DNA from: Minisyncoccota bacterium
GTDB lineage: Bacteria > Patescibacteriota > Minisyncoccia > Phycocordibacterales > CSBR16-193
DNA: 62,917 bases
Direction of reading: 5' to 3'
NCBI GenBank assembly: GCA_040880645.1
Contig: JBBDHZ010000266.1
Location: 1 to 62,917 of the forward strand
Shown here: positions 1-62,917 of the stretch, piece after piece
Layout: each line of letters begins with the position of its first letter
How positions within the stretch are numbered: position 1 is the first letter of the stretch
Notes under the pieces: generated by a model
Database searches by the model: none
Seen by the model: the letters and a program-made list of their open reading frames with translations, nothing else
Told to the model about the DNA's origin: nothing
Program-made: the position numbers and the translations under genes

Positions 1-238
1 GGGAAAGGCGGAACATGAGGGCCAGAGAACCCGACCAGAACCGCTCGATGACTTCACAGCGACAACTAAGAATTGTCTGGCCGCACCAACTCTTCAGCGA
101 GATTTGGCCCCGATCGTTCTTGGTGTAGCCGGTTACATGGCGACCGACGACAGACGCTCCGAGGGCTGAAAAATCTTGGCCTTGATGTTCGATAACGCCG
201 ACTTCGACCTGTCCGTTACGAATGCAGTGCGTGTGCAT
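1..238 (-). CDS. hypothetical protein, partial (runs off left edge)
   Basis: ATG at 238 on the minus strand (MHTHCIRNGQVEVGV...). I translated it by hand and it stays open to position 1. It is absent from the ORF track because no stop lies in the window. A motif copy sits 74 nt upstream. Confidence 0.35.
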   Translation of the reverse strand, partial: MHTHCIRNGQVEVGVIEHQGQDFSALGASVVGRHVTGYTKNDRGQISLKSWCGQTILSCRCEVIERFWSGSLALMFRLS

Positions 239-312
239 TGCTTTTCTCTGCTGGAGGAGCGTCAAGACTCGGCAAAGCACAGTGCCTCGCTCACAAGTCT
301 CGACTGTTCCCT

Positions 313-323
313 TAGCAGGTGCC
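313..323 (-). repeat. copy of iterated GGCACCYGCTA motif
   Basis: Plus-strand text TAGCAGGTGCC. It lies 74 nt upstream of the minus-strand ATG at 238. Confidence 0.85.
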
Positions 324-430
324 TCGGCCGTCGATGAGTCGATCTCCAAGACGCCTATGTCGTCGTTTGCGCACACAAAAAGCCCGCCCCGAAGGGCAGG
401 CTCATCAGTCGTGATGTTTCAGATTGCCAG

Positions 431-664
431 CTAGAGAACGCTGCCGAGTTCGCTTTTCTTCATCGTTTCCAGAGCTTCGGCGGCCAGCAATTGTTCGTTC
501 GTTAACAACGTCGGCCCCGAGCTTTCTGCGTCGGCGACCTCAAGGGCGTGCGCCAAGCTTTGCAGGCCCTCGATCGCCTTGTAGTAGCTGTCACGGATCT
601 CGTTGGCCTGCTCAGCCTCCATGCTGCTGAAAATTTCTCGCAGTTGCTTTTCGTTGGTGGTCAT
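431..664 (-). CDS. hypothetical small helical protein
   Basis: 77-aa ORF. Its start overlaps the stop of the upstream ORF by 4 nt (661..664), which suggests translational coupling. Confidence 0.55.
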   Translation of the reverse strand: MTTNEKQLREIFSSMEAEQANEIRDSYYKAIEGLQSLAHALEVADAESSGPTLLTNEQLLAAEALETMKKSELGSVL

Positions 665-945
665 CTTGCGGTCTCCGAAGGAAGCTTTGTCTGTCCGAGA
701 TGCTGTTGGATTTCCGTCAAGCGATCACAAATCATCCGAAGCGATCCGACGTGACCCCAGTTCAACCAATGAACATCTTCACCAGGTGCGGGAAGATCCC
801 ACAACTGCGCCCCGATCTCGTCCAGCAGTTGTACCGCCGTGGCGTGCAGTTGGGTGTACTCATCTTCGATCAGTTTTCGGTTTTCGTTGTTGTCGTTGGT
901 CATCTGTTCGATTCCGTTGTGTGGGATAAAAGCTCGACCAGTCAT
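661..945 (-). CDS. hypothetical protein
   Basis: 94-aa ORF with an alternative ATG at 903. A motif copy lies 55 nt upstream of 945. Confidence 0.55.
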   Translation of the reverse strand: MTGRAFIPHNGIEQMTNDNNENRKLIEDEYTQLHATAVQLLDEIGAQLWDLPAPGEDVHWLNWGHVGSLRMICDRLTEIQQHLGQTKLPSETAR

Positions 946-1000
946 CTTACCATCAGGATCTTCGTCGGCCTTCGCCAGCGAGTTTATCCCGCTCTTTGAC

Positions 1001-1011
1001 TAGCGGGTGCC
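1001..1011 (-). repeat. copy of iterated GGCACCYGCTA motif
   Basis: Plus-strand TAGCGGGTGCC, located between the 1088..1393 and 661..945 genes. Confidence 0.85.
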
Positions 1012-1087
1012 TCGTGACCAAAGTGGGAAGAACCGCATTGGTCACAAAAAGCAGCCGATCAAACCCGCAATTCCTGCTTTGATCTTA

Positions 1088-1393
1088 TCAGAGCGGAATC
1101 ACGGGATATTCCGCCTCTTCCCCACGCTGAAGCTTGTCGATGGCATCGAAAGCCGCCATCTCTCGTTCGAGCGTCATTCGTGTCAGGCTGCTGATCTTGC
1201 TGGCGAAGGTGATGCTGACTGGGTGGTTGAGAAGGTCATCCCCCGACACGCCGCTTTGCCAAAGAGCAAGTAAGTGGCGGTGAAAACAGCCGACGACCGC
1301 CACAAGATTACACGCATCTTGCACCTCGTTGGCGTCTGCGGCTGCTTTCTGAACGGCTTCGTCGCTGCCATTGGCGGTTGCGGTTCTGGTCAT
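1088..1393 (-). CDS. hypothetical protein
   Basis: Internal ATG at 1393 (MTRTATANG...) is preceded by GGAGAAACAGT. The longer track ORF (to 1522) would read through a motif copy. Confidence 0.55.
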   Translation of the reverse strand: MTRTATANGSDEAVQKAAADANEVQDACNLVAVVGCFHRHLLALWQSGVSGDDLLNHPVSITFASKISSLTRMTLEREMAAFDAIDKLQRGEEAEYPVIPL

Positions 1394-1439
1394 ACTGTTT
1401 CTCCTGAAAATGGGAAGGTGTACTGATCGTTCCCTTCGA

Positions 1440-1450
1440 TAGCGGGTGCC
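1440..1450 (-). repeat. copy of iterated GGCACCYGCTA motif
   Basis: Plus-strand TAGCGGGTGCC, 46 nt upstream of the ATG at 1393. Confidence 0.85.
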
Positions 1451-1533
1451 TGAAAACCGCACCCCACAACTGCTATTGGCAATCGCTGAAGAGACGATTA
1501 TCACGCTTCCTGACAGGGACACTGTCTAGAACG

Positions 1534-2025
1534 TCATTTGCTAGACACTTGACGCTTCAGATGCAGGAACACGGCTCTGACAACCTCGCCAGATTCCAAA
1601 TTTTGTAATCCGCTGGGGAAGCACTCCCTGACGGCAGCGTCGACCTGCTGATCCGAAACACTCAGGCCGAGGCAAGCCAGCGAGTCGATCAGATCGGCGA
1701 ACTCGTTGCTCCGCTTCGGTTTGGGCTTCGGCTTAGTCAGTCGCTTGGTCGGCTGATGTGGTAGCGGGTGCCTGCTCGTGTAGAACAAAACAGGCTCGCC
1801 GTTGATTCCGCAGTTCCGCCGTTTCACTTCCAGACAACTCTTTTGCGCCTCTTCATCAAAAAATGGACGGCGATTGGCCACCGAGTAGACAGGCGGCGGG
1901 AAAATGCCCTCGCCCATCAACTGGTAAAAACGAGCACGGCTGAGTCCGACCATGCGAGCCATTTCGCTCACGGAGACGGCGGATTTGGACGGTAATTGAA
2001 CAGTCATTTGACAGAAATCCTCCAA
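1534..2025 (-). CDS. excisionase/MerR-type helix-turn-helix DNA-binding protein
   Basis: The N-terminus VSVSEMARMVGLSRARFYQLMGEGIFPPP fits the HTH_17/AlpA-excisionase pattern. A basic KPKPKPKR linker follows. Confidence 0.6.
   Translation of the reverse strand: MEDFCQMTVQLPSKSAVSVSEMARMVGLSRARFYQLMGEGIFPPPVYSVANRRPFFDEEAQKSCLEVKRRNCGINGEPVLFYTSRHPLPHQPTKRLTKPKPKPKRSNEFADLIDSLACLGLSVSDQQVDAAVRECFPSGLQNLESGEVVRAVFLHLKRQVSSK
1762..1772 (-). repeat. copy of iterated GGCACCYGCTA motif (intragenic)
   Basis: Plus-strand TAGCGGGTGCC inside ORF 1534..2025, read there as ..RHPLP.. Confidence 0.8.
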
Positions 2026-2055
2026 GAATTAGACGGTTGGTTGCTGATGTCGCAC

Positions 2056-2066
2056 TAGCGGGTGCC
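2056..2066 (-). repeat. copy of iterated GGCACCYGCTA motif
   Basis: Plus-strand TAGCGGGTGCC, 30 nt upstream of the start at 2025. Confidence 0.85.
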
Positions 2067-2100
2067 TCTCCGTCGAATTGAGACAGGAACGGAACGACAA

Positions 2101-3048
2101 TTAGTCAGCGATCGGACAGGAATTCGACAGGTGTTCGTGTCCCGAAACGGTCAAACATCGCCGTCCTTGGTCGTCCTTGCAAATCAAGCCGACTCGAACC
2201 AAAAAGCTCTCGATGACCTCGCTGACCGTTCGTGACGGCAGGCCGATCCGACTGGCAATCACGTTCAATCGGGTCGGTCCCTCGGAAACAATCCGAAGGT
2301 ACTGTTGCTCGCTTGGACCAAGCCCGAGTTCATCGAGTTGCTCCAACTCACATGCTTTTAGCAGGTGCCCTTTGGTGATCGTGTTCTCGCCTTGGCTGCG
2401 ACAGCAACGGAAGCAACTCTGCAAGAGCCGAAGCCCCAAGCGTGGCGTTCCACGAGATCGTTTGGCAATCTCTGGAAGGATCTCTTCGTGAACATCCCAG
2501 CACAGGGATCGCACACGATTGAGCAATAATGTCGTCAACTCCTTGTCGCTGTAATAGCCGAAACGCAGCAACATGCAGCGATCCGATAACGGTCTCGGAA
2601 CGAGGTATTCCTCCGTCGTGCTGAGCAGCAACGTGAAGTCGGACAGTGGCAAACTTTGCGGCGACTTCCGTTTTCCTGACAAGACGATCTTGCCTTGGTC
2701 GAGAGCAAGGAGCAGCGTGACGAAGACATCTTTTGGTGCGGCGTGAACTTCGTCGATGTACACGCAATCCCTGTCTTGAGCACTGAGTAAGAGTGCAAAC
2801 AGGTCGCTTGTGTTGGTCAACGTGCTGCCGAGTACCTCATGCGGGTCGCTCGCCATCTCGGCACAAATCGTGTGGCAAAGTTGGGTCTTGCCGACTCCGG
2901 GAGGACCAACCATCAGCGAGTTTGGAAACTTTTGCCCGTCCATCTGGCACGCATCGAGCGCCACACGGACTTGGTTCAGCACTGATGACTGACCGACCAT
3001 TCGGCTCAGTGATGTTGGTCGCACGTCATTCACGTCGTGATTCGACAT
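2101..3048 (-). CDS. RuvB-like AAA+ ATPase (Holliday-junction helicase family paralog)
   Basis: RPTSLSRMVGQ, Walker A GPPGVGKTQL, Walker B VYIDEVHA, RSRGTPRLGLRLL and a C-terminal winged-helix region (GLGPSEQQYL) are colinear with RuvB. Confidence 0.85.
   Translation of the reverse strand: MSNHDVNDVRPTSLSRMVGQSSVLNQVRVALDACQMDGQKFPNSLMVGPPGVGKTQLCHTICAEMASDPHEVLGSTLTNTSDLFALLLSAQDRDCVYIDEVHAAPKDVFVTLLLALDQGKIVLSGKRKSPQSLPLSDFTLLLSTTEEYLVPRPLSDRCMLLRFGYYSDKELTTLLLNRVRSLCWDVHEEILPEIAKRSRGTPRLGLRLLQSCFRCCRSQGENTITKGHLLKACELEQLDELGLGPSEQQYLRIVSEGPTRLNVIASRIGLPSRTVSEVIESFLVRVGLICKDDQGRRCLTVSGHEHLSNSCPIAD
2359..2369 (-). repeat. copy of iterated GGCACCYGCTA motif (intragenic)
   Basis: Plus-strand TAGCAGGTGCC inside the RuvB-like gene. 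Confidence 0.8.
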
Positions 3049-3089
3049 TGTTTACTCCTGTTGCAAAAGTTGGACTGGTGTTGCTTGCC

Positions 3090-3100
3090 TAGCAGGTGCC
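3090..3100 (-). repeat. copy of iterated GGCACCYGCTA motif
   Basis: Plus-strand TAGCAGGTGCC, 41 nt upstream of the RuvB-like start at 3048. Confidence 0.85.
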
Positions 3101-3105
3101 TCACT

Positions 3106-3726
3106 TCAGCAAGCGGGCTCGATCTCTTCGAAGCCAAGTGCGTCGAAAGCGGCTCGAAGGTCGTCTTCATCGGGCCAGCCGCCTTGGTCGTCGGTGTTGT
3201 CCAGAGCATTGGGGCGGTTGTCGCTTAGCCATTGGCAAACGTCGTCGCTCCAGTCGTCTGGCAACTCGTATTCGTCGGCGATGCCAGCAGCGGCAAGGGG
3301 GATGTTCTCGTAGGTGGCTTTGAGGTCGAGTTCGCCGTAGTGGTGCTCGCAAAGGATTGGGTATATTGCCATGCGTTCGAGCAAGCCGTGAAGAACCTTG
3401 AACGCTTGCGTGATTTCGCCATCACGATAGACTCGCACCGACCATCCCCGAATCCACCCGACCGCCCAGTGAGAATGATCCTCTTCGATCACATCAGAAT
3501 CGTCTGTGTCGGCGTCGATGAACGGCTTCAATGCCTCGGCGATTTGCTGTGCATTGCTTTGATCGAGCAAGCCCGACTCACGATTGTGTGAGTAATAGAT
3601 GCACCAGTCTTCAGGGCGGTCGAGTTCACTTGCTCGAAACCAGGCGAACGAGTCCCATCGTTGCCAGTTGCCCGCCGCTTCCGTTGCCGCATCATCCAGT
3701 TCGAGTTCGCCAAGTCGATTACTCAT
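3106..3726 (-). CDS. highly acidic hypothetical protein (possible anti-restriction / DNA-mimic type)
   Basis: 206-aa ORF that is visibly rich in D/E (DADTDDSDVIEEDHSHW, ELPDDWSDD, DNTDDQGGWPDEDD). It sits between the RuvB-like and ArdC genes. Confidence 0.65.
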   Translation of the reverse strand: MSNRLGELELDDAATEAAGNWQRWDSFAWFRASELDRPEDWCIYYSHNRESGLLDQSNAQQIAEALKPFIDADTDDSDVIEEDHSHWAVGWIRGWSVRVYRDGEITQAFKVLHGLLERMAIYPILCEHHYGELDLKATYENIPLAAAGIADEYELPDDWSDDVCQWLSDNRPNALDNTDDQGGWPDEDDLRAAFDALGFEEIEPAC

Positions 3727-3769
3727 TTTGTCTCTCCGTCAGAGGTTGAGTGGTTGTCTGTCTGACGGA

Positions 3770-4069
3770 CTAGCAGGTGCCTTTGTTGTTATTGGGCAAA
3801 ACTCGAAAAACGTAGAAAGCAACCAATGCCATTACATCCGTCGTGGGACAGTCGCTCTGCATGAGGCGCCGCCAAGCATCGCCAGTCGCTTCGTTGTTGC
3901 GTCCCATACGCCGCCAAATTTGAAAAGCCATCAGTGCATGGTCGGCGCAATCGAACATCTCGCCGGACATCGTGCGAGCAGAAAGCTGTTCAGAATTACG
4001 GATGAGGGCCAGCATCGGTCGAAGGGCATCACGTTCATCGGCGGTGATCTTTCCGGAGAGGTGGTGCAT
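3770..4069 (-). CDS. hypothetical protein
   Basis: 99-aa ORF in the same-strand cluster, ending ..KGTC-TAG within the motif. Confidence 0.55.
   Translation of the reverse strand: MHHLSGKITADERDALRPMLALIRNSEQLSARTMSGEMFDCADHALMAFQIWRRMGRNNEATGDAWRRLMQSDCPTTDVMALVAFYVFRVLPNNNKGTC
3771..3781 (-). repeat. copy of iterated GGCACCYGCTA motif
   Basis: Plus-strand TAGCAGGTGCC, 44 nt upstream of the start at 3726. The TAG stop of ORF 3770..4069 overlaps its end. Confidence 0.85.
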
Positions 4070-4078
4070 AGCTAACTT

Positions 4079-4264
4079 TCATTTTTGTAGGAAAGTTGGA
4101 ATAAAAACCGAGTGAGCCGCCCGCTGGCGATCCACACCGAAGCTTCGAGGCTTCGCTTTTGCCAGTGGGGGTCGGCGGTTGCTGGCCAGTCCAAGCCGAC
4201 GATCCTGCTGGTTGCGGAGCGTCAAAGCCCGAGCGTCGATGAGATCACGCTTCGGGCGGCTCAA
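4079..4264 (-). CDS. small basic hypothetical protein
   Basis: 61-aa ORF that fills the gap between neighbouring genes. A motif copy lies 28 nt upstream of its ATG. Confidence 0.4.
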   Translation of the reverse strand: MSRPKRDLIDARALTLRNQQDRRLGLASNRRPPLAKAKPRSFGVDRQRAAHSVFIPTFLQK

Positions 4265-4291
4265 CTCGGTCGTCCCGATCAGGACACTTTC

Positions 4292-5197
4292 CTAGCGGGT
4301 GCCTACTTCGTCGGCGACGGGCTGCTCTTCCTGCGTGCGGACGTGCGACATAAGGAATTCAGCCGCTTTCGATGCCGTCGCCGAAGCTTTGAAAACAAAC
4401 TTCGTGTCAGCCTTCATTGCTTTGAGCCAATGGTCGATGTAGGAGGCGCAACTTTCGACGTTCTGGCTGGTCGGCAGACCCAGTTCAGCAAGGAGAAAAC
4501 TCGCTCCCAAGTCAGCCACCATTTCACCAAGGGCGTAGGCGTTTTCGACCTTGGTGCGGTCGAATCCGATCCGCTTTTCTGACCAGTGGACAAGCTCGTG
4601 CATCAGCGTCTCGTAATACGCTTCACTCGACTCGAACTGTCCACGGCGTGGCATCTGGATGCGGTCTTGGGTCGGCGAATAAAACGCCCGATTTCCACCG
4701 TGCCGAAGATCGACACCAGTGGCTTTAACCAACCGCTCAGCCGCTTCGAGCCGCTCAAAGATTGTGTCGGTTGGCTGCGTATTGCCGATGCGGTATTGGT
4801 CAAGCCCCGTCGTTTGCTCAACCGAGAAAACCGAGAATTGACGCATAAGAAAGAAGCTGAGGTCAGCAGTTTCGCCATTATCGAGCTTTTCCTCCCGCTT
4901 TATCGGCTTAAACAGCACAATCTTGACCGCCTTCTCGCCCTTTTTCACGCTCGCTCCAGCGTCCTTGATCTGCTTGAACGTGCCGAACCATTTGCTTTCG
5001 TATTGGTGCTTGATTGCGAGGACTTGCAAAAGCAGTTGATTGATCCCGTTGTACGGCTTGCCGGTGCTGAGCGAGGTCGCCAGCCCAAGGGCGTTCGGGT
5101 CGGTGGCCCACGGTTTTCGCCATGCGGGCAAGCCGCCTTGCTCGAGCGACTCGATGATGGTCTGGGTGATGGACTCACGGATCTGTGTAGCGTTCAT
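4292..5197 (-). CDS. ardC: ArdC-like antirestriction protein (N-terminal ssDNA-binding DUF1738 + C-terminal zincin metalloprotease)
   Basis: LPAWRKPW, GKPYNGINQLLL, KKGEKA and FSVFSVEQ in the N-terminal half. HELVHWS...YALGEMVADLGASFL..YIDHWL in the C-terminal half. Confidence 0.9.
   Translation of the reverse strand: MNATQIRESITQTIIESLEQGGLPAWRKPWATDPNALGLATSLSTGKPYNGINQLLLQVLAIKHQYESKWFGTFKQIKDAGASVKKGEKAVKIVLFKPIKREEKLDNGETADLSFFLMRQFSVFSVEQTTGLDQYRIGNTQPTDTIFERLEAAERLVKATGVDLRHGGNRAFYSPTQDRIQMPRRGQFESSEAYYETLMHELVHWSEKRIGFDRTKVENAYALGEMVADLGASFLLAELGLPTSQNVESCASYIDHWLKAMKADTKFVFKASATASKAAEFLMSHVRTQEEQPVADEVGTR
4293..4303 (-). repeat. copy of iterated GGCACCYGCTA motif
   Basis: Plus-strand TAGCGGGTGCC. 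The ArdC-like ORF ends ..GTR-TAG inside it. Confidence 0.85.
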
Positions 5198-5237
5198 GTC
5201 GTCGTCTCCATTTGAGGAAGTGATGAGAACGACTGAC

Positions 5238-5248
5238 TAGCGGGTGCC
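5238..5248 (-). repeat. copy of iterated GGCACCYGCTA motif
   Basis: Plus-strand TAGCGGGTGCC, 40 nt upstream of the ArdC start at 5197. Confidence 0.85.
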
Positions 5249-5368
5249 TCTTTGGGAATGCATGTGGAAAGAAACGACGGCTAGGATCGCTGGGAAGTTC
5301 CAAGAAAAGGTGGAACGATCACAGCAGGATCTTCGCAAGTGAATGACAGGAGCGCTGCCACAGGCAGA

Positions 5369-5379
5369 GGCACCTGCTA
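5369..5379 (+). repeat. inverted copy of iterated GGCACCYGCTA motif
   Basis: Plus-strand text GGCACCTGCTA. This is the only copy in the opposite orientation, ~120 bp from the copy at 5238. Confidence 0.8.
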
Positions 5380-5767
5380 GTTGAACAGTCATCACCAGCG
5401 ATGCCACGAAGAATCCTAGGCGAGTAGTGGCATAGCCGTGAGATTTCGACAACCCTGCGCAGTGTGTGTAGCGAGTTGGTGATGGCTTTCTTTGCTGACC
5501 AGCAATTTCCAAGGGATATGGTTGGGGGCGAAAAGGTAGCGCACCCGTCCGTTCGCCACCTTTTCTCGCTAGCGTGATTCCCATAATTTCGGGCGCAAAC
5601 CATTCAAACGAAGAGGACGACATGGCCGAACGAACGAAGAAAGAGCTTTTTCATGCGGCGGCAGGAAGGGAGCAGGATTGTTGTCTTATTTGCAAAAACC
5701 TAGGTTCCTTTTGCCGACGTGATCAGGCGGATCAGTCGGACTGGGTTAAAGTAATTGAAAAGTTGAG

Positions 5768-5796
5768 ACCGCCCGTGACCACAAATCACGGGCGGT
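5768..5796 (-). terminator. hairpin terminator candidate
   Basis: ACCGCCCGTGA-7 nt-TCACGGGCGGT gives an 11-bp perfect stem overlapping the stop of gene 5786..6001. T-rich tracts follow on both strands. Confidence 0.55.
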
Positions 5797-6001
5797 TGTC
5801 TTTTGCCCATTGCTCGGTCAGAGCATTCAGGCTGTCCTTGCTGAAATACCGACGTTTTCCGAGCTGGATCTCTGGGGCAGGCAATCGGCCAGCAGTGATT
5901 TCCCAATGCAGTTTGCGAACAGAAACCCCGACTTGCCGGGCTGCCTCTGAGACGTTGAAAAGTTTAAGAACGGTTCTCCGTTCAGTTGCTGTAACGTTCA
6001 T
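5786..6001 (-). CDS. AlpA/excisionase-type HTH DNA-binding protein
   Basis: ATG at 6001 is preceded by GGAGG. The sequence LFNVSEAARQVGVSVRKLHWEITAGRLPAPEIQLGKRRYF fits HTH_17. Confidence 0.7.
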   Translation of the reverse strand: MNVTATERRTVLKLFNVSEAARQVGVSVRKLHWEITAGRLPAPEIQLGKRRYFSKDSLNALTEQWAKDNRP

Positions 6002-6082
6002 GTTTTTTCCTCCGAGAAAAATGTTCTCCTTGTAGTAGTGTTGTCGCCGCAACGTTTGCGGCGGTTCTTGCGGGAAAAGCTT

Positions 6083-6658
6083 CTAGAAACCTTCGGCTCG
6101 CCAGTCGAAGCTCTTGATGCTTCCGACGCTGATCGGCTCCGGCCCGTCGATACTACGGTAAACGGCCAGCACCGCATCCATCATTCGGCGATCCAGCACG
6201 ATGTCGCCGTTGGCAATCGCTTCTTCTATCCTGTGAAGCTCTACATGCCCACGTAGCAGCAGTTCTCGGCTTTCTTCAAGCTGATCCTCCAACCTGGGCC
6301 GAATCGCCCAGCCGTAAGCGAAATCTGGCTTCCACCAGCCTTTTCCATGGCTGACAAATTCACCTGCTTCCAATTGTTCTCGTGACAGGTAGGTCTGCTT
6401 CTGGTCGTCGTAATGTGGTGCGAGACGAACTTGCTTTGCTGTCTGCTTGGTGACGGTTCGTGGCCTAGCGTAGCCATGTTCGTCATTTTGTCTCCACTCG
6501 TAGACAACCGTGTCGTCCAGTTTCGAAAGCAGTTGCTTGTCATTCTGGTACCGTGCTTCAGCCTCTTTGGCCCGGCGTCTTGCATCGGCAAGTTCTTTTT
6601 GGGGCGTGGTTGCGGGGTCGTATCCCACTAATCGTTGTGCAATTTCCAGTAAATCCAT
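6083..6658 (-). CDS. hypothetical protein
   Basis: ATG at 6658 (MDLLEIAQRL...) is preceded by AAGGAG. The longer track ORF overlaps the divergent EEP gene. Confidence 0.6.
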   Translation of the reverse strand: MDLLEIAQRLVGYDPATTPQKELADARRRAKEAEARYQNDKQLLSKLDDTVVYEWRQNDEHGYARPRTVTKQTAKQVRLAPHYDDQKQTYLSREQLEAGEFVSHGKGWWKPDFAYGWAIRPRLEDQLEESRELLLRGHVELHRIEEAIANGDIVLDRRMMDAVLAVYRSIDGPEPISVGSIKSFDWRAEGF

Positions 6659-6845
6659 TTTCTTTCTCCTTGGAGTTCGGGTTCTCTGGTAAATGAGTGT
6701 CGCTGCCGCAATTTCCGTAGCGGATTTTTCATTTTCCGAATAAATCTTTCTCTCCGGTTCGAAGACGGCTTGGCGGCTCGATGGACTGAGGGAACTCAGC
6801 GTGCGACAATGGCCGACCCCAACACCACGAGAAGGAAGGTCAGCC

Positions 6846-7709
6846 ATGACTGTTTCACGTCGCCAATTCTGCACTGCACTCGGTGCCGCTGGACTCTCAG
6901 CGGTGGCGCATCCAGGCTTTGCCGAAAATCACGAGTCGCAACCACTTCGAGTGATTGCCTACAATGTCTACGCCTGCACTGGTTGGCCGAAAGACCGACC
7001 GCTTGCGAAGAATGCAGTTGAGAAAGGCCAGATGGCCAAGCGGCTTGCGATGGAACTCGCCCTCTACGATCCCGACATCGTTAACTTCTCGGAATCGCCG
7101 AGCGAAGCGGTCGCCAAAGAGGTCGCCGAACATCTCGGCATGAATCACGTTCGTTTCCCAAGTGGCGGGAACTGGCCGGGAACACTGCTGAGCCGTTTTG
7201 AGATTACTGATTCGCAGAACGTTCGCCTTTGGAATGAACGTCCCAAAGACCTGTTTACTCGCCATTGGGGACGTGGGACGATCAAGTTGCCGAGTGGCGA
7301 GTCGCTGATCGTCCACTCTGCTCATCTGTATCCGGGTGCTGATCCAGCAATCCGATTGAAGGAGATAAAGGCAATGCTGGTGGCGATGAAGGATGACCTC
7401 GATTCTGGTCATTCCATGTTGCTGATCGGCGACCTCAACCATGGACCTGACAGCGAAGAATACAAACTTTGGATCGACGCTGGCTGGATCGACACGTTCG
7501 CCAAGGTTGGGAAAGGGAAGGGGTTGACGATCAAGGCCGACAATCCTGAGTGGCGGATTGATTACGTGATGGCGGCTGGCCCAATTGCGAAACGTGTCGT
7601 CGAATCGAGACCGCTTTTCGAGGGAGCGTTCCGTCTGAACATCGCTGACCCGAAGGCGTTTGCTCTGAGCGATCATCTTCCACAATTGGCGGTCTTCGAA
7701 TCCGAGTGA
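6846..7709 (+). CDS. secreted endonuclease/exonuclease/phosphatase (EEP) family protein
   Basis: Tat-like signal MTVSRRQFCTALGAAGLSAVA. EEP motifs are LRVIAYNV, DIVNFSE, LIGDLNH and SDHLPQLAVF. Confidence 0.85.
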   Translation: MTVSRRQFCTALGAAGLSAVAHPGFAENHESQPLRVIAYNVYACTGWPKDRPLAKNAVEKGQMAKRLAMELALYDPDIVNFSESPSEAVAKEVAEHLGMNHVRFPSGGNWPGTLLSRFEITDSQNVRLWNERPKDLFTRHWGRGTIKLPSGESLIVHSAHLYPGADPAIRLKEIKAMLVAMKDDLDSGHSMLLIGDLNHGPDSEEYKLWIDAGWIDTFAKVGKGKGLTIKADNPEWRIDYVMAAGPIAKRVVESRPLFEGAFRLNIADPKAFALSDHLPQLAVFESE

Positions 7710-7807
7710 GTCAGCTATCGATGTGGCGGCTGGGGTCGCTGGGCAGTTCCCCGGCACAATGAGAAACACCCGCTGCCCAGTGCCAGCACCTTCAACGGAG
7801 AAACCAC

Positions 7808-8014
7808 ATGGACGAGCGAACTAAGAAACAACTTTTCGATGCGACGGCAGGGCTTCTGCCTGTCGTCAGCTACGATGGCGCACAATACAGCTTCACCGGC
7901 AAGACGGGTGAGCGAGTTGACACTGGAGTGGCTGTCAGAGAATACGAACGGACAAGTGGATCACTTCCCCAGCGCATTTGGGTCGATGTTAAGGGCAATG
8001 TCTACTCCGAATGA
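7808..8014 (+). CDS. small hypothetical protein
   Basis: 68-aa ORF. Its first ~15 codons and upstream ~25 nt are repeated imperfectly at 5597-5665. Confidence 0.45.
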   Translation: MDERTKKQLFDATAGLLPVVSYDGAQYSFTGKTGERVDTGVAVREYERTSGSLPQRIWVDVKGNVYSE

Positions 8015-8059
8015 GCGTCCCAAGCCTCCACGCAGACACCAAGTCTTGAGGTTTCCCCG

Positions 8060-9190
8060 ATGAAATACCTCGTATCGCTCCTGCTGCTCACCATCGCTCC
8101 ACAGATCACAGTGGCAGCGGACATCACCCGCATCTGGCTCACCCATAAGTCGAACGATCCCAGCAAGATCGTCGTCAACTGGATGACCGACGAACCCGGC
8201 GATTCAGTCGTTCAGTTCGGCTTGTCCTCCGAATACAGCGAGACGGTGCGGGTCGATGAAGATGTGACGCTGCACCACGTCGAGATCCCACTGGAGCACC
8301 GAGATGCCGTTTACCACTATTCGGTCAGCACCGGCGACCAGCGGTCAGAAGACGCCACGTTCAAGGCTTATCCGACCGATGTGCTTCGTGCGGCTGTTGT
8401 GGCCGACTGGCAGGGCAAGCCCGATCTGTCAGCGATCATGGACGACGATATTCACCTGCTGCTAACAGCAGGCGACAACATCGCCAACTTCTGGCAGAAG
8501 TGCGGCGAAGGCAAAAAGGATTGTGTGAAGCCCTACGCCGATTTGATCGACGCTTACCCGAAGCTCTTCCGCTCCACGCCATTCATGCCCGTATTGGGCA
8601 ACCATGATCGAGAGATCCTGCCTCGTGGAGATGAACCACCTGCTGAGCCCGTTTACGACGTGGATGCAACGGCCTTCCGCCGATTCTTCGAGCTTCCTGG
8701 CGACGAGTGGAAGTGGCACTTTGATCTGCCTAAGTTCGATCTGCGGTTTGTTGGTCTGGATTTCAACCACATCTCAGATTTTGGGACGACGTGGCAAACT
8801 TGTCACGCATTCGACGAAGGCTCGGAGCAGTTCCGTTGGTATGAAAAGCTGATGGAGAAACCGCCCAGCTTTGTGATCACGCTTTACAACGAACGGAACA
8901 GCAATATTCGCAACCGGGCCGGCGGAAAGTGGCACAACCTGTTCCGCAAAGGGACGTGTTGCATTACTGGCTTTGGCTACTTTGCCCAGCGAGCCGAAGT
9001 GGATGGCTTCCCGTATTACAACACTGCTTTGAACGGCAGAGGGGACCAGTACCCCGATCCGCAGTCAAAGTTTCTGGCTGGTGAGGACAGCTATGTTCTG
9101 CTGACGGTCGAGAAAGAGGGGAAGATGGCGGTCGAGACCAAGAGCCTCGATGGCGGGGTGCTGGATCGGCGGGAATATGATGGGCGGTGA
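8060..9190 (+). CDS. secreted metallophosphoesterase (purple-acid-phosphatase-like)
   Basis: Signal peptide present. The N-terminal region resembles a PAP N-domain. Motifs are GDNIANF and VLGNHD. Confidence 0.85.
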
Positions 9191-9254
9191 GAACTTTACT
9201 GCGCATCAGGTGTCCCCTCTTGGATAGGCTGATCGTACTTATTCGTGACAGGGC

Positions 9255-10208
9255 GTGAGCTTCAAAGAAGTTCCCATGTCAACTCTAAACGTGGAGAGAC
9301 CGAAGATGAGCGTTCGGGACAGAATCGAAGACAGCCAGCTTTTATTCGACGCAGGACGGCTAGAAGGAGCCCTTGTGTCGGTGCTGCTCGCCGTAGCTTC
9401 AACTGCACGAAAGAGATATCCAAAATCGACCGGAATGAACGATGGAGCGGCATTCGTGAAGTTCCTAGAGGACGAACGGCAGAAGACGCTAGGGGGGAAG
9501 GAAATCCGAATTGAGTTCCGGGGGGAATCCCTGTCCCTGGAACGTCTTCTTTACAAGTTTGTGCGCAACTATCTCGTTCATGAGGCTGAACTGGAGGACC
9601 ACATATCGTTTGACTACGGCGATTTCCTTCTGGACAAAAAAGGTACGACAGATCACTTTACATTTTCGAGCGAGCTTGTAATTCGTCTTTCCTTTGTCGT
9701 CTCTTCCGTTCCTGAAAACGACGGAATGTTTCCTGAGGACAGGTATGAGCGCTTGCCGGAGCCACGTAGCCTGAAGCAAACCGCCATTGTCAAATACCAG
9801 TATGGCGATGAAGCGTTCGAAGTATTTTGCTCGGCCTGCTCTGTTCGAACGGAGTTATGGGAGGAAACTGGCGAGATGGAAACATGGCTGCACTTGAAAG
9901 GACGGCAAGCATTTCGGGAACAGGTGGTCAGCGGGACGGGTACTATCGCACTGTTGGTGCCGACGAAGTACATCACAAGCATCGAGTCTGGCCCTGAGTT
10001 TCAGCGGTCGAAAAAGAGAACCAGCATCGACATTGGATTGTTTGTTCCAGACAAGCAAGCGGCAAAAAATACAATGGGGCTTCTAGCGATTAAGCAAGCA
10101 GTCGCCGTCCGACAAATTCCGGTGGTCGAAACCGTCACCCGGAGTTACCGGCCTCACTACGAAACTGAGAACGATGCGGGCGAACCCCCCGCCGAAGCTC
10201 GCCGTTGA
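9255..10208 (+). CDS. hypothetical protein with HEPN-like Rx4H motif (AbiV-like N-terminus?)
   Basis: FVRNYLVHEAE (R at 9564, H at 9579) is an Rx4H motif following long helices. Alternative starts are 9276, or 9306 with a GGAGAG RBS. Confidence 0.6.
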   Translation: MSFKEVPMSTLNVERPKMSVRDRIEDSQLLFDAGRLEGALVSVLLAVASTARKRYPKSTGMNDGAAFVKFLEDERQKTLGGKEIRIEFRGESLSLERLLYKFVRNYLVHEAELEDHISFDYGDFLLDKKGTTDHFTFSSELVIRLSFVVSSVPENDGMFPEDRYERLPEPRSLKQTAIVKYQYGDEAFEVFCSACSVRTELWEETGEMETWLHLKGRQAFREQVVSGTGTIALLVPTKYITSIESGPEFQRSKKRTSIDIGLFVPDKQAAKNTMGLLAIKQAVAVRQIPVVETVTRSYRPHYETENDAGEPPAEARR

Positions 10209-10493
10209 GCGGTCGTCAAAACACCATCGCTAATCGGAGCCGTTCGATCTCCGACTGTTCGACGGCGATGAGGAAACCAACCCTGAAGAAGTCGAAGACA
10301 TGCGGCAGGACGACATCCGCCAATGCACCCGTGAGCTGTTGTTGGTCGAGCGGGCCAAGGAGTGGTTTTTGGAGGACGAGTGAGTTCTGCTTCCCCAATC
10401 AAGACCAGCCCGCTCCGAACCTGTTAAACTCCGGCACTGTCTCTCTGAACTCGTTCTCGTTCGGAAACGCAGACTCGTCGAAGGTTGGAAGCT

Positions 10494-11942
10494 ATGGAAG
10501 TTCTGCTCGGATTGATTATCGGCGGTGGCGTCATGTTCGTGTACATGACGAGATCATTCGGTCCTGGACTTAGCCCCCGTCACAGCAATCAAGCTTCTCC
10601 GGCAAGCGTGACCTCACTGCTTCAAGCACACTTCCACTACGTTCCGATTCACGAACTTTCCATATCAGAACGAAGATTTCCGTTTCGGATGCGGGCAGAC
10701 CTTCAGGGAACCATCGATAAGCTCATGGGCGAGGAGTTCACGGTCCACCAGTTTTCAGGTGTTCAAAAAGAATATGCTTTCGGCGGCGTCACGATTTCGG
10801 ACTGCATGATCGAAAGCGAGCAGAATCCTGCCGTCTCGGTCCCTCCTGAATACGAAGAACTGGACATTGGAGAAGACCAGCCGTTGCGAGTTCTAAAGGA
10901 GGGCTTGTGGTTGCTGGAATGGAAGGAGCTTCACTTCGCCGTCTTGTTGTCCCCGTGCGGAATGCACGGCGAAATCACCGGAATGCAGATTCAAGTGGCC
11001 ACACCTAATTCTGCCGAAGGAAGGCAGGTTACGGAGATGTTCTTCAGCAAGCTGGAAGAAGCGGTCTCGAAGGCACAATCGTATCGAGGAAAAATCCTCT
11101 CCTTGGAGCAAACTGAGCACTCCTTTTCGGGACAATCAACAGGCATCACAGTCCACAAGCTGCGACAAGTCGAGAGAGAACAAGTCATCCTTCCCGAGCC
11201 GACGCTTGCCTTGCTGGAGCGAAATGTCGTTCAGTTCGTGAAGCAGCGCCCACGTTTGCGGCAGATCGGAATGTCCACAAAGAAGGGGTTGCTCTTTTAC
11301 GGTCCTCCCGGAACCGGAAAGACACACACGATCCACTTTCTCGCAAAGGCACTGGAAGGCCACACGACGCTGCTGATTTCTGCCGAACAGGTGGGGCTGC
11401 TAAGCGAATACATGACGCTCGCCCGCTTGCTGCAACCGAGCATCGTCGTGATGGAGGACGTTGATTTGATCGCCAGAGAACGGTCGCAGATGGATAGTCC
11501 GTGCGAAGAAGTGCTCCTGAACAAGCTGCTGAACGAAATGGACGGGCTGAAGGAAGAAGCCGATATCCTATTCATCCTGACCACGAACCGACCCGAAGCA
11601 CTCGAAGCAGCCTTGGCATCACGACCAGGACGTGTTGATCAAGCGATTGAGTTTCCTTTGCCTGACGAGGACGGTCGCAGGAAACTGGTTTCCCTTTACG
11701 CACCCAACATCATTTTGGACGACGGTGTCACCGCTGAGATCGTGAAAAGAACCGATGGGGTGAGTGCGTCGTTTATTAAAGAACTGATGCGGCGGATTGC
11801 CCAATTCTCCATCGAACGCAACGGCGACGAGCAGATCACACATCAAGACGTGGATGGAGCGCTGGATGAGATGTTGTTCAAAGGCGGGTCTCTGAACCTG
11901 AGCATTTTGGGTGCTAGCGAACGGGTGGCAGACGGTGGTTGA
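10494..11942 (+). CDS. classical AAA-family ATPase with N-terminal TM segment
   Basis: Walker A GLLFYGPPGTGKTH and Walker B IVVMEDVDLI. The second region of homology is ILTTNRPEALEAALASRPGRVD. The N-terminus LLGLIIGGGVMFVY is hydrophobic. Confidence 0.9.
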   Translation: MEVLLGLIIGGGVMFVYMTRSFGPGLSPRHSNQASPASVTSLLQAHFHYVPIHELSISERRFPFRMRADLQGTIDKLMGEEFTVHQFSGVQKEYAFGGVTISDCMIESEQNPAVSVPPEYEELDIGEDQPLRVLKEGLWLLEWKELHFAVLLSPCGMHGEITGMQIQVATPNSAEGRQVTEMFFSKLEEAVSKAQSYRGKILSLEQTEHSFSGQSTGITVHKLRQVEREQVILPEPTLALLERNVVQFVKQRPRLRQIGMSTKKGLLFYGPPGTGKTHTIHFLAKALEGHTTLLISAEQVGLLSEYMTLARLLQPSIVVMEDVDLIARERSQMDSPCEEVLLNKLLNEMDGLKEEADILFILTTNRPEALEAALASRPGRVDQAIEFPLPDEDGRRKLVSLYAPNIILDDGVTAEIVKRTDGVSASFIKELMRRIAQFSIERNGDEQITHQDVDGALDEMLFKGGSLNLSILGASERVADGG

Positions 11943-13582
11943 GCAACAGCGGTAACGGAAACACGATGTGGAAACTTTCTGATGAATCGGTGGAGGCGAT
12001 CCGGCAACTATACGAGTTGGAGCGGCCACGCTTTTGGTTTGGACGTGCAAAACGAGAGGAAGGAATCTGCGATCTGTTGAACGCCCTTGCCGAGAAAGGC
12101 GAGCCCGAGATTTTGCCCGTAGTTGCACGGCTGGTGACTGATCCAAGCAGTCGAGTTCGCCGATCCGCTAGACATCTGGTCACGAGTCTACTTGCGACCC
12201 TCTCGCCCTATGACCTGATTCAGCTCGACGATTTGTCCAGTTGGTCCTATCCTGCTGATGCATGGGACAAGGTCAAGCCCTCCGATGTCGCTGATGTTGC
12301 CGGAGAAGCTCATGGTTCTAGCCATTCATCGGTGCTTGGGGTACTGAGCTTTCACAGAAATGGCTTCGTGCGTCAGGAGGCGGTTCGCCATCTCACTGAG
12401 GTCCAGGATGGTAGCGAACTGCCGTTCTTGCTGATCCGGCAGAACGATTGGGTGGTCCAGATCGCTGAAGATGCTCAAACAGCAGTCAAGAACAGGATTA
12501 ACGACACCTATTTGCCCCATCTCGTCAGATCCTTGCGTCTTGTTCTCCATCTCAATACGTTCAGCAGATACGATCACAGCAGCATTGTTGACGGGACAAT
12601 CGACATTCTGCTCGACGAGAAGTTCCGTGACGCACTGCGAAGTGTGGTGGAGTCATCGGAGCGTGAGGTTCGCCGCCGTGTTGTAGGCTACGGGCTGGAA
12701 AAGTCAGGCGAACACCGAATTCGGCTCGTTTCTGTCGGGCTTGAATCCGACGATCCCATTGTTCGGCTTTCTTGTTGCCGTGCCGTCCCGTTGATTTACA
12801 ACAACAACCGCTTGGCAGCCGTACTGGCCCGGCTGAAGGAAGATCGCTTCATGCCGGTGCGGAGGGAGGCCCTTCAGATCGAAGCTGGCCAATTTCCAAC
12901 TACTGCAAGAGAAACGTGGCAACAAGCCCTTCTCGATTTGAGCCGATCCATCCGAGAGCTTGCTCGTTTTCATCTGACGAAAATCGGTTATACCGACTTT
13001 GCCGCTTTTTACCGACGTGCAATTGCCGACTCCCGTGAGTCTCGTTCCGCAATTGAAGGTCTGGCAGAAACTGGCGATTCGTCCGACATCGGATTTTTTC
13101 AGCGGCTTCTGGAGCATCCGCTTCCAAGTCGCCGATGTGCTGCAATTCGAGGACTCAGCCGTGTACAGCGTGAAGCAGCGGTTGCCGACGCATTGCCCTT
13201 GCTGAATGACGACAGCCCGAGCGTGGTTCGGGAGGTGCGGCACGCAGTTGGTCCACATCTGCACCTGCTGGCCGGTGAAAACATACTTGCAGTCGCTTTG
13301 GACGCCGGTAGTTTGTTCGCACGAAAGAATGCGGTTGCTCTTCTTGCCGATTTTGGCAAGTGGCAGAGCCTGCCTTGGTTGCTTCGGGCGGCGACCAAAG
13401 CCGAAAAAGAGACTTCAGCCTTTGCCGAGCAGATGATCGAGCGACTGAGCGACAATCGAGTGTTCACGAAACCAACCGAACAACAAGCACAGGATATCGA
13501 AGCGGCACTTTCGGAGGCGAAGGGGCGTGTGTCACCGAAAGTCATCGTCCTCGTTGAAGATGAACTGGTTCGGTTCGGCTAG
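11939..13582 (+). CDS. HEAT-repeat protein
   Basis: Repeated D/S-x-x-x-VR-x-x-A units (SRVRRSARHL, GFVRQEAVRHL, PIVRLSCCRAV, MPVRREALQI, PSVVREVRHAV). The start overlaps the AAA gene stop. An alternative ATG is at 11966. Confidence 0.8.
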   Translation: MSNSGNGNTMWKLSDESVEAIRQLYELERPRFWFGRAKREEGICDLLNALAEKGEPEILPVVARLVTDPSSRVRRSARHLVTSLLATLSPYDLIQLDDLSSWSYPADAWDKVKPSDVADVAGEAHGSSHSSVLGVLSFHRNGFVRQEAVRHLTEVQDGSELPFLLIRQNDWVVQIAEDAQTAVKNRINDTYLPHLVRSLRLVLHLNTFSRYDHSSIVDGTIDILLDEKFRDALRSVVESSEREVRRRVVGYGLEKSGEHRIRLVSVGLESDDPIVRLSCCRAVPLIYNNNRLAAVLARLKEDRFMPVRREALQIEAGQFPTTARETWQQALLDLSRSIRELARFHLTKIGYTDFAAFYRRAIADSRESRSAIEGLAETGDSSDIGFFQRLLEHPLPSRRCAAIRGLSRVQREAAVADALPLLNDDSPSVVREVRHAVGPHLHLLAGENILAVALDAGSLFARKNAVALLADFGKWQSLPWLLRAATKAEKETSAFAEQMIERLSDNRVFTKPTEQQAQDIEAALSEAKGRVSPKVIVLVEDELVRFG

Positions 13583-13688
13583 TTTCTTCGGTTTCAAGGA
13601 CTGCCAAGAATGCCGGTTGCTCTCAATTATTTTCAAACGATGGCATCGTTCGTAACGATGTCCAACATTCTCTCGTAGGTGGGATTCA

Positions 13689-14195
13689 ATGCCTGACAAA
13701 GACCTCAGAAGCCATTTACTGCAAGCAGCGACACTTACGCAAAACCGGACATTTAACCGCCGTGAGCTGGAATGGAAGCTGTCTTTTTCACTGTGGACGG
13801 GGATCATTTTGTTTTCGGCTGCATTCTTCACGGAGGAAGCTGCGAATTTTTTCGATGAAGACAATGGAAGCGATGGGCAGAAGGCAGCAATAATTCTTCA
13901 GTTCCTTTCCCGTGTGTACCCAGTCGTCTTTTCGGTGGCGGCAGTTGTACAGGTGCTTGTTCAATGCGCCCATTACCGTGACAGTAAAAGATATTTTCGC
14001 TACATGGAAAAGGCCTTCCCCCGGCTCTCCAATGTTGCAACGAACATGGGCCATGAAAGCTGTTGCTGGAAGGACATTTGGAAGGTGTGGAAATGCAAGG
14101 TGTGGAACAATATCGCCTGGGGGGCAGCACACGTAGGCATCACAGCATTCTTGCTGTGGGGTTCGTGCAAGGCGATCACTATCGCAATTGGATAA
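13689..14195 (+). CDS. predicted multi-pass membrane protein
   Basis: Hydrophobic segments LSFSLWTGIILFSAAFF, VYPVVFSVAAVVQVLV and AAHVGITAFLLWG. It follows the HEAT gene on the same strand. Confidence 0.55.
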   Translation: MPDKDLRSHLLQAATLTQNRTFNRRELEWKLSFSLWTGIILFSAAFFTEEAANFFDEDNGSDGQKAAIILQFLSRVYPVVFSVAAVVQVLVQCAHYRDSKRYFRYMEKAFPRLSNVATNMGHESCCWKDIWKVWKCKVWNNIAWGAAHVGITAFLLWGSCKAITIAIG

Positions 14196-14337
14196 TGAGC
14201 TGATTTGCTGCCGAAGCATCTCAGGATGCTGAAGCACGCATGAACGTCCGTCAATTGCCCGCAAGCCGCTGAAGTCGCCGCCTGATTAGCCGTTGGTTTC
14301 AAGTTTCCGTCGGAAAAAGGGGCCAAAGGAAAACTTC

Positions 14338-14688
14338 TTATTGCCACGTCACGGTTGTCCCGCCAACCTCTTTGCACGCCTCAAGAGAATTCCCAGTCAA
14401 CCACGTTCTTGCGATATCGGACAATAACGGAAGGTCTTGCGACGATGCGTGAGCAACCGAGTTGTCCCATTGAGTATCGTCACGCCAATCTTCGAGATCG
14501 AGAACGCTCTCACCCGACAGAGCAGTGTCGACCCAAACGTGGCGCTCAGGGTGCGATGCACTTCGAAATGAAAGCGTGGAAACCCCTGGATCGGCACGAC
14601 TCGTTTCGACTGCTCCCTTCGAGCCCGCTAGGCATTTGCGAAAGCGTTCGGTTGCTGCATCCTTCTTGGTTGGCACTGGGTTCCTCAT
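14338..14688 (-). CDS. hypothetical protein
   Basis: 116-aa ORF with no recognisable motif. Confidence 0.4.
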   Translation of the reverse strand: MRNPVPTKKDAATERFRKCLAGSKGAVETSRADPGVSTLSFRSASHPERHVWVDTALSGESVLDLEDWRDDTQWDNSVAHASSQDLPLLSDIARTWLTGNSLEACKEVGGTTVTWQ

Positions 14689-15166
14689 TTAACAAACTTG
14701 TCGGTGCATCGAGATTCAGCTTCCGCATACTGACGCCGCCCATTTTACCGTAATGCTGGCTCAACGATCAACGCAAACCTTGACTGATCGCTGGAGCAAA
14801 CGGACCAGATGATTCGTCGCCTTTCCCAGAGACTCAACGCTAAGATCAAGATTAGCAGGCTCGACTAATTGCCGCTCAACGAGAACGCCACCGTCAGCTT
14901 CGCCAAGGGACTGAGCCGTTCCGCAACAGGATCGATGAATGAGCCGGTCGCCGAGGCCAAACTGTGGCTCGTCGAGGAGGATCTGTCACCACACGACGTC
15001 GGCTTAAAAGTGAACGATGTTCTGCTGTCTGCGCTGAGTGACGAGCGTGCTCGTAAATACCGGACACCGAACGATGCTTTCAAGCAGTTGGCGGATCGAG
15101 CCACACCGACTGCGGCGGATGATACAGTTACCGTTTGGGGGACAATCAAATTTGGAGAGCCGATCT

Positions 15167-15541
15167 ATGTCGGAGAACCCGTACAAACCAACGGTAGGCG
15201 GTAATCGTTCGTCACCTAGCCGAATGCGTCTCCCACCCGCCGTTATCGGTGTGATTGTCGCAGAGGGGGTTTGGGGTCTGGCGTGGCTCGCCCTGATTGT
15301 GCAGTGGCTCACAGATATGACTCTTCCCGACGTGTTCGAAATCGCCTGCATGATGATAGCTAACCCTATTGCAGTCGGGGGCTGGGCGTTAATTTGGGGA
15401 GACAACGGGCCACCTTACCAGTGGCTCGAAAGCACTCTCGTCAATCTGGTTGCGACTTTTCTGCTGTGGGGGCTGGTCGGGTTCCTGATTGGTTCGGGGG
15501 TGGCGAAATTAGGGAACGGCAGACGGCAGCACCAAGAATGA
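15167..15541 (+). CDS. small membrane protein
   Basis: ATG at 15167 after GGAGAG. There are three hydrophobic segments. The stop overlaps the UvdE ATG (ATGA at 15538-15541). Confidence 0.5.
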   Translation: MSENPYKPTVGGNRSSPSRMRLPPAVIGVIVAEGVWGLAWLALIVQWLTDMTLPDVFEIACMMIANPIAVGGWALIWGDNGPPYQWLESTLVNLVATFLLWGLVGFLIGSGVAKLGNGRRQHQE

Positions 15542-16674
15542 CAAACATCCGCCTCGGCCTTTGCTGCATCTTTCTGGAACAACCGATCAAGTTCCGAAAC
15601 ACGACCGTCAAGGTAATCAGTGGCATGGCTCGAAATGCAGCTCTCACCAAGCTGTCGGGGCTCTGCCTGGCCAATGCGGAGGCGTTGCAGGCAGCACTGC
15701 AATTCTGTGCCGACAACGAAATCGGCTGCTTCCGCATCAACAGTCAAATCCTGCCGGTGAAAACGCACGTCGAATGCGGCTACGACGTGTCCGGTCTTCC
15801 TGAAGGTGAAGAGATCATGCGACGGTTCAAAGCGTGTGGTCAATTCGCCCGAGATCACGACATCCGAACGTCCTTTCATCCCGACCAGTTTGTCGTGCTG
15901 AACTCGCCTCGCCCTGATGTGGTGGACCGATCCGTCGAGGAACTGGAATATCAGTCGCTGGTCGCTGAATGGGTTGGGGCGGATGTTGTGAACATCCACG
16001 GAGGTGGGGCTTACGGGAACAAGACAGATGCTCTGTCCCGTCTGGCTCGGAACCTCAACCGCCTTTCTGACCGTGCGAGAAGCCGATTGACTCTCGAAAA
16101 CGACGATACGACTTACATGCCGTCCGACCTGCTGCCACTGTGTCGATCAGAGGGTGTTCCGCTTGTCTACGACGTTCATCATCACCGCTGCAATCAGGAC
16201 GAACTTTCAGTTGAAGAGGCGACAGCCGAGGCAATTGCCACTTGGGATCGGGAACCGATGTTCCACATTTCCAGTCCGGTTGAAGGCTGGCAAGGGCCCA
16301 ATCCGAAACGCCACCACGACTTCATCGACGTGCGGGACTTTCCTGAATGCTGGGACGAGCTGACACTGACCGTCGAAGTCGAAGCCAAGGCTAAAGAAGT
16401 CGCTGTCCTGAAGCTGATGAAGCAACTGAGCGAACGGTGGTTCGTTTACGTCCTGCGGTGTTCCGATGGCTCGCTCTACACCGGCATCGCCAAGGATGTG
16501 GAACGGCGACTGGAACAGCACAACGCAGGAACCGCTTCACGTTACACCCGCAGTCGATTGCCAGTCACTTTGGTCTACTGGGAAGAGCAGCGCCACCAGA
16601 GCAAGGCGTTGAAGCGAGAGTTGGCGATTAAAGCTCTGTCACGGAAAGGGAAGGAGGGGCTGATTGGGAAGTGA
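15538..16674 (+). CDS. uvdE: UV-damage endonuclease UvdE fused to a C-terminal GIY-YIG nuclease domain
   Basis: UvdE motifs are RLGLCCIF, FRINSQILP, HPDQFVVLNSP, NIHGGGAYGNK, LTLENDD and YDVHHH. The C-terminus WFVYVLRCSDGSLYTGIAKDVERRLEQHN...RYT is of the GIY-YIG (YhbQ-like) type. Confidence 0.9.
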   Translation: MTNIRLGLCCIFLEQPIKFRNTTVKVISGMARNAALTKLSGLCLANAEALQAALQFCADNEIGCFRINSQILPVKTHVECGYDVSGLPEGEEIMRRFKACGQFARDHDIRTSFHPDQFVVLNSPRPDVVDRSVEELEYQSLVAEWVGADVVNIHGGGAYGNKTDALSRLARNLNRLSDRARSRLTLENDDTTYMPSDLLPLCRSEGVPLVYDVHHHRCNQDELSVEEATAEAIATWDREPMFHISSPVEGWQGPNPKRHHDFIDVRDFPECWDELTLTVEVEAKAKEVAVLKLMKQLSERWFVYVLRCSDGSLYTGIAKDVERRLEQHNAGTASRYTRSRLPVTLVYWEEQRHQSKALKRELAIKALSRKGKEGLIGK

Positions 16675-16885
16675 AGGAAACGTGCTGAAAGCGAGGATCG
16701 CCACCGTCGTCGGTTTCTCAATCAAGCCGGGGTCCCGGTCTGAATGCTTTGCGTCCTCCGTTTGCACGTCAGGATGACAAGGAAAGCAGCAATCGGGAGA
16801 ACGGCATGAGGATTGCCGCCATCGGTGCGTGCAGTATTGACGGGGACCCATTGTTTTTGAGGCAGGTGACGCAGCGAGGCTTTTC

Positions 16886-17992
16886 ATGTTGATGATTTTG
16901 ACACTGGTTCTGGGACTCGTCGTTTTGACAGCGGGAGCGGAACTACTGGTTCGCAGTTCCTCCAAGCTAGCGGCGGCGGTCGGAATCTCTCCCTTGGTCG
17001 TGGGACTGACGGTCGTGGCGTTTGGGACCAGTGCGCCCGAACTCGTTGTCAGCGTCCAATCGACGCTGACCGGCCAGTCCGATGTTGCCCTCGGCAACGT
17101 CGTCGGCAGCAATATCTTCAATGTGCTGTTCATCCTCGGCGTCTCTGCAATGATCGTCCCGCTTCGGGTGTCGCAGCAGCTAATTCGTTTTGACGTGCCG
17201 TTGATGGTGGTCATCTCATTCGTGGTCCTGCTCCTTGCCTACGACGGACAGATTGGAAGACTCGATGGCGTGTTATTCACGGCAGGGCTGGTGTTTTACA
17301 CGCTGTGGGCGGTCGTGAAGAGTCGGAGGGAGCAGGCAGGCATCAAGGCAGAATATGAAGCTGAATTTGGAATCGGAGAGAAGGGTTCGACCCGCCGCCG
17401 AACTCTGTTGAACAGTTTCCTGCTGGTTGTCGGCCTGCTGTTGCTCGTTCTCGGCTCACGTTGGTTCGTTGACTCGGCGGTTGTCATTGCACGCCAATTC
17501 GGCGTCACCGAACTCGTTATCGGGCTGACAATCGTGGCAGCGGGAACGTCGCTACCCGAGGTGGCCACCTCCATCATGGCCGCAATTCGAGGGGAACGAG
17601 ACATCGCCGTAGGCAACGTCGTCGGCAGCAATATATTCAACATCATGGGGGTGCTGGGAATTTCGAGTCTCGTCTCCGCAGAAGGGGTGGCGGTCTCTGA
17701 GGCGGCATTCGGTCTCGATATTCCGGTGATGATTGCCGTCGCCGTCGCTTGTCTTCCGATCTTCTTTACCGGACATCTGATCGCCCGATGGGAAGGCGTT
17801 TTATTCCTGATCTACTACTGCGCCTACACGGGATTTATGGTGGTTGCGGCGACCGTCCCGCCGTTGACACGAAATTTTGCAGCGGTGATGCTCGGCTTTG
17901 TCGTCCCTCTGACAGCCATCACACTTGTTATCGGCACGGTACGTGCGTTCCGCAGTGGCAATGCTTCTGATGGGGATGCACGCCACGCCTGA
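16886..17992 (+). CDS. Ca2+/cation antiporter (CaCA family, YrbG-like)
   Basis: Two alpha-repeats, GTSAPELVVS..GNVVGSNIFN and GTSLPEVATS..GNVVGSNIFN. The protein is multi-pass hydrophobic. Confidence 0.9.
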   Translation: MLMILTLVLGLVVLTAGAELLVRSSSKLAAAVGISPLVVGLTVVAFGTSAPELVVSVQSTLTGQSDVALGNVVGSNIFNVLFILGVSAMIVPLRVSQQLIRFDVPLMVVISFVVLLLAYDGQIGRLDGVLFTAGLVFYTLWAVVKSRREQAGIKAEYEAEFGIGEKGSTRRRTLLNSFLLVVGLLLLVLGSRWFVDSAVVIARQFGVTELVIGLTIVAAGTSLPEVATSIMAAIRGERDIAVGNVVGSNIFNIMGVLGISSLVSAEGVAVSEAAFGLDIPVMIAVAVACLPIFFTGHLIARWEGVLFLIYYCAYTGFMVVAATVPPLTRNFAAVMLGFVVPLTAITLVIGTVRAFRSGNASDGDARHA

Positions 17993-18069
17993 ACAGATCG
18001 TGGATGCGTTGGCAGGCCACTGCGTGGAATTCTTGAACCAGGTCAAAGCACAGGCAAGCCGCTTTGCCG

Positions 18070-18684
18070 TCACTTTGTCCCCACGCCCCGATACAGATAC
18101 CCGTGCGTCTTCGGCGTTTTTTCTAGATAAAACTCATCGAGTTCCGCTGACCCAAACGGTTGCTGCTCCAGAAGTTGTCGGAGATTCCGATCCAGATGGC
18201 AATTGTCGGCAAGTCGCTGCTGGAGCCAGTTCAACCGTCGCTGCCACTTCTGAACGCTTGGTTCTGGACTGAGGCCGTGCTCCAGAGTAAGGAATCGACC
18301 ATCAGGCTTCAGGACACGGAAGATCTCCCCGAGCGCACTGGACACGTTCTCGATGCTGCAAAGCGTGAACGTGCTGACGACACAATCGAATCTGTCGTCA
18401 TCGAACGGCAATTCTTCAGTTTTGAGGAGTCGCTTATCCACCTCGATGCCAGCTTCTTGAGCCCGCATCTGCGCCCTGCAATGCATTCCAGGGTTGGGGT
18501 CAACAGCGGTTATCCTGCGGACTTCCTTCGGGTAGCAGGGTAGATTCAACCCGGTGCCAATGCCGATTTCCAAAACTTCACCGCTTGCATTCGATAGCAG
18601 TTCGCTCCGATGCTTGGCAACGAATGGCTGATCCAGCGAAAAGTCACAGAGCCGAGGAAAGATCAGTCGAGAATAGAGGCTCAC
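18070..18684 (-). CDS. class I SAM-dependent methyltransferase
   Basis: Motif I VLEIGIGTGLNL, then DCVVSTFTLCS and LKPDGRFLTLEH. Confidence 0.85.
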   Translation of the reverse strand: MSLYSRLIFPRLCDFSLDQPFVAKHRSELLSNASGEVLEIGIGTGLNLPCYPKEVRRITAVDPNPGMHCRAQMRAQEAGIEVDKRLLKTEELPFDDDRFDCVVSTFTLCSIENVSSALGEIFRVLKPDGRFLTLEHGLSPEPSVQKWQRRLNWLQQRLADNCHLDRNLRQLLEQQPFGSAELDEFYLEKTPKTHGYLYRGVGTK

Positions 18685-18735
18685 TGGGTTGTCTTTTGGT
18701 TTCTGTGTGAGGTGATGTCCAGCCAGTGACGAAGT

Positions 18736-19494
18736 TCACCGAGAAACGATCTCCCGACTCCTGCGAACTTCAGAGCTTGAGCCGCCTTCCGACGCCGACC
18801 CGATTGAAACCAGTTCGTCAAGAAACTCGGACGCAAGAGTGGCCAGCGACTTCAGCCTGTCCACGTCTTCAATTCGCTCGTCAACTTCGAGATACAATTC
18901 GTCCATTTCGTCGGGGAGCATTCGGAAGAACCAGCGGTTATCGGCTTTGCGGGTCACGGACACCTTTGGTTCCCGTCGCATCAGTTCACGGATGGCGGGA
19001 TTCCCCAACAATTCGTGCAACTTGGCTTCGTCGCTCCCTTGGACAACGAAGAGGCTGTCGAAGGACGGATCGCCGAGATTGACATCCCTCATCCCGAAGA
19101 TCCCTCCAAGGCGGCTGAAGTGCCGCTTGGGGTAGATTCTGAACTGGAAGTCATCGGTGGGAAGGTAGGACGCAGTTACCTTTGTGTACTCACGGGTCGT
19201 GTTTGTGGGCAATGAGACCCCATCTCCATCAAAGTGATGCGGGTCAGGTTCGGCCTCCATGCTGACGGTGATCGACCAACTGCGGTGCGGGACTTCCGCC
19301 TTGCCACCTCTGACGGATGCTCTATCCATCTCGGCACAGAACTGTTCGAGAATGCGACTCTTCTTGTGAGATTCAACGACTTGCACCACGATGCTGACCA
19401 TCATCAGAACCGAGTAAACGGCAATTAGCCAGGCCGTAAATTCATCGTTAGCCATTTCGCTTCTCAACTGCGGCGGTTCGCTAGCGGATTCCAC
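18736..19494 (-). CDS. membrane-anchored hypothetical protein
   Basis: 252-aa ORF with an N-terminal TM segment WLIAVYSVLMMVSIVVQVV. Confidence 0.6.
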   Translation of the reverse strand: MESASEPPQLRSEMANDEFTAWLIAVYSVLMMVSIVVQVVESHKKSRILEQFCAEMDRASVRGGKAEVPHRSWSITVSMEAEPDPHHFDGDGVSLPTNTTREYTKVTASYLPTDDFQFRIYPKRHFSRLGGIFGMRDVNLGDPSFDSLFVVQGSDEAKLHELLGNPAIRELMRREPKVSVTRKADNRWFFRMLPDEMDELYLEVDERIEDVDRLKSLATLASEFLDELVSIGSASEGGSSSEVRRSREIVSR

Positions 19495-21191
19495 CTCGAC
19501 CGAGCCGAAGTACGGACTGCGTGCTCCACTATCGCTATTTTAACGCCAGAAGTTGCTCAGGAGTGATCATCTATCCTGGCAAGTCGGTTGTCACGTGGCG
19601 GATTGGCTGAGCGCCCATCATCTGGTCGAGCGACGTGAGGGTGGTCCCAGTGGAATGCAGGCAACCCTACAGTTTCGGAATCAGGGACAGTGTCGCCTGC
19701 GGAAGTCGGTTGAAGTCCAACCTGCCCCTGATGTGGCTGAGCAGATCTTCACATTCACAGAAGATGCAACTGGGCCAATCTACCTCCTGATCCAAAATGA
19801 ACCGTTTCGATTATTAGGATCAAATGTTTCCTTCAGATGTTCATCTGACGACAACCAACACCCTGCCGCATTGCCTCATGTCGCCACAGAAGCCCCTCAC
19901 GTCGCTCCTGACGGCCATTTTCAGGCTGGGCGGACGATCACACACTCGCTGCGACAAAGCCCTTAAAACGGAACTATAGGCTTCTGTGTGTTTTCGTCCT
20001 ACCTCTGCCCATCATCTCAACTAACCAGAAGTCCTTATTGTTTTCAGATTAACACAAGTGGTCTTCCTTAATAGCACCGTCAGTCCATGTGATTCCAAAG
20101 CCTTATTAACCAACCGCTATTAACAAGCAGCAGTTGAAATCATGTGTTGTTTAATAAGGGACGGCTATTCTGAGAGTGTTTCCCAATTCCAATTGTCCCT
20201 AAAAATCAATGTTCTGTCACAAAGTGTTCTAACAACGACATCTTTAAGAAGCAGCAGCCACAACCACTGAAGCAAGTACACAAAAGTGGCTTCCCTCCTG
20301 GTAATAAAGAAACTAGAGAAAACACTTGGCTCTCTCCAGCTTCTTCTTACCTCAACTAACCAAACCGTACTGAACACAACGAAACATTTACTTTCCACAG
20401 TTGTTCTGCCATATTGACAGGTTAGCAGGAGTTGTCAAGACTTACTTACCTTAAAGCCAGATCCAGCTTCGCTAGCAGTTTGGTTGCTTTCATCACCAGT
20501 TGGCGGACCTGGGCGTAGCCACTATTACACGATCAACCACGTGCCCGTTGCCAGGGAAACCCCATCGGTTCCCCGATGGTCAAACTGCTTTTCACTATCT
20601 CTTACCTGTTGGCCACCTTCTAAGACTTACCAACAGGGGCGACTACCACAATAGACCTATCTCGTCTTGTTGTGTGGTTTATTTATTCAGCCATCTTTTC
20701 CAGTCTGCGCATTGGTGCAGGTGGCTCTATCTCACTATCCATGCAAGTGAGGCGTGCGAGAGGCTGTTCCCCAACGTTTCTGTCTTGCAGTAATATAGTG
20801 GTTTCGGATTAAAAATACAAATATTTTTTGCTTCTCTTGGCTTTGTGGATTGACACTGGCGGAAATGGCATGTTTTTTCTGAAAAACTTGTGAAATCTGT
20901 TGCAACATGTGAAACAACATCAGTTGGTGTAGTTTAATTTTGTGTCCGAAAGATTATTTCACATGATCGGGTAATACGGACGTGCCGTGAATTGTCATTT
21001 TGTGTCGCAAAATTGCTTTTTCGATGTTCCAGTTCGGAAGATTTCGGCAAAGACACGGACGCTCGGCTGAACGTTTTTTCTGAGGGGTCTGACGGTGGAG
21101 CGGTTTCTTTCATTCGCAACCCGCCGAACAGGTTTTCATTGTCGCAATTGCGACTTTGATCACGCCATGGGCTGGTACATCAGGCACCGAG

Positions 21192-21533
21192 TTAAAGTGT
21201 TTTGGCGTAATACAGCAACTCTTGGCTCGATTTCCCGATCAGCAGCCCCTGTTCGTCCACATCCTCGATGCGGCATTCGGCGAGTTTCCCTGATCCCAAC
21301 GGGAAGTCTTGGAGGATGTCTCCCGTTCGGACATCGATGGTGAGTAGATGCCAACGTGTCGGATTGGGTTCGACGTAGTGCTTCTTGGTCGGGTGCGGCT
21401 TGAAGGGGCGCTCATCAGAGAGGACGAGATAGAGATACGGTACAGCAAGTCGGTACGAGTAACGAGCGGCTTCAGGTCGTCCGAATAAGCAGACTCGTCC
21501 AGTTTCAGCGAAGGGGAAGTCGGTCGTCACCAA
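21192..21533 (-). CDS. hypothetical protein
   Basis: 113-aa ORF directly abutting the stop of the ASCH gene (21534). Confidence 0.5.
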   Translation of the reverse strand: MVTTDFPFAETGRVCLFGRPEAARYSYRLAVPYLYLVLSDERPFKPHPTKKHYVEPNPTRWHLLTIDVRTGDILQDFPLGSGKLAECRIEDVDEQGLLIGKSSQELLYYAKTL

Positions 21534-21977
21534 TCATGCCGCTGTTTTCATCCAGCGAGGCGAAAGAGACTTCACAAATCGTACTTGCTCATCTTCGAGA
21601 TACCTGAAGCCCTGCGGCGGATGAAAGTTCGGCCACGCCTTCCGCAACTGATCGAGTGACACAGGTTCTACGAGCGAACTTGGATTCATCAACACGATAG
21701 CAACCGTCTTTTTGCAGCCACAAAAGTAGGACTCGTATTCCTCTTTCGTGACTCCCGCCTGTTTTCCAACCTGAGGCCACATGTCTCGAACCCCGCCGAC
21801 ACGCACTTCCTCGATTTGCACGATGCCACACAGACGCCGTTCTGGTGTGGATGCATAAACTGCGATCAAGTCGCCAGCAACACTCCGTGGTCGTCGCCGT
21901 CGAAGCTCAACGGTTTTCTCGCCAGCCAAAATCTTTTCCACGAAACGTGGGTGAATCGACAGAAACAACATCTGCAA
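21534..21977 (-). CDS. ASCH-domain (PUA-like fold) protein
   Basis: LFLSIHPRFVEKILAGEKTVELRRRRP...GDLIAVYAS matches the ASCH/COG4933-type N-terminal pattern. Confidence 0.75.
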   Translation of the reverse strand: MQMLFLSIHPRFVEKILAGEKTVELRRRRPRSVAGDLIAVYASTPERRLCGIVQIEEVRVGGVRDMWPQVGKQAGVTKEEYESYFCGCKKTVAIVLMNPSSLVEPVSLDQLRKAWPNFHPPQGFRYLEDEQVRFVKSLSPRWMKTAA

Positions 21978-21989
21978 CCTCCCCCGAAA

Positions 21990-24083
21990 TTACTTCAGTG
22001 ATGATGCGGTCTTGTACAGATCGAAGAACAAGTCGTCATCGATCCGCACCGGCGAAGGGAAGGTGTAGTTCTGCTTCCCGTGCCGTCCCAGCACTTCCTG
22101 TAACTTTTTCCAAGCAAGTGGCGAGCTGAACAACTCGGTGTTGGTGAACTCCAGAGCCATCAGTTGGCCATCCATTGTCTTCGCCGTCTCAAGGACGTTT
22201 CTCCAGTCGTACACTCCAAACCGTCTGTATTTCCGAAACAAATCCTTGGGACCGCCAATCTGAACCCCGGTTAGCTGCGAACACGCCCGAAGCATCTTTG
22301 ATCCGGGCGCACTACCTTCACTGACGTACCACAGAATTCGGCCTTTTCCAACCAGCACCTCCGGTTTCGCCGCTCGATAGTAGACAGAATCGGGGTTCAA
22401 TACGAGGTCAGTATCAGCCGCCCACAATCGCTCCTTGGCGAGACGACCATCAAACAGGTCCGATGCCCAGTCAGGGCGTATCGGGACAACGAAGGAGCGC
22501 ACACTGGTTCCGCTAATCTTGCCCGGCCAGATGATATTTTCAAGCTCAAGTACGCCCTCTGCATCCTCACTTTCGAGACGACGAGCGAGCTCATCCATGA
22601 TCTCCTCGAACTGACCCGTTCTTTTCCCAACTCTGGCAGCCAATTCGCTGAGGCGTTGCCTAACCGATTGAAGGGGCACGACTCCGTTCAGGCTCAGTTT
22701 CACCCAACCGTCGTGCGTTGGAAGAAACCTTCTTTCTCTGATCGCCTGCTGAACCGCTGGAGTGAGCAGAGGATCAGATATCCGCACAAGTTCATTTCCC
22801 TGCTCTGCCGCTTCCTTCACAATCGTTGCCAATGCAGTCCGAACTACCGTGCCTCCCAAGCGAGTGCCATGCTCCCTCCGCACAATGCGAAAAAGGCGAA
22901 TGTCGCATGAGTTCGCTTCGGCTTTCTCGATCAGGTACAAGCAGAGCGGGCTCCCGTCAGGGCCGTAGACCACCCTACACGAGAATCGATCAGGGTTGGC
23001 AAACGCCCGATTCAGCGTCCTTGCCAAATCTCCCTTCTTCTCGGTGCCGCTGTCGGCATGAAACGCCTCAGCCAATACATTGCCGTCAGAGGACTGACGG
23101 CAGTGATGAACGTCAGTCCCAATCACTCGATCCCGCTGGTATTCGTGCTCGTTGCGAATCTCCTCGAATCGGGAAATCACCTCGGCTGGGCGTTCCACTG
23201 TGACACCGTGTTCGGAGTAGAACGCATCTGAGTGGTCGAGTAGGCGTCGGTCTCGGGTGACAAGCACGTCGCAGCCCGCAGCGATTGTCCATGCCAATTG
23301 TCGCTGGTCCGCTTTGTCACGTTCGGTTAGAGCCTTTCCGCAGATGGACTCAACGCTCGTAACCGCACGCTCGAAATCCTCATGGTTGGGAGCTACTTTC
23401 TCGTATCGGCGTGCGGAAGACATTCGTGCCGAACGCTCTGTCGGGTCCGGGTTTCGCTGTATCTCGTTAAATAACTCCGGTGTGACATAAAGGTGAATTG
23501 CCGGTTGCAGCCAGTCGGCAGTCAGTCCGAGGCTTTCGTCCGCTTCCATCCGCTGAGCATCAAGCAGATCGTAGAAGACATTCGCATCGAGCACCAGCGT
23601 AACCTTCTCATCGTCGGCTTCTTCGTATTCGGAAAAGAGTGTTTTGTGAGGGTGCGAAAACCAGAAAAAGGTAAGCTCATGGCCGTCTTTACTCTGCCCG
23701 ATCTTCTCATTAAGAGCGTGGAAGCCGAGTCTTGGCCAGAGACTCCAAGCTGGAAAGTCTCTGCGGCAGTACAGGCCGATCCCTCGACACGATTTCGTAG
23801 CCGACTGCAACTCCGAAACCAACGCCCGAGCGACCCCGTTGCCACGACTGCTTTCTGACACGCAAAGATGAGTGATGCGCACAGATGGCGATTTGGTTGT
23901 GTAGTACAGCACGTATCCCACCAGCGATTCACCCTCCAAAGCACCAAGAATCTGGCGTTTTCTGGCTCGCTCCTCGAATGCCCCGCTCGGATAGAATCCC
24001 AAAGTCTGGCTGTTTCGTCGCCACAGCGACTTCACGTCATCAAGATGAGGAGAACCTTCGGTCACTACGGAAACGGTTGGCAT
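21990..24083 (-). CDS. multidomain GNAT acetyltransferase - PIN nuclease - second GNAT-like - ASCH-like protein
   Basis: GNAT motif A: HLCVSESSRGNGVARALV. PIN: TLVLDANVFYDLLD ... CDVLVTRDRRLL. Second GNAT-like segment: FRIVRREHGTRLGGTVVRTAL. C-terminal segment: VVPIRPDWASDLFDG...ILWYVSEG (ASCH-like). Confidence 0.8.
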   Translation of the reverse strand: MPTVSVVTEGSPHLDDVKSLWRRNSQTLGFYPSGAFEERARKRQILGALEGESLVGYVLYYTTKSPSVRITHLCVSESSRGNGVARALVSELQSATKSCRGIGLYCRRDFPAWSLWPRLGFHALNEKIGQSKDGHELTFFWFSHPHKTLFSEYEEADDEKVTLVLDANVFYDLLDAQRMEADESLGLTADWLQPAIHLYVTPELFNEIQRNPDPTERSARMSSARRYEKVAPNHEDFERAVTSVESICGKALTERDKADQRQLAWTIAAGCDVLVTRDRRLLDHSDAFYSEHGVTVERPAEVISRFEEIRNEHEYQRDRVIGTDVHHCRQSSDGNVLAEAFHADSGTEKKGDLARTLNRAFANPDRFSCRVVYGPDGSPLCLYLIEKAEANSCDIRLFRIVRREHGTRLGGTVVRTALATIVKEAAEQGNELVRISDPLLTPAVQQAIRERRFLPTHDGWVKLSLNGVVPLQSVRQRLSELAARVGKRTGQFEEIMDELARRLESEDAEGVLELENIIWPGKISGTSVRSFVVPIRPDWASDLFDGRLAKERLWAADTDLVLNPDSVYYRAAKPEVLVGKGRILWYVSEGSAPGSKMLRACSQLTGVQIGGPKDLFRKYRRFGVYDWRNVLETAKTMDGQLMALEFTNTELFSSPLAWKKLQEVLGRHGKQNYTFPSPVRIDDDLFFDLYKTASSLK

Positions 24084-24408
24084 TATTCTTTACGCTGTTG
24101 TCTGCTGCTGGTGGCAGTTCTCGTTGCAGATGTCGGCTTTGTGCTCCACATGTCCCGCAAAGCTTGCTATCCATTATATGGCACTTCCCAGCCCAAGACG
24201 CTCACATGTCTCCAGTGTCGCCTTCAGCGGGAGAGTGTCCAGCGAGTGCCGTTCCGACCGAGTGCCAGTATCCGCTGTTCGCTAACTCGGCGGCGAGATT
24301 AGCCAATTGTTACCACGGGACCGCCTGTTTACGGTACGATCTGTCTGATGTCAGCCAATCTGCGATGGGGCAGGGGGCGATGCCTGAACATGAACTGGAG
24401 AGAACCCG

Positions 24409-25566
24409 ATGACCAACAGACTTACCCAATTCCTGAACGGCAGCGCCCCGTCGCTCACTGCTGGCCTGCTTTTGGCGGTCTTCAGCCTGACGGCCTCGCC
24501 CGGCCACGTTCAAGCACAGCCACCTGCGACGACTCCTGCCGAGAGAGCAACGGAGCAGTCGGCCAAACCCGCAGGAATCGTTACGGCTCGTTTCTTCGAT
24601 GTCGGCCAAGGTGACGCCACTTTGCTGACTGGTCCCGATTTTGCGATCCTGATCGATGCGGGGAGACATGATCGGGACGACGTGGTGCCACTGCTGAAAA
24701 AAGCGGGTATCGAGAAGATTGACCTGCTGATTGGCACCCACGCCCACGCCGACCACATTGGGCAGTTCCCGCAGGTTTTGGCTGCCTTTCCTGTCGCCGA
24801 AGTTTGGCTCTCTGGCGATGAGCACACCAGCCGCACATTCGAGCGAGCGATTGATGCCATTCTCGACTCCGACGCCGATTTCCATGAGCCACGAGCAGGC
24901 GAGAAGGTCAGGATCGGCTCGGCTCGGGTCGAAGTGCTCAATCCCAAAACGCTCACTGATGATCTTCACAAAAACTGCATCGGGGTGAGAATCGCTTTCG
25001 GCTATGTCGCCTTTGTTTTCACTGGCGACATCGAACACGACATCGAAACAAAAATACTTGAGCGGGGGCACGAAGTCGGGGCGCAAATCCTCCAGCTCGG
25101 CCATCACGGCTCTCGAACCTCCTCGTCACTCGCATTTCTGCGGGCAGTCGATCCAGAGATTGCCATCTACTCGGCTGAGAAGGACAGTCGTTACGGGCAT
25201 CCGCACGATGAGGTAGTCGAACGAGTCGCCAATCTTGGGATCAAGCTCTACGGCACGCCAAAGCACGGGACGATCCGTGTTTTCACCAACGGCGCTACCT
25301 ACAAAGTCATGACCGAGCGAAACAGGCCAGCTCGTGGCCCGCCAACGGAACCGACTGAAGATGGTTGCCCAGAAGGCAAAGTCGACATCAACACCGCCTC
25401 GGTCGAAGAGCTGATGCAGATTATCCATATTGGCAGGGGGCGGGCGGCGCAGTTGATTCGGCTTCGTCCGTTCAGGAGCGTGGACGGTCTGAGACGGATC
25501 AACGGTATCGGTGCTGGGCGGTTGCGAGACATCAAATCGCAGGGCTTGGCCTGCGTGCCCCAATGA
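24409..25566 (+). CDS. secreted ComEC-type MBL-fold hydrolase with C-terminal ComEA-like helix-hairpin-helix
   Basis: Signal peptide present. Motifs are FFDVGQGDATLL and GTHAHADHIG. The C-terminus is DINTASVEELMQI..GRGRAAQLI..INGIGAGRL. Confidence 0.85.
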   Translation: MTNRLTQFLNGSAPSLTAGLLLAVFSLTASPGHVQAQPPATTPAERATEQSAKPAGIVTARFFDVGQGDATLLTGPDFAILIDAGRHDRDDVVPLLKKAGIEKIDLLIGTHAHADHIGQFPQVLAAFPVAEVWLSGDEHTSRTFERAIDAILDSDADFHEPRAGEKVRIGSARVEVLNPKTLTDDLHKNCIGVRIAFGYVAFVFTGDIEHDIETKILERGHEVGAQILQLGHHGSRTSSSLAFLRAVDPEIAIYSAEKDSRYGHPHDEVVERVANLGIKLYGTPKHGTIRVFTNGATYKVMTERNRPARGPPTEPTEDGCPEGKVDINTASVEELMQIIHIGRGRAAQLIRLRPFRSVDGLRRINGIGAGRLRDIKSQGLACVPQ

Positions 25567-25576
25567 GGCTGCTGAA

Positions 25577-25834
25577 ATGGAAGAGAAAGCGGTAATCGAC
25601 AGGATTGAAGATGGAGAACAGGCGGTTTTGCTCGTCGGAGAGGATGAGCGAGAGCGGATCGTGCCTGTTTCGTCCTTGCCTGACGATGCGAAGGCGGGGA
25701 ACTGGCTGAAGGTGCGATTTGACGGTGACGAATTGGTCGAGGCGGTTGTTGACTTGGAGGAGACCGAGCGTGTCAAAGAGCGGATCAGCGACAAGATGGC
25801 TCGTTTGAGGCAGAGGGGGCGGCGTTCGGAGTAG
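25577..25834 (+). CDS. DUF3006-like small protein
   Basis: MEEKAVIDRIEDGEQAVLLVGE...NWLKV fits the small partner often found beside ComEC-like MBL genes. The ATG at 25577 follows the MBL stop. Confidence 0.65.
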   Translation: MEEKAVIDRIEDGEQAVLLVGEDERERIVPVSSLPDDAKAGNWLKVRFDGDELVEAVVDLEETERVKERISDKMARLRQRGRRSE

Positions 25835-26009
25835 AGGGCCTAGATGCCGCTCGTGCAGCGCCGGGCTGATCGCTGGCTGGTTTTTCAGAGTCCGATGTGC
25901 GGTTCACCAGGAAGCCGTTTTCCCCCGATCCCATTCACTCACACTGAGAGGCAGGCGAACAATCGTATTGCAAAATTCAGAGAAAAAATGCTTGCTCGTT
26001 CAGCGTGAC

Positions 26010-26225
26010 TCAATAATCAGGATCGGGAAGCTTCGTCTTGGCCTCTGGTTTCTTGGGGGCCTCGTCCGCACTCTCCGTCACTGGGGGTTCTGCTGGCGAT
26101 GGGTCATCACTTGCATCCTCTTTACACCCTGCGCAAGAGAGAAAACCGACTGCGAGAGCAATACGTACCAAATTTAGATTCACTTGATCACCACTCAGAA
26201 ACTGGGACATTTCGACTCTAACCAA
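26010..26225 (-). CDS. small lipoprotein
   Basis: Lipobox-like LAVGFLSCAGC. The likely true start is the GTG at 26183 (or the ATG at 26210), just after the stop of the upstream gene. Confidence 0.55.
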   Translation of the reverse strand: MVRVEMSQFLSGDQVNLNLVRIALAVGFLSCAGCKEDASDDPSPAEPPVTESADEAPKKPEAKTKLPDPDY

Positions 26226-27415
26226 GCCACTTCGAATTTATCTTTCACCGACGTATCGATCGAACGATACCACGCCATCGCACCGTATTCAGCGATCGAC
26301 GAACCCGCAGTGTATCCAGCGATGCCGCCGATTGCACCGCCAAGCAATCCTCCAGCAGGCACGGTTATGTATGCGAATGGGCCCCCGAAAGTACCAAGCC
26401 ACGCACCTGCCGCCACTCCTGTATACGCTCCCATGTATGCCCCTGCCATCCCGCCTAGTGTAGTGGCGTGTTGCACGTTCCGCTGTCGGACTGAAATCAC
26501 ACCACGTCGGTAGGCATTCTCCGTGTCGAACGAGTCTTTGGCATCAAGCGTTAGTGCTACGAGCACTGAAATCCGCCCAGCCGATCCTCGCAGGGCCTTC
26601 GTGTTAGTTACGCTGTGAGACGAGCGGAGAATAGCGGATCGTGTTTCCATGGTCGCTCGCCCAGAATTTCGAACAAGTTCCCTGCTGCTCTGCTCCGACA
26701 CGCTTTTCCCTAGCCATGACGACATGTCTGAGGAGCGGACTTGAGGCAACACGGACAGCGAACTGCCAGCCCAATAGCGAGTATCTCGGGACCCTGTATG
26801 TTTGCGCACGTTTTCGAGGAGTCGTTCGATGGACTCGCTGTATCTTTCCCCTGTACCGTCAGGGGAATAACCACTCAGACTCAAAGTCCGTGGATTCACG
26901 TGGATCAATTCGCCAAGTGACTCAATTGGTCGTCCTGACGCCTTTCGAAACTGACTCAGTTCAAGAGCGAGCGTTCTGATACGACCATCACCCGACCGTC
27001 GCATCTGCGAGAGGTTGGACGCCAGCCATCGCCGGGACATCTGGACGCCACCATACCGAGTATCACCGAGTTTCGGCTTTGAAGCTCGGGTCGTCTTCAC
27101 TTCGACGAACTTAGCCTCGATAATTCCGCCGCCAATTCCTCGCTTGATCGCAATTCGGTCAATCCCGTTGCCCGCTCCATTTTTGATTTCGTGAATCTCG
27201 TTGAATCCACGCAGTCGCAATGTCTCCTCGGCAAGATTCTCTCCCCATGCCCCAGTTCGTGATCGCCAAACCGCTCCTGATCGTCCTTCTAGCGGATGTT
27301 GAACGGGGTGATCAACGAGCGGGCTTGGAGCCAAGCTAAGTGAGTCAGCGGTTGCGATTTGGGGGCATACCCATATCACGAGGACTGCGCCGACGATTGT
27401 GATACAGCGGCTCAT
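26195..27415 (-). CDS. secreted protein with PD-(D/E)xK-like nuclease motif and C-terminal glycine-zipper membrane segment
   Basis: Signal MSRCITIVGAVLVIWVCPQIATA. Nuclease-like motif GNGIDRIA...IIEAKFVEVKT. C-terminus GGMAGAYMGAYTGVAAGAWLGTFGG..GGLLGGAIGGIAG. Confidence 0.7.
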   Translation of the reverse strand: MSRCITIVGAVLVIWVCPQIATADSLSLAPSPLVDHPVQHPLEGRSGAVWRSRTGAWGENLAEETLRLRGFNEIHEIKNGAGNGIDRIAIKRGIGGGIIEAKFVEVKTTRASKPKLGDTRYGGVQMSRRWLASNLSQMRRSGDGRIRTLALELSQFRKASGRPIESLGELIHVNPRTLSLSGYSPDGTGERYSESIERLLENVRKHTGSRDTRYWAGSSLSVLPQVRSSDMSSWLGKSVSEQSSRELVRNSGRATMETRSAILRSSHSVTNTKALRGSAGRISVLVALTLDAKDSFDTENAYRRGVISVRQRNVQHATTLGGMAGAYMGAYTGVAAGAWLGTFGGPFAYITVPAGGLLGGAIGGIAGYTAGSSIAEYGAMAWYRSIDTSVKDKFEVAWLESKCPSF

Positions 27416-27427
27416 GTTGTTAGTACC

Positions 27428-28657
27428 TTATTCATCGCCCCGGAGAATACGAAGTTTTACAGCCCAAACCTTCTTTTCCTCGTTCTCAAGGTCCTCGAAT
27501 ATCGTGCTCCAAAGCTCCTGGTGACGGCCCAGCACATACGGCGACAGAAGTTCTTCACTAACTTCTGCGAGTTGGCGTATTTTATCTTCCGAAGTCCAAC
27601 TTTCCTCAGATTCGACCTCCCGAATCAACCGCAAAACTTGCTGGTTGTAGAGCCAGTCCTTTTGTCTCTGGAGTGCTTTGATACGCTTCTCGATAGTACG
27701 GGAAAAAGCTACCGCTCCTGGCACCTCTGACTTTGAATAGGGCATTATTTCCTGTAGGAGATTAATTCCTTGTGTAACCGCTTTGGCCAACTGCTTTGAA
27801 TGGCCTGGCACTTTATCTGGAGGGATGTCGTTACTCTTCTCACCAAGTGAGGCCGCAACTTCAAGCCAATTGTCTCCCTTCGACTTTGCCTCCAGGAACA
27901 ATTCCTCGACACACTTTGCTTCTGCCAGCTCAACCCGTGATTCGAGCTCCGTGAATTTTCCTGTTGCTAATTCCTCACTGTTTCCGTCAGATGACGAAAA
28001 CGAGTCAAGCAACGTACCGTTTAATGTGGTGCGGGCCTGCTCGGCGGCCATGGATCGTACCGCTAGTGGGATCGAAGAATTTTCTGAGACGGACAATAAA
28101 ACTTGTACTGAATGAAACGGAGAGTGGCTGACCACTTCGGGAGCGGGGCTCCAAAATTCGTCCCGCATTTCCATGAGCCGCTGGCGACATTGCTGAACAT
28201 CCTTTGGACTCTGAAAATGGACCAACGATTCGCCTCGAGCGAGGAGGTCTTCGGCAAAAACCATCGCTTCTTCCCCGCTGTCCTTCGCTTCGTCAACGAA
28301 TCGAACGACGAGGTCGAACAGACGAGGCTCGGATGGTGAAATGCGTGATGCTACAAGGACCATATCAAATGCAGAGGCAAAGTCGTGCTCCGTCAGGTAA
28401 CCGTCAGTAAGCTCCACGGCTTCATTGAAGTCAGCCATTCGCAAGGCTTGATTAGTGGTACCGTCAGCAGTGTCGGTCTCAGCCCCGACGATTGCAAGCG
28501 AAAGATCGTCCCATTTCGATTCTAGGTTTGCGATCTGCCCCTTCAGATCAGCAATGTCCTCTGACGAAGAGTCGCCTCGTAGAAGCAGGCCGAGCAATAG
28601 CACGCATGATGCCCCCGCTGCCATAAACGAAGGTTCCTTCAGCTTTTCCAAATTCAT
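27428..28657 (-). CDS. membrane-anchored coiled-coil protein
   Basis: N-terminal TM segment AAGASCVLLLGLLL, followed by long helical, acidic sequence. It lies 12 nt upstream of the 26195..27415 gene. Confidence 0.65.
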   Translation of the reverse strand: MNLEKLKEPSFMAAGASCVLLLGLLLRGDSSSEDIADLKGQIANLESKWDDLSLAIVGAETDTADGTTNQALRMADFNEAVELTDGYLTEHDFASAFDMVLVASRISPSEPRLFDLVVRFVDEAKDSGEEAMVFAEDLLARGESLVHFQSPKDVQQCRQRLMEMRDEFWSPAPEVVSHSPFHSVQVLLSVSENSSIPLAVRSMAAEQARTTLNGTLLDSFSSSDGNSEELATGKFTELESRVELAEAKCVEELFLEAKSKGDNWLEVAASLGEKSNDIPPDKVPGHSKQLAKAVTQGINLLQEIMPYSKSEVPGAVAFSRTIEKRIKALQRQKDWLYNQQVLRLIREVESEESWTSEDKIRQLAEVSEELLSPYVLGRHQELWSTIFEDLENEEKKVWAVKLRILRGDE

Positions 28658-28892
28658 CGTCGGTTCTCTTGCCTAGCAGTAGAGAAGTAAAGGCGGCATC
28701 TTCGGCCATGAGTGAGGCGGTAGCGCCTCGGCGGTCTCCCGAACAGGAACCATTGTAGCAAATTCACAACCATCGAAAGCCAGCGTCCCATCGCTCGGAG
28801 CCAGTGAGCGATGCGTCGATGGCAATAAAATTTGTGCGGAGGATACTCCTAGCGTCCACCATCATGCGTTTGCGCCAAGGGGAAGGTATTGT

Positions 28893-29237
28893 TCAGTACA
28901 GCCTCCCACCAACGGGAACCTCGATATCTGGACGAACCAGCATCACGTTGCCGTTCTCATCAGGCACGCCAAGCGTCAGAACTTCTGACAGGTGCTTTCC
29001 AATCTGCCGAGGTGGGAAATTCACGACGCAGAGAACCTGTCGCCCGACGAGTTCAGCACCCTCGTAATTGGGAGCGAGTTTCGCCAGCGACTTTTTGGTG
29101 CCCAATTCTTGCCCAAAGTCGATCAGCAGAATGTGCGTGGAATGTCGACCTTCAGTGAATGGACTGGCTTCGGTGATTCGACCAACCCGAACGTCGAGTT
29201 TCTGGAAGTCTTCGATTGAAACCAGGTTCTCGCTCAC
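28893..29237 (-). CDS. csaA: CsaA-type tRNA-binding domain protein
   Basis: DFQKLDVRVGRITEA..., LAPNYEGAELVGRQVLCVVNFPPRQIGKHLSEVLTLG. Confidence 0.85.
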   Translation of the reverse strand: MSENLVSIEDFQKLDVRVGRITEASPFTEGRHSTHILLIDFGQELGTKKSLAKLAPNYEGAELVGRQVLCVVNFPPRQIGKHLSEVLTLGVPDENGNVMLVRPDIEVPVGGRLY

Positions 29238-29354
29238 TTAACTTCCCCTTATCCCACGGCAATTCCGCTCGCTGCAATCTTCATCTGCTCGCTGGTTTTC
29301 GACGATTTCCACCGCCTTGAACAGCATCACCACGGGGAACTTCCGATCTATCGA

Positions 29355-29753
29355 TCACTGTTTTCCCAGTGCGTTGTAGCAAGCCAGCAGTTTGGTGCCG
29401 ACATCTGCGGGGACTTGGAGAGACCCAACGTCATCAACCCCTGTCGAGATGAGAATCAGCGCACCCAGCAACTTCTTCTCCTCGTCGGCTGATAGATACT
29501 CGTCGTCAAGATGCTGCTCGTGGTAGTCGATCCAAGCAGTGGTGATGATGCACCAAACGGCCAATTCTTTCTCTGGATGCGAGTCTCGCATGAAGTTGAC
29601 TTCGAATTGCTCCAACGAGATGTCGAGAAAGGGACCGACGACATCGTGAACAGCCTTGATTTGTTCGAGCAAGTTGGCTGGCAGCGATTCATGGCGAATT
29701 GGACCCGGCTTGAGATGGCGGGGATCAATTTGTTCTGGGTCGGGAGCGTTCAT
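29355..29753 (-). CDS. hypothetical protein
   Basis: 132-aa ORF between the two csaA paralogs. Confidence 0.55.
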   Translation of the reverse strand: MNAPDPEQIDPRHLKPGPIRHESLPANLLEQIKAVHDVVGPFLDISLEQFEVNFMRDSHPEKELAVWCIITTAWIDYHEQHLDDEYLSADEEKKLLGALILISTGVDDVGSLQVPADVGTKLLACYNALGKQ

Positions 29754-30023
29754 CGTTGAGTCCTTCGTTGCCGAGCGACCAATTCGAGGGGATACCGCCT
29801 GCGGCGACGGCCCGCAAACGGGTTGAGGCTTGGTTTGTCGTCGGAGCTGGTCGATGCCGGAAGGGTAGAGAATTTTTTACGCTACCTTATTTCACCAGCG
29901 TCAATTCCCACCAGGATCTGTTTCGTAGACAGCGGCATGAAGGACATGTCTCATAAAGCCGACTGCGAACAGGATGACCTGAAAGGCAGTAGCGACAAAT
30001 TCCGTCTATCGTCGGTCCTTTCA

Positions 30024-30365
30024 CTACAACCTCCCACCAATCGGGACATCGGTGTCTGGACGAATCAGCACCAAGTTTCCCTTCTCATCGGGGGCACCGA
30101 GGACCAAGACCTCCGACCGCTGCTTTCCAGCCTGCCGAGGTGGGAAGTTCAGGACGCAGAGAACCTGTCCTCCGACGAGTTCGTCGCTCTCGTAGTTGGG
30201 AGCAAGTCTCACCAACGACGCTTTCGTGCCCACTTCCGACCCAAGATCAACCAGCAAGAGGTGAGTCCAATACCCGCCTTCGGGAACTGGGGCGGCTTCA
30301 GCGATTCGGCCAACTCGGATGTTCAGCCTCTCAAAATCCTCGAACGTAGCCACGTATTGGTTCAT
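30024..30365 (-). CDS. csaA: CsaA-type tRNA-binding domain protein (paralog)
   Basis: Colinear with 28893..29237 (FEDFERLNIRVGRIAEA, LAPNYESDELVGGQVLCVLNFPPRQAGKQRSEVLVLG). Confidence 0.85.
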   Translation of the reverse strand: MNQYVATFEDFERLNIRVGRIAEAAPVPEGGYWTHLLLVDLGSEVGTKASLVRLAPNYESDELVGGQVLCVLNFPPRQAGKQRSEVLVLGAPDEKGNLVLIRPDTDVPIGGRL

Positions 30366-30542
30366 CTGCTTGCCCCTGTTCGTTTGGTCGTGATTGCACA
30401 GCTAGCCGCAAACGTTCACTTGCTCCAAACTCTTACCCGTTTGTTCCGCCACGAGAACGTTTGCCCGTAGAGGATACAGGTTTCCCTGGCAGCTAAACTT
30501 TCGGCGATTATAAAGCAAAATGGAAGCGAACTGTGCGCCACT

Positions 30543-30906
30543 TCATTTGAGCAACGTCAACAGCATCGTCACCGGCGTTTCAGCCTTGATGCTGTGCGGC
30601 GTCGTGCGAGCCATCGGAATCCACGTTCCCTGCTTCCCAGCGACCGACCCGTCGCCAACGGACCTCAACGTCCGAAGGTCGGCTTCGACCATCCCAGCGT
30701 CTCGGGCAAACTCATCGGACATTTCGGGATGCTGAAAGAGCGTGAACATGACTTCGCTCCCATCGCCGTTGGTCACGACTCGCTTCAGGACCGACTGACC
30801 ATCAGGCAACGTGACAACGTGATCTAGAACACCGAAGTCGTTGGCAGGGACGAAGGGAATCCCCACAGATCCCGTGGGCGTCTCCATGAGCCAATCATCA
30901 CCTGAC
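30543..30906 (-). pseudogene. chimeric remnant: 3' part of the SRPBCC gene fused in frame to the 3' end of the cupin gene
   Basis: ~30661-30906 matches 33303-33579 (..WLMETP..GVLDHVVTLPDGQSVL..GMVEADLRTL). 30543-~30660 matches 33733-~33850 (AGKQGTW..PHSIKAETPVTMLLTLLK), and the first ~60 nt are nearly identical. Confidence 0.6.
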
Positions 30907-31156
30907 AAAAAAAAGCGATTTCTGGCGGGGGATGACAGATTAAACTTGCCACCCCTCGTTCTTGTCGCATAATTGGGGCAAGGAAAGGCATCCCGGCAAT
31001 GGGCCACTGCCCCGGCCTCGCTGGACTGCTGAGCCCCCTGAGTACCTGCCCCACTCAGGGGGCTTTCCTTTTCTTCATAAGTGATCGGCTTTTGGGATTT
31101 GCCCCCGGCCCCCGTGAATTGCTCCACTTGTCTTGATCCTTCGGGGCTGATTCGCC
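30907..31156. repeat. ~250-bp cassette-boundary repeat, copy 1
   Basis: Shares with 32376-32618 the blocks cttgccacc, gaaaggcatcccggcaatgggccactgccccggcctcgc, the hairpin agccccctgag/ctcagggggct, and ttgctcc(c)ac.tgtcttgatcctt..gggctga. Confidence 0.8.
30980..31076 (+). ncRNA. candidate small RNA (copy 1) between a promoter-like element and a terminator hairpin
   Basis: TTGCCA (30946-30951), a 16-nt spacer, then CATAAT (30968-30973). An 11-bp hairpin at 31032-31064 is followed by TTTCCTTTTCTTC. Confidence 0.3.
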
Positions 31157-32173
31157 TCAGGAATTTAGCGATTCAAGCTTGTCCCGCATCTTGACAATAG
31201 CCACATCCCACTCTGCCTTCACGTCGTCATCGAGTGTGCTGCGTCTCACCAGCATCTCCGTCCGAACCAAAGCCGCCAATCCAAATTCCGCTACATCAGC
31301 GGGGCAGGTCGCCCGCATCTTGACGGCAGCGAATGCTAAACCGACAGCGGCTTCGTTGCACACCCTAAGCGGGATTGGCTGCTCCTTGTCGAAATGGAGG
31401 ACGGTTTCCTCGTCGGTCGCAAGCCAGTCAATCGGTTCAATGTCCCACGACTTCATTAGCCCATCCAGAAATTTGATTGGTGAGGTTCGGGGATGCCGCT
31501 TGTGCCATCGCCGAAAATCCTCAAGCAGATCAGCCCCGGTGTCATTGCCGTTCGGAGCAAGGTCGTTGGCACATTCCCAATAGAACGGCTCATCGAGGAT
31601 GTCTCGGGCGTTGGGGTGAAACTGATCCCAGTCGACCTCCAGCAGCTCCCACGGACTCTTCGTTGCCCGAATTGCCAGCCGCTTCTTGACGGCTGCTTCT
31701 CGCACTGTCTCCCATTCCTCCACCGTCTGGATCTTCGTCGCCAGAACCTCCGAGGCGTCGGCGAGAAACCGCTCCACGTCGAACTCGTCTGTTGGTTTGA
31801 TCCGTTTTCGGAGCAACGGAAGCACTTCCGCCACTTCCTGTGCTGCCGTCATTCGTTGCTTTGGCGTAGCGTTCCGCTCTTTCTCATCATCAGCCGTGAA
31901 ATGCTCGCTCAGAAACTCGATCTTCACCCGCTTGAGTTTGCGACGAAACGTAATGCGAGGAAGCGACTTGATGTACTCGTGAAACTGGTCAAACAGCCCT
32001 TCGAGTGTGGGACGAAACTTCCGACTCTTGCTGCGGAGACAAGCAACTACCTCGATTTCCTCGATGGCAGAGCCGTATTCGCCGAGTCGGGAGGTCAGCA
32101 GATCGCCTGCGGAGCCGTAGAGCGTGCTGCCACCGTAGGTGTTGTAAGTGTTCTTTGAAACGAATACGTCCAT
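31157..32173 (-). CDS. hypothetical protein (cassette 1 cargo)
   Basis: ATG at 32173 (MDVFVSKNTYN...) with GGAGA upstream. 338 aa with no recognised motif. Confidence 0.6.
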   Translation of the reverse strand: MDVFVSKNTYNTYGGSTLYGSAGDLLTSRLGEYGSAIEEIEVVACLRSKSRKFRPTLEGLFDQFHEYIKSLPRITFRRKLKRVKIEFLSEHFTADDEKERNATPKQRMTAAQEVAEVLPLLRKRIKPTDEFDVERFLADASEVLATKIQTVEEWETVREAAVKKRLAIRATKSPWELLEVDWDQFHPNARDILDEPFYWECANDLAPNGNDTGADLLEDFRRWHKRHPRTSPIKFLDGLMKSWDIEPIDWLATDEETVLHFDKEQPIPLRVCNEAAVGLAFAAVKMRATCPADVAEFGLAALVRTEMLVRRSTLDDDVKAEWDVAIVKMRDKLESLNS

Positions 32174-32375
32174 TGGTCTGCCACGTCTCCCTGCGTTTTT
32201 GGCTGGCGGCGCACAGGCGAGTTTACTGCCCGTCCAATGCCGTCGTGCATTTTGCCTTTCATCGACGTTCTGCTGGAAAGTCACACTTAGCCAGCTAACC
32301 TCCAGCCGGATGACGGTCGCTGGAAAATAACGCCATCAGCCACGATTCCGAGTTCAGAACCATCCATCGCCTGAC

Positions 32376-32618
32376 AAAAAGGACCGAAAAAATTGCTTTT
32401 TCTTGCGGGAAAAAACTTGCCACCCTTGGTCGTTTTGCAATAATCGACGTAACGAAAGGCATCCCGGCAATGGGCCACTGCCCCGGCCTCGCCGTGTTGC
32501 TAAGCCCCCTGAGCCCTGCCCCGCTCAGGGGGCTTTTTCTTTTCTGTGATCGTCTTTCGGTATCGGCTCTCGTTGCTCCCACCTGTCTTGATCCTTCTGG
32601 GCTGACCCTTCGGAAAGC
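32376..32618. repeat. ~250-bp cassette-boundary repeat, copy 2
   Basis: See copy 1. It starts right after a 19-nt SRPBCC-derived junction (32357-32375) and ends at the stop of gene 32619..33230. Confidence 0.8.
32451..32546 (+). ncRNA. candidate small RNA (copy 2)
   Basis: TTGCCA (32417-32422), a 16-nt spacer, then AATAAT (32439-32444). A hairpin at 32503-32534 is followed by TTTTTCTTTTCT. Confidence 0.3.
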
Positions 32619-33230
32619 TCATTTCCTCAGCTTGTTTCGCCAACCTCGGCCAAGGAAGTAGCGGCCCCAGAATTCGGCGATGTCTTCGACCAACGGGGCA
32701 GATTCGGGGATCAGTCCTGTACCGTATCGAGGATCGTAGCGTTCGGCATATTGGCGTGCGACATCATAGCCTAAGCCAGCCGAAACCGACGAGCGGACGA
32801 CACATTCCAGTGCAGTTTCCACAACCAGCAGCTCTTTACATTCGATGATCCGCACTGGTCCCCCACGCAGTCTCTTGTGGGTGTTTTGAGCGTCTCGAAG
32901 TTCCCTTTGAAGATGAAACAGCGCCGATTCTGCCTCCTGAGTTGGCTCCTTCAAATACTTGGTCATCTCTCTGACCGCTTTGGACGCAAGCCGCTGGTAC
33001 TGCTGCTTTATCTCGGGAGCCAAGTAACTGGACGCTTTCAACTGCTGCTGGGCCTTCTTGGCAAGAAACAGGGCGAACTGGGCTGCCGCTGCTGAATCTT
33101 CGCAAAGGCTCTTCAGCATCGTTAGTCGGGTGATGTTAAACTGCTGTCCGCTCCGAAGATCGGCAGCCAATTTGTCGAGCGTCTGTATCTTCTTGAGGAC
33201 TTTTGGTGAGGCTTCGGCCATGGCTGCCAT
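32619..33230 (-). CDS. hypothetical helical protein (cassette 2 cargo)
   Basis: 203-aa ORF with no recognised motif. Confidence 0.6.
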   Translation of the reverse strand: MAAMAEASPKVLKKIQTLDKLAADLRSGQQFNITRLTMLKSLCEDSAAAAQFALFLAKKAQQQLKASSYLAPEIKQQYQRLASKAVREMTKYLKEPTQEAESALFHLQRELRDAQNTHKRLRGGPVRIIECKELLVVETALECVVRSSVSAGLGYDVARQYAERYDPRYGTGLIPESAPLVEDIAEFWGRYFLGRGWRNKLRK

Positions 33231-33302
33231 CTTGGGATGCGTTGGATCGCTGTTCAGGTGATGTCATTGTCATCGATGCATTCGCCGTTGATTTACGTTT
33301 AA

Positions 33303-33698
33303 TCAACCGACCGCTTCCATCACAGACTTCAACGTCCGCAGGTCGGCTTCGACCATCCCAGCGTCCTTAGCGAATTGGTCATCGGGCATGTCGGGAAGTT
33401 GGAAGAGCGTAAACATCACTTCACTTCCGTCGCCATTGGACACGACTCGCATCGGATTCAGGACCGACTGACCATCAGGCAGCGTGACAACGTGATCCAG
33501 AACCCCAAAGTCATTGGCATGGACGAACCGAATCCCCACAAAGCCTCCTGGCGTCTCCATCAGCCAACCATCATCTGACTTCTCGACCGACAGGCAGAAC
33601 GACTTAACCCATTGCGGCAGGTTCTCTGGGTTCGAGGCAAACTCGTAGGCATCTGCGGATGGGCGGTCGATCTGCACAGTGATCGTTCGGGAGTTCAT
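33303..33698 (-). CDS. SRPBCC (START/polyketide-cyclase-like) family protein
   Basis: MNSRTITVQIDRPSADAYEFASNPENLPQW fits the typical SRPBCC N-terminus. This is the intact copy of the fragment at 30661-30906. Confidence 0.8.
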   Translation of the reverse strand: MNSRTITVQIDRPSADAYEFASNPENLPQWVKSFCLSVEKSDDGWLMETPGGFVGIRFVHANDFGVLDHVVTLPDGQSVLNPMRVVSNGDGSEVMFTLFQLPDMPDDQFAKDAGMVEADLRTLKSVMEAVG

Positions 33699-33732
33699 CG
33701 TGGCACGTTAACTTCGGTGAGACTGGACATCT

Positions 33733-34089
33733 TTATTTGAGCAACGTCAACAGCATCGTCACCGGCGTTTCAGCCTTGATGCTGTGCGGCGTCTTGGGAG
33801 CCATCTGAATCCACGTCCCCTGCTTCCCAGCAATCGATTCCTCGCCAACCGTCAGAATCGCTTCGCCCTTGATGATCTGGATGATTGCTGGGAGCGGGGC
33901 GATGTGTTCGGCGAGACCATGACCAGCGGCAAAGGCGAAAAGCACAACTTTTGCATTGGCGTCATCGAGCAAAACGACGCTTTGCTTGCCGGACTCGGGG
34001 ATCTGAATGTCGTCGGCAAGTTGGCGGATTTGGAAGTTGTCGGTCATTGGCTTGGTTTCTGTTTGAACGTTACTCGATCCTTCCGGCAA
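33733..34089 (-). CDS. cupin-domain protein
   Basis: GHGLAEHIAPLPAIIQIIKGEA..GTWIQMAPKTPHSIKA is a cupin motif pattern. Confidence 0.8.
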   Translation of the reverse strand: MPEGSSNVQTETKPMTDNFQIRQLADDIQIPESGKQSVVLLDDANAKVVLFAFAAGHGLAEHIAPLPAIIQIIKGEAILTVGEESIAGKQGTWIQMAPKTPHSIKAETPVTMLLTLLK

Positions 34090-34111
34090 TGATCGTCACC
34101 GTGGACCACGA

Positions 34112-35146
34112 TTAGCCGTAAGCCACAGCGTTTTTCGCTGCGTCCCGTGCCTGTCGGAAGCTCGTGCTTTCCCGACCAAAACTGCCAAACGCATAATGGA
34201 AGGGATGTCCGTGGCACCTCCGACCTCGCTCCGTCTGAAGAAAAGCCCGCACCTGATCCCTCCCCGAGAACTCCAACCCGGGAAAATACAAGGTTGCCTC
34301 GTCCAAAACGCTTGGGTCAATAATCTTGCCGTCTTTGATGAGCCAGCCATGCTCGCCGGTTACGCTTCCGTGAAACACCGCACACCCCTCAACATAAGAG
34401 GCGTCCGAATAGTCTGGGAGCGACCGCAGCACCCTCCGTGCGTTGAAATAGCACTGCTTCGGTTCAGCATCCAGCAGCATCGCCACTCGCTTGGACTCCA
34501 CCGTGTCCTTTTCGTCTGCCGATGAGGACGGCTGCCATCCCGAAAGAAACTCTGGGGGAAGCGTCCGTGCTTCGAATGCCGCTGCCGGTAACGAGATGAA
34601 CGACAGACCCCTGTGGTGGAGTGCGTCGTACGAAACAGCCTCAACGTCACAGTCCAGGAGATAGAATTCATCGACCTCAGCTTTAATTTCTGGCAGTCTA
34701 TACCACAATGTGTCGGCAAGCGTTGTGTCAATCGATTCGGTAGTCGAAGTTTCAACGATCAACTGCTTGACTTCGAATTGCTCAATTTCCCGTTTCAGAG
34801 TCACAACGTTTCGAACCGTGTTGCGGCGTTGGCTAGGGACAGTGCCTCTACCCACAGCCAATGGGTTTGGCTGTGCCAATCGGGAGGATGCAGATGTCTT
34901 CAGAGCCGAGAGATCTACGGCGGGAAGAGCAGCGTGCGTCCTTGGCTCAAACTCGCCCACGAAGGCTTCAATTCCAGCGTCAACTTCTTCGTCGCAGTCT
35001 GGTTCAATCCCGTTGGTCGTCAGGTAAAGCCACAATTCGGCTGGTTCAGTGGATTCAATTGGCTCGCCAGCGGGTGACTCAATCAACGCCTCAATAGACT
35101 CGGAGCGTTGGGTGGTTCTGACGAGGTGGACTACTTTGCGGTTCAT
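34112..35146 (-). CDS. hypothetical protein with possible Cys-His-Asp (transglutaminase-like) C-terminal domain
   Basis: QCYFNARR ... GEHGWLIKDGKIIDPS, the same spacing pattern as in 36152..36961. Confidence 0.55.
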   Translation of the reverse strand: MNRKVVHLVRTTQRSESIEALIESPAGEPIESTEPAELWLYLTTNGIEPDCDEEVDAGIEAFVGEFEPRTHAALPAVDLSALKTSASSRLAQPNPLAVGRGTVPSQRRNTVRNVVTLKREIEQFEVKQLIVETSTTESIDTTLADTLWYRLPEIKAEVDEFYLLDCDVEAVSYDALHHRGLSFISLPAAAFEARTLPPEFLSGWQPSSSADEKDTVESKRVAMLLDAEPKQCYFNARRVLRSLPDYSDASYVEGCAVFHGSVTGEHGWLIKDGKIIDPSVLDEATLYFPGLEFSGRDQVRAFLQTERGRRCHGHPFHYAFGSFGRESTSFRQARDAAKNAVAYG

Positions 35147-35177
35147 GAGGTTTTTGGCTTCAGTGGCTCTGGATGTG

Positions 35178-35498
35178 TCAGCCGATGGTCGTTCCCTGGG
35201 CGACCAACACCCAACCGCTCATCGCCCTTTCCGTGATGTCGAATTCGGAGACGAACGGTTCCTGTAATGCTTGATCGTACTGTTTTGGACCGACACGGGC
35301 GACCAGCGATTCCTTCCAGACACCGACGCACATGTTCCCGTTCAGGAAGAAGCCGAGTCCACCAAACATCTTCTTCTCATCCATGCTCGTTCGCCCAACC
35401 AATTGGTGGCGGATTCGTTCGGCAAGAGCTTCGCTGTAGGTCATTGGTCGCTTTCTCTCGGGATCAAGCCGACAAAGGGCTCTTCCACGGTCATTCAC
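35178..35498 (-). CDS. TfoX N-terminal domain protein
   Basis: LAERIRHQL...EKKMFGGLGFFLNGNMCVGV...LVARV. The likely start is the ATG at 35444. Confidence 0.8.
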   Translation of the reverse strand: MNDRGRALCRLDPERKRPMTYSEALAERIRHQLVGRTSMDEKKMFGGLGFFLNGNMCVGVWKESLVARVGPKQYDQALQEPFVSEFDITERAMSGWVLVAQGTTIG

Positions 35499-35537
35499 CC
35501 GTCCTTGATTGGGATGGGACGGCGTGTCTCTCCCTTC

Positions 35538-36146
35538 TCAAAACACCTTCTGACTCGCCTCTTCCTTGAACTGCACAAAGCCCGCCTTTTTGTAGTTTGG
35601 AAGCGCAGCGGGATGATCTAGGGTGCAGGTGTGCAGCCAAAGACGATTGGGCTCGTAGCTCCAGGCTTTGTCGATGATCCATTGCAGAAACCACTTGCCC
35701 AATCCTTGGCCGATGAATTCGCCAGTCAGCCCGAACTGGACCAGCTCGATTTCGTCGGGCTGGCGGCGGTCCAGGTCAGCAAAACCTGCAGCCGTTCCGT
35801 CCACGTGCAGAACGTACAGCTCGTCCCGTGGGTCGTGAAGGATCTCAGCTAGTTCTTCGTCTGAGAGGTTCTTCCGACTCAGCCAGTGGTAATCCTTGCC
35901 CACGGCGTCGTGCAGAGAGCGGTAGTATGGCACGCTCGGCGTTGGAACCTGAGTCACCGTCAGACCATCTCTTGGAGCTGGCACCGCCCGATGGGAAGGA
36001 GCAAGCATCTCCAGATAAAAGACGGTGATGTCGATTGTCTCCACTGGTGCTTTCTCCTTCGGTTGCTGGTGCGAGCGTCCAATCACTCCAAAATCATGTA
36101 GCGAACCGTGCCGCCGCATTTCTGCCGTGCCCCAACGTTTTCGCAA
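35538..36146 (-). CDS. GNAT family N-acetyltransferase
   Basis: EIELVQFGLTGEFIGQGLGKWFLQWII...NYKKAGF. Confidence 0.85.
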   Translation of the reverse strand: MRKRWGTAEMRRHGSLHDFGVIGRSHQQPKEKAPVETIDITVFYLEMLAPSHRAVPAPRDGLTVTQVPTPSVPYYRSLHDAVGKDYHWLSRKNLSDEELAEILHDPRDELYVLHVDGTAAGFADLDRRQPDEIELVQFGLTGEFIGQGLGKWFLQWIIDKAWSYEPNRLWLHTCTLDHPAALPNYKKAGFVQFKEEASQKVF

Positions 36147-36151
36147 ACTGC

Positions 36152-36961
36152 TTAGTCGGACATAAAGGGGGGCTTCTCAATCGAAATGTGGCCTAGCGAG
36201 TCATACACATCGGGTGCAACTCGAAGTATGCAAAGTTCGGACTCGTCCAAACGGTTGCGACCTTCAGAAAGATCTGCCAACGCCACCCCCAGACGGACAT
36301 CGTTACCGTGATAGGTGGCAAACACGACCACGCTTTGAAAATCCTCTGGGAGTGACATTAGCACGCTTTCATCGCAGCTCTCCTCGACCGACTGTCTATT
36401 CAATTCGAGAAGCCGTGCCTTCGAAAGACACTTCAGGCGAAACGGAGAATCGCCGTAATTAAACGCTACATATCGCAAAGCCAAATTGTCCCATTCACAC
36501 TCATCTTGTAGCGTTAGGTAGTCGAGCTCAGAGAAGGTGCGAATAGCGATGTGCTCCTTTGTCTCCTTGCGACCTGCCTCCAAGTCCGATCTGCTGAACT
36601 CTTTATTCGGGCCCACATTGTTCGACTCGGCTGTAAGGTCGAAATGCATATTGTCGAACACGTTCCATGCGTGTTCTATTGCAATTGGCCCAGACATACT
36701 GTAGCCATGCACAATCCTAACACCGGGGACGTGTAGAGCACAGTTGAAAGCATTGCCCCAACATTTTTTGATTTCGGGTTGAAACTGTTGCACAAATTCA
36801 GCGATGCTGTCATGCCGAGGCGTTACTTCTTTGGAGTTTACAGGCGTCACAGCTTCCGAGTGCTCCGAAAGCCAAGAAGCGAACAGTGGGTTAACCCGTG
36901 CCTCGATTGCGAGATGTTCAAGCCAAGTGTCTCCATAGATTAGTGCAGTATCGGTAATCAT
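36152..36961 (-). CDS. hypothetical protein with possible Cys-His-Asp (transglutaminase-like) domain
   Basis: KCWGNAFNCAL ... IEHAWNVFDNMHFDLT. Confidence 0.55.
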   Translation of the reverse strand: MITDTALIYGDTWLEHLAIEARVNPLFASWLSEHSEAVTPVNSKEVTPRHDSIAEFVQQFQPEIKKCWGNAFNCALHVPGVRIVHGYSMSGPIAIEHAWNVFDNMHFDLTAESNNVGPNKEFSRSDLEAGRKETKEHIAIRTFSELDYLTLQDECEWDNLALRYVAFNYGDSPFRLKCLSKARLLELNRQSVEESCDESVLMSLPEDFQSVVVFATYHGNDVRLGVALADLSEGRNRLDESELCILRVAPDVYDSLGHISIEKPPFMSD

Positions 36962-37118
36962 TGTTCTTCTTCAGTACTGCATGCTCCGAAACTGACCCTC
37001 CCGCAACGGAGCGGGATGGTGGCCAGCATCGGAGGCGTACGCTTTAAATCGTAGCTCTATTGCAAAACGATCTGTTTTCGCTTGACGATGCCACAGCTAC
37101 CAGCAACTCGCACACCCG

Positions 37119-37940
37119 CTACTTCGTTGCTACAGTTTGTCTGATCATAGCACGCAACTCCAGCGGGTAATCGGTCAGGATGGCATCGACCCCCACGTCG
37201 GCAGCTTGTTGCCAGTTCTCTGGCACATTGCCGCTGACGGTCGGACCAGCAATGAAACATCGCTTCCCAGCTTGATGCACCGCCTCGATCTGCTCCTTGG
37301 ACGGCAGAAATCGAACGTAGACCCACTCGCTGTTCGGTGCCCCGAGCGCCTTTGGGAACTCCTCGGAATCATTAGCGACGGCAGCGGTTTCAGCGTTCTT
37401 CGACGCCACCTTGATCCTCACCCGCACTTTCGGATCAGTGATTGTGTTGCCAATGAACAGAAGCCGGTCCAGGACGTTGTGGTTCTCAGCTATCTGAACC
37501 ACATCTCTCCCGACGTATTCAGCCTTCAAATCCACGGCAACCAAAATGTCGTGCTGGCGGTACTTGGCAACCAGCTTCAAGACCTCTTCGATTGTTGGCA
37601 CCTTCTCACCAGCGAACTTGGAATCGAACCAACTCCCAGCGTCAAGGCGGCGAATTTCCTTCAATGTCAGATCCGAGACTTTGCCGGTTCCATCGGTGGT
37701 TCGGTCCACGGTGCTGTCGTGAATGCAGACCAGATGGCCGTCCCTCGTTCTCTCTACGTCGAACTCAAAGCCGAGTCGCAGTTCGAGGCAGGCCCGAAAA
37801 TTTGCCAGCGTGTTTTCAGGGGCGTGATGAAGCAAGCCACGATGAGCGACGATCAGAGGGCGGGGCTCGGTTGCCGTGGAGTGCGCACAGGCTGCGACAG
37901 TTAAAAGAATCGGCAGGAGGACTCTGGGGAAGCTGGTCAT
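37119..37940 (-). CDS. secreted glycerophosphodiester phosphodiesterase
   Basis: Signal peptide present. Motifs are VAHRGLLHHAPENTLANF, FEFDVERTRDGHLVCIHD and TVDRTTDGTG. Confidence 0.9.
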   Translation of the reverse strand: MTSFPRVLLPILLTVAACAHSTATEPRPLIVAHRGLLHHAPENTLANFRACLELRLGFEFDVERTRDGHLVCIHDSTVDRTTDGTGKVSDLTLKEIRRLDAGSWFDSKFAGEKVPTIEEVLKLVAKYRQHDILVAVDLKAEYVGRDVVQIAENHNVLDRLLFIGNTITDPKVRVRIKVASKNAETAAVANDSEEFPKALGAPNSEWVYVRFLPSKEQIEAVHQAGKRCFIAGPTVSGNVPENWQQAADVGVDAILTDYPLELRAMIRQTVATK

Positions 37941-37982
37941 GGCTGGTTTGCTTTTTTCTGTTTGTGAAGTGTCAGCCCTTGT

Positions 37983-38699
37983 TCAGTGGCGATAAAGATT
38001 CGTCACGGCTTCGGGTAACTCAGCGAACGAAGGGACCACAATGTCGATGGCCGGGCCAAGCGGAAACATCTCCTTGCCTGGACGAGCGACAAACGCCGTC
38101 TTCATCCCCGCCCATGCCGCACCAGCCACGTCCCAGCCGTGGGCCGCTACGAATAGGCATTCTGACACATCTACTCCGACATGCCGAGCTGCCCAGCGGT
38201 AGAGGTGCGTATGTGGCTTGTAAAAGCCGACCTCCTCCACGCTCATCGTCGATTCAAAGAAACGTTCCAGCCCCGAATTCCTCATCTGCTCGGCCAAAAC
38301 TGCCGTCGAGGAATTGGTCAGCGTAAGGAGGCGGTGTCCTTCCTGTTGCAGTCGCTCCAATGCCGGAATGACATCAGCATGAGCAGGCAGTGAACGGATT
38401 GGGGCAAGCACCTGCTTCGCACCCGCCTCATCCAACTCGATTCCCTGTTGTTTGGCGACCATTCTCAAACACGCAGCACCGATTTCGTCGAAGTTCCGAT
38501 AACGGTCTGCAACGGTAGTAACCAGCCCGTACTGAAGCATGGTGGTGAACCAAAGGGTAGCCAACTCCGGGCGACCACCGAGCGCATTCCCGACGCTCTC
38601 GTTCACGGGGCCGAGATCGAGCAGCGTTTCGTTCACGTCGAACAGGATTACTTTGGGTTCGGTCATAGTCGAGTTCCTCGTGTATCTTGCCAGAGGCAT
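37983..38699 (-). CDS. HAD-superfamily hydrolase (haloacid dehalogenase type II-like)
   Basis: VILFDVNETLLDL (the DxN/DxT nucleophile motif), then LTNSS and FVAAHGWDVAGA. The likely start is the ATG at 38666. Confidence 0.85.
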   Translation of the reverse strand: MPLARYTRNSTMTEPKVILFDVNETLLDLGPVNESVGNALGGRPELATLWFTTMLQYGLVTTVADRYRNFDEIGAACLRMVAKQQGIELDEAGAKQVLAPIRSLPAHADVIPALERLQQEGHRLLTLTNSSTAVLAEQMRNSGLERFFESTMSVEEVGFYKPHTHLYRWAARHVGVDVSECLFVAAHGWDVAGAAWAGMKTAFVARPGKEMFPLGPAIDIVVPSFAELPEAVTNLYRH

Positions 38700-39124
38700 C
38701 TTACTCGGTGGCTCGATTACACTCCTCCGCCATCGTCTCTGACATAGGTCGATTTGACGCCGCCCGGAGCCGAATGCCAGACGTGGAGGAAGAGGGTTTT
38801 CATCTGCTACGTGCGAATTCTGTCATTCAACAGTTCTCGGAGGTCGTCGTGGCTGGAAATCGCATCCACCAGTTGGCGATTGTTGCTGCTGCCCCAGGGG
38901 AATGCTATCATTCTGCTACTTTTTGATCAATTTGAAGCGGTGGCTGGGTCAAAGAAGCGAAATTGTCAACAAGAACGCCTCGCTGAGCAGGGGCAGTTCG
39001 CTCAGCTCCACTCCCGCCGATGCGTCGTCAAAGACATAGATCCGGGCCGTCTCCGATTCGCTTTCCCAGAAGAAGACCCCGTAGCCGGTGACTAAAGCCA
39101 ACCGCAAGGAGGCAGCTTCCCAAC

Positions 39125-40633
39125 ATGCTTAAGCAAATCAAGATTGCTGACATCAAGATCGGGAAACGTCACCGCAGAGACATGGGCGATCTTGCCTCCT
39201 TGGCTGACAGCATTCGGCAGATCGGACTACTACACCCGATTGGCGTGACAGAGGACTGCCGACTAGTCTTCGGGCAGCGTCGGCTCCTAGTGCAAAGGGA
39301 CATTCTCAAGAAGAACACAATCCTCGCTCATGTCATCAGCATTGACTTCATCGTCTCAGGCGAACATGCCGAAAACGAAGTCCGCAAAGATTTCACTCCT
39401 TCTGAGCGGGTCGCCATTGCTAAAGCCATCGAACAAAAGATCGGTAGCCGACAAGGGCAACGCACGGACAAGCAACTTCGGGGAAATATCCCCGATGTGT
39501 CTCCAGGCAAACGCACTCGTGAAATTGCAGCAGAGAAGGCGGGGTTCGGGAACGACAAGACTTTCCGCCAGGCCGCCCAAGTCGTCGAAAGCGGCACGCC
39601 GAATCTCGTTCAAGCAATGGACGACGGACGGGTCAGCATTTCGGCGGCGTCGATCATTGCCAATGCCAGCCCTGATGAGCAAGAAACAATCGTTGAATTG
39701 GATTCGAAGGCAATTCTTCAAGCAGCGAAGGAGATTCGAGCGAGGAACGCTGAGAAGCGGGCAGAGCATCAGGCGGCGACGACCGTTAAGCCGCAAAGCC
39801 GAACTAAAAAGCAGTCGCTAAAGGCGACTCGCCTGATCCACGGCGATTGTTGTAAGGAGATGGCGAAGCTGAGGGCAAATAGCGTTGATCTCGTCCTAAC
39901 GGACCCGCCGTATCCAGAAATCAACCGTGAGTACGGAAAGCTCACTGAGGCTAAATGGCACGAGTTAATGCATGAGGTCGTGGACCAGGGCCGCCGTGTG
40001 CTGAAACCCAGTGGATCAATGGTCGTTATCCTTCAGCCCAATTTCGAGAAAATTGGGAAAATGCGTCTTTGGTTGTGGGAGTTCATGGCATGGGCAGGCC
40101 GAGAGTGGAACGTGATCCAAGATGCGTACTGGTGGAATCACGGGTGTTTGCCATCGGTAAGCTCGAACCGCAAGCACGGCTTGATGCGTCAATCGGTAAA
40201 AACGTGCGTGTGGTTGGGACCAGCAGATTGCTACCGCAACCAGGACGATGTGCTTTGGCTTCCGTCTGACGACAACTTCGCCCAGTCCAAGTCGGATGCA
40301 GCCATGCGAGTTGCCCCGTCAGGCCAGCATTATCGTGGGTCGAGGATCGGTGATACCGTCGCCGAGCGTGGCGGATCAACTCCCTTCAACTTGCTACCGG
40401 TAGCCGCAGGAGGCGGGGCTGCGGCAAACAATAGTCACCCAGCCTCCACTCCGTATGCCGTTGCTGCCTGGTGGGTGAAATATCTTTTGCCGAACAAGGG
40501 TGTATTGCTCGACTGCTTCGCAGGTTCAGGAACAATGCTTCTGGCGGGCTTGGATTTTGGAGCGTCGAGAGTCATCGGAATTGAAAAGCAAAAGAAGTAT
40601 CTCAAAATCGCAGAGAAACGGCTCTGCGAGTGA
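39125..40633 (+). CDS. ParB-like N-terminal domain fused to a DNA methyltransferase (beta-class N6A/N4C)
   Basis: ParB-N: IKIGKRHRRDMGDL..LADSIRQIGLLHPI. Motif IV DLVLTDPPYP precedes motif I VLDCFAGSGTMLLAG. Confidence 0.9.
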   Translation: MLKQIKIADIKIGKRHRRDMGDLASLADSIRQIGLLHPIGVTEDCRLVFGQRRLLVQRDILKKNTILAHVISIDFIVSGEHAENEVRKDFTPSERVAIAKAIEQKIGSRQGQRTDKQLRGNIPDVSPGKRTREIAAEKAGFGNDKTFRQAAQVVESGTPNLVQAMDDGRVSISAASIIANASPDEQETIVELDSKAILQAAKEIRARNAEKRAEHQAATTVKPQSRTKKQSLKATRLIHGDCCKEMAKLRANSVDLVLTDPPYPEINREYGKLTEAKWHELMHEVVDQGRRVLKPSGSMVVILQPNFEKIGKMRLWLWEFMAWAGREWNVIQDAYWWNHGCLPSVSSNRKHGLMRQSVKTCVWLGPADCYRNQDDVLWLPSDDNFAQSKSDAAMRVAPSGQHYRGSRIGDTVAERGGSTPFNLLPVAAGGGAAANNSHPASTPYAVAAWWVKYLLPNKGVLLDCFAGSGTMLLAGLDFGASRVIGIEKQKKYLKIAEKRLCE

Positions 40634-40696
40634 CCGACCAACGCTGCCGTCGCATGATTGTCTCGAAATGTTCATGTAACTGCCTCGATGACTACC

Positions 40697-40906
40697 TTAC
40701 ACGCCTCTACCATCGTCTTGAGCGGCTCTGGATCGGCTATTCAACGATCGCAACTGATGGCGAGACTTGGCAGGCCACTGCTCTGGCTCCACAAGCGACG
40801 GCTCATCAGGCGACGGTTTCCGCTGGCTTGCCCAACCCCTGAAGAGAGCCGTGATGACTGTAGCGCTCATGCCAGCCATTTTTGCGATGGTGATTGTCTG
40901 GTTCAT
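40697..40906 (-). CDS. small putative HTH protein
   Basis: MNQTITIAKMAGMSATVITALFRG. The ATG overlaps the stop of the upstream small ORF (ATGA at 40903-40906). Confidence 0.4.
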   Translation of the reverse strand: MNQTITIAKMAGMSATVITALFRGWASQRKPSPDEPSLVEPEQWPAKSRHQLRSLNSRSRAAQDDGRGV

Positions 40907-41136
40907 TCGGTGATCGGGCCGTGCTCTGATTCGTCCGGCTCCGCCTTTTCCACAGCAGCTTCGTAGACTGCCGCCGCCGCTTTTGCCATCGACTGCAACG
41001 TGCGCTGTGATGGCATCAGCGGATATTTCCACTTCTTGTTCCGCACGATAACGACTTCTGCCATCGCCTCTGCGAGTTCTCGTTCGAGCTTGTTGGTGGT
41101 TCGCTTGTCCATGGGGAGTTCTTTGGGTGTGGGCAT
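40903..41136 (-). CDS. small hypothetical protein
   Basis: ATG at 41136 (MPTPKELPMDKR...), 77 aa, coupled to the downstream small ORF. Confidence 0.45.
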   Translation of the reverse strand: MPTPKELPMDKRTTNKLERELAEAMAEVVIVRNKKWKYPLMPSQRTLQSMAKAAAAVYEAAVEKAEPDESEHGPITE

Positions 41137-41536
41137 GTTTACGCATTCAGCATCGACTTGAGTGAAGGTGGATCGGGCGATCATTACCTGTATCCCGGTC
41201 GGGCCGATCCTACGGGAAGGCCAGTGATCGTCGGTTACTCTATTTCTGCGTTGAGGCATAGAATCGCAACACTTCGCAATCAATGCAGCGGTAGGCTATG
41301 ATCGGCACTCCACTTTTTCAACGGACATCGATGCCGCTCATTTTGAAGCCGAAGGCGGTGGATGGTCTTGGCTCGCCTCTGTGCCAGAACGTCTGTTTCA
41401 CCGCTCCGTAGGTAAGGTTGGGAACGAAGCCCTTCTCCATCTGGCTTCCACAGTCTGGACAAAGTTGGTTCGCTCATTGGGATCTTTTGCTACTTGATTC
41501 TATTGGCGAACAATCTGCTGAGCCGAATCGTGTACA

Positions 41537-42277
41537 ATGCTCGAAAGACATCAGCCTGATAATTGCCCACGGGGAACGACAATGGCAGCGAAAAAAGCCA
41601 AGCGGCCAAACGACTCACCAGCGACAAAGAAAGATCTTACGGCCACCACAGCAAAAGCCGTTTTGTCCTCCATCCCTGTTCCGGGAGCCGGTGCTTTTGC
41701 AGCCTTTCTTGACGATTACTATCCCGATCAGGTTAGGCGGCAGATCAACGATTTCAAGGAGGTTCTTCTTGAGCACGCCGAGCGGATTGACCAGCTGAAC
41801 TGCGACCACGAGCGGCTAGCTAGCCTGACGAGTCAGGTCTTGCTCGAAATCCCGAAGACAACATCTGAAGACAAGCGAAAGGCATTTCGTGCGATATTGC
41901 TCAACTATGCAAGTGGAAAATCGGCTACACCGCACGAGCTTGACGCTTTCGTGTCCATCTTGTCGCCGCTCACTGACCTGGAGATGGAGATACTAAGGGT
42001 CGCAGAGTCTCCGAGAGATTGCGCTCTCGAAGAAGACCTGGTCTTCGCAGGAAGTGTGACGGGAGAACTACCCATCCCACTGCGTAAAATTATTGAAAAC
42101 GTTTCCGAAGACATTCTGATGTTTGCTTACAACGGCCTGAGGGATAAACAACTTATCGATGCACGAAGAATACCAGGAGCGGGAGTGGGATGTGAGCTGC
42201 GTCTCGAACACCTCGAATTGTCGTCATTCGGAAGCAGTTTTCTCGACTGGATTAAACTAGAAGAACGATCAAAATAA
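41537..42277 (+). CDS. hypothetical protein
   Basis: 246-aa ORF. The likely start is 41582 (MAAKKAKRP). No recognised motif. Confidence 0.55.
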   Translation: MLERHQPDNCPRGTTMAAKKAKRPNDSPATKKDLTATTAKAVLSSIPVPGAGAFAAFLDDYYPDQVRRQINDFKEVLLEHAERIDQLNCDHERLASLTSQVLLEIPKTTSEDKRKAFRAILLNYASGKSATPHELDAFVSILSPLTDLEMEILRVAESPRDCALEEDLVFAGSVTGELPIPLRKIIENVSEDILMFAYNGLRDKQLIDARRIPGAGVGCELRLEHLELSSFGSSFLDWIKLEERSK

Positions 42278-42281
42278 TTGT

Positions 42282-42746
42282 TTATAATTGGCTCTGCTCA
42301 CACGCCTGCACCATCGCCTTTAGCGACTCCTCATCAGCCAATCGATGATCGTTCCCAACGACAACCAGCGACTCAGAGGGGAGGTCGCTGTTGACAAGAA
42401 GCTCCAGGGAGTTGCTGAAGGGGATCGTTTCGTCGGCTTTGCTGTGCAGGATGACCGTGTTCGGCTTGATCGTCTTAACGGTGCCCCAGTTCTTCCATGC
42501 TGGGCACAGAAGGACGAGCGGCGTGTCTTTGGATTCAATGTTCATGGCGACGGCACCGCCACGAGATGAGCCAACGACGACATCAGGCTCGTGCTCGTCG
42601 TGCTGGGCTTGGGCGGTGCGGACGGCGGCATCGAAGTCGTCTTCGTGGAGTGTTGGATTGATGACGGAGTGACCGTGGCTCTTGAGGTAGGTCGGCTTCA
42701 CGCCGCCCGGAGCCGAGTGCCAGCCGTGGAGATAGAGGATTATCAT
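42282..42746 (-). CDS. small alpha/beta-fold esterase (YqiA-like)
   Basis: IILYLHGWHSAP, a nucleophile elbow VVGSSRGG, and VILHSKADETIPF. Confidence 0.75.
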   Translation of the reverse strand: MIILYLHGWHSAPGGVKPTYLKSHGHSVINPTLHEDDFDAAVRTAQAQHDEHEPDVVVGSSRGGAVAMNIESKDTPLVLLCPAWKNWGTVKTIKPNTVILHSKADETIPFSNSLELLVNSDLPSESLVVVGNDHRLADEESLKAMVQACEQSQL

Positions 42747-42778
42747 TTGAATCAGCTTTGCCCATATGCAACAGGAGA

Positions 42779-43633
42779 TTATTGGCTAAGGATTCGCATG
42801 GTTTTTGGTCCAAGCTGCCTGGCCTCTTCGTTAGTAGGGGGGATATCAAAAGCTTCTTGCCAATGGGTCAGTTGGTACTCGGGTAACCTCTCCAGCACTT
42901 GCTGGGCTACTTTGGATATGTAGCCGTCTGCGGAAACGGAATCCCGCAACCCGTCAACTAGCGTATTGAAACTTTGGACGAGATTGCGCCGAGCCAGTCG
43001 CTCAAGAGCAAATAGATGTGCGTAGGCCTCAGCCGCAATCACGTCTAGATGCCGGCTAGGAACGTCAAAGTTAATCCCTCGCTCCAGATCCTCGACGTGA
43101 CCAATCTCGTGAACCAGCGAAATAATCTTGAACGCATACTTTAGCTCATGGTGCTGAACCGAAGTCTGTACGGAACGTCGGATGAGTATTACGCTTCGCA
43201 CGTTACCAGCAGAGTCGTGGAATGCGCTCATCGATCCGCAAAGGTTGGCGTCCAGAGGACTACTTCCATAGTCAGCAAAGGTATCTTCGATCTTGAAGAA
43301 CACTTGCTCCAAGTCGCTATAACCAAATTGTGACCATTCCTGCGTCTCGGCTGCGAATGTCTGATCATCAACTTCGTGAACTCCAAGAAGGGAGGGGTAA
43401 GCCGCTTTTGCCGCCTCTACTGTGCGGTGAAACTCCTCGGAGTAAGAGTCGAGATAATCGTAAAACGGAAGATCACATCCCCGGCTCCGCAGAAGCGCTT
43501 TCATATGGGGGGCTTTCGCCCGAAACTCTTTAATTGTCGCTTTTTCTTGACGCCATTTACGATTCCTCTGTTCCTTCTCAGCGTTCTTCTTCGTGTGCTT
43601 CTTATTCTTATTCTTATTTGCGTTCTTGCTCAT
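42779..43633 (-). CDS. putative zinc metalloprotease (HExxH) with lysine-rich N-terminus
   Basis: ATG at 43633 after GGAGG. N-terminus MSKNANKNKNKKHTKKN. Motif SLVHEIGHVED. Confidence 0.65.
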   Translation of the reverse strand: MSKNANKNKNKKHTKKNAEKEQRNRKWRQEKATIKEFRAKAPHMKALLRSRGCDLPFYDYLDSYSEEFHRTVEAAKAAYPSLLGVHEVDDQTFAAETQEWSQFGYSDLEQVFFKIEDTFADYGSSPLDANLCGSMSAFHDSAGNVRSVILIRRSVQTSVQHHELKYAFKIISLVHEIGHVEDLERGINFDVPSRHLDVIAAEAYAHLFALERLARRNLVQSFNTLVDGLRDSVSADGYISKVAQQVLERLPEYQLTHWQEAFDIPPTNEEARQLGPKTMRILSQ

Positions 43634-43714
43634 ACAGTCTCGCCTCCGTTTAAAGTAAACTTTTCTGTCCGCTCCACTCGTCTCTGTTTTGGCAGTGCCG
43701 CAGGGCACCGCCAG

Positions 43715-44635
43715 TCACCGAGGGCCTAGTCGATCAAAGAGGCTCTTCAGCGTGGTGCAAACCGTCGAAAGCGGCGTCGCCAGTTGCTCAACATGCTTTA
43801 ATTCGGCGGGAGCGGCAAACGTGACGGGGTTCAGTCCAAGCAGATCACTTGGCATCTTCAGATCCAGTCCCCTGGGGCACACTATCACGGTGCGTTCCCT
43901 TCCTAGTTGCCCCATGAACAAACCGAGTTCAAAGACGACGTTGTCTCTCGGTGCTACCGACTGTTTCCGGCGACTCCGAGTCACGTCGTCAGGCATTACC
44001 ACCGCCACAGCGAAATCTGCTGCCGCCACTTCCCGCTCAAGGTCCTCCATGGCCTGCTTCATAGGGCCGAATACCTGATCTGTCCAGACTTTGACATCGC
44101 TAGTGTGATGGTCCAGCTTCAATTGAATCTGTTCGGCAATTGCGAGGTATTCGCTCGATGAGCAAACGAAGACGTGCGGAACCTCGTTTGGACGGCGGAT
44201 CATCTGGTTGCGGTTCCGAAGCCGGTCGCACAGTTCCACTGCTACTCGCCGCCAGAGAGCCGGAAACTCTTCGGCAGCACAAGCGAAGGCAGGCTCAGCA
44301 ACTCTTGCAACAACTGTTTTTTCTGCGGCAATCACGTCTGCGCTTCTTTTGGCCTTGCAGTCGATCAATGCCATCTCGCCGACGTGCGTACCAGCCTGCC
44401 GAATAGCCACCAACCTGCCGTTGGCCTCGATTCGGAGACTACCCGCAACGATCAAGAATAGGTCGTTGTCTTCGTCATCCTGCGAGATCAGCACTTCGCC
44501 AGATGCCAACTCGGATGGTTCGGCTACTTCAAGCAAGCGATCTGCAATTGCATGATCTCCCTTGACGAGCGATTGATTCAACAAAGCATCCCGCAAGAGT
44601 CGCTTCCCGTCACCGCCCTGGAATCGTTCGATCAT
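43715..44635 (-). CDS. cyclic-nucleotide-binding domain + TIR-like (COG4271/CAP12-type) effector
   Basis: CNB: GEVLISQDDEDNDLFLIVAGSLRI...GTHVGEMALI..KRSADVIA. C-terminal half: VFVCSSSEYL...DFAVAVVMPDD...PRDNVVFELGLFMGQLGRERTVIV. ATG at 44635 (MIERFQGG). Confidence 0.85.
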   Translation of the reverse strand: MIERFQGGDGKRLLRDALLNQSLVKGDHAIADRLLEVAEPSELASGEVLISQDDEDNDLFLIVAGSLRIEANGRLVAIRQAGTHVGEMALIDCKAKRSADVIAAEKTVVARVAEPAFACAAEEFPALWRRVAVELCDRLRNRNQMIRRPNEVPHVFVCSSSEYLAIAEQIQLKLDHHTSDVKVWTDQVFGPMKQAMEDLEREVAAADFAVAVVMPDDVTRSRRKQSVAPRDNVVFELGLFMGQLGRERTVIVCPRGLDLKMPSDLLGLNPVTFAAPAELKHVEQLATPLSTVCTTLKSLFDRLGPR

Positions 44636-44666
44636 TGGCTGCGGTCTCCCATCACGCCTGGCCGAG

Positions 44667-45242
44667 CTACAGTTTTCCCAAATGACATTTCTTGAACTTC
44701 TTGCCGCTCCCGCACGGACATGCATCATTTCTGCCCACCCCACCGATTTCCTGAATTGCTTCACGGATGCCCTCAATCCCGTGTGAACGGTCCGGCCCGG
44801 GCCATTCGGCAACACCGCCACGCAGATTCTTTTCAATCAGTCGTTGCTGGTATATTCTTTCCTTGAGCAAGAAGGTGTGAATGACGGCGAACAACTCGTT
44901 CAGCGATGTGTCGGCGGCGAATGTAATCCCCGACTCTGCTGGCACGAAGAGGCACAGTTTCCAATCGGATTCAATGTGACTATTGCGCTCTTTTTCCCAC
45001 CGATCTCTGTGGCTTTCAAGGTATACCGAGGGAGGCTGGTTGCGGGCCGGGAAATTCGTCGGATAAACGATCCGCAAGCTGACGGCCTCGTACAGATGGC
45101 CATGCTGCGAGTAGAGATTGAAGACGCCACGGATGCAGGCGAGGCCGTCGCTTCCAATTTCGGCTCTGCACTCGTCCAAAATCTCGGAAGCGATTTCCTG
45201 CTCCCGCCGCCAACGTTCCGGCGTAATACTGTGCCAAGACAC
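44667..45242 (-). CDS. Prok-E2 (UBC-fold)-like protein with C-terminal SEC-C zinc motif
   Basis: UBC-like YEAVSLRIVYPTNFPARNQPPSVYLES...NSHIESDWKLCLFVP. The protein ends DACPCGSGKKFKKCH. A GTG at 45242 lies 4 nt after the cyclase stop, with GGAG 7 nt upstream. Confidence 0.7.
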   Translation of the reverse strand: MSWHSITPERWRREQEIASEILDECRAEIGSDGLACIRGVFNLYSQHGHLYEAVSLRIVYPTNFPARNQPPSVYLESHRDRWEKERNSHIESDWKLCLFVPAESGITFAADTSLNELFAVIHTFLLKERIYQQRLIEKNLRGGVAEWPGPDRSHGIEGIREAIQEIGGVGRNDACPCGSGKKFKKCHLGKL

Positions 45243-45246
45243 TTGG

Positions 45247-46809
45247 TTACTCCGACATCCATGGGGTGCTGTTCCGCCACGGCTTCGCCGCCGTGTTGCC
45301 ACCCGTCGTGACCTGGATTCGCCCGTTAACGACGGTCGCACCGAGACTGCCAGCTTCCGCTGCCTTTTCCTCCCTCGTCTCATCGAGTTTCAGGAACGTC
45401 AGGTCCGTGGCAACATATGCGTTTCCACGCTTCGTGAATTGCTCCGTGACATTCTCATCTTCAAGCTGTTCGTAGATTTCGGTGGAGATGCGGATTTGTT
45501 TTGCGCCGGAAAGACGCTGAAGACGCTCGGCCTCGGTGACTTCCGGCCCGAAGCAGATCGTGATGCGTTTGCCCTTCTTGCCGAGCCTCGTGACGAATGC
45601 CTTGCCAACGTCCAACCCAACGGCGACGTTGATGTCCTCCCGGTCAGCGAGATGTTCATTGAGTACCTGTTCCATCGACGATTGCAGGCCAATGGCGAGA
45701 TCGACCGCATCTTGGCAGCGAGTGTCATGGTTGCCGCTACCACTGGGCAAGTGCAGCAGGCCGAGGATGCAGTCACCACGGTGTTGCAGAACCAGCCCAT
45801 CGAAATCGCTGGAGACGACCGAGTGGAACTCGGCCCGGATCATGTGAAACTGCCGGATCAGACTGACAACCTTTTCGTCCGTTTCTGCCTCCTGAACGTA
45901 GCGGGTGAAGCCGTCAAGGTCGGCATAGAAGGCAACCGCCGCCGTCCGCTTGCACTTCTGCTCGCTGAGCTTCGTGACATCGATCAGCGTCGTGGCGTCC
46001 GAGATCGTGATTTTATCCAGCGGAAGATCGTCTTTGTGCTTCTGAGTCTTATTCTTCCACTTCTCTTCGTGCCACGTCACGCCGAGTTCGTCAGCCAACT
46101 CCGGTTTGCAACTCCAGCGAAGGCCGGACGCTCTGTAGGTCTGCACGCCAGACACCTCGGCGTCTTTGCTGAAGTGCTTCCTCAGACATTCCGGCAGCAC
46201 CTCGTACATCTCAGCGGTTACGGTAACGGAATCCCGCCCGCCAATGATCTTCGCCGCAAGGTTGGCGCAGGTGCCGAGGGAAATCAGTTCCCGTTTTCCG
46301 TTCTTTCCGATGTTGGCGAGGTAACAGGTGCCGCTAGCCAAGCCGACAGCGCTGCTGAAGTTGCGAACATCGCCGAAAACCCCGTTGAACACGTCCAGGA
46401 CATAGGTATTCTGCGTAATGGCGTGAATCACGGCGATTTTAGCCCGCTCGGCGTTTTTCGGATCTCCTTTCCCGTTGTAAGGCTTGAAAACTAGACCGTG
46501 CGCTCGGACGGTCTGCCGCTGAATATCGCCGACTCCGCCCTGCTCCATGAGTTCACGCTGAATCCGGCGCAGAATACTAGAGGCACGAATCAACTTCCGC
46601 TGTTTCTGCTGGTCGTTTCCGGCGTCATCCACCGCACGATGGAAGTTGGGCACATCGACGTAGAGGTGAACTCCCTGTGCCCGGCGAACGTCCTTTTTGC
46701 CGAGTTTTGAAAAGTCCATCGACCGGGACATGTCTTGGACGTTCACCTCAAAATCGCTGAAGTCGTTTTTCTGGACTCGCTCCTGAGCCCGTTTTTCATT
46801 CCACGCCAT
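45247..46809 (-). CDS. tandem class III nucleotidyl cyclase-domain protein (degenerate N-domain + intact C-domain)
   Basis: C-domain: VAFYADLDGFTRYV, VLQHRGDCILGLL, VAVGLDVGKAFVTRLG...FGPEVTEAERLQ. N-domain: VHLYVDVPNFHR, VRAHGLVF, SAVGLASGTCYLANIG..LGTCANLAAKI (metal-binding Asp residues partly lost). Confidence 0.85.
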   Translation of the reverse strand: MAWNEKRAQERVQKNDFSDFEVNVQDMSRSMDFSKLGKKDVRRAQGVHLYVDVPNFHRAVDDAGNDQQKQRKLIRASSILRRIQRELMEQGGVGDIQRQTVRAHGLVFKPYNGKGDPKNAERAKIAVIHAITQNTYVLDVFNGVFGDVRNFSSAVGLASGTCYLANIGKNGKRELISLGTCANLAAKIIGGRDSVTVTAEMYEVLPECLRKHFSKDAEVSGVQTYRASGLRWSCKPELADELGVTWHEEKWKNKTQKHKDDLPLDKITISDATTLIDVTKLSEQKCKRTAAVAFYADLDGFTRYVQEAETDEKVVSLIRQFHMIRAEFHSVVSSDFDGLVLQHRGDCILGLLHLPSGSGNHDTRCQDAVDLAIGLQSSMEQVLNEHLADREDINVAVGLDVGKAFVTRLGKKGKRITICFGPEVTEAERLQRLSGAKQIRISTEIYEQLEDENVTEQFTKRGNAYVATDLTFLKLDETREEKAAEAGSLGATVVNGRIQVTTGGNTAAKPWRNSTPWMSE

Positions 46810-47002
46810 TTCGATTTCTCCATGCCAGATCGAGCAAATAAATAGAATTGCTAGCAGACTCGCTGCAATCGCTACAGTCTATCGGTTCGCTATGCAGGAA
46901 GTCAAGCGGCTCACTTGCAGAACCGCCGAATTGAAGCGGACGGAGGAATGCCGTAGGATTTCGTTTTCTAATTACGGAATTAATCGAGAGAGAGCGTGCC
47001 GA

Positions 47003-47413
47003 ATGGCCACCGTGGGGGATCGAATCAGAGATCGTCGAGAAAAGCTCGGCTGGAAGCAGGACGACTTGGCCAGCAAGGCCGGGATCAGTAAGAGTTTTCT
47101 TTCAGACCTAGAAAATGGAAAGCGAAAGGTTGGAGCCGACAAGCTCCTTGACATTGCCCGTGCCCTGAGCTTGTCGCTCGATTACCTAATGACCGGAAGG
47201 GATGCCGAGAACGCATCGCAAGCCGCCCGTGACGTACAAATACCCACGGCGCTGGCCGAGTTCGCTGAAGACGAAGGGCTAACTTTTCGGCAGACCATCG
47301 CCCTGCTGGATATGCAGAACCAGATCATCGCCCACCGAAGCAGCACAAAGAAAGGTAATCTGGAAAAAATCGATTGGCAGAAGTTCTACGAAGCCGTGAA
47401 GGAATTCCTGTGA
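47003..47413 (+). CDS. XRE-family HTH regulator (CapH-like)
   Basis: GDRIRDRREKLGWKQDDLASKAGISKSFLSDLENGKRKVGADKLLDIARAL. It is divergent from the cyclase operon. Confidence 0.85.
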   Translation: MATVGDRIRDRREKLGWKQDDLASKAGISKSFLSDLENGKRKVGADKLLDIARALSLSLDYLMTGRDAENASQAARDVQIPTALAEFAEDEGLTFRQTIALLDMQNQIIAHRSSTKKGNLEKIDWQKFYEAVKEFL

Positions 47414-48411
47414 CCGCATTAGACCAAGAGCAAGACGTAGTTGATCTCGCCCAACGCCTGAGCCTCGGCGGCGACCCAGTCGAAGCGATCATTAACTTCT
47501 GCCAGAAACAGGTCGATGTGTGGGTTCGAGAGGCTGGAGGTGTCGAGACCATCGGCGAATTGGAGGCGTTGATTGCCTCTCGCCTGAACCTCGTTATCGA
47601 AGAGGTCGGGAATGACGCTGATCTCGATGATCTGAAACGCCGGTATGTGCAAAAGGGCGAAATCGTTTTTGCGCATGTCGTGCAGAACGATCTGACACCT
47701 GAGACGTTCGGCACGATGGTTCGGCTCAAAGATGGCTCTCACGTTGCGGTGATCGATTGCCGAGGTGAGAAAGCTGCTCGGCGTTTTTTTACACGGTGGC
47801 ATGAAATTGCGCACCTGTTGGTTGAGCCTGACTGTGAGCAGCAGGTTTTTCGTGCGTCGGACGAGCCGCTAGAAAGGCTGATGGATCAGATCGCCGGTCA
47901 CGTTGGCTTTTACGACTCGATCTTCACGCCCCTCTTCAACACACATTTGTCTCACGGCGAGTTGCTGACGTTCGACAGGATCGATGATATCCGAAAGGCG
48001 TTCTGTCCCCACGCCAGCTTTCAATCAACGCTCTTTGCCTGCCAGCGGCGAATGAGGACGCCCGTGCTGTATCTTGAAGCTAGCATGGCATACACCGAAG
48101 ACGAGCGGCGTAGCCTAAGGCAGGCTCGGATGTTTGCGGACGACTGCCCCGAGAAGAAGCTTCGTGTTCGCTTGACGCTGCCGAACAAAGCTGCTGGTGA
48201 CATGAAGCTTGCGGCTCGGCGGAACATGCAAGTGCCTGAGTCGTCGGTCATCTATGCGGCATTTCATGACCAGCTAACCGCTGCAACAGGCGAAGAAAAC
48301 CTCAAGACATGGACGTTTTCAAGCGGCGGCAGTCTGATGGATTGCGAGGTATTTGTTCAAGCACGTCGAGTGGAAGATAGTGTGATGGCAACCGTTCAAC
48401 CCAGAGCTTGA
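47410..48411 (+). CDS. ImmA/IrrE-family zinc metallopeptidase (CapP-like)
   Basis: FTRWHEIAHLL contains the HExxH motif. The GTG start overlaps the HTH stop (GTGA at 47410-47413) and follows AAGGAA. Confidence 0.8.
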   Translation: MTALDQEQDVVDLAQRLSLGGDPVEAIINFCQKQVDVWVREAGGVETIGELEALIASRLNLVIEEVGNDADLDDLKRRYVQKGEIVFAHVVQNDLTPETFGTMVRLKDGSHVAVIDCRGEKAARRFFTRWHEIAHLLVEPDCEQQVFRASDEPLERLMDQIAGHVGFYDSIFTPLFNTHLSHGELLTFDRIDDIRKAFCPHASFQSTLFACQRRMRTPVLYLEASMAYTEDERRSLRQARMFADDCPEKKLRVRLTLPNKAAGDMKLAARRNMQVPESSVIYAAFHDQLTAATGEENLKTWTFSSGGSLMDCEVFVQARRVEDSVMATVQPRA

Positions 48412-48431
48412 CGACAGCAGTTCGCAAATGG

Positions 48432-49367
48432 TTACTGGTGACATGCTGACATGATGAAAAGAAGGATGTGCTTGTTGGCTCTTTGGAGACCACTGAAGTA
48501 GGCCTTCCTTTTCTCGGTCGCCTCTTCGCCAGTCACGTGGCGGTTGAGCATTATGGTACCTGGGTCGGGCACATTTGCAGTTATGTCATCGATTGCAGCG
48601 TGCCTACCAGGTCCAAAAACGTGTCGCAACTCTTCCAGACGTTTCAGTTGAAGCCGAGCGATATTAACAGCTTCCTCAAATGCTTCCGGGTCGTCACTTC
48701 GGACCGCATGGGTCTCGATTAGCGATTGTATATTTAAGTAAACTCTTAAGAGTTCCTCAAGTCGCCAAACATGCGACCCCTCCTCGGTTACGATGCTTAA
48801 GGACGGGTGGAGCTTGCGGATTTCCGGCTCCAAGTCACGCACGAGAATTTGCAGCGACTGACTGACCCTAGCCTGCACAACCAATCCTTCAACGACGGGA
48901 AAGGTAGCGAGCTTGTCCATCGTTGGGTCAGCCGTCATTCGCCACTGGCTTAGCTGCCTGAGCGATTCGAGTGCGTTCATGTACGAAGCGAGGAATAACC
49001 GCTTCTCCGATTCCTGCTGTGTTTCAACCATGCGGCGATGCTCCTGCCTCGTTGCCTTCAGTTCTTGGCGTGTCAGCTTCATTTCTTCCCGTTGGAGCTG
49101 CAACTCTCTTCGTTGCATCCAAAGCGTGACCAACACACCCGCAAACACTAACGCAGACAATAGTGCGTTTACAAAGCCGAACGAATCACCCCACTGAGCT
49201 GCTGCTTCTGGAAACGTCTCTGCCCAGTCAGGCCGCAATAGGAACGTCACCCAAGGGGTCAGCCCAACCAATGCGCCTAGTACCAGAACGGCAATGAATA
49301 CCCAAAAAATCGTCTGCCACCGAAAGAAGTCAGCATCATTTATGTCATTCGGTTTCATCGTTGTCAC
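48432..49367 (-). CDS. two-TM coiled-coil membrane protein
   Basis: TM segments IFWVFIAVLVLGALVGL and LLSALVFAGVLVTLW, then RRELQLQREEMKLTRQELKATRQEHRR. The start overlaps the upstream HTH stop (GTGA). Confidence 0.65.
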   Translation of the reverse strand: MTTMKPNDINDADFFRWQTIFWVFIAVLVLGALVGLTPWVTFLLRPDWAETFPEAAAQWGDSFGFVNALLSALVFAGVLVTLWMQRRELQLQREEMKLTRQELKATRQEHRRMVETQQESEKRLFLASYMNALESLRQLSQWRMTADPTMDKLATFPVVEGLVVQARVSQSLQILVRDLEPEIRKLHPSLSIVTEEGSHVWRLEELLRVYLNIQSLIETHAVRSDDPEAFEEAVNIARLQLKRLEELRHVFGPGRHAAIDDITANVPDPGTIMLNRHVTGEEATEKRKAYFSGLQRANKHILLFIMSACHQ

Positions 49368-49705
49368 TCGTCCCCAATCTCCTCCAGCAGTCGATCAATC
49401 GCTTCATCGTCGAGCTGTGCAAAACGACGGAAAGCATCTGGGCGTTCGATAACCCGCTGTTTGATCCCGTTCGGTATCTTCTCAGCCAGAATCAGAAGCT
49501 CGTCCACATCGGCATCCAGCGTTGCTGCAAGCCTGGCAATCAACTCATCACCCGGGTAGTCGCCGAAACCCAGTTTCTCGTTTTCGATCTTGGAAATGTA
49601 GGTGAAGGAAACACCGACCGCTTCGGCCAACGCCCGCAAGGAAAGGCTCTTCGCCTTGCGGAGTTCTCGAATTCTCAGGCCGAATCGCATCGGGGTGGTC
49701 TCCAT
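49364..49705 (-). CDS. XRE-family HTH regulator
   Basis: FGLRIRELRKAKSLSLRALAEAVGVSFTYISKIENEK. Confidence 0.85.
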   Translation of the reverse strand: METTPMRFGLRIRELRKAKSLSLRALAEAVGVSFTYISKIENEKLGFGDYPGDELIARLAATLDADVDELLILAEKIPNGIKQRVIERPDAFRRFAQLDDEAIDRLLEEIGDE

Positions 49706-49744
49706 GGTTGCGAGCTACGACGCCCAACAATACGATGGGTTGAA

Positions 49745-49782
49745 CAAAGAGTCAACGCAACAGCAAAGAGTCAACGCAACAG
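49745..49782. promoter_or_regulatory. perfect 19-bp tandem direct repeat (candidate operator)
   Basis: CAAAGAGTCAACGCAACAG occurs at 49745-49763 and again at 49764-49782. This lies in the divergent intergenic region, ending inside the AGGAGG at 49781-49786. Confidence 0.6.
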
Positions 49783-49792
49783 GAGGGGTCCG

Positions 49793-51010
49793 CTGAAACC
49801 CGAGCTACTCGAACAACTGCTTTACGAAGAAGAGGGGCCAACGCTGGACTTCAAGCGGGACCAGTACGCCTTCAGTAAGGCCACGGACGAGGAGAAAAGC
49901 GAACTTTTGAAGGACATCCTCGGATTTGTGAATTGCTGGCGACGGTCCGAAGCCTTCATCCTGATCGGGGTTGAAGAAGTCCGAGGCGGTCGCAGCAACG
50001 TACACGGTGTTTCGGATCACTTGGATGATCATTCGCTTCAGCAGTTCATAAACAACCTGACGAATCGGCCTGTCCAATTTGGCTACGAAGCCTGCGAATT
50101 TGAGGGCCAGCAGGTGGGGATCATTCGGGTCGAGTTGCAACGGCGACCCGTGTACCTGAAACGGGACTACGGCAAGCTGAAAAAAGGACTAGTCTACGTC
50201 CGGCGTGGCAGCTCCACCGATCCCACAAAGCCTGCCGATCCCGATGAGATTGCGCACATGGGGAGCGGACAGGCTGTTGAAGCGAAAGAAGCATCGCTGA
50301 CAGTGGAATTTGCTTCGACAGAGAGCGAGCAATCGCTGGGCAGTCTAATCGATTTGTCAGCCGAATTCTGCCAGATGCCAACATCAGAACAGATTCCTAC
50401 GCTCGATGACACACCAGCTCCGATTCGTCTGCCTGGCGGCGAAACTTTCCAGATACCGAGCTCCTCGTCGCTGGACTTTTATAACCGCCTAAATCCTGAT
50501 TTTTTCCGTGAGCTTGCCGAATATGTCGTCTTTCACAAACTCCTCAAGAAGGTGCGGTTAGTTGTACTGAATGCAGGGGAATCACCAGCCACAGATGTCC
50601 GTCTCGAAATCTGTATACCGGACGGTCAGGGCTTCGGAGTTGTCGACTTGCTAGAAGCTCCTGAGACTCCGAAGCGACGAACGGGCCTTTTAGTTGCCTC
50701 TGCGATTGAGAACATGAGACGACAACCTCTAATCCGACAGGCTGGTGATGTGGATATCGACAAGAACGACCACCGAACAAAGATTGAAATCGAATGCGGC
50801 AATCTTCAGCCAGGACGCAAGGTTTGGACGGACGCCTTTTATATTGGCATTGGCCAAGCGGGCGAATTCAAAATGACTGGAAACGTCTTTTCAGCTAACC
50901 TTTCCCAGCCCCAGGAGTTTACCTTGGCAATTAACGCCGACTTTATCGAAACAACGATGACCGTTGACGAGCTGGTGGCGCTGGGAAATTCGGATGAGGA
51001 CGAGGAGTAG
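49793..51010 (+). CDS. AlbA_2 / Schlafen-like (divergent AAA_4) domain protein
   Basis: EGPTLDFKRDQY..., LLKDILGFVNCWRRSEAFILIGVEE, VGIIRVELQRRPVYL. The start is uncertain. No ATG/GTG/TTG lies in frame after the divergent gene, and a CTG at 49793 sits 6 nt after AGGAGG. Confidence 0.65.
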   Translation: MKPELLEQLLYEEEGPTLDFKRDQYAFSKATDEEKSELLKDILGFVNCWRRSEAFILIGVEEVRGGRSNVHGVSDHLDDHSLQQFINNLTNRPVQFGYEACEFEGQQVGIIRVELQRRPVYLKRDYGKLKKGLVYVRRGSSTDPTKPADPDEIAHMGSGQAVEAKEASLTVEFASTESEQSLGSLIDLSAEFCQMPTSEQIPTLDDTPAPIRLPGGETFQIPSSSSLDFYNRLNPDFFRELAEYVVFHKLLKKVRLVVLNAGESPATDVRLEICIPDGQGFGVVDLLEAPETPKRRTGLLVASAIENMRRQPLIRQAGDVDIDKNDHRTKIEIECGNLQPGRKVWTDAFYIGIGQAGEFKMTGNVFSANLSQPQEFTLAINADFIETTMTVDELVALGNSDEDEE

Positions 51011-51072
51011 AACGTGGTCGGAGATAATTGCCGCAGTTAATGAGAGAGACCGCAGGGGAAGGCAGAAACGAA

Positions 51073-54000
51073 ATGGAAACAGCAACTGCCACGACGAACG
51101 TGCCCGAGCAAGGACAACTGGTGCAGGTTCGTTCTCGGCGGTGGGTCGTCAATAACGTGAAGCCCAGCAGCCTGCCCGCTGTCGCTTTTAAGCCGGAATT
51201 TGCAGGTCCCCAGAACTTGCTGACGCTTTCCTCCGTGGAAGACGACGGCCTAGGCGAAGAACTTCAGGTCGTTTGGGAGGGCGAGCCGGGTGCCCGTGTC
51301 ATCGAGAAGGTTGCTCTGCCCGACCCGACTGGTTTCGATGCTCCCGACAAGCTCGACGCTTTCCTCGACGCCGTTCGCTGGGGCGCAGCTTCCACGGCTG
51401 ACCTGAAGAACATCCAGTCGCCCTTCCGAAGTGGCATCGAGATTGAGGACTACCAGCTTGACCCCGTGGTCCGGGCGATCCAGATGCCGAGGGTCAACCT
51501 GCTCATTGCCGACGATGTTGGCTTGGGAAAAACCATCGAAGCAGGGATGGTCGCTCTCGAACTGTTGATTCGTCACCGAGCGAGGAAGATGCTGATTGTC
51601 GTCCCGTCGTCGCTACAGATTCAGTGGCGGGATCAGATGCGGGACAAGTTCGGCCTTGAGTTCCGCATCGTCGATTCCGAGTTGATGAAGGAATTGCGTC
51701 GAAAAAGAGGTATCCATGTTAATCCGTGGAGCCACTTCCCACGGCTCATCACGAGCATCGATTTTCTGAAGCGGGAACGACCACTCCGTCTGTTCCGAGA
51801 GACCCTGCCTGCACCGGGCGAACCAATTTATCCCCGCAAGTACGACCTACTGATTTGCGACGAGGCCCACAACTGCGCCCCTTCTGGTCGAGGCAAATAC
51901 GCCACCGATTCGATGAGGACGCAGGCCCTACGGGAACTTGCCCCACATTTCGAGCACAAGCTGTTCCTCACGGCCACACCCCACAACGGATATCGGGAGA
52001 GCTTCAGTGCTCTGCTAGAACTGCTGGACAACCAACGGTTTTCTCGTGGAACAGACCCGGATCGCAAGCAGCTTGAAGCGATCATGGTTCGACGACTGAA
52101 AACCGACCCAAGTTTTGCAAAGAAGTGGGACGGCACGCCTCGCTTTCCGCCTCGTGTCCTCGAACCCATCGAAGTGCCGTACACGGACGAGGAACGGGAA
52201 ATTCATGCAGCGTTGCGTGAATACACGAAACTCCGCTCTGACCGAGCAACCGACAACACGGAGCGGTTCGCCACGGAGTTCGTGCTGAAGACGCTGAAGA
52301 AGCGACTGTTTTCCAGTCCTGCTGCTTTCCTCACCACGCTGGAACGTCACGAGAAGTCACTCAAGTCGGCAAAGAAAAAGGTCGTGGCAAAGCCAAAGAT
52401 GAGCGTGCTCCAGCGTGAGTTCGACCGGATGGAGGAGGATTACGCCGACGACTTCGAGTACGACGAGGCAACGGACGACGCCCTCGATTCGGCGACACGG
52501 CTGTTTGCCGAGCCGACTAGTGAGGAAAAAGCGTTACTGAAACAGATGAAAAAGTGGGCCGAGCGTGCCCGTGCGCAACAGGACTCGAAAACCAAGCAGT
52601 TGATTGAGTGGCTGAAGGACAACCTCAAGCCGGGCGGCAATTGGTCCCACGAGCGGGTCATCATCTTCACCGAGTACCGAGCGACGCAGAACTGGTTGCA
52701 AGAGGTGCTTGCCACTGAAGGCTTCGGTGGTGGTGATAGGCTGATGACTATGTACGGTGGCATGGACAGCGACCAGCGGGAAGCCGTCAAAGCCGCTTTC
52801 CAAACTGATCCTGAAAAGAGTCCGGTTCGCATCCTGCTGGCGACTGATGCTGCATCGGAAGGTCTCGATTTCCAGAACTTCTGCTCTCGGTTGATCCACT
52901 ACGAGATTCCGTGGAACCCGAACCGAATGGAGCAGCGAAACGGTCGTGTGGACAGGCACGGTCAGAAGGCCGACAAGGTGATGGTCTACCACTTCGTCGG
53001 TAAGGGCTACAACGAGCGAGCCGCTCGCCAGTCCAGCGGCCATGCTTCAGACATGGAGGCCGACCTTGAATTCCTCATGCGGGTCGCTCAGAAGATCGAG
53101 ACAATCCGAGAAGACCTCGGCAAAGTCGGTCCAGTGATCTCCGAGCAAGTGGAAGAGGCGATGTTAGGTCGGCGGTCAACGCTACAAACCGCTGACGCCG
53201 AGCGTGACGCCGAGCCGATCCGCAAGATGCTTCGTTTCGAGCGTGACCTGCACAAGCAGGTTCAGGCGTTGATGGAGCAGTACAGGGAGACTCGTCGGGA
53301 ACTGCGGTTGTCCCCGGAGAACGTCCAAAAAGTTGTAACGGTGGCTCTCGAACTAGCCGGGCAACCAGCGTTAGTGCCGACCAAGACCGAAGACGGCACG
53401 CCCTGCTTCCAGCTACCGCCACTCAAAGGAAGTTGGGCGGCATGTGCCGAAGGCTTGGAACATCCTCACACCAAAGAGATTCGCCCGATCACCTTCAGCG
53501 AGTCCGTGAGCAAGGGTCGGGACGATGTGGTGCTGGTTCACCTGAATCATCGCCTGCCGCAGATGTGCCTGCGGCTGCTGCGTGCGGAGGTTTGGGCGGA
53601 AAAAGGTCGGTCAAAACTGGAGCGTGTGACCGCACGTGTCATTCCCAACGATATCATCGACTCTCCAGCCATGATCGCCCACGCTCGACTGGTGGTGATC
53701 GGCGGGGACAGCTACCGGCTGCACGAAGAGATCATCGCCGCTGGTGGGCTCATCAAGGAAGGGAAGTGGGGTGGTCGCCTGAACGTCGGGCAGACGGAGA
53801 AGGCATTGGCGGCTGGAAGGGATCAAGAGCCATCTTCAGCAGTCGAGGAGAAACTGCTGGAGCTTTATCCCGAGCTTGTGCCGTCGCTTGCTTCGGCCCT
53901 CGAAGCACGAATGAAGGATCGGGTCGGCGGTTTAGAGAAACGGCTCAACGAACGTGCCGAGAAGGAAGCCAAAGACATCGAGGCAATTTTGACGGAACTC

Positions 54001-54243
54001 AAGAAAGCCATCGAAGCCGAACTGAACGACCCGGAATACCACCAATTGACGCTTTTCGATGATGCGGAGCGAAATCAGTTCGAGCGGAACAAGAGCGCCA
54101 TGCGGTCGAGGGCGCAAGAGATTCCGGGTGAGATCGAGCGGGAGACGGAGGCGATCAGAGCCAGATTTGCGAATCCGCAGGCGAGGATGTTCCCGGTGGC
54201 GGTGACGTTCTTGGTGCCTGAAAAGTTGGCGGGAGGTGCGTGA
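51073..54243 (+). CDS. SNF2-family helicase (DISARM DrmD-like)
   Basis: DYQLDPVVRAI, ADDVGLGKTIEAG, LICDEAHN, LFLTATPHNG. Helicase-C region: VIIFTEY, LLATDAASEGLDFQ, YEIPWNPNRMEQRNGRVDRHGQ. Confidence 0.9.
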   Translation: METATATTNVPEQGQLVQVRSRRWVVNNVKPSSLPAVAFKPEFAGPQNLLTLSSVEDDGLGEELQVVWEGEPGARVIEKVALPDPTGFDAPDKLDAFLDAVRWGAASTADLKNIQSPFRSGIEIEDYQLDPVVRAIQMPRVNLLIADDVGLGKTIEAGMVALELLIRHRARKMLIVVPSSLQIQWRDQMRDKFGLEFRIVDSELMKELRRKRGIHVNPWSHFPRLITSIDFLKRERPLRLFRETLPAPGEPIYPRKYDLLICDEAHNCAPSGRGKYATDSMRTQALRELAPHFEHKLFLTATPHNGYRESFSALLELLDNQRFSRGTDPDRKQLEAIMVRRLKTDPSFAKKWDGTPRFPPRVLEPIEVPYTDEEREIHAALREYTKLRSDRATDNTERFATEFVLKTLKKRLFSSPAAFLTTLERHEKSLKSAKKKVVAKPKMSVLQREFDRMEEDYADDFEYDEATDDALDSATRLFAEPTSEEKALLKQMKKWAERARAQQDSKTKQLIEWLKDNLKPGGNWSHERVIIFTEYRATQNWLQEVLATEGFGGGDRLMTMYGGMDSDQREAVKAAFQTDPEKSPVRILLATDAASEGLDFQNFCSRLIHYEIPWNPNRMEQRNGRVDRHGQKADKVMVYHFVGKGYNERAARQSSGHASDMEADLEFLMRVAQKIETIREDLGKVGPVISEQVEEAMLGRRSTLQTADAERDAEPIRKMLRFERDLHKQVQALMEQYRETRRELRLSPENVQKVVTVALELAGQPALVPTKTEDGTPCFQLPPLKGSWAACAEGLEHPHTKEIRPITFSESVSKGRDDVVLVHLNHRLPQMCLRLLRAEVWAEKGRSKLERVTARVIPNDIIDSPAMIAHARLVVIGGDSYRLHEEIIAAGGLIKEGKWGGRLNVGQTEKALAAGRDQEPSSAVEEKLLELYPELVPSLASALEARMKDRVGGLEKRLNERAEKEAKDIEAILTELKKAIEAELNDPEYHQLTLFDDAERNQFERNKSAMRSRAQEIPGEIERETEAIRARFANPQARMFPVAVTFLVPEKLAGGA

Positions 54244-55631
54244 CTGTGATGAGAACGCTCTCCCTAGTCGGTGAATCCCTTCCCGACGGACGACCTGTTC
54301 CGGTTGGTCCCCTTGACGGACTTGTCGCTTTGGATGCTCGGCACGGGGTGTTCCCGAACCTCGTGATGACACCAATTCTTTCGGCGCTGTGGGCGTTTGA
54401 CCAAGTGAAGCTAAACCCCTCGGCATTGTGGCGACAAGTTCCGGGGTTGCTCGAAGGCGTTGATCGGCGCTTCAACCTATTCAACAAGGATACAACCGAT
54501 CCGAAGAACCCGACCTTCGAGATTCATCCCGACGCCGAGGGACGCCTCACAGGGTTTGACACGGCGACAGACTTGTGGGCCTTGTTCGGATTCCAAACGA
54601 CTTTCGGGTTGTTTCGATGGGTGCTGAAACGAGATCGTGCGGCCACCAAGAAACAGATCAAGAGCTTTGCCATTGGCTTTCTCGCCTCGGCACTTGAGCG
54701 ATGGACGCCAGAAAGTGGGCTACCGAAGGCGCTGCCGAAAAACATGTGTGCGCAGGAGGGCTACGCTCATCGGCTGTGTACTCAAGATGACGCTTCGGGC
54801 GCAAGTGTATTGCCAATGCTAATCCATGCGGTCCACCGGCACACGAGTTTCCCCGAGCAGGTCGATAACCATGTTGAGCTGTTTCGTTGTTTTGTCCCCC
54901 TCTTGCACAACGAAGCTTACCAGTTGGCACCTTACGGAGTCGGTCAGGCCAACTTTGTGCTTTCACAAGACTACGACGTTGGGGGCGATGGCCATGCAGC
55001 AGAATTGTACTGGACGGTGATGGGCAAAGCCTTGATGCGAAGACTAAAGTCAACAAACCCCACGACCGAAGCATGTGCGATGTCTGCGTTTCCCAACTGG
55101 CAAGACCACGCTGTTCACCAACGCCGTCAACAAACGGGGTGCATTCCAACCGGGTACGAGATGATTCTGCGTGCTGCTGGTGCCGAGGGTGTCGATCTTG
55201 ATTCCTTTCAGGACGACTTCGATCTCGACATCAATTTGGGGCGTGGCCAAGTAGAACCAAAGAACCACTTCGGCAGCGTCGCCTCTGAAGTTCACCGCAA
55301 ATATCCGTGGGTCGAGTTCGATTGGAAGCAGTTCGGCACTGGCCACGATAAGGTCGCATTCATTGACGAGCATCTTGCGAAGAAGCAGCCGGTGTTGATC
55401 TCACTGGCCCTATCGTCATTCGGAGGAAGGGGCTGGCACATCATGCCGGTCGTGGACGCAACCGACGCTCAATACCTCTTGTTGGAATACGTCGGATCGG
55501 ATGGCAGAGTAAGGACAAGATGGATCGACAAACTGGAAGTTGCCCGGATTCACGATGAGTACGACGGTGGATGCGAAGTGGCCTTTCTGTCGAAGCTCGG
55601 CGAACCGACAAGCAAAGGGGAGAGTGAGTAG
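54240..55631 (+). CDS. hypothetical protein with C-terminal papain-like Cys...His signature
   Basis: QQTGCIPTGYEMILRAAG ... GRGWHIMPVVDATD. The GTG start overlaps the SNF2 stop (GTGA). Confidence 0.6.
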   Translation: MTVMRTLSLVGESLPDGRPVPVGPLDGLVALDARHGVFPNLVMTPILSALWAFDQVKLNPSALWRQVPGLLEGVDRRFNLFNKDTTDPKNPTFEIHPDAEGRLTGFDTATDLWALFGFQTTFGLFRWVLKRDRAATKKQIKSFAIGFLASALERWTPESGLPKALPKNMCAQEGYAHRLCTQDDASGASVLPMLIHAVHRHTSFPEQVDNHVELFRCFVPLLHNEAYQLAPYGVGQANFVLSQDYDVGGDGHAAELYWTVMGKALMRRLKSTNPTTEACAMSAFPNWQDHAVHQRRQQTGCIPTGYEMILRAAGAEGVDLDSFQDDFDLDINLGRGQVEPKNHFGSVASEVHRKYPWVEFDWKQFGTGHDKVAFIDEHLAKKQPVLISLALSSFGGRGWHIMPVVDATDAQYLLLEYVGSDGRVRTRWIDKLEVARIHDEYDGGCEVAFLSKLGEPTSKGESE

Positions 55632-55633
55632 TC

Positions 55634-58600
55634 ATGTCCATCGCACGTCATCACGCAGAATGGCTTTCGCTCGTGCCGGTCTCAGGCCCGTTTCTGAGTA
55701 TGCCGGTACTGATGCAGGCGTTTCCGCAGGGACTTGATGCGCACGATTCTGAACACGCTCGACTGCTGCGGCTGGCCTACGAGGAATGGGACGACAGCTT
55801 TCAGAAGAAGAAAGTTGATCCCAGCGTTCACGATTCGTGGATCAAGTTCGTTCTCACGAAGACGCTGGAGTTCGACGAGAGCCTGCTCGCTGAGGGACAA
55901 GCGATTCCACAGACGCTTCACGTCCAGGTTCCCGAGCACGGTGAACTGCTCAGACCCAGCATCGTCCTGAACGACCCAAGTACGCAGAAGGCCCGGATGC
56001 TGATTCGGACCTATCCTCGCTCGCAAGACCTCACGAGCTACGTCGCAGGGTCTCGTTGGAAGGCGTCACCTGAAACTCGGATGACGGACCTGCTCCACGG
56101 CACGGGCGTTCGGCTTGGCCTCGTCACCAACGGCGAGCATTGGATGCTGGTCGATGCCCCCAAAGGCGAGACGACCGGCTACGCCTCTTGGTACGCCTCT
56201 CTATGGCGAGAAGAGAAAATCACGCTGCAAGCGTTCCGAAGCCTGTTTTCAATTCATCGATTCTTTGGAGTTTCCGATAATGAAACGATTGAGGCTCTGC
56301 TCGCAAAGAGTGCCTCCAACCAGCAGGAGGTTACTGAGCAACTTGGCTCTCAGGTGCTTAGAGCGGTCGAGGTGCTAATCCAGTCGCTCGACAAAGCCGA
56401 TCAAGACCATGGACGGGAACTGTTGGGCGGAGTGACCGAGCCATTCCTTTATGAATCCGCTCTTACAGTGATGATGCGGCTGGTGTTCCTGTTTTGCGCC
56501 GAGGAACGGGAACTCATTCCAACCAAGCCGTTTCCCGTCTATGAACAAAACTACTCCGTCTCCACAATGTCGAAGCAGCTTCGGGAAATCGCCGATCAGC
56601 ACGGCGAGGAACTGCTCGAACGCCGGTTCGACGGCTGGCCACGGCTGCTATCGGCCTTCCGTGCCGTCTACAGCGGTCTGGCTCACGACGATGTGTATAT
56701 GCCAGCCTACGGCGGACGGCTATTCGATCCCGACCGATTTCCGTTCCTTGAAGGACGAGAAAAGAAGACAAGCTGGCAGGATACCGAGGCGACTCCCCTG
56801 CCTGTCAATAACCGTACCGTGCTGCACTTGCTAGAAGCGTTGCAACTGCTGCAAGTGAAGGTGCCGGGCGGCGGGCCTGCCGAGGCTCGTCGGGTCAGCT
56901 TCCGTGCTCTCGACATTGAACAGATCGGACACGTCTACGAAGGTCTTCTTGACCACACAGCGAAACGAGCATCCGAGCCGACACTGGGGCTAATCGGCAA
57001 GAAAGAGCCAGAAGTTGCGTTACAAAAGTTGGAGCAGGAGCGAGAGAAAGGCAACAAGCAGTTCTTTGACTTCCTCAAGAAACAATGTGGAAGCTCCCGC
57101 AAATGGGAGAATTACCTCGATGTCGGATTGGATGATCGCCAAGAACGGCGACTTCGTACGGCCTGCGGGAATGATGAGTCGCTCTTCGAGCGAGTGAAGC
57201 CGTTTGCGGCCCTGCTCCGAGACGACTCGTTTGGGTATCCCGTGGTCGTTCCTGAAAGCAGCGTCTTCGTCACGGCAGGAACGGATAGACGCAGCAGTGG
57301 CACGCACTACACGCCTCGGAGCCTGACGGAACCAATCGTCCAGCACACGCTGGAGCCACTGATCTACGTTGGCCCAGCTGAAGGTAAGCCGAAGTCCGAG
57401 TGGAAGCTGAAGTCGGCGGCGGACCTGCTCGACCTGAAAATCTGCGACATGGCCTGTGGTTCGGGGGCGTTTCTGGTTCAGGCGGCCCGGTACATGTCCG
57501 AGCGTCTGATGGAAGCTTGGGACGCTGCGAAGGAGAAATATCCAGATGTGCCGGGAATCACTCCCGAGGGGAAGCCATCAGCAGGTGGGGCCAATGAGTC
57601 ACTGATCCCCGACGATCCCGCCGAGCGAACCACCTACGCCATGCGGATCATCGCCCAACGATGCCTCTATGGCGTCGACGTGAACCCGCTGGCGACCGAA
57701 ATGGCGAAACTGTCGCTGTGGCTCCTGACGCTGGCAAAGGACAAGCCGTTTGAGTTTCTCGATCACGCCATCCGTTGTGGCGACTCTCTCGTTGGTCTGC
57801 ATGATCTTGAACAACTACGGCACTTTAGCCTAAAGCCTGACAACGACGACACGCCTCTGTTCAAAGGGCCACTGGACAACGCAGTGGAAGAAGCGGTTAA
57901 CCTGCGTCTAAAGCTGGAAGACATGCCCTCGAACACGGTCGAGGACATCGAGGCTCAAGAGGAGTTGCTCAAGGATGCAGAGGGCAGGATTGCCCGGCTG
58001 CGCAGTGCGGCGGACTTGCTGGTATCGGCTGAGTTTTGGGGAGAAGGGCCGAAAGATAAGCAGGAGAAAGTGCGGCACGCTGCGGTCGTTGCTGGCCATT
58101 ATGTCGAGAATGGTCCAAGTGAGGAGTTTGAGGGGAAAGCCCAGAGGGAACGCCGAGGCCAGAAGATGTTTCACTGGCCGCTAGAGTTCCCCGAAGTCGT
58201 TGTGAAGCGAGGTGGATTCGATGGAATCGTGGGCAATCCACCGTTCATCAAAGGCTCATTTATATCCGGCCATTTTGGTGACACGTATCGAGGCTTCATC
58301 CAAACTCATGTTGCGGACGACAAGAAAGGAAATGCAGACTTCTCTGCGTTTTTCCTGCTCCGTGCCGGTCGTGTTATCTCGACAAGCGGCCTGCTGGGCT
58401 TAATTCTCACCAATTCCATTGCTGAGGGTGACACCAGAGAAGTGGGACTCGACCAGCTTTTGGCTCGGGGAGCTACGATCGTCAGGACTGTTCCGTCTCT
58501 TAAGTGGCCGGGAGTCGCAGCATTGCAGGTGGCGTGCTTGTGGTGTTTCGCCTCCACATGGGGAGGACGCCGCTTTATTGGCGGCAGGTCTGCCACCAGC

Positions 58601-59704
58601 ATTACTGCATATTTGGCAGAGGGGGATGCAGCGTCCGCCACTCCATTTCCTCTGGTTGAAAACGCACGCCTGAGCTACACGGGGAACAAGATATATGGGG
58701 ACGGTTTCGTTCTCACTCCCGAGGAAGCGCAGGCTTTAATTGACCAGAGGCCGTCGAACAGCGAAGTAATATTTCCATACGTCAAAAGTGACGACCTGTT
58801 GAACAATCCAAGTCAGACGTACGGTTCGTGGGTCATCAACTTCGGGGAAATGAGCCTTGAGGGTGCCAGACGCTATCCGGAGTGCATCTCAATTGTTGAG
58901 CGACTTGTAAAGCCGTATCGTGATTCGGTAAAGGTTCGGAAAACAAGGGAGAATTGGTGGCTTCATGAACGAAGGCGTCCAGAGCTTTACGCAGCTATCA
59001 AGGTCGTGAATCGTGTGCTGTTCCACGGATTTACGTGCAAATACTTGGCGTTTACGTTCGTTCCGACCGAAGTTGTGTTCGCTGCGCCGCATGTGGTCAT
59101 TCTTCTGGATCAATGGCACGATTTCTCAATCTTGCAATCTTCCTTGCACGAGGCGTGGGTCAGAAAATTTGGTTCCACACTCGAAACTCGGATGCGTTAT
59201 CCAGCTTCAGATGTGTTCGAGACTTTTCCGAGGCCAGTTAGAACACATAGGCTCGGGCAGATTGGCGAAAAATATTATGGGCATCGTGGGGCGGCAATGG
59301 TTGGCAGGTCGGTAGGGCTTACGCAGTTATACAACCGCTTTCACGACCCTGACGAGTCACCAGCCGACATTCAGAAGCTACGTGGTCTCCACATCGAAAT
59401 GGATCAGGCGGTCGCTGCTGCTTACGGCTGGGACGATCTCGACCTTGGCCACGGCTTTCACGAGACGAAGCAGGGGCTTCGTTTCACGATCAGCGAATCA
59501 GCCCGCCGTGAAATCCTCCAGCGACTCCTCAAGCTGAACCACGAACGCTACGAGGAAGAGGTTGCACAGGGCCTCCATAAGAAGACAAAGGGCAAGGGGA
59601 AGAAGGTAAACACTTCCCGAAAGACCGCAAGTCCGAAGAAGCGCAGAAGATCGCAGCCTGTCGGCCCGACGCTGTTCGGGGACGATGACGACGAGGGAGG
59701 CTGA
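55634..59704 (+). CDS. large Eco57I/type IIG-like N6-adenine DNA methyltransferase (DISARM DrmMI-like / PglX-like)
   Basis: Motif I ICDMACGSGAFLVQAA and motif IV FDGIVGNPPFIKG, in a 1356-aa protein immediately after the preceding gene. Confidence 0.9.
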   Translation: MSIARHHAEWLSLVPVSGPFLSMPVLMQAFPQGLDAHDSEHARLLRLAYEEWDDSFQKKKVDPSVHDSWIKFVLTKTLEFDESLLAEGQAIPQTLHVQVPEHGELLRPSIVLNDPSTQKARMLIRTYPRSQDLTSYVAGSRWKASPETRMTDLLHGTGVRLGLVTNGEHWMLVDAPKGETTGYASWYASLWREEKITLQAFRSLFSIHRFFGVSDNETIEALLAKSASNQQEVTEQLGSQVLRAVEVLIQSLDKADQDHGRELLGGVTEPFLYESALTVMMRLVFLFCAEERELIPTKPFPVYEQNYSVSTMSKQLREIADQHGEELLERRFDGWPRLLSAFRAVYSGLAHDDVYMPAYGGRLFDPDRFPFLEGREKKTSWQDTEATPLPVNNRTVLHLLEALQLLQVKVPGGGPAEARRVSFRALDIEQIGHVYEGLLDHTAKRASEPTLGLIGKKEPEVALQKLEQEREKGNKQFFDFLKKQCGSSRKWENYLDVGLDDRQERRLRTACGNDESLFERVKPFAALLRDDSFGYPVVVPESSVFVTAGTDRRSSGTHYTPRSLTEPIVQHTLEPLIYVGPAEGKPKSEWKLKSAADLLDLKICDMACGSGAFLVQAARYMSERLMEAWDAAKEKYPDVPGITPEGKPSAGGANESLIPDDPAERTTYAMRIIAQRCLYGVDVNPLATEMAKLSLWLLTLAKDKPFEFLDHAIRCGDSLVGLHDLEQLRHFSLKPDNDDTPLFKGPLDNAVEEAVNLRLKLEDMPSNTVEDIEAQEELLKDAEGRIARLRSAADLLVSAEFWGEGPKDKQEKVRHAAVVAGHYVENGPSEEFEGKAQRERRGQKMFHWPLEFPEVVVKRGGFDGIVGNPPFIKGSFISGHFGDTYRGFIQTHVADDKKGNADFSAFFLLRAGRVISTSGLLGLILTNSIAEGDTREVGLDQLLARGATIVRTVPSLKWPGVAALQVACLWCFASTWGGRRFIGGRSATSITAYLAEGDAASATPFPLVENARLSYTGNKIYGDGFVLTPEEAQALIDQRPSNSEVIFPYVKSDDLLNNPSQTYGSWVINFGEMSLEGARRYPECISIVERLVKPYRDSVKVRKTRENWWLHERRRPELYAAIKVVNRVLFHGFTCKYLAFTFVPTEVVFAAPHVVILLDQWHDFSILQSSLHEAWVRKFGSTLETRMRYPASDVFETFPRPVRTHRLGQIGEKYYGHRGAAMVGRSVGLTQLYNRFHDPDESPADIQKLRGLHIEMDQAVAAAYGWDDLDLGHGFHETKQGLRFTISESARREILQRLLKLNHERYEEEVAQGLHKKTKGKGKKVNTSRKTASPKKRRRSQPVGPTLFGDDDDEGG

Positions 59705-59805
59705 CCGGCGAGGTCGTACAAGAAACTAGGTCACAACCGAGATCAGCCACGAAGGCCGCCACCAAGGGGCGGGATGCTTCGCTGGATGGATTTGCCACCA
59801 ATGAA

Positions 59806-60228
59806 GTGATGGCAGCATTCCGACAAGCGGCACGCAACCGAGGCTGGATGGAGAGAACTAAAATGCTGCGGGAGGTCGCCGGGCTACTGGGCTACCAAAG
59901 GCTCGGTTCCCGCATCGAGAAGACATTGAAGGGGCATATGCGGGCGGCGAACCGACGAGGCATCATCGAAGCCGATGGCGATTCTGTAAGGGCGTTGAAC
60001 GCCACGATGAGCGACTACACACGAGAGGAACTGCGAGACACGCTGATCTCCGTTATGCGCAAGGGAACGAACTACGAGCGAGAGGATGTGATCTGCGCCG
60101 TCGCCCACCACTTGGGATTTTCCCGAGTGACCGACGCCGTACGTGATCCCATCAAGTCGGCAATCAACAGCGGCGTCCGCCAAGGCATACTCGGTTACGT
60201 GGGAAGCGTGGTCTGGAGAGAGCGGTGA
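59806..60228 (+). CDS. hypothetical protein
   Basis: 140-aa ORF between the methylase and the OLD-like gene. The ATG is at 59809. Confidence 0.5.
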   Translation: MMAAFRQAARNRGWMERTKMLREVAGLLGYQRLGSRIEKTLKGHMRAANRRGIIEADGDSVRALNATMSDYTREELRDTLISVMRKGTNYEREDVICAVAHHLGFSRVTDAVRDPIKSAINSGVRQGILGYVGSVVWRER

Positions 60229-60283
60229 GTCTAACTGTGCAGACTGAAACAACCGTAAGCAAGATTTGAGGTGAGAGCCTGAC

Positions 60284-61948
60284 GTGATTCTGAAGAGCAT
60301 TACACCGAAGCATTTCGGCCCCTTCGCTGCGGACACTACGCTTCATCTCGACCCTGAGGTGACGGTGCTTACAGGTCCGAATGATGCTGGGAAGAGTCTT
60401 GCACTTCGGGCAATCGAAATCCTCTGTACGCAGAGCACCATCGACAGCCACGAGGTGAACCGAGATCGGACCGGGGAATTCAGTGGCAAGTGGCAAGACG
60501 ATACAGAGATTGCCTGTATTGTCATCTTCGAGACGACTGAATCTACGCCTGCCCAAAAGGGACTGCCAAAGGGGACAAGACCGGGAGCAACGGTGACGGT
60601 TCATCGCCGGATGACGGCGACTCAAGGGAAAATCATAGAAATCAACGTTGGACGAACCCGCTCTGAACCTCAGAGTGCCTTCAATCCGCCACATCTTCTG
60701 AAATTGCCTTTGGCCACAGAGGTACGACAAGAGATCAACTTTGAAAACCTGACCGATGCAGAGAGCCATCTCATTCGACTTGGATTCGGTCGAGAGTTCT
60801 CACTGGAACAGCACAAGAGTCTTGACCAGATCGCCCGCTCGTTCCGTATCGACGAGGCTGAGAGCCGATTGAACGAGAAGCTTCACAGAATACTTCCGAA
60901 GGCGATGCCTTTGAGCTTCAAGCTGCTGGAGGTTGGGGCGCAGCCCGAGCTTCTGGGTGTCGGATTGATAGACGAGCATCGAGGGTACGCCCCGCTTGGG
61001 TCACGAGGAGCGGGAGTGCGGAAATTGCTTAACGTGATGGGGGCACTCCTCCGAGTGAACCCCGACGACGGGCACACGATTGTCCTCTACGATGAGCCAG
61101 AGACATCGCTGCACGCCGATGCACAGCACATGTTGCGGCGACTCATGGAGAGCCTTGCGTCCCATCCGAACGTGCAGGTGATCTATACGACGCACTCACC
61201 TGCGATGGTTAATAATCTCCGTCCTCGGTCGATCCGTGTCCTTGAGCGAAAAAGGGTAGGTGAAAAGGCCGTCTCGCTTTTTGTGAACAATGCGTGCGGC
61301 GAAAATTACAATCTGGTTCGCTCCAGCTTGGGAGTCAGCCCTGCGGATTCGCTCTTGTACGCCCCCATCACAGTCATTGCAGAGGGGACAACCGAGGTGC
61401 AGTGTGTTCCGCTAGTGCTGATGAAACTTTCGGACAATGGCGTCATTCCTGCCGATATGCTCGAAACTCTTTTGTCGCAAACACACATTCTCGACGGAGA
61501 GGGATCGAGCTTCGAATACATGTGTCGGCTCGCAAAGTCACAGAACGCAAAGCCTATAGTCTTCCTCGACGGTGACAAACAAGCTGATGTGCAGAAGGTG
61601 AAGGACAAGCATCCTGAAGTAGCGGTTATTGTGCTCGCCAGCGGAACGGAATTCGAGGATGTGGTGCCGAAAGCTAAGTATATTCAGGCAACAGCCGAAG
61701 TTTTGGAGGACGAGGGTGGTGACATCTGTGAGGGTTCCTTTCTTGAATGGGAGCAGAAAGCATCACTTCGGCCATCTGTGATGTTTTCCAAACGAGTTGA
61801 ACGCTGGCTTCGAGACGAGTTCGACAAGCCGCTCTACAAGCCGTTGGTCATGCGACGAGCCATTGAGCTAACAGATACTCCCGACATTCAGACTGAGCCT
61901 TTCAAGCAACTCATTGAAGCAATGCGGAAGGTAGGCGAAACACTATGA
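60284..61948 (+). CDS. OLD-family ATP-dependent nuclease (ABC-type ATPase + Toprim)
   Basis: Walker A LTGPNDAGKS, signature-like SRGAGVRKLL, Walker B IVLYDEPETSLH. Toprim: VIAEGTTEVQ and VFLDGDKQ. Confidence 0.85.
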   Translation: MILKSITPKHFGPFAADTTLHLDPEVTVLTGPNDAGKSLALRAIEILCTQSTIDSHEVNRDRTGEFSGKWQDDTEIACIVIFETTESTPAQKGLPKGTRPGATVTVHRRMTATQGKIIEINVGRTRSEPQSAFNPPHLLKLPLATEVRQEINFENLTDAESHLIRLGFGREFSLEQHKSLDQIARSFRIDEAESRLNEKLHRILPKAMPLSFKLLEVGAQPELLGVGLIDEHRGYAPLGSRGAGVRKLLNVMGALLRVNPDDGHTIVLYDEPETSLHADAQHMLRRLMESLASHPNVQVIYTTHSPAMVNNLRPRSIRVLERKRVGEKAVSLFVNNACGENYNLVRSSLGVSPADSLLYAPITVIAEGTTEVQCVPLVLMKLSDNGVIPADMLETLLSQTHILDGEGSSFEYMCRLAKSQNAKPIVFLDGDKQADVQKVKDKHPEVAVIVLASGTEFEDVVPKAKYIQATAEVLEDEGGDICEGSFLEWEQKASLRPSVMFSKRVERWLRDEFDKPLYKPLVMRRAIELTDTPDIQTEPFKQLIEAMRKVGETL

Positions 61949-62917
61949 GCGATCAACCTGTCCTAACCAAACCACCTAGCTCCGCCGAGATCCGAGCCGA
62001 ACTCGAAGCGATGGTCGTTGGCGATCTGCTCGGTCCTGCTGGTGGCGAGAGCGAGGAACTCACCGAGCGCACGGTTCGTGATCGCTACATCGTCGGCGTT
62101 CTCGCACCGAGCCGAGCAGGCGCACCATCCGACACGGCTGCTGACGAAGAAGACGAAGAAACCCCGCTCATTCCCGATGAATTGGCAGAAGGTGGCACTG
62201 ATACCATCGACGATGGTACGACTGACAAGGATGTTCCTGTTGCTGCCGGACACCTGCCATCTTCCATCGGAATGACCTTCTGTGTGGACGGAGACGTTCA
62301 ATCCATCAAGGTGTCCGTTTCGTGGGGACAGTACAAACGAGAAGTACGGGAAGATCAGATTAGCGAACGCACAGGTAATCCGATCCGTGTCTGGCAGCGG
62401 TACAGTCGGGGAGGCGTGGTCGATGTTCCGCTCAAGGTTGGGCCTGTCAAGGCGACCGCTCCCGATAACGAATTCTCTGACATCTACGTTCAGGGACAGG
62501 TTCGCAAGCGGGATTCGTACTGGGTTGTCACTCTGTTCCTGATCAACGCTCAAGAAGAGGGGCGGCCCAAGGATGAGTTCCAGGTATTTCAGCCTGTTCT
62601 CAGAGTGGAAGCGGCTGATAAAAGCGCCATTTTCTGCAAACGGATGACCGTCGGCTCCAACCACGACCTCGAAGAAAACCTGATGGCAATGCTCTACCGC
62701 CACCAGGTCGAGTTTGCCGTTGGGCACGGAGTGAGTGTCCACGCTGAGGTTTCTAAGGAATCATCCGACCGAGCCAAACTCATCCGCACCGAGTTCATCC
62801 CCCGTCACGAAGTCCCCCGCACTGCGCCACCCACTGAAAACGATGCTGACCAGAACCCGGCATTTGAGAAACTAAAGGGACTGGCCCTCGACATGAAGGC
62901 ACTGGCCGAAGCGGATG
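61944..62917 (+). CDS. N-terminal part of a large protein, probably the DISARM DrmA-like helicase (runs off right edge)
   Basis: The ATG overlaps the OLD stop (ATGA at 61944-61948). I hand-translated MSDQPVLTKPPSSAEIRAELEAMVVGDLLGPAGGESEELTERTVRDRYIVGVLAP..., which stays open to 62917. The track shows only an antisense shadow ORF here. Confidence 0.55.

Follow-up and report, generated by a model that had tools for sequence, protein, structure and literature searches.

Some per-gene promoters have a polymerase or sigma factor of their own; examples are the T7-type promoters of 17-23 bp, the late promoters of T4 (TATAAATA) and the UCS boxes of the yeast linear killer plasmids. Conjugative elements carry boxes for master regulators (AcaCD/SetCD of IncC/SXT, ArdK-type repeats in the leading region of R388), which are longer, partly palindromic, placed upstream of ordinary -35/-10 promoters and found once per operon. 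To our knowledge, almost nothing is known about the promoters and mobile elements of Planctomycetota.

Mycobacteriophages have two types of short dispersed repeat. Each genome of Cluster A contains 20-35 stoperators, asymmetric sites of 13 bp that are oriented with transcription; these occupy short gaps between genes, often in contact with stop codons, and have a lineage consensus that co-evolves with the reader (PMC9283540). The SAS of Cluster K are likewise 13-bp and asymmetric, stand in one orientation before many non-structural genes, are absent from the host genome and sometimes include the upstream stop codon; their reader is not known (PMC3203893).

Results

An oriented motif confined to 5.1 kb

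The window (the whole stretch of DNA analysed, 62,917 bases) has ten exact + strand matches to TAGCRGGTGCC and one inverted copy, a - strand match (Table 1). All 11 lie within 5.1 kb and none in the remaining 57 kb, the same set that the first-pass annotation had listed. Its view that chance would give far less than one copy also holds, with 0.02 expected in 62.9 kb and none of 100 shuffles reaching 11. When up to two mismatches are allowed over the whole window, 23 further matches appear, none exact; since this total of 34 compares with 21.6 expected, the excess consists of the 11 exact copies.

On the coding (minus) strand the motif reads (A)GGCACCYGCTA(G), about 13 bp and asymmetric; only CTAG is self-complementary and the copies are direct repeats. 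They are spread at intervals of 131-945 nt, one per gene, typically some 40-55 nt from the start and ahead of a Shine-Dalgarno sequence (SD) and ATG. Iterons and ParB-KorB operators were rejected as models, as these are tandem at an origin or palindromic 13-16-mers, whereas the copies here are dispersed and non-palindromic. A literature search with the motif string returned nothing relevant and an Rfam covariance-model search of 1..8200 gave no match at E<=1. As first proposed, the motif is under selection, specific in orientation and linked to gene starts, and it corresponds to no described motif.

Table 1. Motif copies, genes, RNA and terminators of the element in the window. Strand of a motif copy is that of the (A)GGCACCYGCTA(G) reading.
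Feature	Position	Strand	Remarks
Gene running off window edge	1..237	-	N-terminal 79 aa inside window
Motif copy	313..323	-	~57 nt downstream of intrinsic terminator; 75 nt upstream of gene leaving window
Intrinsic terminator	380..403	-	10-bp GC-rich stem and T-run, after 77-aa gene
Motif copy	1001..1011	-	55 or 98 nt upstream of 94-aa gene, by start chosen
Motif copy	1440..1450	-	47 nt upstream of 100-aa gene
AlpA-like protein	1534..2007	-	Excisionase/MerR-type wHTH, K/P-rich linker, small 3-helix C-terminal domain
Motif copy, intragenic	1762..1772	-	In AlpA-like linker; S-R-H-P-L
Motif copy	2056..2066	-	48 nt upstream of AlpA-like ATG (2007)
RuvB-like AAA+ protein	2101..3048	-	Lid and winged-helix domains; marker of element family
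Motif copy, intragenic	2359..2369	-	In RuvB-like gene; codons K-G-H-L-L
Motif copy	3090..3100	-	41 nt upstream of RuvB-like gene
206-aa protein without known function	3106..3726	-	
Motif copy	3771..3781	-	Overlaps stop of 99-aa ORF; 44 nt upstream of 206-aa gene
Structured ncRNA, ~190 nt	4096..4286	-	Covariance model, conserved pairing
ArdC (ArdcN and zincin metallopeptidase)	4292..5197	-	
Motif copy	4293..4303	-	Overlaps ArdC stop codon; 6 nt upstream of conserved ncRNA
Motif copy GGCACCCGCTA (minus-strand reading)	5238..5248	-	40 nt upstream of ArdC ATG; divergent pair with 5369 copy
Motif copy, inverted	5369..5379	+	Exact match, pointing rightwards
Bidirectional terminator	5767..5797		3' of HTH_17 gene
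Small HTH_17 (excisionase-type) protein	5786..6001	-	No motif upstream

The stop codons of ArdC (...GTA GGC ACC CGC TAG) and of the 99-aa ORF (...AAA GGC ACC TGC TAG) lie inside the motif, and two copies are intragenic, both as originally described. The AlpA-like protein most likely starts at ATG 2007 rather than TTG 2025; whether the 94-aa ORF starts at 945 or 903 is uncertain. A minus-strand ORF at 6897..7769 is spurious, the real gene being on the + strand at 6801..7709. The placement of copies upstream of start codons stands, except for the 28-nt case, where the 61-aa TTG ORF (4079..4264) is probably no gene because the stretch is a conserved structured ncRNA. To call the whole array an operon was imprecise: terminators followed by a fresh motif copy mark several transcription units. 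Transcription must restart at motif 313, since the strong terminator 403..380 precedes it.

The motif layout recurs in a family of planctomycete elements

Through the neighbouring RuvB-like and AlpA-like genes, for which about 1,900 homologues were found, the same layout was located in 35 or more related loci, which come from genomes and metagenomes of Planctomycetota. The motif varies lineage by lineage (for example GGCACCCCCTAG, AGACACCCGCTTG and AATGAAACACCCCT), with at least 18 lineage-specific variants and 10-26 nearly identical copies per element. Across these loci the variants occupy the same positions, co-oriented with the genes and 23-57 nt from the SD and ATG; within the group that includes the window, 47-53 nt separate the core A from the start codon. 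Cultured strains with such an element include Bremerella sp. P1 (CP118164.1:3661180-3682115) and Gimesia chilikensis (VTSR01000032.1:291328-312281).

The elements carry anti-restriction and defence genes together with a new structured RNA, and the 206-aa gene precedes the RuvB-like gene in 22 related loci. Relatives have a XerC/IntI-like tyrosine recombinase in the middle of the gene array; the element of the window, whose left end is cut off by the window edge, has lost its integrase gene. The family was absent from the literature and from the phage, plasmid and viral collections searched; it represents a large group of integrated planctomycete mobile elements that had not been described before.

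Single sites are conserved as well. The site orthologous to the 5238 copy holds each relative's own variant in L009, L012, L014, L073 and L091, and the position of the 3090 copy is kept in L001, L008, L009, L012, L073 and L091. Copies of the 5369 type precede, and would drive, a divergent 165-aa HEAT_2 gene in relatives; this gene is absent from the window, where about 400 nt of non-coding DNA ending in a bidirectional terminator lie 3' of the copy. As for the intragenic copies, L073, L092 and L076 each have their own variant at the 1762 site, which is possibly an internal promoter towards the integrase gene of relatives. The 2359 site shows a 17/17 match in L092 and no copy in L008, L012 and L073; the conserved peptide accounts for it in part, and a functional role is uncertain.

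Conserved RNA structures follow the motif

The ncRNA combines a 5' hairpin (GTCC..GGAC) with long-range helices and a 3' helix, after which comes a U-run. A covariance model found 7 full copies, in which 92% of cells form pairs and double changes occur in 13 pairs, against 5.4 in shuffles. From the core A of the motif to the first hairpin there are 15 nt in 7/7 divergent elements, each with its own motif variant.

The ArdC leader forms an SD-sequestering hairpin that starts just past the motif. Leaders of different elements have such hairpins, with the 5' arm right after the motif and arms of different sequence that pair nonetheless (GGTGCAG/CTGCACC, GGTTCAG/CTGAACC, GGTGCC/GGCACC, CCTGTCGTT/AACGACAAGG), which argues that the sequence just 3' of the motif is transcribed.

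Discussion

We favour the reading that the motif is the lineage-specific core promoter of an integrated planctomycete mobile element, giving nearly every gene a transcript of its own (probability roughly 0.57). The copies, their orientation and spacing, their conserved positions in relatives and the RNA structures just 3' of them are observed; from these we infer that RNA polymerase initiates at the motif, and where. A single asymmetric block of about 13 bp would suffice with no -35 partner, and almost every gene, as well as one ncRNA, would have its own transcript start. The start site would follow the core's invariant pyrimidine-A step at a distance of some 10-15 nt, leaving a G-poor leader of about 35-40 nt with a GGAG Shine-Dalgarno sequence. 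Since each element lineage has its own variant, the specificity factor must co-evolve with the motif; candidates are a sigma-like factor, an activator and a repressor located on the promoter.

Several observations point to this reading. The motif flips with divergent genes. L019 has three back-to-back pairs spaced 21-26 nt apart, and in L072, L091, L009 and L012 the spacing is 36-52 nt, too little for further promoter elements upstream; the sequence upstream of the motif shows no conservation. From +20 to +35 after it, G makes up only 9%, which fits an unstructured leader. No sigma-70-like promoter (-35 TTGACA, -10 TATAAT, 16-18 bp apart) occurs in 1..8200, where 2.6 are expected, and there is no conservation at a -10-like distance from the motif. 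Of 194 unique motif copies, 9 have a terminator-like hairpin with a T-run no more than 72 nt upstream, compared with 0.5% of random positions, and one copy precedes a structured ncRNA without an ORF. A sigma-54 promoter (-24 GG and -12 GC, 10 nt apart; TGGCAC-N5-TTGC) was considered and rejected: GC comes only 5 nt after GGCAC (GGCACCYGC), and many variants lack GG (GACACC, AACACC, GTACC). Against a promoter, the motif fits no known -10, -35 or -24/-12 consensus, most copies have no terminator upstream, so that genes could be read through, and two copies (1762 and 2359) are intragenic.

Those last two points are more easily explained by roadblocks, that is, if the motif were an asymmetric stoperator-like operator at which a monomeric repressor of the element silences all copies, blocking initiation and read-through orientation-dependently as L5 gp71 does in Cluster A mycobacteriophages. 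The element encodes small wHTH proteins of a type that binds DNA as monomers, and the stoperator pattern is matched in length, asymmetry, copy number, orientation with transcription, intergenic position with stop-codon overlap and lineage-specific variants (PMC9283540). We nevertheless consider it unlikely as the whole explanation. No homologue of an immunity repressor of the gp71 type (HTH and stoperator domain) was found in Pfam, PHROGs or NCBIfam, and initiation at the motif is required anyway by the fixed start distance, the 40-nt leader, the 21-26 nt pairs and the post-terminator copies. Of the roles first suggested, the evidence thus favours the per-gene promoter, on which an operator may be superimposed; the two readings could coexist. 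The strict coding-strand orientation, the fixed distance to downstream RNA structures and start codons, the conserved RNA structure right after the motif and the scarcity of upstream terminators would also fit a recognition or cleavage site in a polycistronic RNA, where an RNA-binding protein or RNase sets the 5' ends of mRNA and ncRNA. This is improbable: the 21-26 nt divergent pairs and the post-terminator copies would then have no promoter, the elements share no conserved RNase-like or RNA-binding gene and no RNA family matches. Translation coupling, suggested at the outset, is disfavoured because one copy probably drives an ncRNA and the motif lies 40-50 nt from starts, away from the SD.

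The earlier suggestion of a cassette junction is apt as a description, since homology blocks between the window and L014, L015, L008 and L012 begin 0-3 nt from the motif in 10/12 cases. Genes that are extra or missing between related elements are bounded by motif copies, and the recombinase gene sits amid the array of relatives. That the motif acts as a recombination site or hot spot bounding exchangeable cassettes, like integron attC core sites, is nonetheless very improbable, as it has neither the inverted arms nor the hairpin potential of a tyrosine recombinase core or attC, keeps a fixed spacing to start codons whichever way the genes point, and persists in 11 perfect copies in the window despite the deleted integrase gene. 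Even without such activity, block ends should fall at the motif, since no other sequence between unrelated neighbours is conserved and since deletions are favoured by direct repeats of 13 bp.

What might read the proposed promoter was sought among the element's proteins. Neither the window nor the flanks of relatives yielded a sigma factor, an RNA polymerase or any other plausible reader, which counts against the promoter reading. A gene for a single-subunit (T7-like) RNA polymerase was likewise not found in the window, which cuts off the left end of its element, or in the 8-10 kb flanks examined. No protein shared across loci exceeds about 320 aa, and only the RuvB-like and AlpA-like proteins are universally linked; their DNA-binding parts do not co-vary with the motif. 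The two HTH proteins originally put forward as binders are poor candidates for specificity, the AlpA-like HTH being nearly invariant across elements with differing motifs and HTH_17 found in only a few elements; this also weighs against a stoperator repressor. The C-terminal bundle of the AlpA-like protein is acidic, unlike a DNA-binding domain. It is a speculative idea, to which we give little weight, that this promoter class is served by a reader other than a conventional sigma factor, either one acting together with the RuvB-like AAA+ ATPase and the AlpA-like wHTH, both always present, or a nucleic-acid guide. If so, the -35-less 13-bp block with its lineage-specific sequence would mark a private transcription system of a bacterial mobile element, in which the RuvB-like protein possibly opens promoters at the expense of ATP.

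The motif defines a large family of integrative elements new to the collections searched and offers a sharply defined signal set in cultured strains (Bremerella, Gimesia). The form of a compact -35-less promoter in Planctomycetota, the identity of its reader, and how reader and dozens of sites change specificity jointly are now directly testable, and the motif could supply orthogonal promoter parts for planctomycete genetics.

Of the known systems that come closest, the promoters of T7, T4 late genes and the killer plasmids (UCS) resemble the motif in being compact blocks near the start site with no -35, in near-identical copies and with lineage variants; their sequences are unrelated, and they differ in having a polymerase or sigma-like gene, for which no counterpart was found in the window or in the relatives' 10-kb flanks. 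Like the AcaCD/SetCD and ArdK boxes, the motif is element-specific and precedes many operons, including ardC-type leading-region genes, but the asymmetric 13-mer appears to be the whole promoter and stands before nearly every gene. With the Cluster A stoperators it shares the many 13-bp asymmetric sites, transcription-oriented and with lineage variants. It differs from them in host phylum and element type, in that no gp71-like repressor was found, in standing a set 40-50 nt ahead of start codons, each copy followed by a leader, and in being the sole promoter-like element, also in back-to-back pairs and after terminators. The SAS repeats are alike in being 13-bp and asymmetric, preceding many genes in one orientation, being absent from the host genome and sometimes including the upstream stop codon; however, SAS lie 3-8 bp from the start codon with the SD inside (PMC3203893), whereas the motif described here lies 40-55 nt upstream, has a separate SD (GGAG) and also precedes one ncRNA.

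The motif and the element in the window

TAGCRGGTGCC occurs ten times on the plus strand and once, inverted, on the minus strand; the exact motif is absent from the rest of the 62,917 bases, where allowing up to two mismatches gives background level only, and chance would supply 0.02 copies. These counts agree with the first-pass annotation, as do the two same-strand copies that share bases with the stop codon of the gene before them and the two that are intragenic. All genes in 1..6100 are on the minus strand, and in gene direction the motif reads (A)GGCACCYGCTA(G), which is non-palindromic. Seven same-strand copies precede start codons by 40–75 nt, in every case with a GGAG Shine-Dalgarno sequence. 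Eight had originally been counted, copy 4293 being assigned to a TTG ORF; the stretch after that copy is instead non-coding. The degenerate position is C in six copies and T in five, so the factor that recognizes the motif accepts either base. A literature search with the motif string returned nothing, in line with the initial view that it is undescribed.

Features of the element, its relatives and the motif variants
Feature	Location	Strand
HTH_17 small excisionase-type protein	5786..6001	minus
Bidirectional terminator after HTH_17 gene	5767..5797	
ArdC	4292..5197	minus
Structured ncRNA right after ArdC	4096..4286	minus
99-aa ORF, then 206-aa ORF, after ArdC		minus
RuvB-like AAA+ protein	2101..3048	minus
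AlpA-like wHTH protein	1534..2007	minus
Three small ORFs after AlpA-like gene		minus
Strong terminator	403..380	minus
Last gene of array, continuing past window start		minus
Motif copies	313, 1001, 1440, 1762, 2056, 2359, 3090, 3771, 4293, 5238	plus
Inverted motif copy	5369	minus
Intragenic copies	1762..1772 (AlpA-like linker), 2359..2369 (RuvB-like); relatives: L073 9712, L092 1098 and 1633, L076 1443	
ArdC leader hairpin sequestering the SD	5198..5237; L009, L012, L014, L073, L091, L020, L034, L043, L027	
TGATAA-N8-TTATCA region	~1460..1533; L008 ~11490..11545; equivalent sites in most loci	
Homology blocks starting at motif copies (vs L014, L015, L008, L012)	325, 1450, 3101, 3782, 5249	
Variant AGGCACCTGCTA	L001, L008, L009, L014, L015	
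Variant GAGGCACCCCCTAGT	Gimesia, L012	
Variant GGCACCTACTC	L091	
Variant AGACACCCGCTTG	L073, 26 copies in 16 kb	
Variant TGAGACACC(C/T)ACTTG	L080	
Variant GACGCACACCnGCTAAG	L092	
Variant AATGAAACACCCCT	L019, L072	
Variant GCGGATACCCTCCAAG	L038	
TTGTACC-type variants	L047, L067, L077, L034 and others	
Variant CGACGGCAnGT	L004	
Variant AACTGATGTC	L037	

The minus-strand ORF 6897..7769 (290 aa) is a spurious shadow ORF on DNA occupied by the plus-strand gene 6801..7709, whose 302-aa product has a TAT (twin-arginine) signal, an endonuclease/exonuclease/phosphatase-like SDHLP motif and 80% identity to the product of a gene in the related locus L015. This real gene places the right border of the element near 6.1–6.8 kb. 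The window's copy of the element lacks the integrase gene found in the core of its relatives, and the HEAT_2 gene that the inverted copy drives in relatives is gone, with no trace by tblastn. The 400-nt non-coding stretch at 5380..5785 (plus strand) contains a hairpin, GCGAAAAGGTAGCGC...CGCCACCTTTTCTCGC, which resembles one in the RuvB-like leader of L037, GAAAAGGTAGCGCaccgtTGCGCTACCTTTTC. Elsewhere, a 426-aa ORF at 15394..16674 (plus strand) joins a UvdE UV-endonuclease domain to a GIY-YIG nuclease domain at its C-terminus; it is a host gene without relation to the motif.

Related elements and their motif variants

The RuvB-like protein has 1,959 matches at E ≤ 1e-20 (named sources are Bremerella, Gimesia, Stieleria, Gemmatales and Fimbriiglobus). 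A search with the AlpA-like protein gives 1,914. We fetched 92 loci (L-numbers), the majority centred on relatives of the RuvB-like gene. The family core consists of the RuvB-like and AlpA-like proteins and a XerC-type integrase. Small plasmid-type genes, ArdC and the 206-aa protein are often present as well, and RM, TIR and RVT genes are among the cargo. A motif-less operon of HTH_17 and a Prim-Pol/D5_N/DUF5906 primase-helicase occurs in some relatives (L073 935..3313, L014 541..2994) and makes the elements look P4-satellite-like or like replicative integrative elements; of these genes the window has HTH_17 and lacks the primase. Nothing similar to the element was found in PLSDB (DNA and protein), GenBank phages (protein) or IMG/VR, or by a literature search on planctomycete elements. 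The motif belongs to a new element family, and the phylum is new for a motif of this kind.

At least 35 loci carry an over-represented short block at the same positions and co-oriented with the genes, in lineage-specific variants (Table), most of which have nothing in common beyond a core pyrimidine-A step. The A of this step (core A) is 47–53 nt from the start codon in the window's group and 23–57 nt in other loci. Conservation is absent at all positions upstream of the block, and the segment +20..+35 is depleted in G (9%). The motif is a real, strongly selected, family-wide feature. Several lineages have their own variant at the same site in the AlpA-like linker, where the peptide varies along with it (SRHPL, QRTPAM, SRDTCY); this copy may serve the integrase gene as an internal promoter. 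The copy within the RuvB-like gene (G-H-L-L codons) is less consistently present.

Structured RNAs downstream of the motif

Copy 4293 stands 6 nt before a conserved structured ncRNA of ~190 nt that contains no ORF and matches no Rfam family. It comprises a 5' hairpin GTCCTGATCGGGAC, conserved blocks GACTGGCCAGC and AAGCGAAG, and a closing helix with a U-run behind it. A covariance model recovers seven full copies, all from divergent elements. Pairing in the structure reaches 92%, with 13 double-change pairs against 5.4 ± 1.6 in shuffles and ≤ 6 when slid; these figures are biased towards the structure, which was built from those seven sequences themselves. Although every one of the seven elements has its own variant, core A is always exactly 15 nt before the first hairpin of the ncRNA. 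The ArdC leaders of divergent elements have an SD-sequestering hairpin, and its 5' arm follows the block directly. Its architecture is constant from element to element and its sequence is not, a pattern suggestive of regulated ArdC translation.

What reads the motif

The RuvB-like and AlpA-like proteins are the only two present wherever the motif occurs. The two HTH proteins initially put forward as binders are poor candidates: the AlpA-like HTH with its recognition helix (…VSEMARMVGLSRARFYQL…) is almost identical across elements whose variants are unrelated, so it was rejected as the specificity determinant, and HTH_17 is found in few loci, its recognition helix differing between elements that share one motif. 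In the structure model of the AlpA-like protein, a disordered K/P-rich linker connects an excisionase/MerR-type wHTH to a small, acidic bundle of three helices that has no structural match. A Cys-containing 137-aa family was rejected as it occurs in only seven loci, and the ncRNA because, on inspection of the sequences, it is not convincingly complementary to the motif. The window and the loci examined yielded no sigma factor, RNA polymerase, NusG-like protein or repressor family. The reader may be a host factor, an overlooked fast-evolving small protein or something unconventional.

In most loci a palindrome, TGATAA-N8-TTATCA, is conserved ~50 nt ahead of the integrase start codon; in the window, where the integrase gene is deleted, only a remnant, gtGATAATcgtctc..., is left between the AlpA-like stop and copy 1440. 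The palindrome is a likely binding site of the invariant AlpA-like HTH, or an att/arm site, and is a likelier AlpA-like target than the motif.

The promoter reading and its alternatives

We consider a compact element-specific promoter the most likely reading (probability roughly 0.57); with a much lower probability, it may double as an operator. The block flips its orientation with divergent genes, and back-to-back pairs are 21–26 nt apart (three times in L019) or 36–52 nt apart (L072, L091, L009, L012), so close that no room is left for another upstream element. No sigma-70-like promoter was found in 1..8200 of the window. Copy 313 comes after a strong terminator, and across loci 9 of 194 unique copies have a terminator-like hairpin with a T-run upstream of them, compared with 0.5% of random positions. 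Since the ArdC leader hairpins differ in sequence yet stay complementary, the DNA immediately 3' of the block is transcribed; the 5–6 nt between block and first structure are unconstrained. Taken together, divergent pairs, terminators, ncRNA spacing and ArdC hairpins would place the start site ~10–15 nt downstream of core A, in which case the block would span the -10/extended -10 region of a promoter that has no -35 element. Its spacing does not match that required of sigma-70 or sigma-54 promoters. An ECF-like -35/-10 promoter was rejected because the spacing is ~10 nt, not 16–17 nt, and the weak CrTCA at +14..+18 in the window's group falls inside transcribed hairpin arms. A universally structured leader was also discarded (mean folding z-score only -0.3; strong hairpin in only 16–28% of leaders).

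The related elements are mosaic at the motif. In 10 of 12 cases, a block of homology that the window shares with L014, L015, L008 or L012 starts 0–3 nt from a copy, and genes extra or missing between elements are bounded by copies: L014 lacks the window module 1106..326 (94-aa gene, 77-aa gene, terminator) and the 99-aa ORF, and carries additional modules of its own between the 206-aa gene and the RuvB-like gene. 'Motif-leader-gene' is therefore the module of exchange. That the motif is itself a recombination site is very improbable; it lacks recombinase-type symmetry, and identical 13-bp direct repeats predict such mosaicism without a dedicated recombinase. An RNA processing signal seems to us quite unlikely.

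Comparison with known systems

P. aeruginosa AlpA was rejected as a model, being an unrelated Q-like antiterminator of different architecture, and its 6-bp ABE lies inside an ordinary promoter. The motif is similar to the per-gene promoters of phages that encode a dedicated polymerase or sigma factor, but neither gene was seen in the window or in the 10-kb flanks of relatives. It also resembles the start-associated sequences (SAS) of Cluster K phages (PMC3203893), from which it differs in lying 40–55 nt from the start, apart from the SD, and in also preceding an ncRNA. The closest pattern is that of the Cluster A mycobacteriophage stoperators, which are 13-bp, asymmetric, present in many copies, tied in orientation to transcription and of lineage-specific consensus, and whose repressor is monomeric with two domains (PMC9283540). 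No gp71-like repressor was found and, unlike stoperators, the motif here is the only promoter-like element and keeps a fixed distance from the starts.

What the first reader, a model, noticed from the sequence alone, without database searches (positions are those of the whole stretch)
42779..48411. Pycsar/CBASS-like cyclic-nucleotide defence module with an unusual gene set, plus divergent CapH/CapP-like regulators
On the minus strand, tightly spaced, are three genes:
- a 520-aa protein made of two class III nucleotidyl-cyclase domains (45247..46809);
- 4 nt later, a UBC-fold Prok-E2-like protein ending in a SEC-C zinc motif (44667..45242);
- 31 nt later, a cNMP-binding domain fused to a TIR-like COG4271/CAP12-type domain (43715..44635).

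A HExxH protein and a small esterase follow on the same strand. Divergently transcribed from the cyclase are an XRE HTH and an overlapping ImmA/IrrE HExxH peptidase. This pair is known as CapH/CapP, which controls CBASS-type operons.

A cyclase plus a cNMP-sensing TIR effector is the logic of Pycsar. The pseudo-heterodimeric tandem cyclase and the stand-alone E2-like/SEC-C protein, with no E1 or JAB partner, are not parts of Pycsar or CBASS as I know them. I rate this the most likely undescribed system variant in the window.
Basis: partly seen in the sequence, partly recalled or inferred. Interest (0 to 1): 0.85.

Follow-up and report, generated by a model that had tools for sequence, protein, structure and literature searches.

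The report
Pycsar defence operon with E2 partner
This is an intact copy of a known bacterial anti-phage alarm system (Pycsar, the class with a two-domain cyclase) with a ubiquitin-E2-like helper gene and a repressor/protease switch; the gene set is already described, but the E2 helper's role has not, as far as I could find, been tested.

Summary
The novelty argument does not hold.

- **Cyclase.** The 520-aa "tandem cyclase" is a full-length clade A PycC. That clade is defined by two consecutive cyclase domains and has a solved structure (P. aeruginosa, PDB 6YII).
- **Effector.** It is a canonical PycTIR. Every cUMP-contacting residue of PsPycTIR is conserved at identical numbering.
- **E2 partner.** Stand-alone E2s are known in about 616 E2-CBASS systems. 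An E2-type gene follows the two-domain cyclase on all eight proteobacterial plasmids examined, including the P. aeruginosa pycC locus. PADLOC has E2 models, RefSeq names "E2 domain-containing protein", and a 2026 preprint describes an E2-linked "Pycsar-like-4" subclade.
- **Conserved module.** In 16 of 18 related loci it is XRE + M78 peptidase (usually), cyclase, E2–SEC-C, and a swappable PycTIR or PycTM.
- **Not part of it.** The HExxH protein is absent from every relative, and the small hydrolase recurs only at varying positions.

Two points remain interesting. Three natural cyclase–E2 fusions exist. The cyclase tail carries an invariant Pro-Trp instead of the glycine used in E2-CBASS, which hints at cyclase-tail recognition by the E2. 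That step is untested.

Verdict: new member of a known kind.

The parts
47003..47413 (+). XRE-family HTH repressor, CapH-like (136 aa; the mechanical ORF starts at 46892)
   Evidence: Pfam HTH_3 E 5e-16. PADLOC capH E 1e-14. Homologues of 136-138 aa sit at the same divergent position in L081 and L088.
47410..48411 (+). HExxH metallopeptidase of the ImmA/IrrE (M78) type, CapP-like. HEIAH lies at 47800..47814. The start overlaps the XRE stop codon.
   Evidence: PADLOC capP weak (E 3e-5). No Pfam or PDB sequence hit. hhalign aligns the RRFFTRWHEIAHLL motif to bona fide M78 proteins that occupy the same position in L082/L083/L086/L090 (E 0.0016). 71-74% identical orthologues occur in L081 and L088.
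46867..46905 (-). Promoter-like site (TTGACT-18 nt-TAGACT) with two embedded TAGCGA repeats. Likely promoter plus operator of the cyclase operon.
   Evidence: Promoter scan. This block is the only strongly conserved stretch of the intergenic region across window, L088, L081 and L098. No inverted repeat was found.
45247..46809 (-). Clade A PycC: a two-domain (pseudo-heterodimeric) class III cyclase. It has a C-terminal helix/hairpin and a flexible tail that ends in an invariant Pro516-Trp517 (45259..45264).
   Evidence: PADLOC PycC PDLC02366 E 4e-103, full length. PDB 6YII E 7e-38 over residues 2-447. Foldseek TM 0.82 to 6YII for a 56%-identical homologue model. Metal-binding motifs ADLDGFT and HRGDC are invariant.
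44667..45242 (-). Stand-alone E2 (UBC-fold) protein with a C-terminal SEC-C zinc motif. Invariant Cys97 (44952..44954) lies in W[KR]LCLFVP, and His89 is also invariant.
   Evidence: PADLOC E2 models E 1e-18 to 1e-10. AF2 model pLDDT 84 with Foldseek hits that are all UEV/UBC proteins. Invariant columns in alignment A1. SEC-C Pfam E 2e-10.
43715..44635 (-). PycTIR effector: cNMP-binding domain plus CAP12/Pycsar-type TIR NADase. Uracil-specifying Asn143 is encoded at 44207..44209.
   Evidence: PADLOC Effector/PycTIR E 9e-112, full length. PDB 8JSJ E 1e-46. Gapless alignment to 8JSK with G86, E87, A89, R97, S98, R138, N143, R4, R12 and E114 all conserved.

Best explanation
This is a clade A Pycsar anti-phage system with an E2 accessory protein and a CapH/CapP-type expression switch. 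It sits in a defence island of a probable planctomycete.

Proposed sequence of events:
1. The XRE repressor binds the conserved promoter/operator block and keeps the cyclase-E2-PycTIR operon low. The M78 peptidase cleaves the repressor on a stress or infection cue. This step is inferred from CapH/CapP.
2. The two-domain PycC has one competent active site, formed between a degenerate N-terminal domain and a catalytic C-terminal domain. On infection it makes a 3',5'-cyclic mononucleotide, most likely cUMP.
3. The E2-SEC-C protein acts on the cyclase itself. It recognises the cyclase's flexible C-terminal tail (invariant Pro-Trp, 3-4 residues from the end) and uses Cys97 to process or tether it, setting the cyclase's activity threshold. 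E2-only CBASS E2s do this for their CD-NTase. This step is inferred. I put it at about 0.45.
4. cUMP binds the CNB domain of PycTIR (Asn143). PycTIR oligomerises and hydrolyses NAD+, which aborts the infection.

Shown here: gene identities, conserved synteny, effector swapping, conserved ligand-contact residues, fusions, and the tail motif.
Inferred: everything dynamic.
For: Identity.
- Full-length PADLOC PycC and PycTIR hits.
- PDB matches to 6YII (clade A PaPycC) and 8JSJ/8JSK (PycTIR).
- PMC11224242 states that clade A PycC has two consecutive cyclase domains and that clades A-D make cUMP.

Signal.
- All cUMP-contacting and oligomerisation residues of PsPycTIR are conserved at identical positions.

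Module.
- In 16 of 18 distinct loci that carry this E2 family and have upstream sequence, the cyclase is directly upstream.
- The downstream effector is PycTIR in 11 loci and PycTM in 4.
- An XRE + M78 pair, or a fused HTH-M78, is adjacent in most loci.

Link between E2 and cyclase.
- Only 4 nt separate the two genes.
- Three independent natural cyclase-E2 fusions exist: P0226, P0238 and L103.
- An invariant Cys97/His89 lies in a UBC fold.
- The motif [P/A/S]-[W/H/Y] occurs in the last 14 residues of 68 of 82 full-length family representatives, against 10-17 of 82 in control windows.
- The motif is present in every E2-linked cyclase inspected.
- An E2-type or E1-E2+JAB gene follows the cyclase on 8 of 8 proteobacterial plasmids.

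Regulation.
- A promoter-like site lies in the only conserved intergenic block.
- PADLOC capH and capP hits.
- CapH/CapP is reported next to Pycsar (PMC13373217).

Context.
- Neighbouring genes include SLFN_AlbA_2, SNF2 + MmeI-like methylase, an AAA_15/21 ATPase and a ParB-methylase.
Against: - No experiment of any kind stands behind this.
- The cyclase tail has no conserved glycine, which the E2-CBASS chemistry requires. The E2 may therefore act differently or not covalently.
- The canonical E2 HPN asparagine is Glu here (H-I-E).
- I could not inspect inter-domain contacts or PAE of the fusion model. The high pTM (0.86) is only indirect support for a defined cyclase-E2 interface.
- The 6YII entry is titled an 'ATP-binding protein', and the 2026 preprint predicts an ATP preference for its E2-linked subclade. 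cAMP is therefore not excluded.
- The peptidase fails Pfam M78 and matches PADLOC capP only weakly.
- One related locus (L101) has the E2 without a cyclase upstream.
Confidence: 0.75

Rival explanations
1. The system is a Pycsar, but the E2 does not act on the cyclase. Instead it conjugates or senses something else, such as a phage protein (as in Bil systems) or a host target, or it acts as the infection sensor.
For: No conserved C-terminal glycine on the cyclase. No ubiquitin-like protein or E1 is needed in this scheme either. The SEC-C motif is a peptide/zinc interaction module that could bind a third party.
Against: No Ubl gene is present in any locus. Three natural fusions put the cyclase C-terminus directly onto the E2. 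The tail motif occurs across the cyclase family, whose members were E2-linked wherever a context could be read. The E2 stays with the cyclase while effectors are swapped.
Confidence: 0.15
2. The E2-like protein is a non-catalytic UEV-like scaffold or pseudo-enzyme. It only stabilises or inhibits the cyclase by binding.
For: The best Foldseek hits are the non-catalytic TSG101 UEV domains. The HPN asparagine is replaced. There is no glycine at the cyclase C-terminus.
Against: Cys97 and His89 are invariant across 21 diverse homologues at the canonical E2 active-site position. Both are also conserved in the distant proteobacterial E2 family (HINxDGxFCL).
Confidence: 0.15
3. The signal is cAMP (or another purine cNMP) rather than cUMP, so the system is a purine-signalling relative of Pycsar.
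For: 6YII is deposited as an 'adenylyl cyclase-like ATP-binding protein'. AF3 modelling in bioRxiv 10.64898/2026.08.12.744502 favours ATP for the E2-linked 'Pycsar-like-4' subclade.
Against: The effector keeps the uracil-specifying Asn143, Ser98 and Arg138 of PsPycTIR. Clade A PycC is reported to make cUMP (PMC11224242).
Confidence: 0.15
4. The five minus-strand genes, including the HExxH protein and the hydrolase, form one larger novel system.
For: The genes are co-directional and tightly spaced (6-nt and 32-nt gaps). Hydrolase homologues recur near the module in L081, L088 and L093.
Against: The HExxH protein has no homologue in any of about 25 related loci. In L113 and L114 its family sits in contexts unrelated to Pycsar. 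In the closest relative (L088, cyclase 85% identical) the genes after PycTIR are on the other strand and unrelated. The hydrolase changes position and orientation from locus to locus.
Confidence: 0.05

Closest known systems
Clade A Pycsar of Pseudomonas aeruginosa (PaPycC, PDB 6YII; pycTIR-pycC locus on plasmid p382)
   Same: Two-domain PycC (E 7e-38, TM 0.82), a PycTIR effector, and an E2-type gene whose start overlaps the cyclase stop (ORF L089 5533..6306, PADLOC E2 PDLC00868 E 9e-109). Both cyclases carry a C-terminal Pro-aromatic tail motif (QPHS in P. aeruginosa, TPWM here).
   Different: About 27% cyclase identity. Gene order is TIR-cyclase-E2 there and cyclase-E2-TIR here. The P. aeruginosa E2 is 257 aa with a roughly 100-aa cysteine-rich C-terminal domain, where the window has a 20-aa SEC-C motif. 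No XRE/M78 pair is annotated next to it.
Methylorubrum extorquens CM4 pCMU01 locus (ImmA/IrrE peptidase | cyclase, 'E2 domain-containing protein', TIR protein)
   Same: The same architecture and order, including a divergent ImmA/IrrE peptidase.
   Different: Its E2 belongs to the cysteine-rich proteobacterial family. No separate XRE gene is listed; the 322-aa peptidase carries its own N-terminal region. The sequences are distant.
E2-CBASS (type II 'short' CBASS), Serratia marcescens CdnG-E2
   Same: A stand-alone E2 with a catalytic Cys and no E1 or JAB, encoded next to the signalling enzyme. Natural enzyme-E2 fusions exist. The signalling enzyme has an extra C-terminal helix/beta element and a tail.
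   Different: The signalling enzyme is a class III cyclase, not a CD-NTase. The conserved penultimate glycine that forms the thioester/isopeptide bond is absent and is replaced by an invariant Pro-Trp. The E2 carries a SEC-C motif.
Type II CBASS / 'Type II Pycsar' with Cap2 (E1-E2) and Cap3 (JAB)
   Same: Ubiquitin-like machinery attached to a nucleotide-signalling defence enzyme. A Pycsar example was seen here on the Mesorhizobium plasmid (cyclase, ThiF 570 aa, MPN/JAB, TIR).
   Different: The window has no E1 adenylation domain and no JAB peptidase.
CapH/CapP regulators (Lau et al. 2022, as cited in PMC13373217)
   Same: An XRE HTH followed by an overlapping HExxH M78-type peptidase, divergent from the immune operon. 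Association with Pycsar has been reported.
   Different: The window's peptidase is a long (333 aa) divergent form that fails Pfam M78. Cleavage and the DNA-damage response are untested.

Membership tests
Pycsar | PycC-type class III nucleotide cyclase | tested here: met
   PADLOC PycC PDLC02366 E 4e-103 over 1-492 of 520 residues. Metal-binding Asp motifs are invariant.
Pycsar | Clade A: two consecutive cyclase domains in one chain | tested here: met
   Match to 6YII over residues 2-447. Foldseek TM 0.82 to 6YII, followed by two-domain AC9/sAC cores. The definition is taken from PMC11224242.
Pycsar | Adjacent effector with a cyclic-nucleotide-binding domain fused to a TIR or TM killing domain | tested here: met
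   PycTIR full-length hit E 9e-112. PDB 8JSJ E 1e-46. PycTM replaces it in L083, L087, L099 and L103.
Pycsar | Cyclic pyrimidine (cUMP/cCMP) as the signal | not testable with these tools
   Indirect only. The sensor keeps N143, S98, R138, E87, G86, A89 and R97 of cUMP-bound PsPycTIR. AF3-based ATP preference has been reported for an E2-linked subclade.
Pycsar | Protection against phage | not testable with these tools
   Only the defence-island context supports this.
E2-CBASS (type II short) | CD-NTase (cGAS/DncV-like) signalling enzyme | tested here: not met
   The enzyme is a class III cyclase.
E2-CBASS (type II short) | Stand-alone E2 with an active-site Cys, without E1 or JAB | tested here: met
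   PADLOC E2 hits. Invariant Cys97. No ThiF or JAB domain in the operon or its flanks.
E2-CBASS (type II short) | Conserved glycine at the penultimate C-terminal position of the signalling enzyme | tested here: not met
   The tail is ...S-x-P-W-x-S-x, with invariant P516 and W517 and no conserved Gly. The last residue is Gly in none of the commonest classes.
E2-CBASS (type II short) | Covalent enzyme-E2 adduct | not testable with these tools
   The only hints are natural in-frame fusions P0226, P0238 and L103.
Type II Pycsar / Cap2-Cap3 type | E1 (ThiF) adenylation domain fused to the E2, plus a JAB peptidase | tested here: not met
   Absent from the window. Present in the Mesorhizobium relative L112.
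'Pycsar-like-4' subclade (bioRxiv 10.64898/2026.08.12.744502) | Pycsar-related cyclase whose gene neighbourhood holds an E2-like gene | tested here: met
'Pycsar-like-4' subclade (bioRxiv 10.64898/2026.08.12.744502) | Phylogenetic placement within that subclade | not tested
   The preprint's tree and accession table are not held. Its usual E2 fusions (inactive JAB, E1) and WYL regulators are absent here.
CapH/CapP | XRE HTH gene followed by an overlapping metallopeptidase gene, next to and divergent from the immune operon | tested here: met
   The same arrangement occurs in L081, L083, L086, L088, L095 and L098, and is fused in L082.
CapH/CapP | Peptidase belongs to the M78/ImmA-IrrE family | tested here: inconclusive
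   HEIAH and the RRFFT-x-W-HE-x-x-H motif are present. PADLOC capP E 3e-5. hhalign to M78 positional orthologues E 0.0016, probability 16%. No Pfam or PDB hit.
CapH/CapP | ssDNA/DNA-damage-triggered cleavage of the repressor | not testable with these tools
   None.
UBC/E2 superfamily | UBC fold with the catalytic Cys after an HxN-type motif | tested here: met
   Foldseek hits are all UEV/UBC proteins, with probability mostly 0.9-1.0 but E only 5e-3. YPxxFP...SH-I-E-x-D-W-x-L-C-L is present. The Asn of HPN is Glu. No Pfam Prok-E2 family matches.

The most novel reading that the evidence does not exclude
The E2 partner of two-domain (clade A) Pycsar cyclases recognises a conserved, non-glycine, aromatic C-terminal tail ([P/A/S]-[W/H/Y], Pro-Trp here). 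It then processes or tethers the cyclase without E1, JAB or a ubiquitin-like protein. That would be a glycine-independent version of E2-only 'peptide exchange-ligation', and it would make the E2 an overlooked core regulator of a whole Pycsar clade, including the much-studied P. aeruginosa system.
Probability: 0.25. Interest if true: 0.6.

Novelty: new member of a known kind. Interest (0 to 1): 0.35.

Why it matters
As a find, it adds a planctomycete family (about 160 E2 clusters and about 295 cyclase clusters in public data) to the E2-linked, two-domain-cyclase branch of Pycsar. That is useful for annotation. NCBIfam matches neither the cyclase nor the E2 core of this locus, and Pfam sees only SEC-C in the E2 and only one of the two cyclase domains.

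The open question is wider: what does a lone E2 do in a cyclic-mononucleotide defence system? In the papers I could read, E2/E1/JAB proteins are listed as Pycsar accessories, but I found no experiment on them. Three results make a concrete, cheap test possible:
- the family-wide aromatic tail motif
- the lack of the glycine that E2-CBASS needs
- three natural cyclase-E2 fusions

The test is to co-express cyclase and E2 and look for a tail-dependent, Cys97-dependent adduct or trimming.

An E2-type ORF directly follows pycC in the P. aeruginosa and Xanthomonas loci but is missing from the gene tables used here. Two-gene reconstitutions of clade A Pycsar may therefore have left out a component.

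Tried and rejected
- **Genome-contig scan with the full E2 alignment.** It was swamped by the generic SEC-C pattern. Only L003 showed a weak E2-like match. I repeated the scan with an E2 core lacking SEC-C on metagenome contigs (16 loci) and on viral contigs (none).
- **PDB sequence searches.** Searches with the E2 core, the cyclase tail, the peptidase and the HExxH protein found nothing beyond SEC-C peptides.
- **NCBIfam.** It gave nothing for the cyclase, the E2 core, the peptidase or the proteobacterial E2s.
- **Inverted-repeat search in the intergenic region.** None found. The candidate operator is a pair of direct TAGCGA repeats.
- **Fusion-model alignment A5.** MAFFT misplaced the first ~20 residues of the E2 rows onto the cyclase. 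The model was still confident. However, I cannot read its contacts or PAE, so I draw no interface conclusion from it.
- **Literature.** The Tal 2021 paper and the 6YII paper are not held, so I relied on later papers that cite them. The preprint's accession table is not held either, so equating this locus with 'Pycsar-like-4' remains an inference.
- **Idea rejected after testing.** I first took the Pro-aromatic tail in the P. aeruginosa cyclase as evidence against an E2 link, because no E2 was annotated there. The ORF scan then showed an unlisted E2 gene right after pycC.

Full report
**1. The observation**

All ORFs are present as described.
- Cyclase: 45247..46809(-), 520 aa.
- E2/SEC-C: 44667..45242(-). 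It starts at a GTG 4 nt after the cyclase stop, with a GGAG 7 nt upstream. About 120 homologues of 190-194 aa cover it end to end, which supports that start.
- CNB-TIR protein: 43715..44635(-), starting 31 nt after the E2 stop.

Pfam finds Guanylate_cyc only in the C-terminal half of the cyclase, SEC-C in the E2, and cNMP_binding + CAP12-PCTIR_TIR in the effector.

Three starts need small corrections.
- XRE: most likely 47003.
- Peptidase: most likely GTG 47410, overlapping the XRE stop.
- HExxH protein: most likely 43633.

**2. The three core genes**

*Cyclase.*
- PADLOC's PycC model PDLC02366 matches it from residue 1 to 492 (E 4e-103).
- Its closest solved structure is 6YII from P. aeruginosa (E 7e-38 over residues 2-447).
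- PMC11224242 identifies 6YII as PaPycC. [quoted passage not shown]
- An AF2 model of a 56%-identical homologue superposes on 6YII with TM 0.82. The next hits are the two-domain catalytic cores of AC9 and soluble AC.
- The 'pseudo-heterodimeric tandem cyclase' is therefore the defining trait of a known Pycsar clade, not a departure from Pycsar.

*Effector.*
- It is a full-length PycTIR (PADLOC E 9e-112; PDB 8JSJ E 1e-46).
- Its CNB domain aligns without a gap to cUMP-bound PsPycTIR (8JSK).
- Every residue reported to contact cUMP is conserved at the same number: G86, E87, A89, R97, S98, R138 and the uracil-specifying N143. The same holds for the residues that drive oligomerisation: R4, R12 and E114.
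- I therefore predict cUMP as the signal.

*E2.*
- It hits several PADLOC E2 models (best E 1e-18).
- Its AF2 model (pLDDT 84) retrieves only UEV/UBC folds from the PDB, at modest E-values.
- Twenty-one diverse homologues share an invariant YP..FP...SH-I-E-x-D-W-x-L-C-L signature, with Cys97 at the E2 active-site position.
- No Pfam Prok-E2 family and no NCBIfam model sees the core.

**3. Co-occurrence**

I looked up contigs for six E2 homologues and scanned metagenomes with an E2 core stripped of SEC-C. In 16 of 18 distinct loci with upstream sequence, the two-domain cyclase lies directly upstream of the E2.
- The exceptions are L101 and L100. L100 has an N-terminally truncated E2.
- The gene after the E2 is PycTIR in 11 loci and PycTM in 4.
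- The cyclase-E2 pair stays constant while the effector is swapped. That pattern is typical of modular defence systems.
- An XRE + M78 pair, or a fused HTH-M78 protein, is adjacent in most loci.

The organisms named are planctomycetes: Fuerstiella, Rhodopirellula, Stieleria and Tautonia. None of the viral contigs carries the E2.

**4. The extra genes**

*HExxH protein.* It has no homologue in any related locus.
- Its own family has 47 clusters of about 280 aa and no Pfam match. In L113 and L114 it sits in contexts unrelated to Pycsar.
- In the closest relative (L088, cyclase 85% identical), the genes after PycTIR are unrelated and on the other strand.

*Small hydrolase.* It recurs near the module in L081, L088 and L093, but at varying positions and orientations. 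I read this as shared island ancestry.

Neither gene belongs to the conserved system.

**5. How general, and how well known, the E2 link is**

A tblastn of the cyclase against plasmids found 25 records. I inspected eight of them.

| Plasmid host | Gene(s) directly after the cyclase | Effector or next gene |
|---|---|---|
| Methylorubrum | 'E2 domain-containing protein' | TIR; divergent ImmA/IrrE peptidase upstream |
| Acinetobacter | E2 + 'E2 domain-associated cysteine-rich protein' | TIR |
| Sphingomonas | E2/cysteine-rich protein | PycTM |
| Bradyrhizobium | E2 | DUF2235 |
| Moraxella | 255-aa protein of the same family | cNMP-binding protein |
| Mesorhizobium | ThiF E1-E2 fusion + MPN/JAB | TIR |
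| P. aeruginosa (pycTIR-pycC) | unlisted 257-aa ORF overlapping the cyclase stop | (pycTIR lies upstream) |
| Xanthomonas | unlisted 291-aa ORF overlapping the cyclase stop | PycTM |

- In the P. aeruginosa and Xanthomonas loci no E2 was listed in the gene table. The ORFs I found there match PADLOC E2 model PDLC00868 at E 9e-109 and 4e-83.
- These proteobacterial E2s share the H-I-[NE]-x-D-x-x-[FL]-C-L core with the window's E2. They carry a roughly 100-aa cysteine-rich domain where the window has SEC-C.

The literature agrees with this picture.
- E1/E2/DUB proteins are said to be accessory proteins of CBASS and Pycsar.
- 'Type II Pycsar' is used in PMC11601596.
- A 2026 preprint defines an E2-linked 'Pycsar-like-4' subclade.
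- E2-only CBASS comprises 616 systems.
- CapH/CapP is reported next to Pycsar.

The gene set is therefore known. I found no experiment on any Pycsar E2.

**6. Hints about mechanism**

- *Fusions.* P0226 (716 aa, Phycisphaerales), P0238 (744 aa) and L103 (731-aa ORF followed by PycTM) are independent in-frame cyclase-E2-SEC-C fusions. This parallels the CD-NTase-E2 fusions noted for E2-CBASS.
- *C-terminal element.* After the second cyclase domain comes a helix, a beta-hairpin and a disordered tail. CdnG in E2-CBASS has a comparable extra C-terminal helix/beta element that recruits the E2.
- *Tail motif.* The tail ends in an invariant Pro516-Trp517, 3-4 residues before the stop.
  - Across 82 full-length representatives of the two-domain family (50%-identity clusters), [P/A/S]-[W/H/Y] occurs in the last 14 residues of 68. 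Control windows further upstream give 10-17.
  - Every E2-linked cyclase inspected has the motif: QPHS, TPYA, RPHS, KPHA, KAHA, RAHS.
  - E2-CBASS instead requires a conserved penultimate glycine that is joined to the E2 cysteine. That feature is absent here.

I therefore propose that the E2 recognises the aromatic tail of its cyclase and uses Cys97 to process or tether it. I rate this step at about 0.45. It may involve chemistry different from E2-CBASS, or no covalent chemistry at all.

**7. Regulation and context**

- The intergenic region holds a promoter-like TTGACT-18-TAGACT on the cyclase strand.
- That site lies inside the only block conserved among window, L088, L081 and L098. The block also holds two TAGCGA repeats, so it is a plausible promoter/operator.
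- The peptidase carries RRFFTRWHEIAH, which aligns to bona fide M78 proteins at the same position in other loci. It matches PADLOC capP only weakly.
- The flanks encode SLFN_AlbA_2, an SNF2 helicase with an MmeI-like methylase, an AAA_15/21 ATPase and a ParB-methylase. This is a defence island.

**8. Verdict**

This is a real, intact, well-conserved clade A Pycsar with an E2-SEC-C accessory and a CapH/CapP-type switch. It is a new member of a known kind. The remaining interest lies in the untested role of the E2 and in the glycine-free aromatic tail.

Noticed in passing
L089 5533..6306 (P. aeruginosa plasmid p382) and L091 5401..6276 (Xanthomonas euvesicatoria pLMG930.1): An E2-type ORF (257 and 291 aa; PADLOC E2 PDLC00868 E 9e-109 and 4e-83) overlaps the stop of the annotated Pycsar cyclase pycC. 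It is missing from the gene tables used here. Two-gene descriptions of these clade A systems may omit a component.
   Followed up: partly
P0226 (716 aa), P0238 (744 aa), L103 4399..6591: Three independent natural in-frame fusions of the two-domain cyclase to the E2-SEC-C protein. In L103 the fusion is followed by PycTM.
   Followed up: partly
window 42779..43708 (-): HExxH-containing protein (probably 284 aa from ATG 43633) with a lysine/asparagine-rich N-terminus. Its family has 47 clusters and no Pfam, PDB, PADLOC or NCBIfam match. In the two other contexts read (L113, L114), it lies near an SNF2 helicase or McrBC genes. Function unknown.
   Followed up: partly
window 42282..42746 (-); L081 13728..15302; L088 3024..3509; L093 3100..3918: A small alpha/beta-hydrolase recurs within a few kb of the Pycsar module in four planctomycete loci. 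Its position and orientation vary, and in Fuerstiella it is part of a 524-aa protein. It is unclear whether this reflects shared island ancestry or a functional link.
   Followed up: partly
window 49361..51010 (+) with 49364..49705 (-): A SLFN_AlbA_2 (Schlafen-like) protein with a small divergent XRE gene. SLFN_AlbA_2 homologues also sit next to the Pycsar regulators in L088 and near the module in L081. It may be a separate defence gene that travels with the module.
   Followed up: no
window 51028..59704 (+): An SNF2-family helicase (1071 aa), an unknown 463-aa protein and a 1356-aa MmeI/Eco57I-type methyltransferase-TRD protein lie in a row. This looks like a restriction-modification or BREX/DISARM-like defence module.
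   Followed up: no
window 60284..61948 (+): An AAA_15/AAA_21 ATPase (554 aa) of the kind found in Gabija, PARIS and Septu-type or AbiEii-type defence systems.
   Followed up: no
window 39125..40633 (+): A 502-aa protein with a DNA-methylase domain (N6_N4_Mtase). The N-terminal part reads as ParB-like by eye only and was not tested. This architecture is typical of mobile elements.
   Followed up: no
L081 8607..12380 (Fuerstiella marisgermanici CP017641): The PycTIR gene appears to be split by two IS elements (IS66 and IS4 family). A 253-aa N-terminal part and a C-terminal fragment lie on either side, so that copy of the system is probably inactivated.
   Followed up: no
L086 3279..4049: A 256-aa ThiF-family (E1-like) gene and a phage-type integrase lie just upstream of the HTH/M78-cyclase-E2-PycTIR module. 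This could be coincidence, or an E1 supplied in trans.
   Followed up: no
window 19000..22000: G+C drops to 0.48, against about 0.55 elsewhere in the window.
   Followed up: no

What the first reader, a model, noticed from the sequence alone, without database searches (positions are those of the whole stretch)
44667..45242. Stand-alone E2-like protein with SEC-C motif wedged between cyclase and effector
YPTNFPARNQPPSVYLES followed by NSHIESDWKLCLFVP reproduces the UBC core pattern (YP..P.PP.V.F ... H.N ... G.ICL), including a candidate catalytic Cys. The C-terminus CPCGSGKKFKKCH is a SEC-C metal-binding motif. The GTG start lies only 4 nt after the cyclase stop, which implies co-translation.

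In type II CBASS an E1/E2 fusion (Cap2) conjugates the cyclase to prime it. Here an E2 occurs alone, which suggests a different or E1-independent regulatory chemistry.
Basis: partly seen in the sequence, partly recalled or inferred. Interest (0 to 1): 0.6.

Follow-up and report, generated by a model that had tools for sequence, protein, structure and literature searches.

The report
E2-only regulator of a Pycsar-like defence operon
The gene encodes a small ubiquitin-conjugating-enzyme-like (E2) protein with a zinc-binding tail that most likely grips and processes the end of the neighbouring antiviral cyclase without any E1 enzyme; this is known for a different cyclase type (E2-CBASS) but is untested for this one.

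Summary
Window 44667-45242 (-) encodes a 191-aa protein whose GTG start lies 4 nt after the cyclase stop, behind a GGAG. It has a UBC/E2 fold (AF2 pLDDT 96.5; VIA Z 8.8-10.5 to UEV, the Cap2 E2 domain and the Serratia CdnG-bound E2) and a C-terminal SEC-C motif (Pfam 2.2e-10). PADLOC calls the three genes PycC, E2 and PycTIR.

Cys97 and His89 are invariant across 97 relatives. His154 is invariant in the 20 close and the 49 distant relatives. This is the Cys/two-His set reported for the E1-independent E2 of "E2-CBASS".

The order cyclase-E2-effector recurs in all six other loci examined. One of them is a natural cyclase-E2 fusion. A seventh cyclase of the clade carries Cap2-like E2-E1 plus JAB instead.

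The cyclases end in a conserved [KR]PW-x-(S/G/A)-x tail. CD-NTases next to related E2s carry the same [KR]PW tail. A control-tested complex model puts this tail at the Cys/His site.

E2-only regulation is therefore already known in CBASS, and E2-like genes beside Pycsar-like cyclases have been noted in a 2026 preprint. This is a new variant: class III cyclase partner, non-glycine tail, SEC-C. Interest is moderate.

Earlier scan notes on this window describe the same module.

The parts
44667..45242 (-). E2-SEC-C gene (191 aa, GTG start, stop included)
   Evidence: Translation; PADLOC E2 at 1.4e-18; 160 homologues; AF2 pLDDT 96.5.
44745..45242 (-). UBC-fold E2 core, residues 1-166
   Evidence: VIA-align: Tsg101 UEV Z 10.5 (rmsd 3.6, 123 aligned), Cap2 E2 domain 7to3_A Z 9.6 (3.5, 118), SmE2 8hsb_B Z 8.8 (4.1, 138). 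All listed Foldseek hits are UBC or UEV.
44952..44954 (-). Codon of Cys97, the predicted catalytic nucleophile
   Evidence: Invariant in 97 family members and in the 49 distant CBASS-type members. The codon reads GCA on the + strand, which is TGC on the - strand.
44976..44978 (-). Codon of His89 (HIExD motif, 8 residues before Cys97)
   Evidence: Invariant in 97 sequences. It sits at the position of the UBC 'HPN' His. Its proposed counterpart is the essential H87 of SmE2 (10.1101/2022.05.25.493364).
44781..44783 (-). Codon of His154 (WPGxxRSHG motif)
   Evidence: Invariant in the 20 close relatives and in the 49 distant relatives, where it is H143 of P0178. Its proposed counterpart is H152 of SmE2.
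44679..44732 (-). SEC-C zinc-knuckle motif, residues 171-188 (CPCGSGKKFKKCH)
   Evidence: Pfam PF02810 at 2.2e-10. The family profile matches the SecA and YchJ C-termini at 7e-9 and 1e-7. Cys175, Cys177 and Cys186 are conserved in at least 90% of 97 relatives.
45250..45253 (-). GGAG Shine-Dalgarno for the E2 gene, inside the last cyclase codons
   Evidence: Read directly from the minus-strand sequence.
45247..46809 (-). PycC-type class III nucleotide cyclase, 520 aa
   Evidence: PADLOC PycC at 4.4e-103; Pfam Guanylate_cyc at 3.1e-15 over residues 294-466.
45250..45279 (-). Cyclase C-terminal tail, residues 511-520 (RNSTPWMSE end), the predicted E2 substrate or docking element
   Evidence: The [KR]PW-x-[SGA]-x-COOH tail is conserved in 112 of 119 homologues. 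Residues 511-519 touch E2 residues 89, 91, 95-100 and 147-155 in the complex model.
43715..44635 (-). Effector: cNMP-binding domain plus CAP12/Pycsar TIR domain (about 306 aa)
   Evidence: Pfam PF10137 at 1.3e-30 and PF00027 at 1.2e-13; PADLOC TIR effector at 4.7e-112 and PycTIR at 2.7e-102.
46892..48411 (+). Divergent XRE-HTH gene plus HExxH (M78-like) gene, a CapH/CapP-like regulator pair
   Evidence: Pfam HTH_3 at 5e-16. The HEIAH region aligns to the Peptidase_M78 gene at the same position in L090 (E 0.003). The same pair sits upstream in L001, L002, L090, L091 and L085.

Best explanation
The gene encodes the ancillary E2 of a three-gene Pycsar-like abortive-infection operon: cyclase, E2, then a cNMP-activated TIR NADase.

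Proposed mechanism, by analogy with the E2 of E2-only CBASS. The E2 docks on the C-terminal helix, hairpin and tail of the cyclase. It uses Cys97, with His89 and His154, as a protease-like transpeptidase. It clips off the last residue or residues after the conserved [KR]PW-x-(S/G/A) tail and forms a cyclase~Cys97 thioester without E1 or ATP. It then passes the cyclase to a lysine on itself, on another cyclase or on a target. This conjugation primes or restrains cNMP synthesis. The cNMP then switches on the TIR effector to deplete NAD+.

What is shown here: the E2 fold, the invariant Cys/His/His set, the conserved gene order, the natural fusion, the conserved tail, and a complex model that passes its controls.

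What is inferred: the covalent chemistry, the exact scissile bond, the direction of regulation, and the role of the SEC-C zinc knuckle. The SEC-C motif is accessory, since one family member lacks it.
For: 1. Identity. PADLOC assigns E2 at 1.4e-18, PycC at 4.4e-103 and PycTIR/TIR effector at 1e-102 to 1e-112.

2. Fold. AF2 on a 97-sequence alignment gives pLDDT 96.5 and pTM 0.90. VIA Z is 10.5 for Tsg101 UEV, 9.6 for the Cap2 E2 domain and 8.8 for the CdnG-bound SmE2 8hsb_B, which has the widest coverage at 138 residues. The family profile finds UBC enzymes by sequence.

3. Catalytic set. H89 and C97 are invariant in 97 sequences. In the 49 distant CBASS-type members, H86, C95 and H143 of P0178, at the H89, C97 and H154 motif positions of the window protein, are the only invariant columns. 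This matches the C101/H87/H152 set shown by mutagenesis in SmE2 (10.1101/2022.05.25.493364).

4. Context. The order cyclase-E2-effector is found in L001, L002, L084, L090 and L091, and as a single 716-aa PycC-E2-SEC-C fusion with PycTM in L083. At least 30 E2 and cyclase homologues share identical longest-contig lengths.

5. More distant E2 relatives (profile E 4e-17 and 2e-7) sit directly after CD-NTases. These are E2-CBASS loci.

6. Tail. 112 of 119 cyclase homologues end [KR]PW-x-x-x. The penultimate residue is S, G or A in 86 of 112, against a 22% background. This parallels SmCdnG, which ends Y-G406-E407. CD-NTase partners of related E2s end RPWFGHSKR, KPWSYE and KPWGPKR, and 90 of 120 homologues of one of them carry [KR]P[WYF] in the last 14 residues. 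The clade member that has Cap2-like E2-E1 plus JAB instead lacks the motif and ends GGGRYA.

7. Complex model. ipSAE is 0.80 against 0.40 for the best of 3 controls. That mark was reached by 58 of 80 solved complexes and 2 of 110 mismatched pairs; these counts hold only roughly because my own alignments were used. The runs agree in at least 81% of contacts and the partner pLDDT is at least 86. The interface is cyclase 472-502 and tail 511-519 against E2 89, 91, 95-100 and 147-155.

8. No ThiF or Prok-JAB was found in the assembly.
Against: - No biochemistry exists for this family.
- The protein is not detectably similar in sequence to SmE2. No hit to 8hsb appeared in PDB sequence searches, so the equivalence of the His/Cys/His residues rests on conservation and fold, not on a superposition I could inspect.
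- The cyclase tail lacks the conserved Gly of E2-CBASS and Cap2 substrates. Ser or Trp as acyl donor is unprecedented, and in SmCdnG G406V and G406L abolish linkage.
- The complex pass may partly reflect memory of the solved CdnG-E2 complex. The control in which chain 1 was replaced still scored 0.40.
- The assembly is only 69% complete, so an E1 elsewhere cannot be excluded.
- The top fold hit is a catalytically dead UEV domain.
Confidence: 0.68

Rival explanations
1. Non-covalent regulator. The E2 is a UEV-like clamp that binds the cyclase C-terminal tail and holds the enzyme off (or on) until a phage cue releases it, with no thioester or isopeptide chemistry.
For: The best fold match is the non-catalytic Tsg101 UEV domain, Z 10.5. 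The complex model supports tight binding but says nothing about catalysis. The cyclase tail has no Gly.
Against: Cys97 and His89 are invariant across 97 sequences. The Cys/His/His set stays invariant among relatives down to about 20-30% identity. That is hard to explain for a mere clamp. The tail is modelled at exactly these residues. Related E2s in CBASS are catalytic (10.1101/2022.05.25.493364).
Confidence: 0.14
2. Canonical E2 served in trans. The protein receives the cyclase, or a ubiquitin-like protein, from an E1 encoded elsewhere in the genome, as the Cap2 E2 domain does in type II CBASS and type II Pycsar.
For: A cyclase of the same clade (54% identical over residues 300-520) is paired with a Prok-E2_B-ThiF fusion and a JAB in L092. 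The HIExD...LCL active-site segment aligns with that Cap2-like E2. The assembly is only 69% complete.
Against: No ThiF or Prok-JAB hit in the 2.1-Mb assembly. There is none in any of the six related operons that carry this E2. The tail type differs between the E2-only loci ([KR]PW) and the Cap2 locus (GGGRYA). The second conserved His (H154) is a hallmark of the E1-independent E2s.
Confidence: 0.08
3. The SEC-C motif drives the function. The protein mainly tethers the cyclase to a SecB-like chaperone, the ribosome or the membrane through its SEC-C knuckle, or it senses a phage factor there. The E2 domain would be only an adaptor.
For: SEC-C Cys ligands are kept in at least 90% of 97 relatives, in both CBASS and Pycsar contexts. 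SecA's SEC-C zinc domain is the best PDB sequence match, 7e-9; that it binds SecB and ribosomes is established knowledge, not tested here. SEC-C residue 177 lies at the modelled interface.
Against: L091 encodes a 168-aa orthologue that stops before the SEC-C motif yet keeps the operon intact. The studied SmE2 chain is only about 160 residues (target length 159), too short for such a C-terminal extension. The E2 core is at least as conserved as the SEC-C motif.
Confidence: 0.1

Closest known systems
E2 of E2-only CBASS ('type II short', 'E2-CBASS'), e.g. Serratia marcescens SmE2 with CdnG (PDB 8HSB; 10.1101/2022.05.25.493364; PMC12948482)
   Same: Both are stand-alone UBC-fold E2s encoded directly after the signal-producing cyclase, with no E1 or JAB. 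Both have an invariant Cys plus two His. In both the partner carries a dedicated C-terminal helix/beta/tail that inserts at the active site. Natural cyclase-E2 fusions exist for both. PADLOC CBASS E2 models hit the protein, and profile-level relatives sit beside CD-NTases.
   Different: The partner here is a two-domain class III (Pycsar-type) cyclase, not a CD-NTase. The tail ends [KR]PW-x-S-x rather than a conserved Gly plus one residue. The protein carries a SEC-C zinc motif. No direct sequence hit to SmE2 was found. The effector is cNMP-binding TIR.
Cap2/Cap3 of type II CBASS and 'type II Pycsar' (E2-E1 fusion plus JAB)
   Same: The E2 fold matches (Z 9.6 to 7to3_A residues 7-153). The HIExD..LCL active-site segment aligns. 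The same cyclase clade can carry Cap2-like plus JAB instead (L092).
   Different: There is no adenylation/E1 domain and no JAB peptidase. The tail motif differs. The extra His154/WPG motif and the SEC-C motif are present here.
'Pycsar-like-4' cNMP cyclase subclade associated with E2-like genes (bioRxiv 10.64898/2026.08.12.744502)
   Same: It is a Pycsar-related cyclase with a neighbouring E2-like gene and CNBD-TIR or TM effectors. One relative's locus also has a WYL regulator, as that paper describes.
   Different: [quoted passage not shown] Its text does not mention a stand-alone E2 with SEC-C, the [KR]PW tail or the fusion. I could not check whether this cyclase is in their tree.
Canonical two-gene Pycsar (PycC plus PycTIR or PycTM)
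   Same: The cyclase and effector match PADLOC PycC and PycTIR models over their full length.
   Different: There is a third, conserved gene (the E2) between them. The cyclase has two cyclase-homology domains and a dedicated C-terminal tail. The nucleotide product is unknown.

Membership tests
UBC/E2 superfamily | UBC alpha/beta fold (N-terminal helix, four-stranded sheet, long helix) | tested here: met
   Model pLDDT 96.5 with elements H8-21, E23-29, E35-44, E50-59, E72-75 and H113-141. The 50 VIA rows shown are dominated by UBC, UEV and RWD folds, with Z up to 10.5. All listed Foldseek rows are UBC or UEV.
UBC/E2 superfamily | Catalytic Cys on the loop after strand 4, with a His about 8-10 residues upstream (HPN position) | tested here: met
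   C97 and H89 are invariant in 97 sequences. The motif reads HIExD rather than HPN.
UBC/E2 superfamily | Forms a thioester with its cargo | not testable with these tools
   This needs biochemistry.
E2 of E2-only CBASS (SmE2-like) | Stand-alone E2 next to the cyclase, with no E1 or JAB in the operon | tested here: met
   Window ORFs and Pfam; six related loci; no ThiF or Prok-JAB in the assembly.
E2 of E2-only CBASS (SmE2-like) | Cys plus two His (C101, H87, H152 in SmE2) | tested here: met
   H89, C97 and H154 are conserved. In the distant set the equivalent three positions are the only invariant columns. Residue-by-residue equivalence to SmE2 is inferred, not superposed.
E2 of E2-only CBASS (SmE2-like) | Sequence-level family membership | tested here: met
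   PADLOC E2 models PDLC00865, PDLC00872 and PDLC00861 score 1e-18 to 1e-13. There is no direct hit to the SmE2 chain itself.
E2 of E2-only CBASS (SmE2-like) | The partner is a CD-NTase | tested here: not met
   The partner is a Guanylate_cyc/PycC class III cyclase.
E2 of E2-only CBASS (SmE2-like) | The partner ends in a conserved Gly followed by a short leaving group | tested here: not met
   The window cyclase ends ...PWMSE. The penultimate residue across the clade is S in 68, G in 12 and A in 6 of 112. So it is small, but usually not Gly.
E2 of E2-only CBASS (SmE2-like) | The cyclase C-terminal tail inserts into the E2 active site | tested here: inconclusive
   The complex model scores 0.80 against a best control of 0.40 and places tail 511-519 at E2 89-100 and 147-155. 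This is a model, not a measurement.
Cap2 (E2-E1 fusion) of type II CBASS/Pycsar | C-terminal adenylation (ThiF/E1) domain | tested here: not met
   The protein has 191 aa, made up of the E2 core plus SEC-C only.
Cap2 (E2-E1 fusion) of type II CBASS/Pycsar | Operon-encoded JAB peptidase (Cap3) | tested here: not met
   There is none in the window neighbourhood or in the assembly.
Pycsar | PycC-type cyclase plus a cNMP-activated TIR or TM effector in one operon | tested here: met
   PADLOC PycC at 4.4e-103 and PycTIR at 2.7e-102; Pfam cNMP_binding plus CAP12-PCTIR_TIR.
Pycsar | The signal is a cyclic pyrimidine (cCMP or cUMP) | not testable with these tools
   A preprint predicts an ATP preference for the E2-associated subclade. 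This was not tested here.
SEC-C motif (PF02810) | CxC...C[HC] zinc knuckle above the Pfam threshold | tested here: met
   40.6 bits against a 20.4 cut-off. The ligands are C175, C177, C186 and H187.

The most novel reading that the evidence does not exclude
The SEC-C-type E2 and the [KR]PW C-terminal tail form a portable, E1-independent 'tail-and-ligase' cassette. It has been grafted onto two unrelated signal-generating folds, CD-NTase and class III cyclase. This E2 subfamily activates a non-glycine C-terminus (Ser, or the Trp itself), which would widen the known chemistry of E2-like enzymes. The SEC-C knuckle would act as the lysine-rich acceptor or as the phage-sensing input.
Probability: 0.3. 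Interest if true: 0.65.

Novelty: new variant of a known kind. Interest (0 to 1): 0.45.

Why it matters
E1-independent, protease-like E2 chemistry has been shown so far for one CBASS system with a CD-NTase partner and a glycine tail.

This family suggests that the same ancillary module regulates class III (Pycsar-type) cyclases. It also suggests that the module recognises a different, easily searchable tail, [KR]PW-x-small-x. That tail is also present on the CD-NTases that pair with the same E2 subfamily.

This gives a concrete, testable rule for which defence cyclases are E2-regulated. It supplies a natural fusion that supports the pairing. It also offers a test case for whether bacterial E2s can use non-glycine acyl donors, which bears on how ubiquitin-like conjugation arose.

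Tried and rejected
- Single-sequence AF2 gave an unusable model, pLDDT 39. It was replaced by the alignment-based run.
- A PDB sequence search with the close-family profile found no E2, only weak YafQ noise at E 0.15. The wider profile was needed.
- The genome-contig scan with the full-length alignment was captured by the SEC-C pattern. None of the 80 loci contains an E2 core by hmmsearch.
- Whole-genome searches found the E2 in 0 of 400 other sampled genomes of the assembly's own phylum, and in 0 of 400 other sampled genomes of the phylum of Fuerstiella. The system was not found in those searched, so no prevalence figure could be derived.
- Two context look-ups returned no DNA.
- The Burroughs 2015 NAR paper could not be read.
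- I considered the 309-aa HEIGH-motif ORF (42779-43708) downstream of the effector as a fourth operon member. I rejected it: it has no Pfam hit, and the genes downstream of the effector in L001, L002 and L084 differ (transposases; 165 aa and HNH; 230 aa).
- I considered the antisense ORFs 44844-45311 (+) and 45118-46494 (+). I rejected them as mechanical ORFs opposite two strongly conserved genes.

Full report
**Observation.** The minus-strand ORF 44667-45242 encodes 191 residues with the quoted motifs. The cyclase gene (45247-46809) ends PWMSE-TAA. Four bases (CCAA) later comes the GTG, preceded at 7 nt by a GGAG that lies inside the last cyclase codons. Homologues begin at the same M-x-W-H position, so the GTG is the real start rather than the upstream ATG of the mechanical 238-aa ORF. 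The effector starts 31 nt after the E2 stop.

**What the three genes are.**
- Pfam sees only SEC-C in the protein (2.2e-10). It sees Guanylate_cyc in the upstream gene, and cNMP_binding plus CAP12/Pycsar TIR in the downstream gene.
- PADLOC calls them E2 (1.4e-18), PycC (4.4e-103) and PycTIR/TIR effector (1e-102 to 1e-112).
- An XRE-HTH gene and an HExxH gene run divergently upstream. They resemble the CapH/CapP pairs of CBASS, and the pairing recurs in related loci.

**Fold.** A single-sequence model failed. With a 97-sequence alignment that reaches CBASS-type relatives, AF2 gives pLDDT 96.5 and pTM 0.90.
- All listed Foldseek hits are UBC or UEV domains, with weak E-values of about 2e-3.
- VIA-align against 48,161 chains gives Tsg101 UEV at Z 10.5 (rmsd 3.6, 123 aligned), the E2 domain of Cap2 (7to3_A residues 7-153) at Z 9.6, UFC1 at Z 9.3, and the E2 of the Serratia CdnG-E2 complex (8hsb_B) at Z 8.8. 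The last has the longest alignment: 138 residues, model 5-178.
- The family profile also recovers eukaryotic UBC enzymes by sequence, 3e-5 to 4e-3, and SecA/YchJ SEC-C peptides at 7e-9.

**Catalytic residues.** Across the 97 sequences only H89 and C97 are invariant. W147, P148, G149, H154 and the SEC-C cysteines are at least 90% conserved. Among the 49 distant, CBASS-type members the only invariant columns are one His, the Cys and a second His, equivalent to H89, C97 and H154. In the one studied E2-only system, C101 and H87 are essential for cleaving the cyclase C-terminus and forming the thioester. H152 governs the interconversion of isopeptide and thioester. These histidines are said to be specific to E2-only systems (10.1101/2022.05.25.493364). 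The match of the conserved set is good. The one-to-one equivalence is an inference, because the two proteins are not alignable by sequence.

**Family and context.** There are 160 homologues at E<=1e-3. The few that carry a source name are labelled 'SEC-C domain protein' or 'hypothetical protein', and the named organisms are Planctomycetota. The exhaustive representative search gives 118 clusters, 27 of them below 1e-30.

The order cyclase-E2-effector is kept in:
- Fuerstiella (L001) and Tautonia (L002);
- L084;
- L090, where the E2 gene was not called but is intact with a TTG start;
- L091, where the E2 stops before the SEC-C motif.

In L083 the cyclase, E2 and SEC-C form one 716-aa protein followed by PycTM. 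At least thirty E2 and cyclase homologues share the same longest-contig length.

More distant E2 relatives lie directly after CD-NTases with SAVED or other effectors. These are classical E2-only CBASS loci. One relative lies after a two-domain cyclase in a locus with a WYL regulator.

A cyclase of the same clade (P0356) is instead followed by Prok-E2_B-ThiF, Prok-JAB and PycTM. That is the full 'type II Pycsar' layout.

**The cyclase tail.**
- 113 of 119 cyclase homologues carry P[WY] in the last 14 residues, and 94 have exactly three residues after it.
- Among the 112 with [KRQT]P[WYF], the penultimate residue is Ser 68, Gly 12 and Ala 6, against a 22% background for these residues.
- This recalls SmCdnG, which ends Y-G406-E407. 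There E407 is removed, G406 is the acyl donor, and Ala is tolerated while Val and Leu are not.
- The three CD-NTases next to related E2s end RPWFGHSKR, KPWSYE and KPWGPKR.
- 90 of 120 homologues of one of them have P[WYF] within the last 14 residues, preceded by K or R in 88, and followed by 2-5 variable residues in 84.
- The Cap2-associated cyclase lacks the motif and ends GGGRYA.

The tail therefore tracks the type of ancillary protein rather than the cyclase fold.

**Complex model.** The cyclase C-terminal half (residues 280-520, 51-row alignment) was modelled with the E2 (97 rows).
- ipSAE is 0.80 against 0.40 for the best of three controls.
- That mark was reached by 58 of 80 solved complexes and by 2 of 110 mismatched pairs. 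The counts hold only roughly, because my own alignments were used.
- The runs agree in at least 81% of contacts and the partner pLDDT is at least 86.
- The interface is the cyclase helix/hairpin 472-502 plus tail 511-519, against E2 residues 89, 91, 95-100 and 147-155, that is, around H89, C97 and H154.
- A similar complex (CdnG-E2) has been solved, so part of the pass may be memory. The cyclase here is unrelated to CdnG.

**No E1 or JAB.** Neither ThiF nor Prok-JAB is found in the 2.1-Mb, 69%-complete assembly, nor in the six related E2-bearing operons examined.

**Interpretation.** The most likely reading (about 0.68) is an E2-CBASS-like, E1-independent Cys/His transpeptidase that processes and conjugates the cyclase through its C-terminal tail and so gates cNMP production and TIR-mediated NAD+ depletion. 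Rivals:
- a purely non-covalent UEV-like clamp (0.14);
- an E2 served by an E1 in trans (0.08);
- a mainly SEC-C-driven tethering or sensing function (0.10).

**Novelty.** E2-only CBASS has been catalogued and mechanistically studied. 'Type II Pycsar' is named in a 2024 preprint. A 2026 preprint notes a 'Pycsar-like-4' subclade associated with E2-like genes. Ancillary Cap modules are also known to move between signal producers. I did not find in the library:
- the stand-alone E2 with SEC-C beside a class III cyclase;
- its [KR]PW tail shared with CD-NTase partners;
- the natural fusion;
- any experiment on this family.

The call is a new variant of a known kind, of moderate interest.

Noticed in passing
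A7 (P0178, P0214, P0218, P0226, P0227); P0128 and P0157 junctions: CBASS-type E2s of this family begin M-x-x-KPW-[FY], the same tripeptide that ends their partner cyclases. In the natural PycC-E2 fusions the second PW of the cyclase tail falls exactly where W3 of the free E2 lies (W, six residues, then RW). This could be a junction duplication at gene fission or a functional mimicry. It is unexplained.
   Followed up: partly
window 46892-48411 (+): A divergent XRE-HTH gene plus an HExxH (HEIAH) protein resemble the CapH/CapP regulators. The same pair, or a fused HTH-M78 gene, lies upstream of the cyclase in L001, L002, L090 and L091, and upstream of an E2-CBASS operon in L085. Pfam does not call M78 in the window protein.
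   Followed up: partly
L092:836-5365: A cyclase of the same clade is followed by Prok-E2_B-ThiF (601 aa), Prok-JAB and PycTM. This is a full E1-E2/JAB 'type II Pycsar', and its cyclase tail ends GGGRYA instead of [KR]PW.
   Followed up: partly
L090:5585-6190 (+): An intact E2-SEC-C gene with a TTG start, 201 aa, was not called in the public annotation. It lies between the cyclase and the TIR effector, so the locus looks two-gene when it is three-gene.
   Followed up: yes
L091:5581-6087 (+): An orthologous E2 of 168 aa ends just before the SEC-C motif (hhalign probability 100%). The zinc knuckle is therefore dispensable in at least one lineage.
   Followed up: yes
locus of P0167 (no DNA held): The locus carries a WYL regulator, a cNMP-binding cyclase (380 aa), a cyclase of 514 aa and an E2-SEC-C (218 aa). 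It has two cyclases and no obvious TIR or TM effector within the genes shown.
   Followed up: no
window 42779-43708 (-): A 309-aa ORF with a lysine/asparagine-rich N-terminus and an HEIGH metallopeptidase-like motif starts 7 nt after the effector stop. It has no Pfam hit, and no counterpart is evident downstream of the effector in L001, L002 or L084.
   Followed up: partly
G000 (whole assembly) and window contig C266: The assembly's same-order and same-class relatives are listed with genomes of 0.5-0.9 Mb. G000 itself is 2.1 Mb at 69% completeness, and the only named organisms among homologues of the E2 and the cyclase are Planctomycetota. The contig's GC (54.7%) and tetranucleotide profile fit the rest of the bin, so the taxonomic placement of the whole bin may deserve a check.
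   Followed up: partly
window 39125-40633, 49361-54243: The operon sits in a defence-island-like stretch. Neighbours are a DNA methyltransferase (N6_N4_Mtase), a Schlafen/AlbA_2 protein, an SNF2-family helicase, and an HTH gene with a two-TM protein.
   Followed up: no
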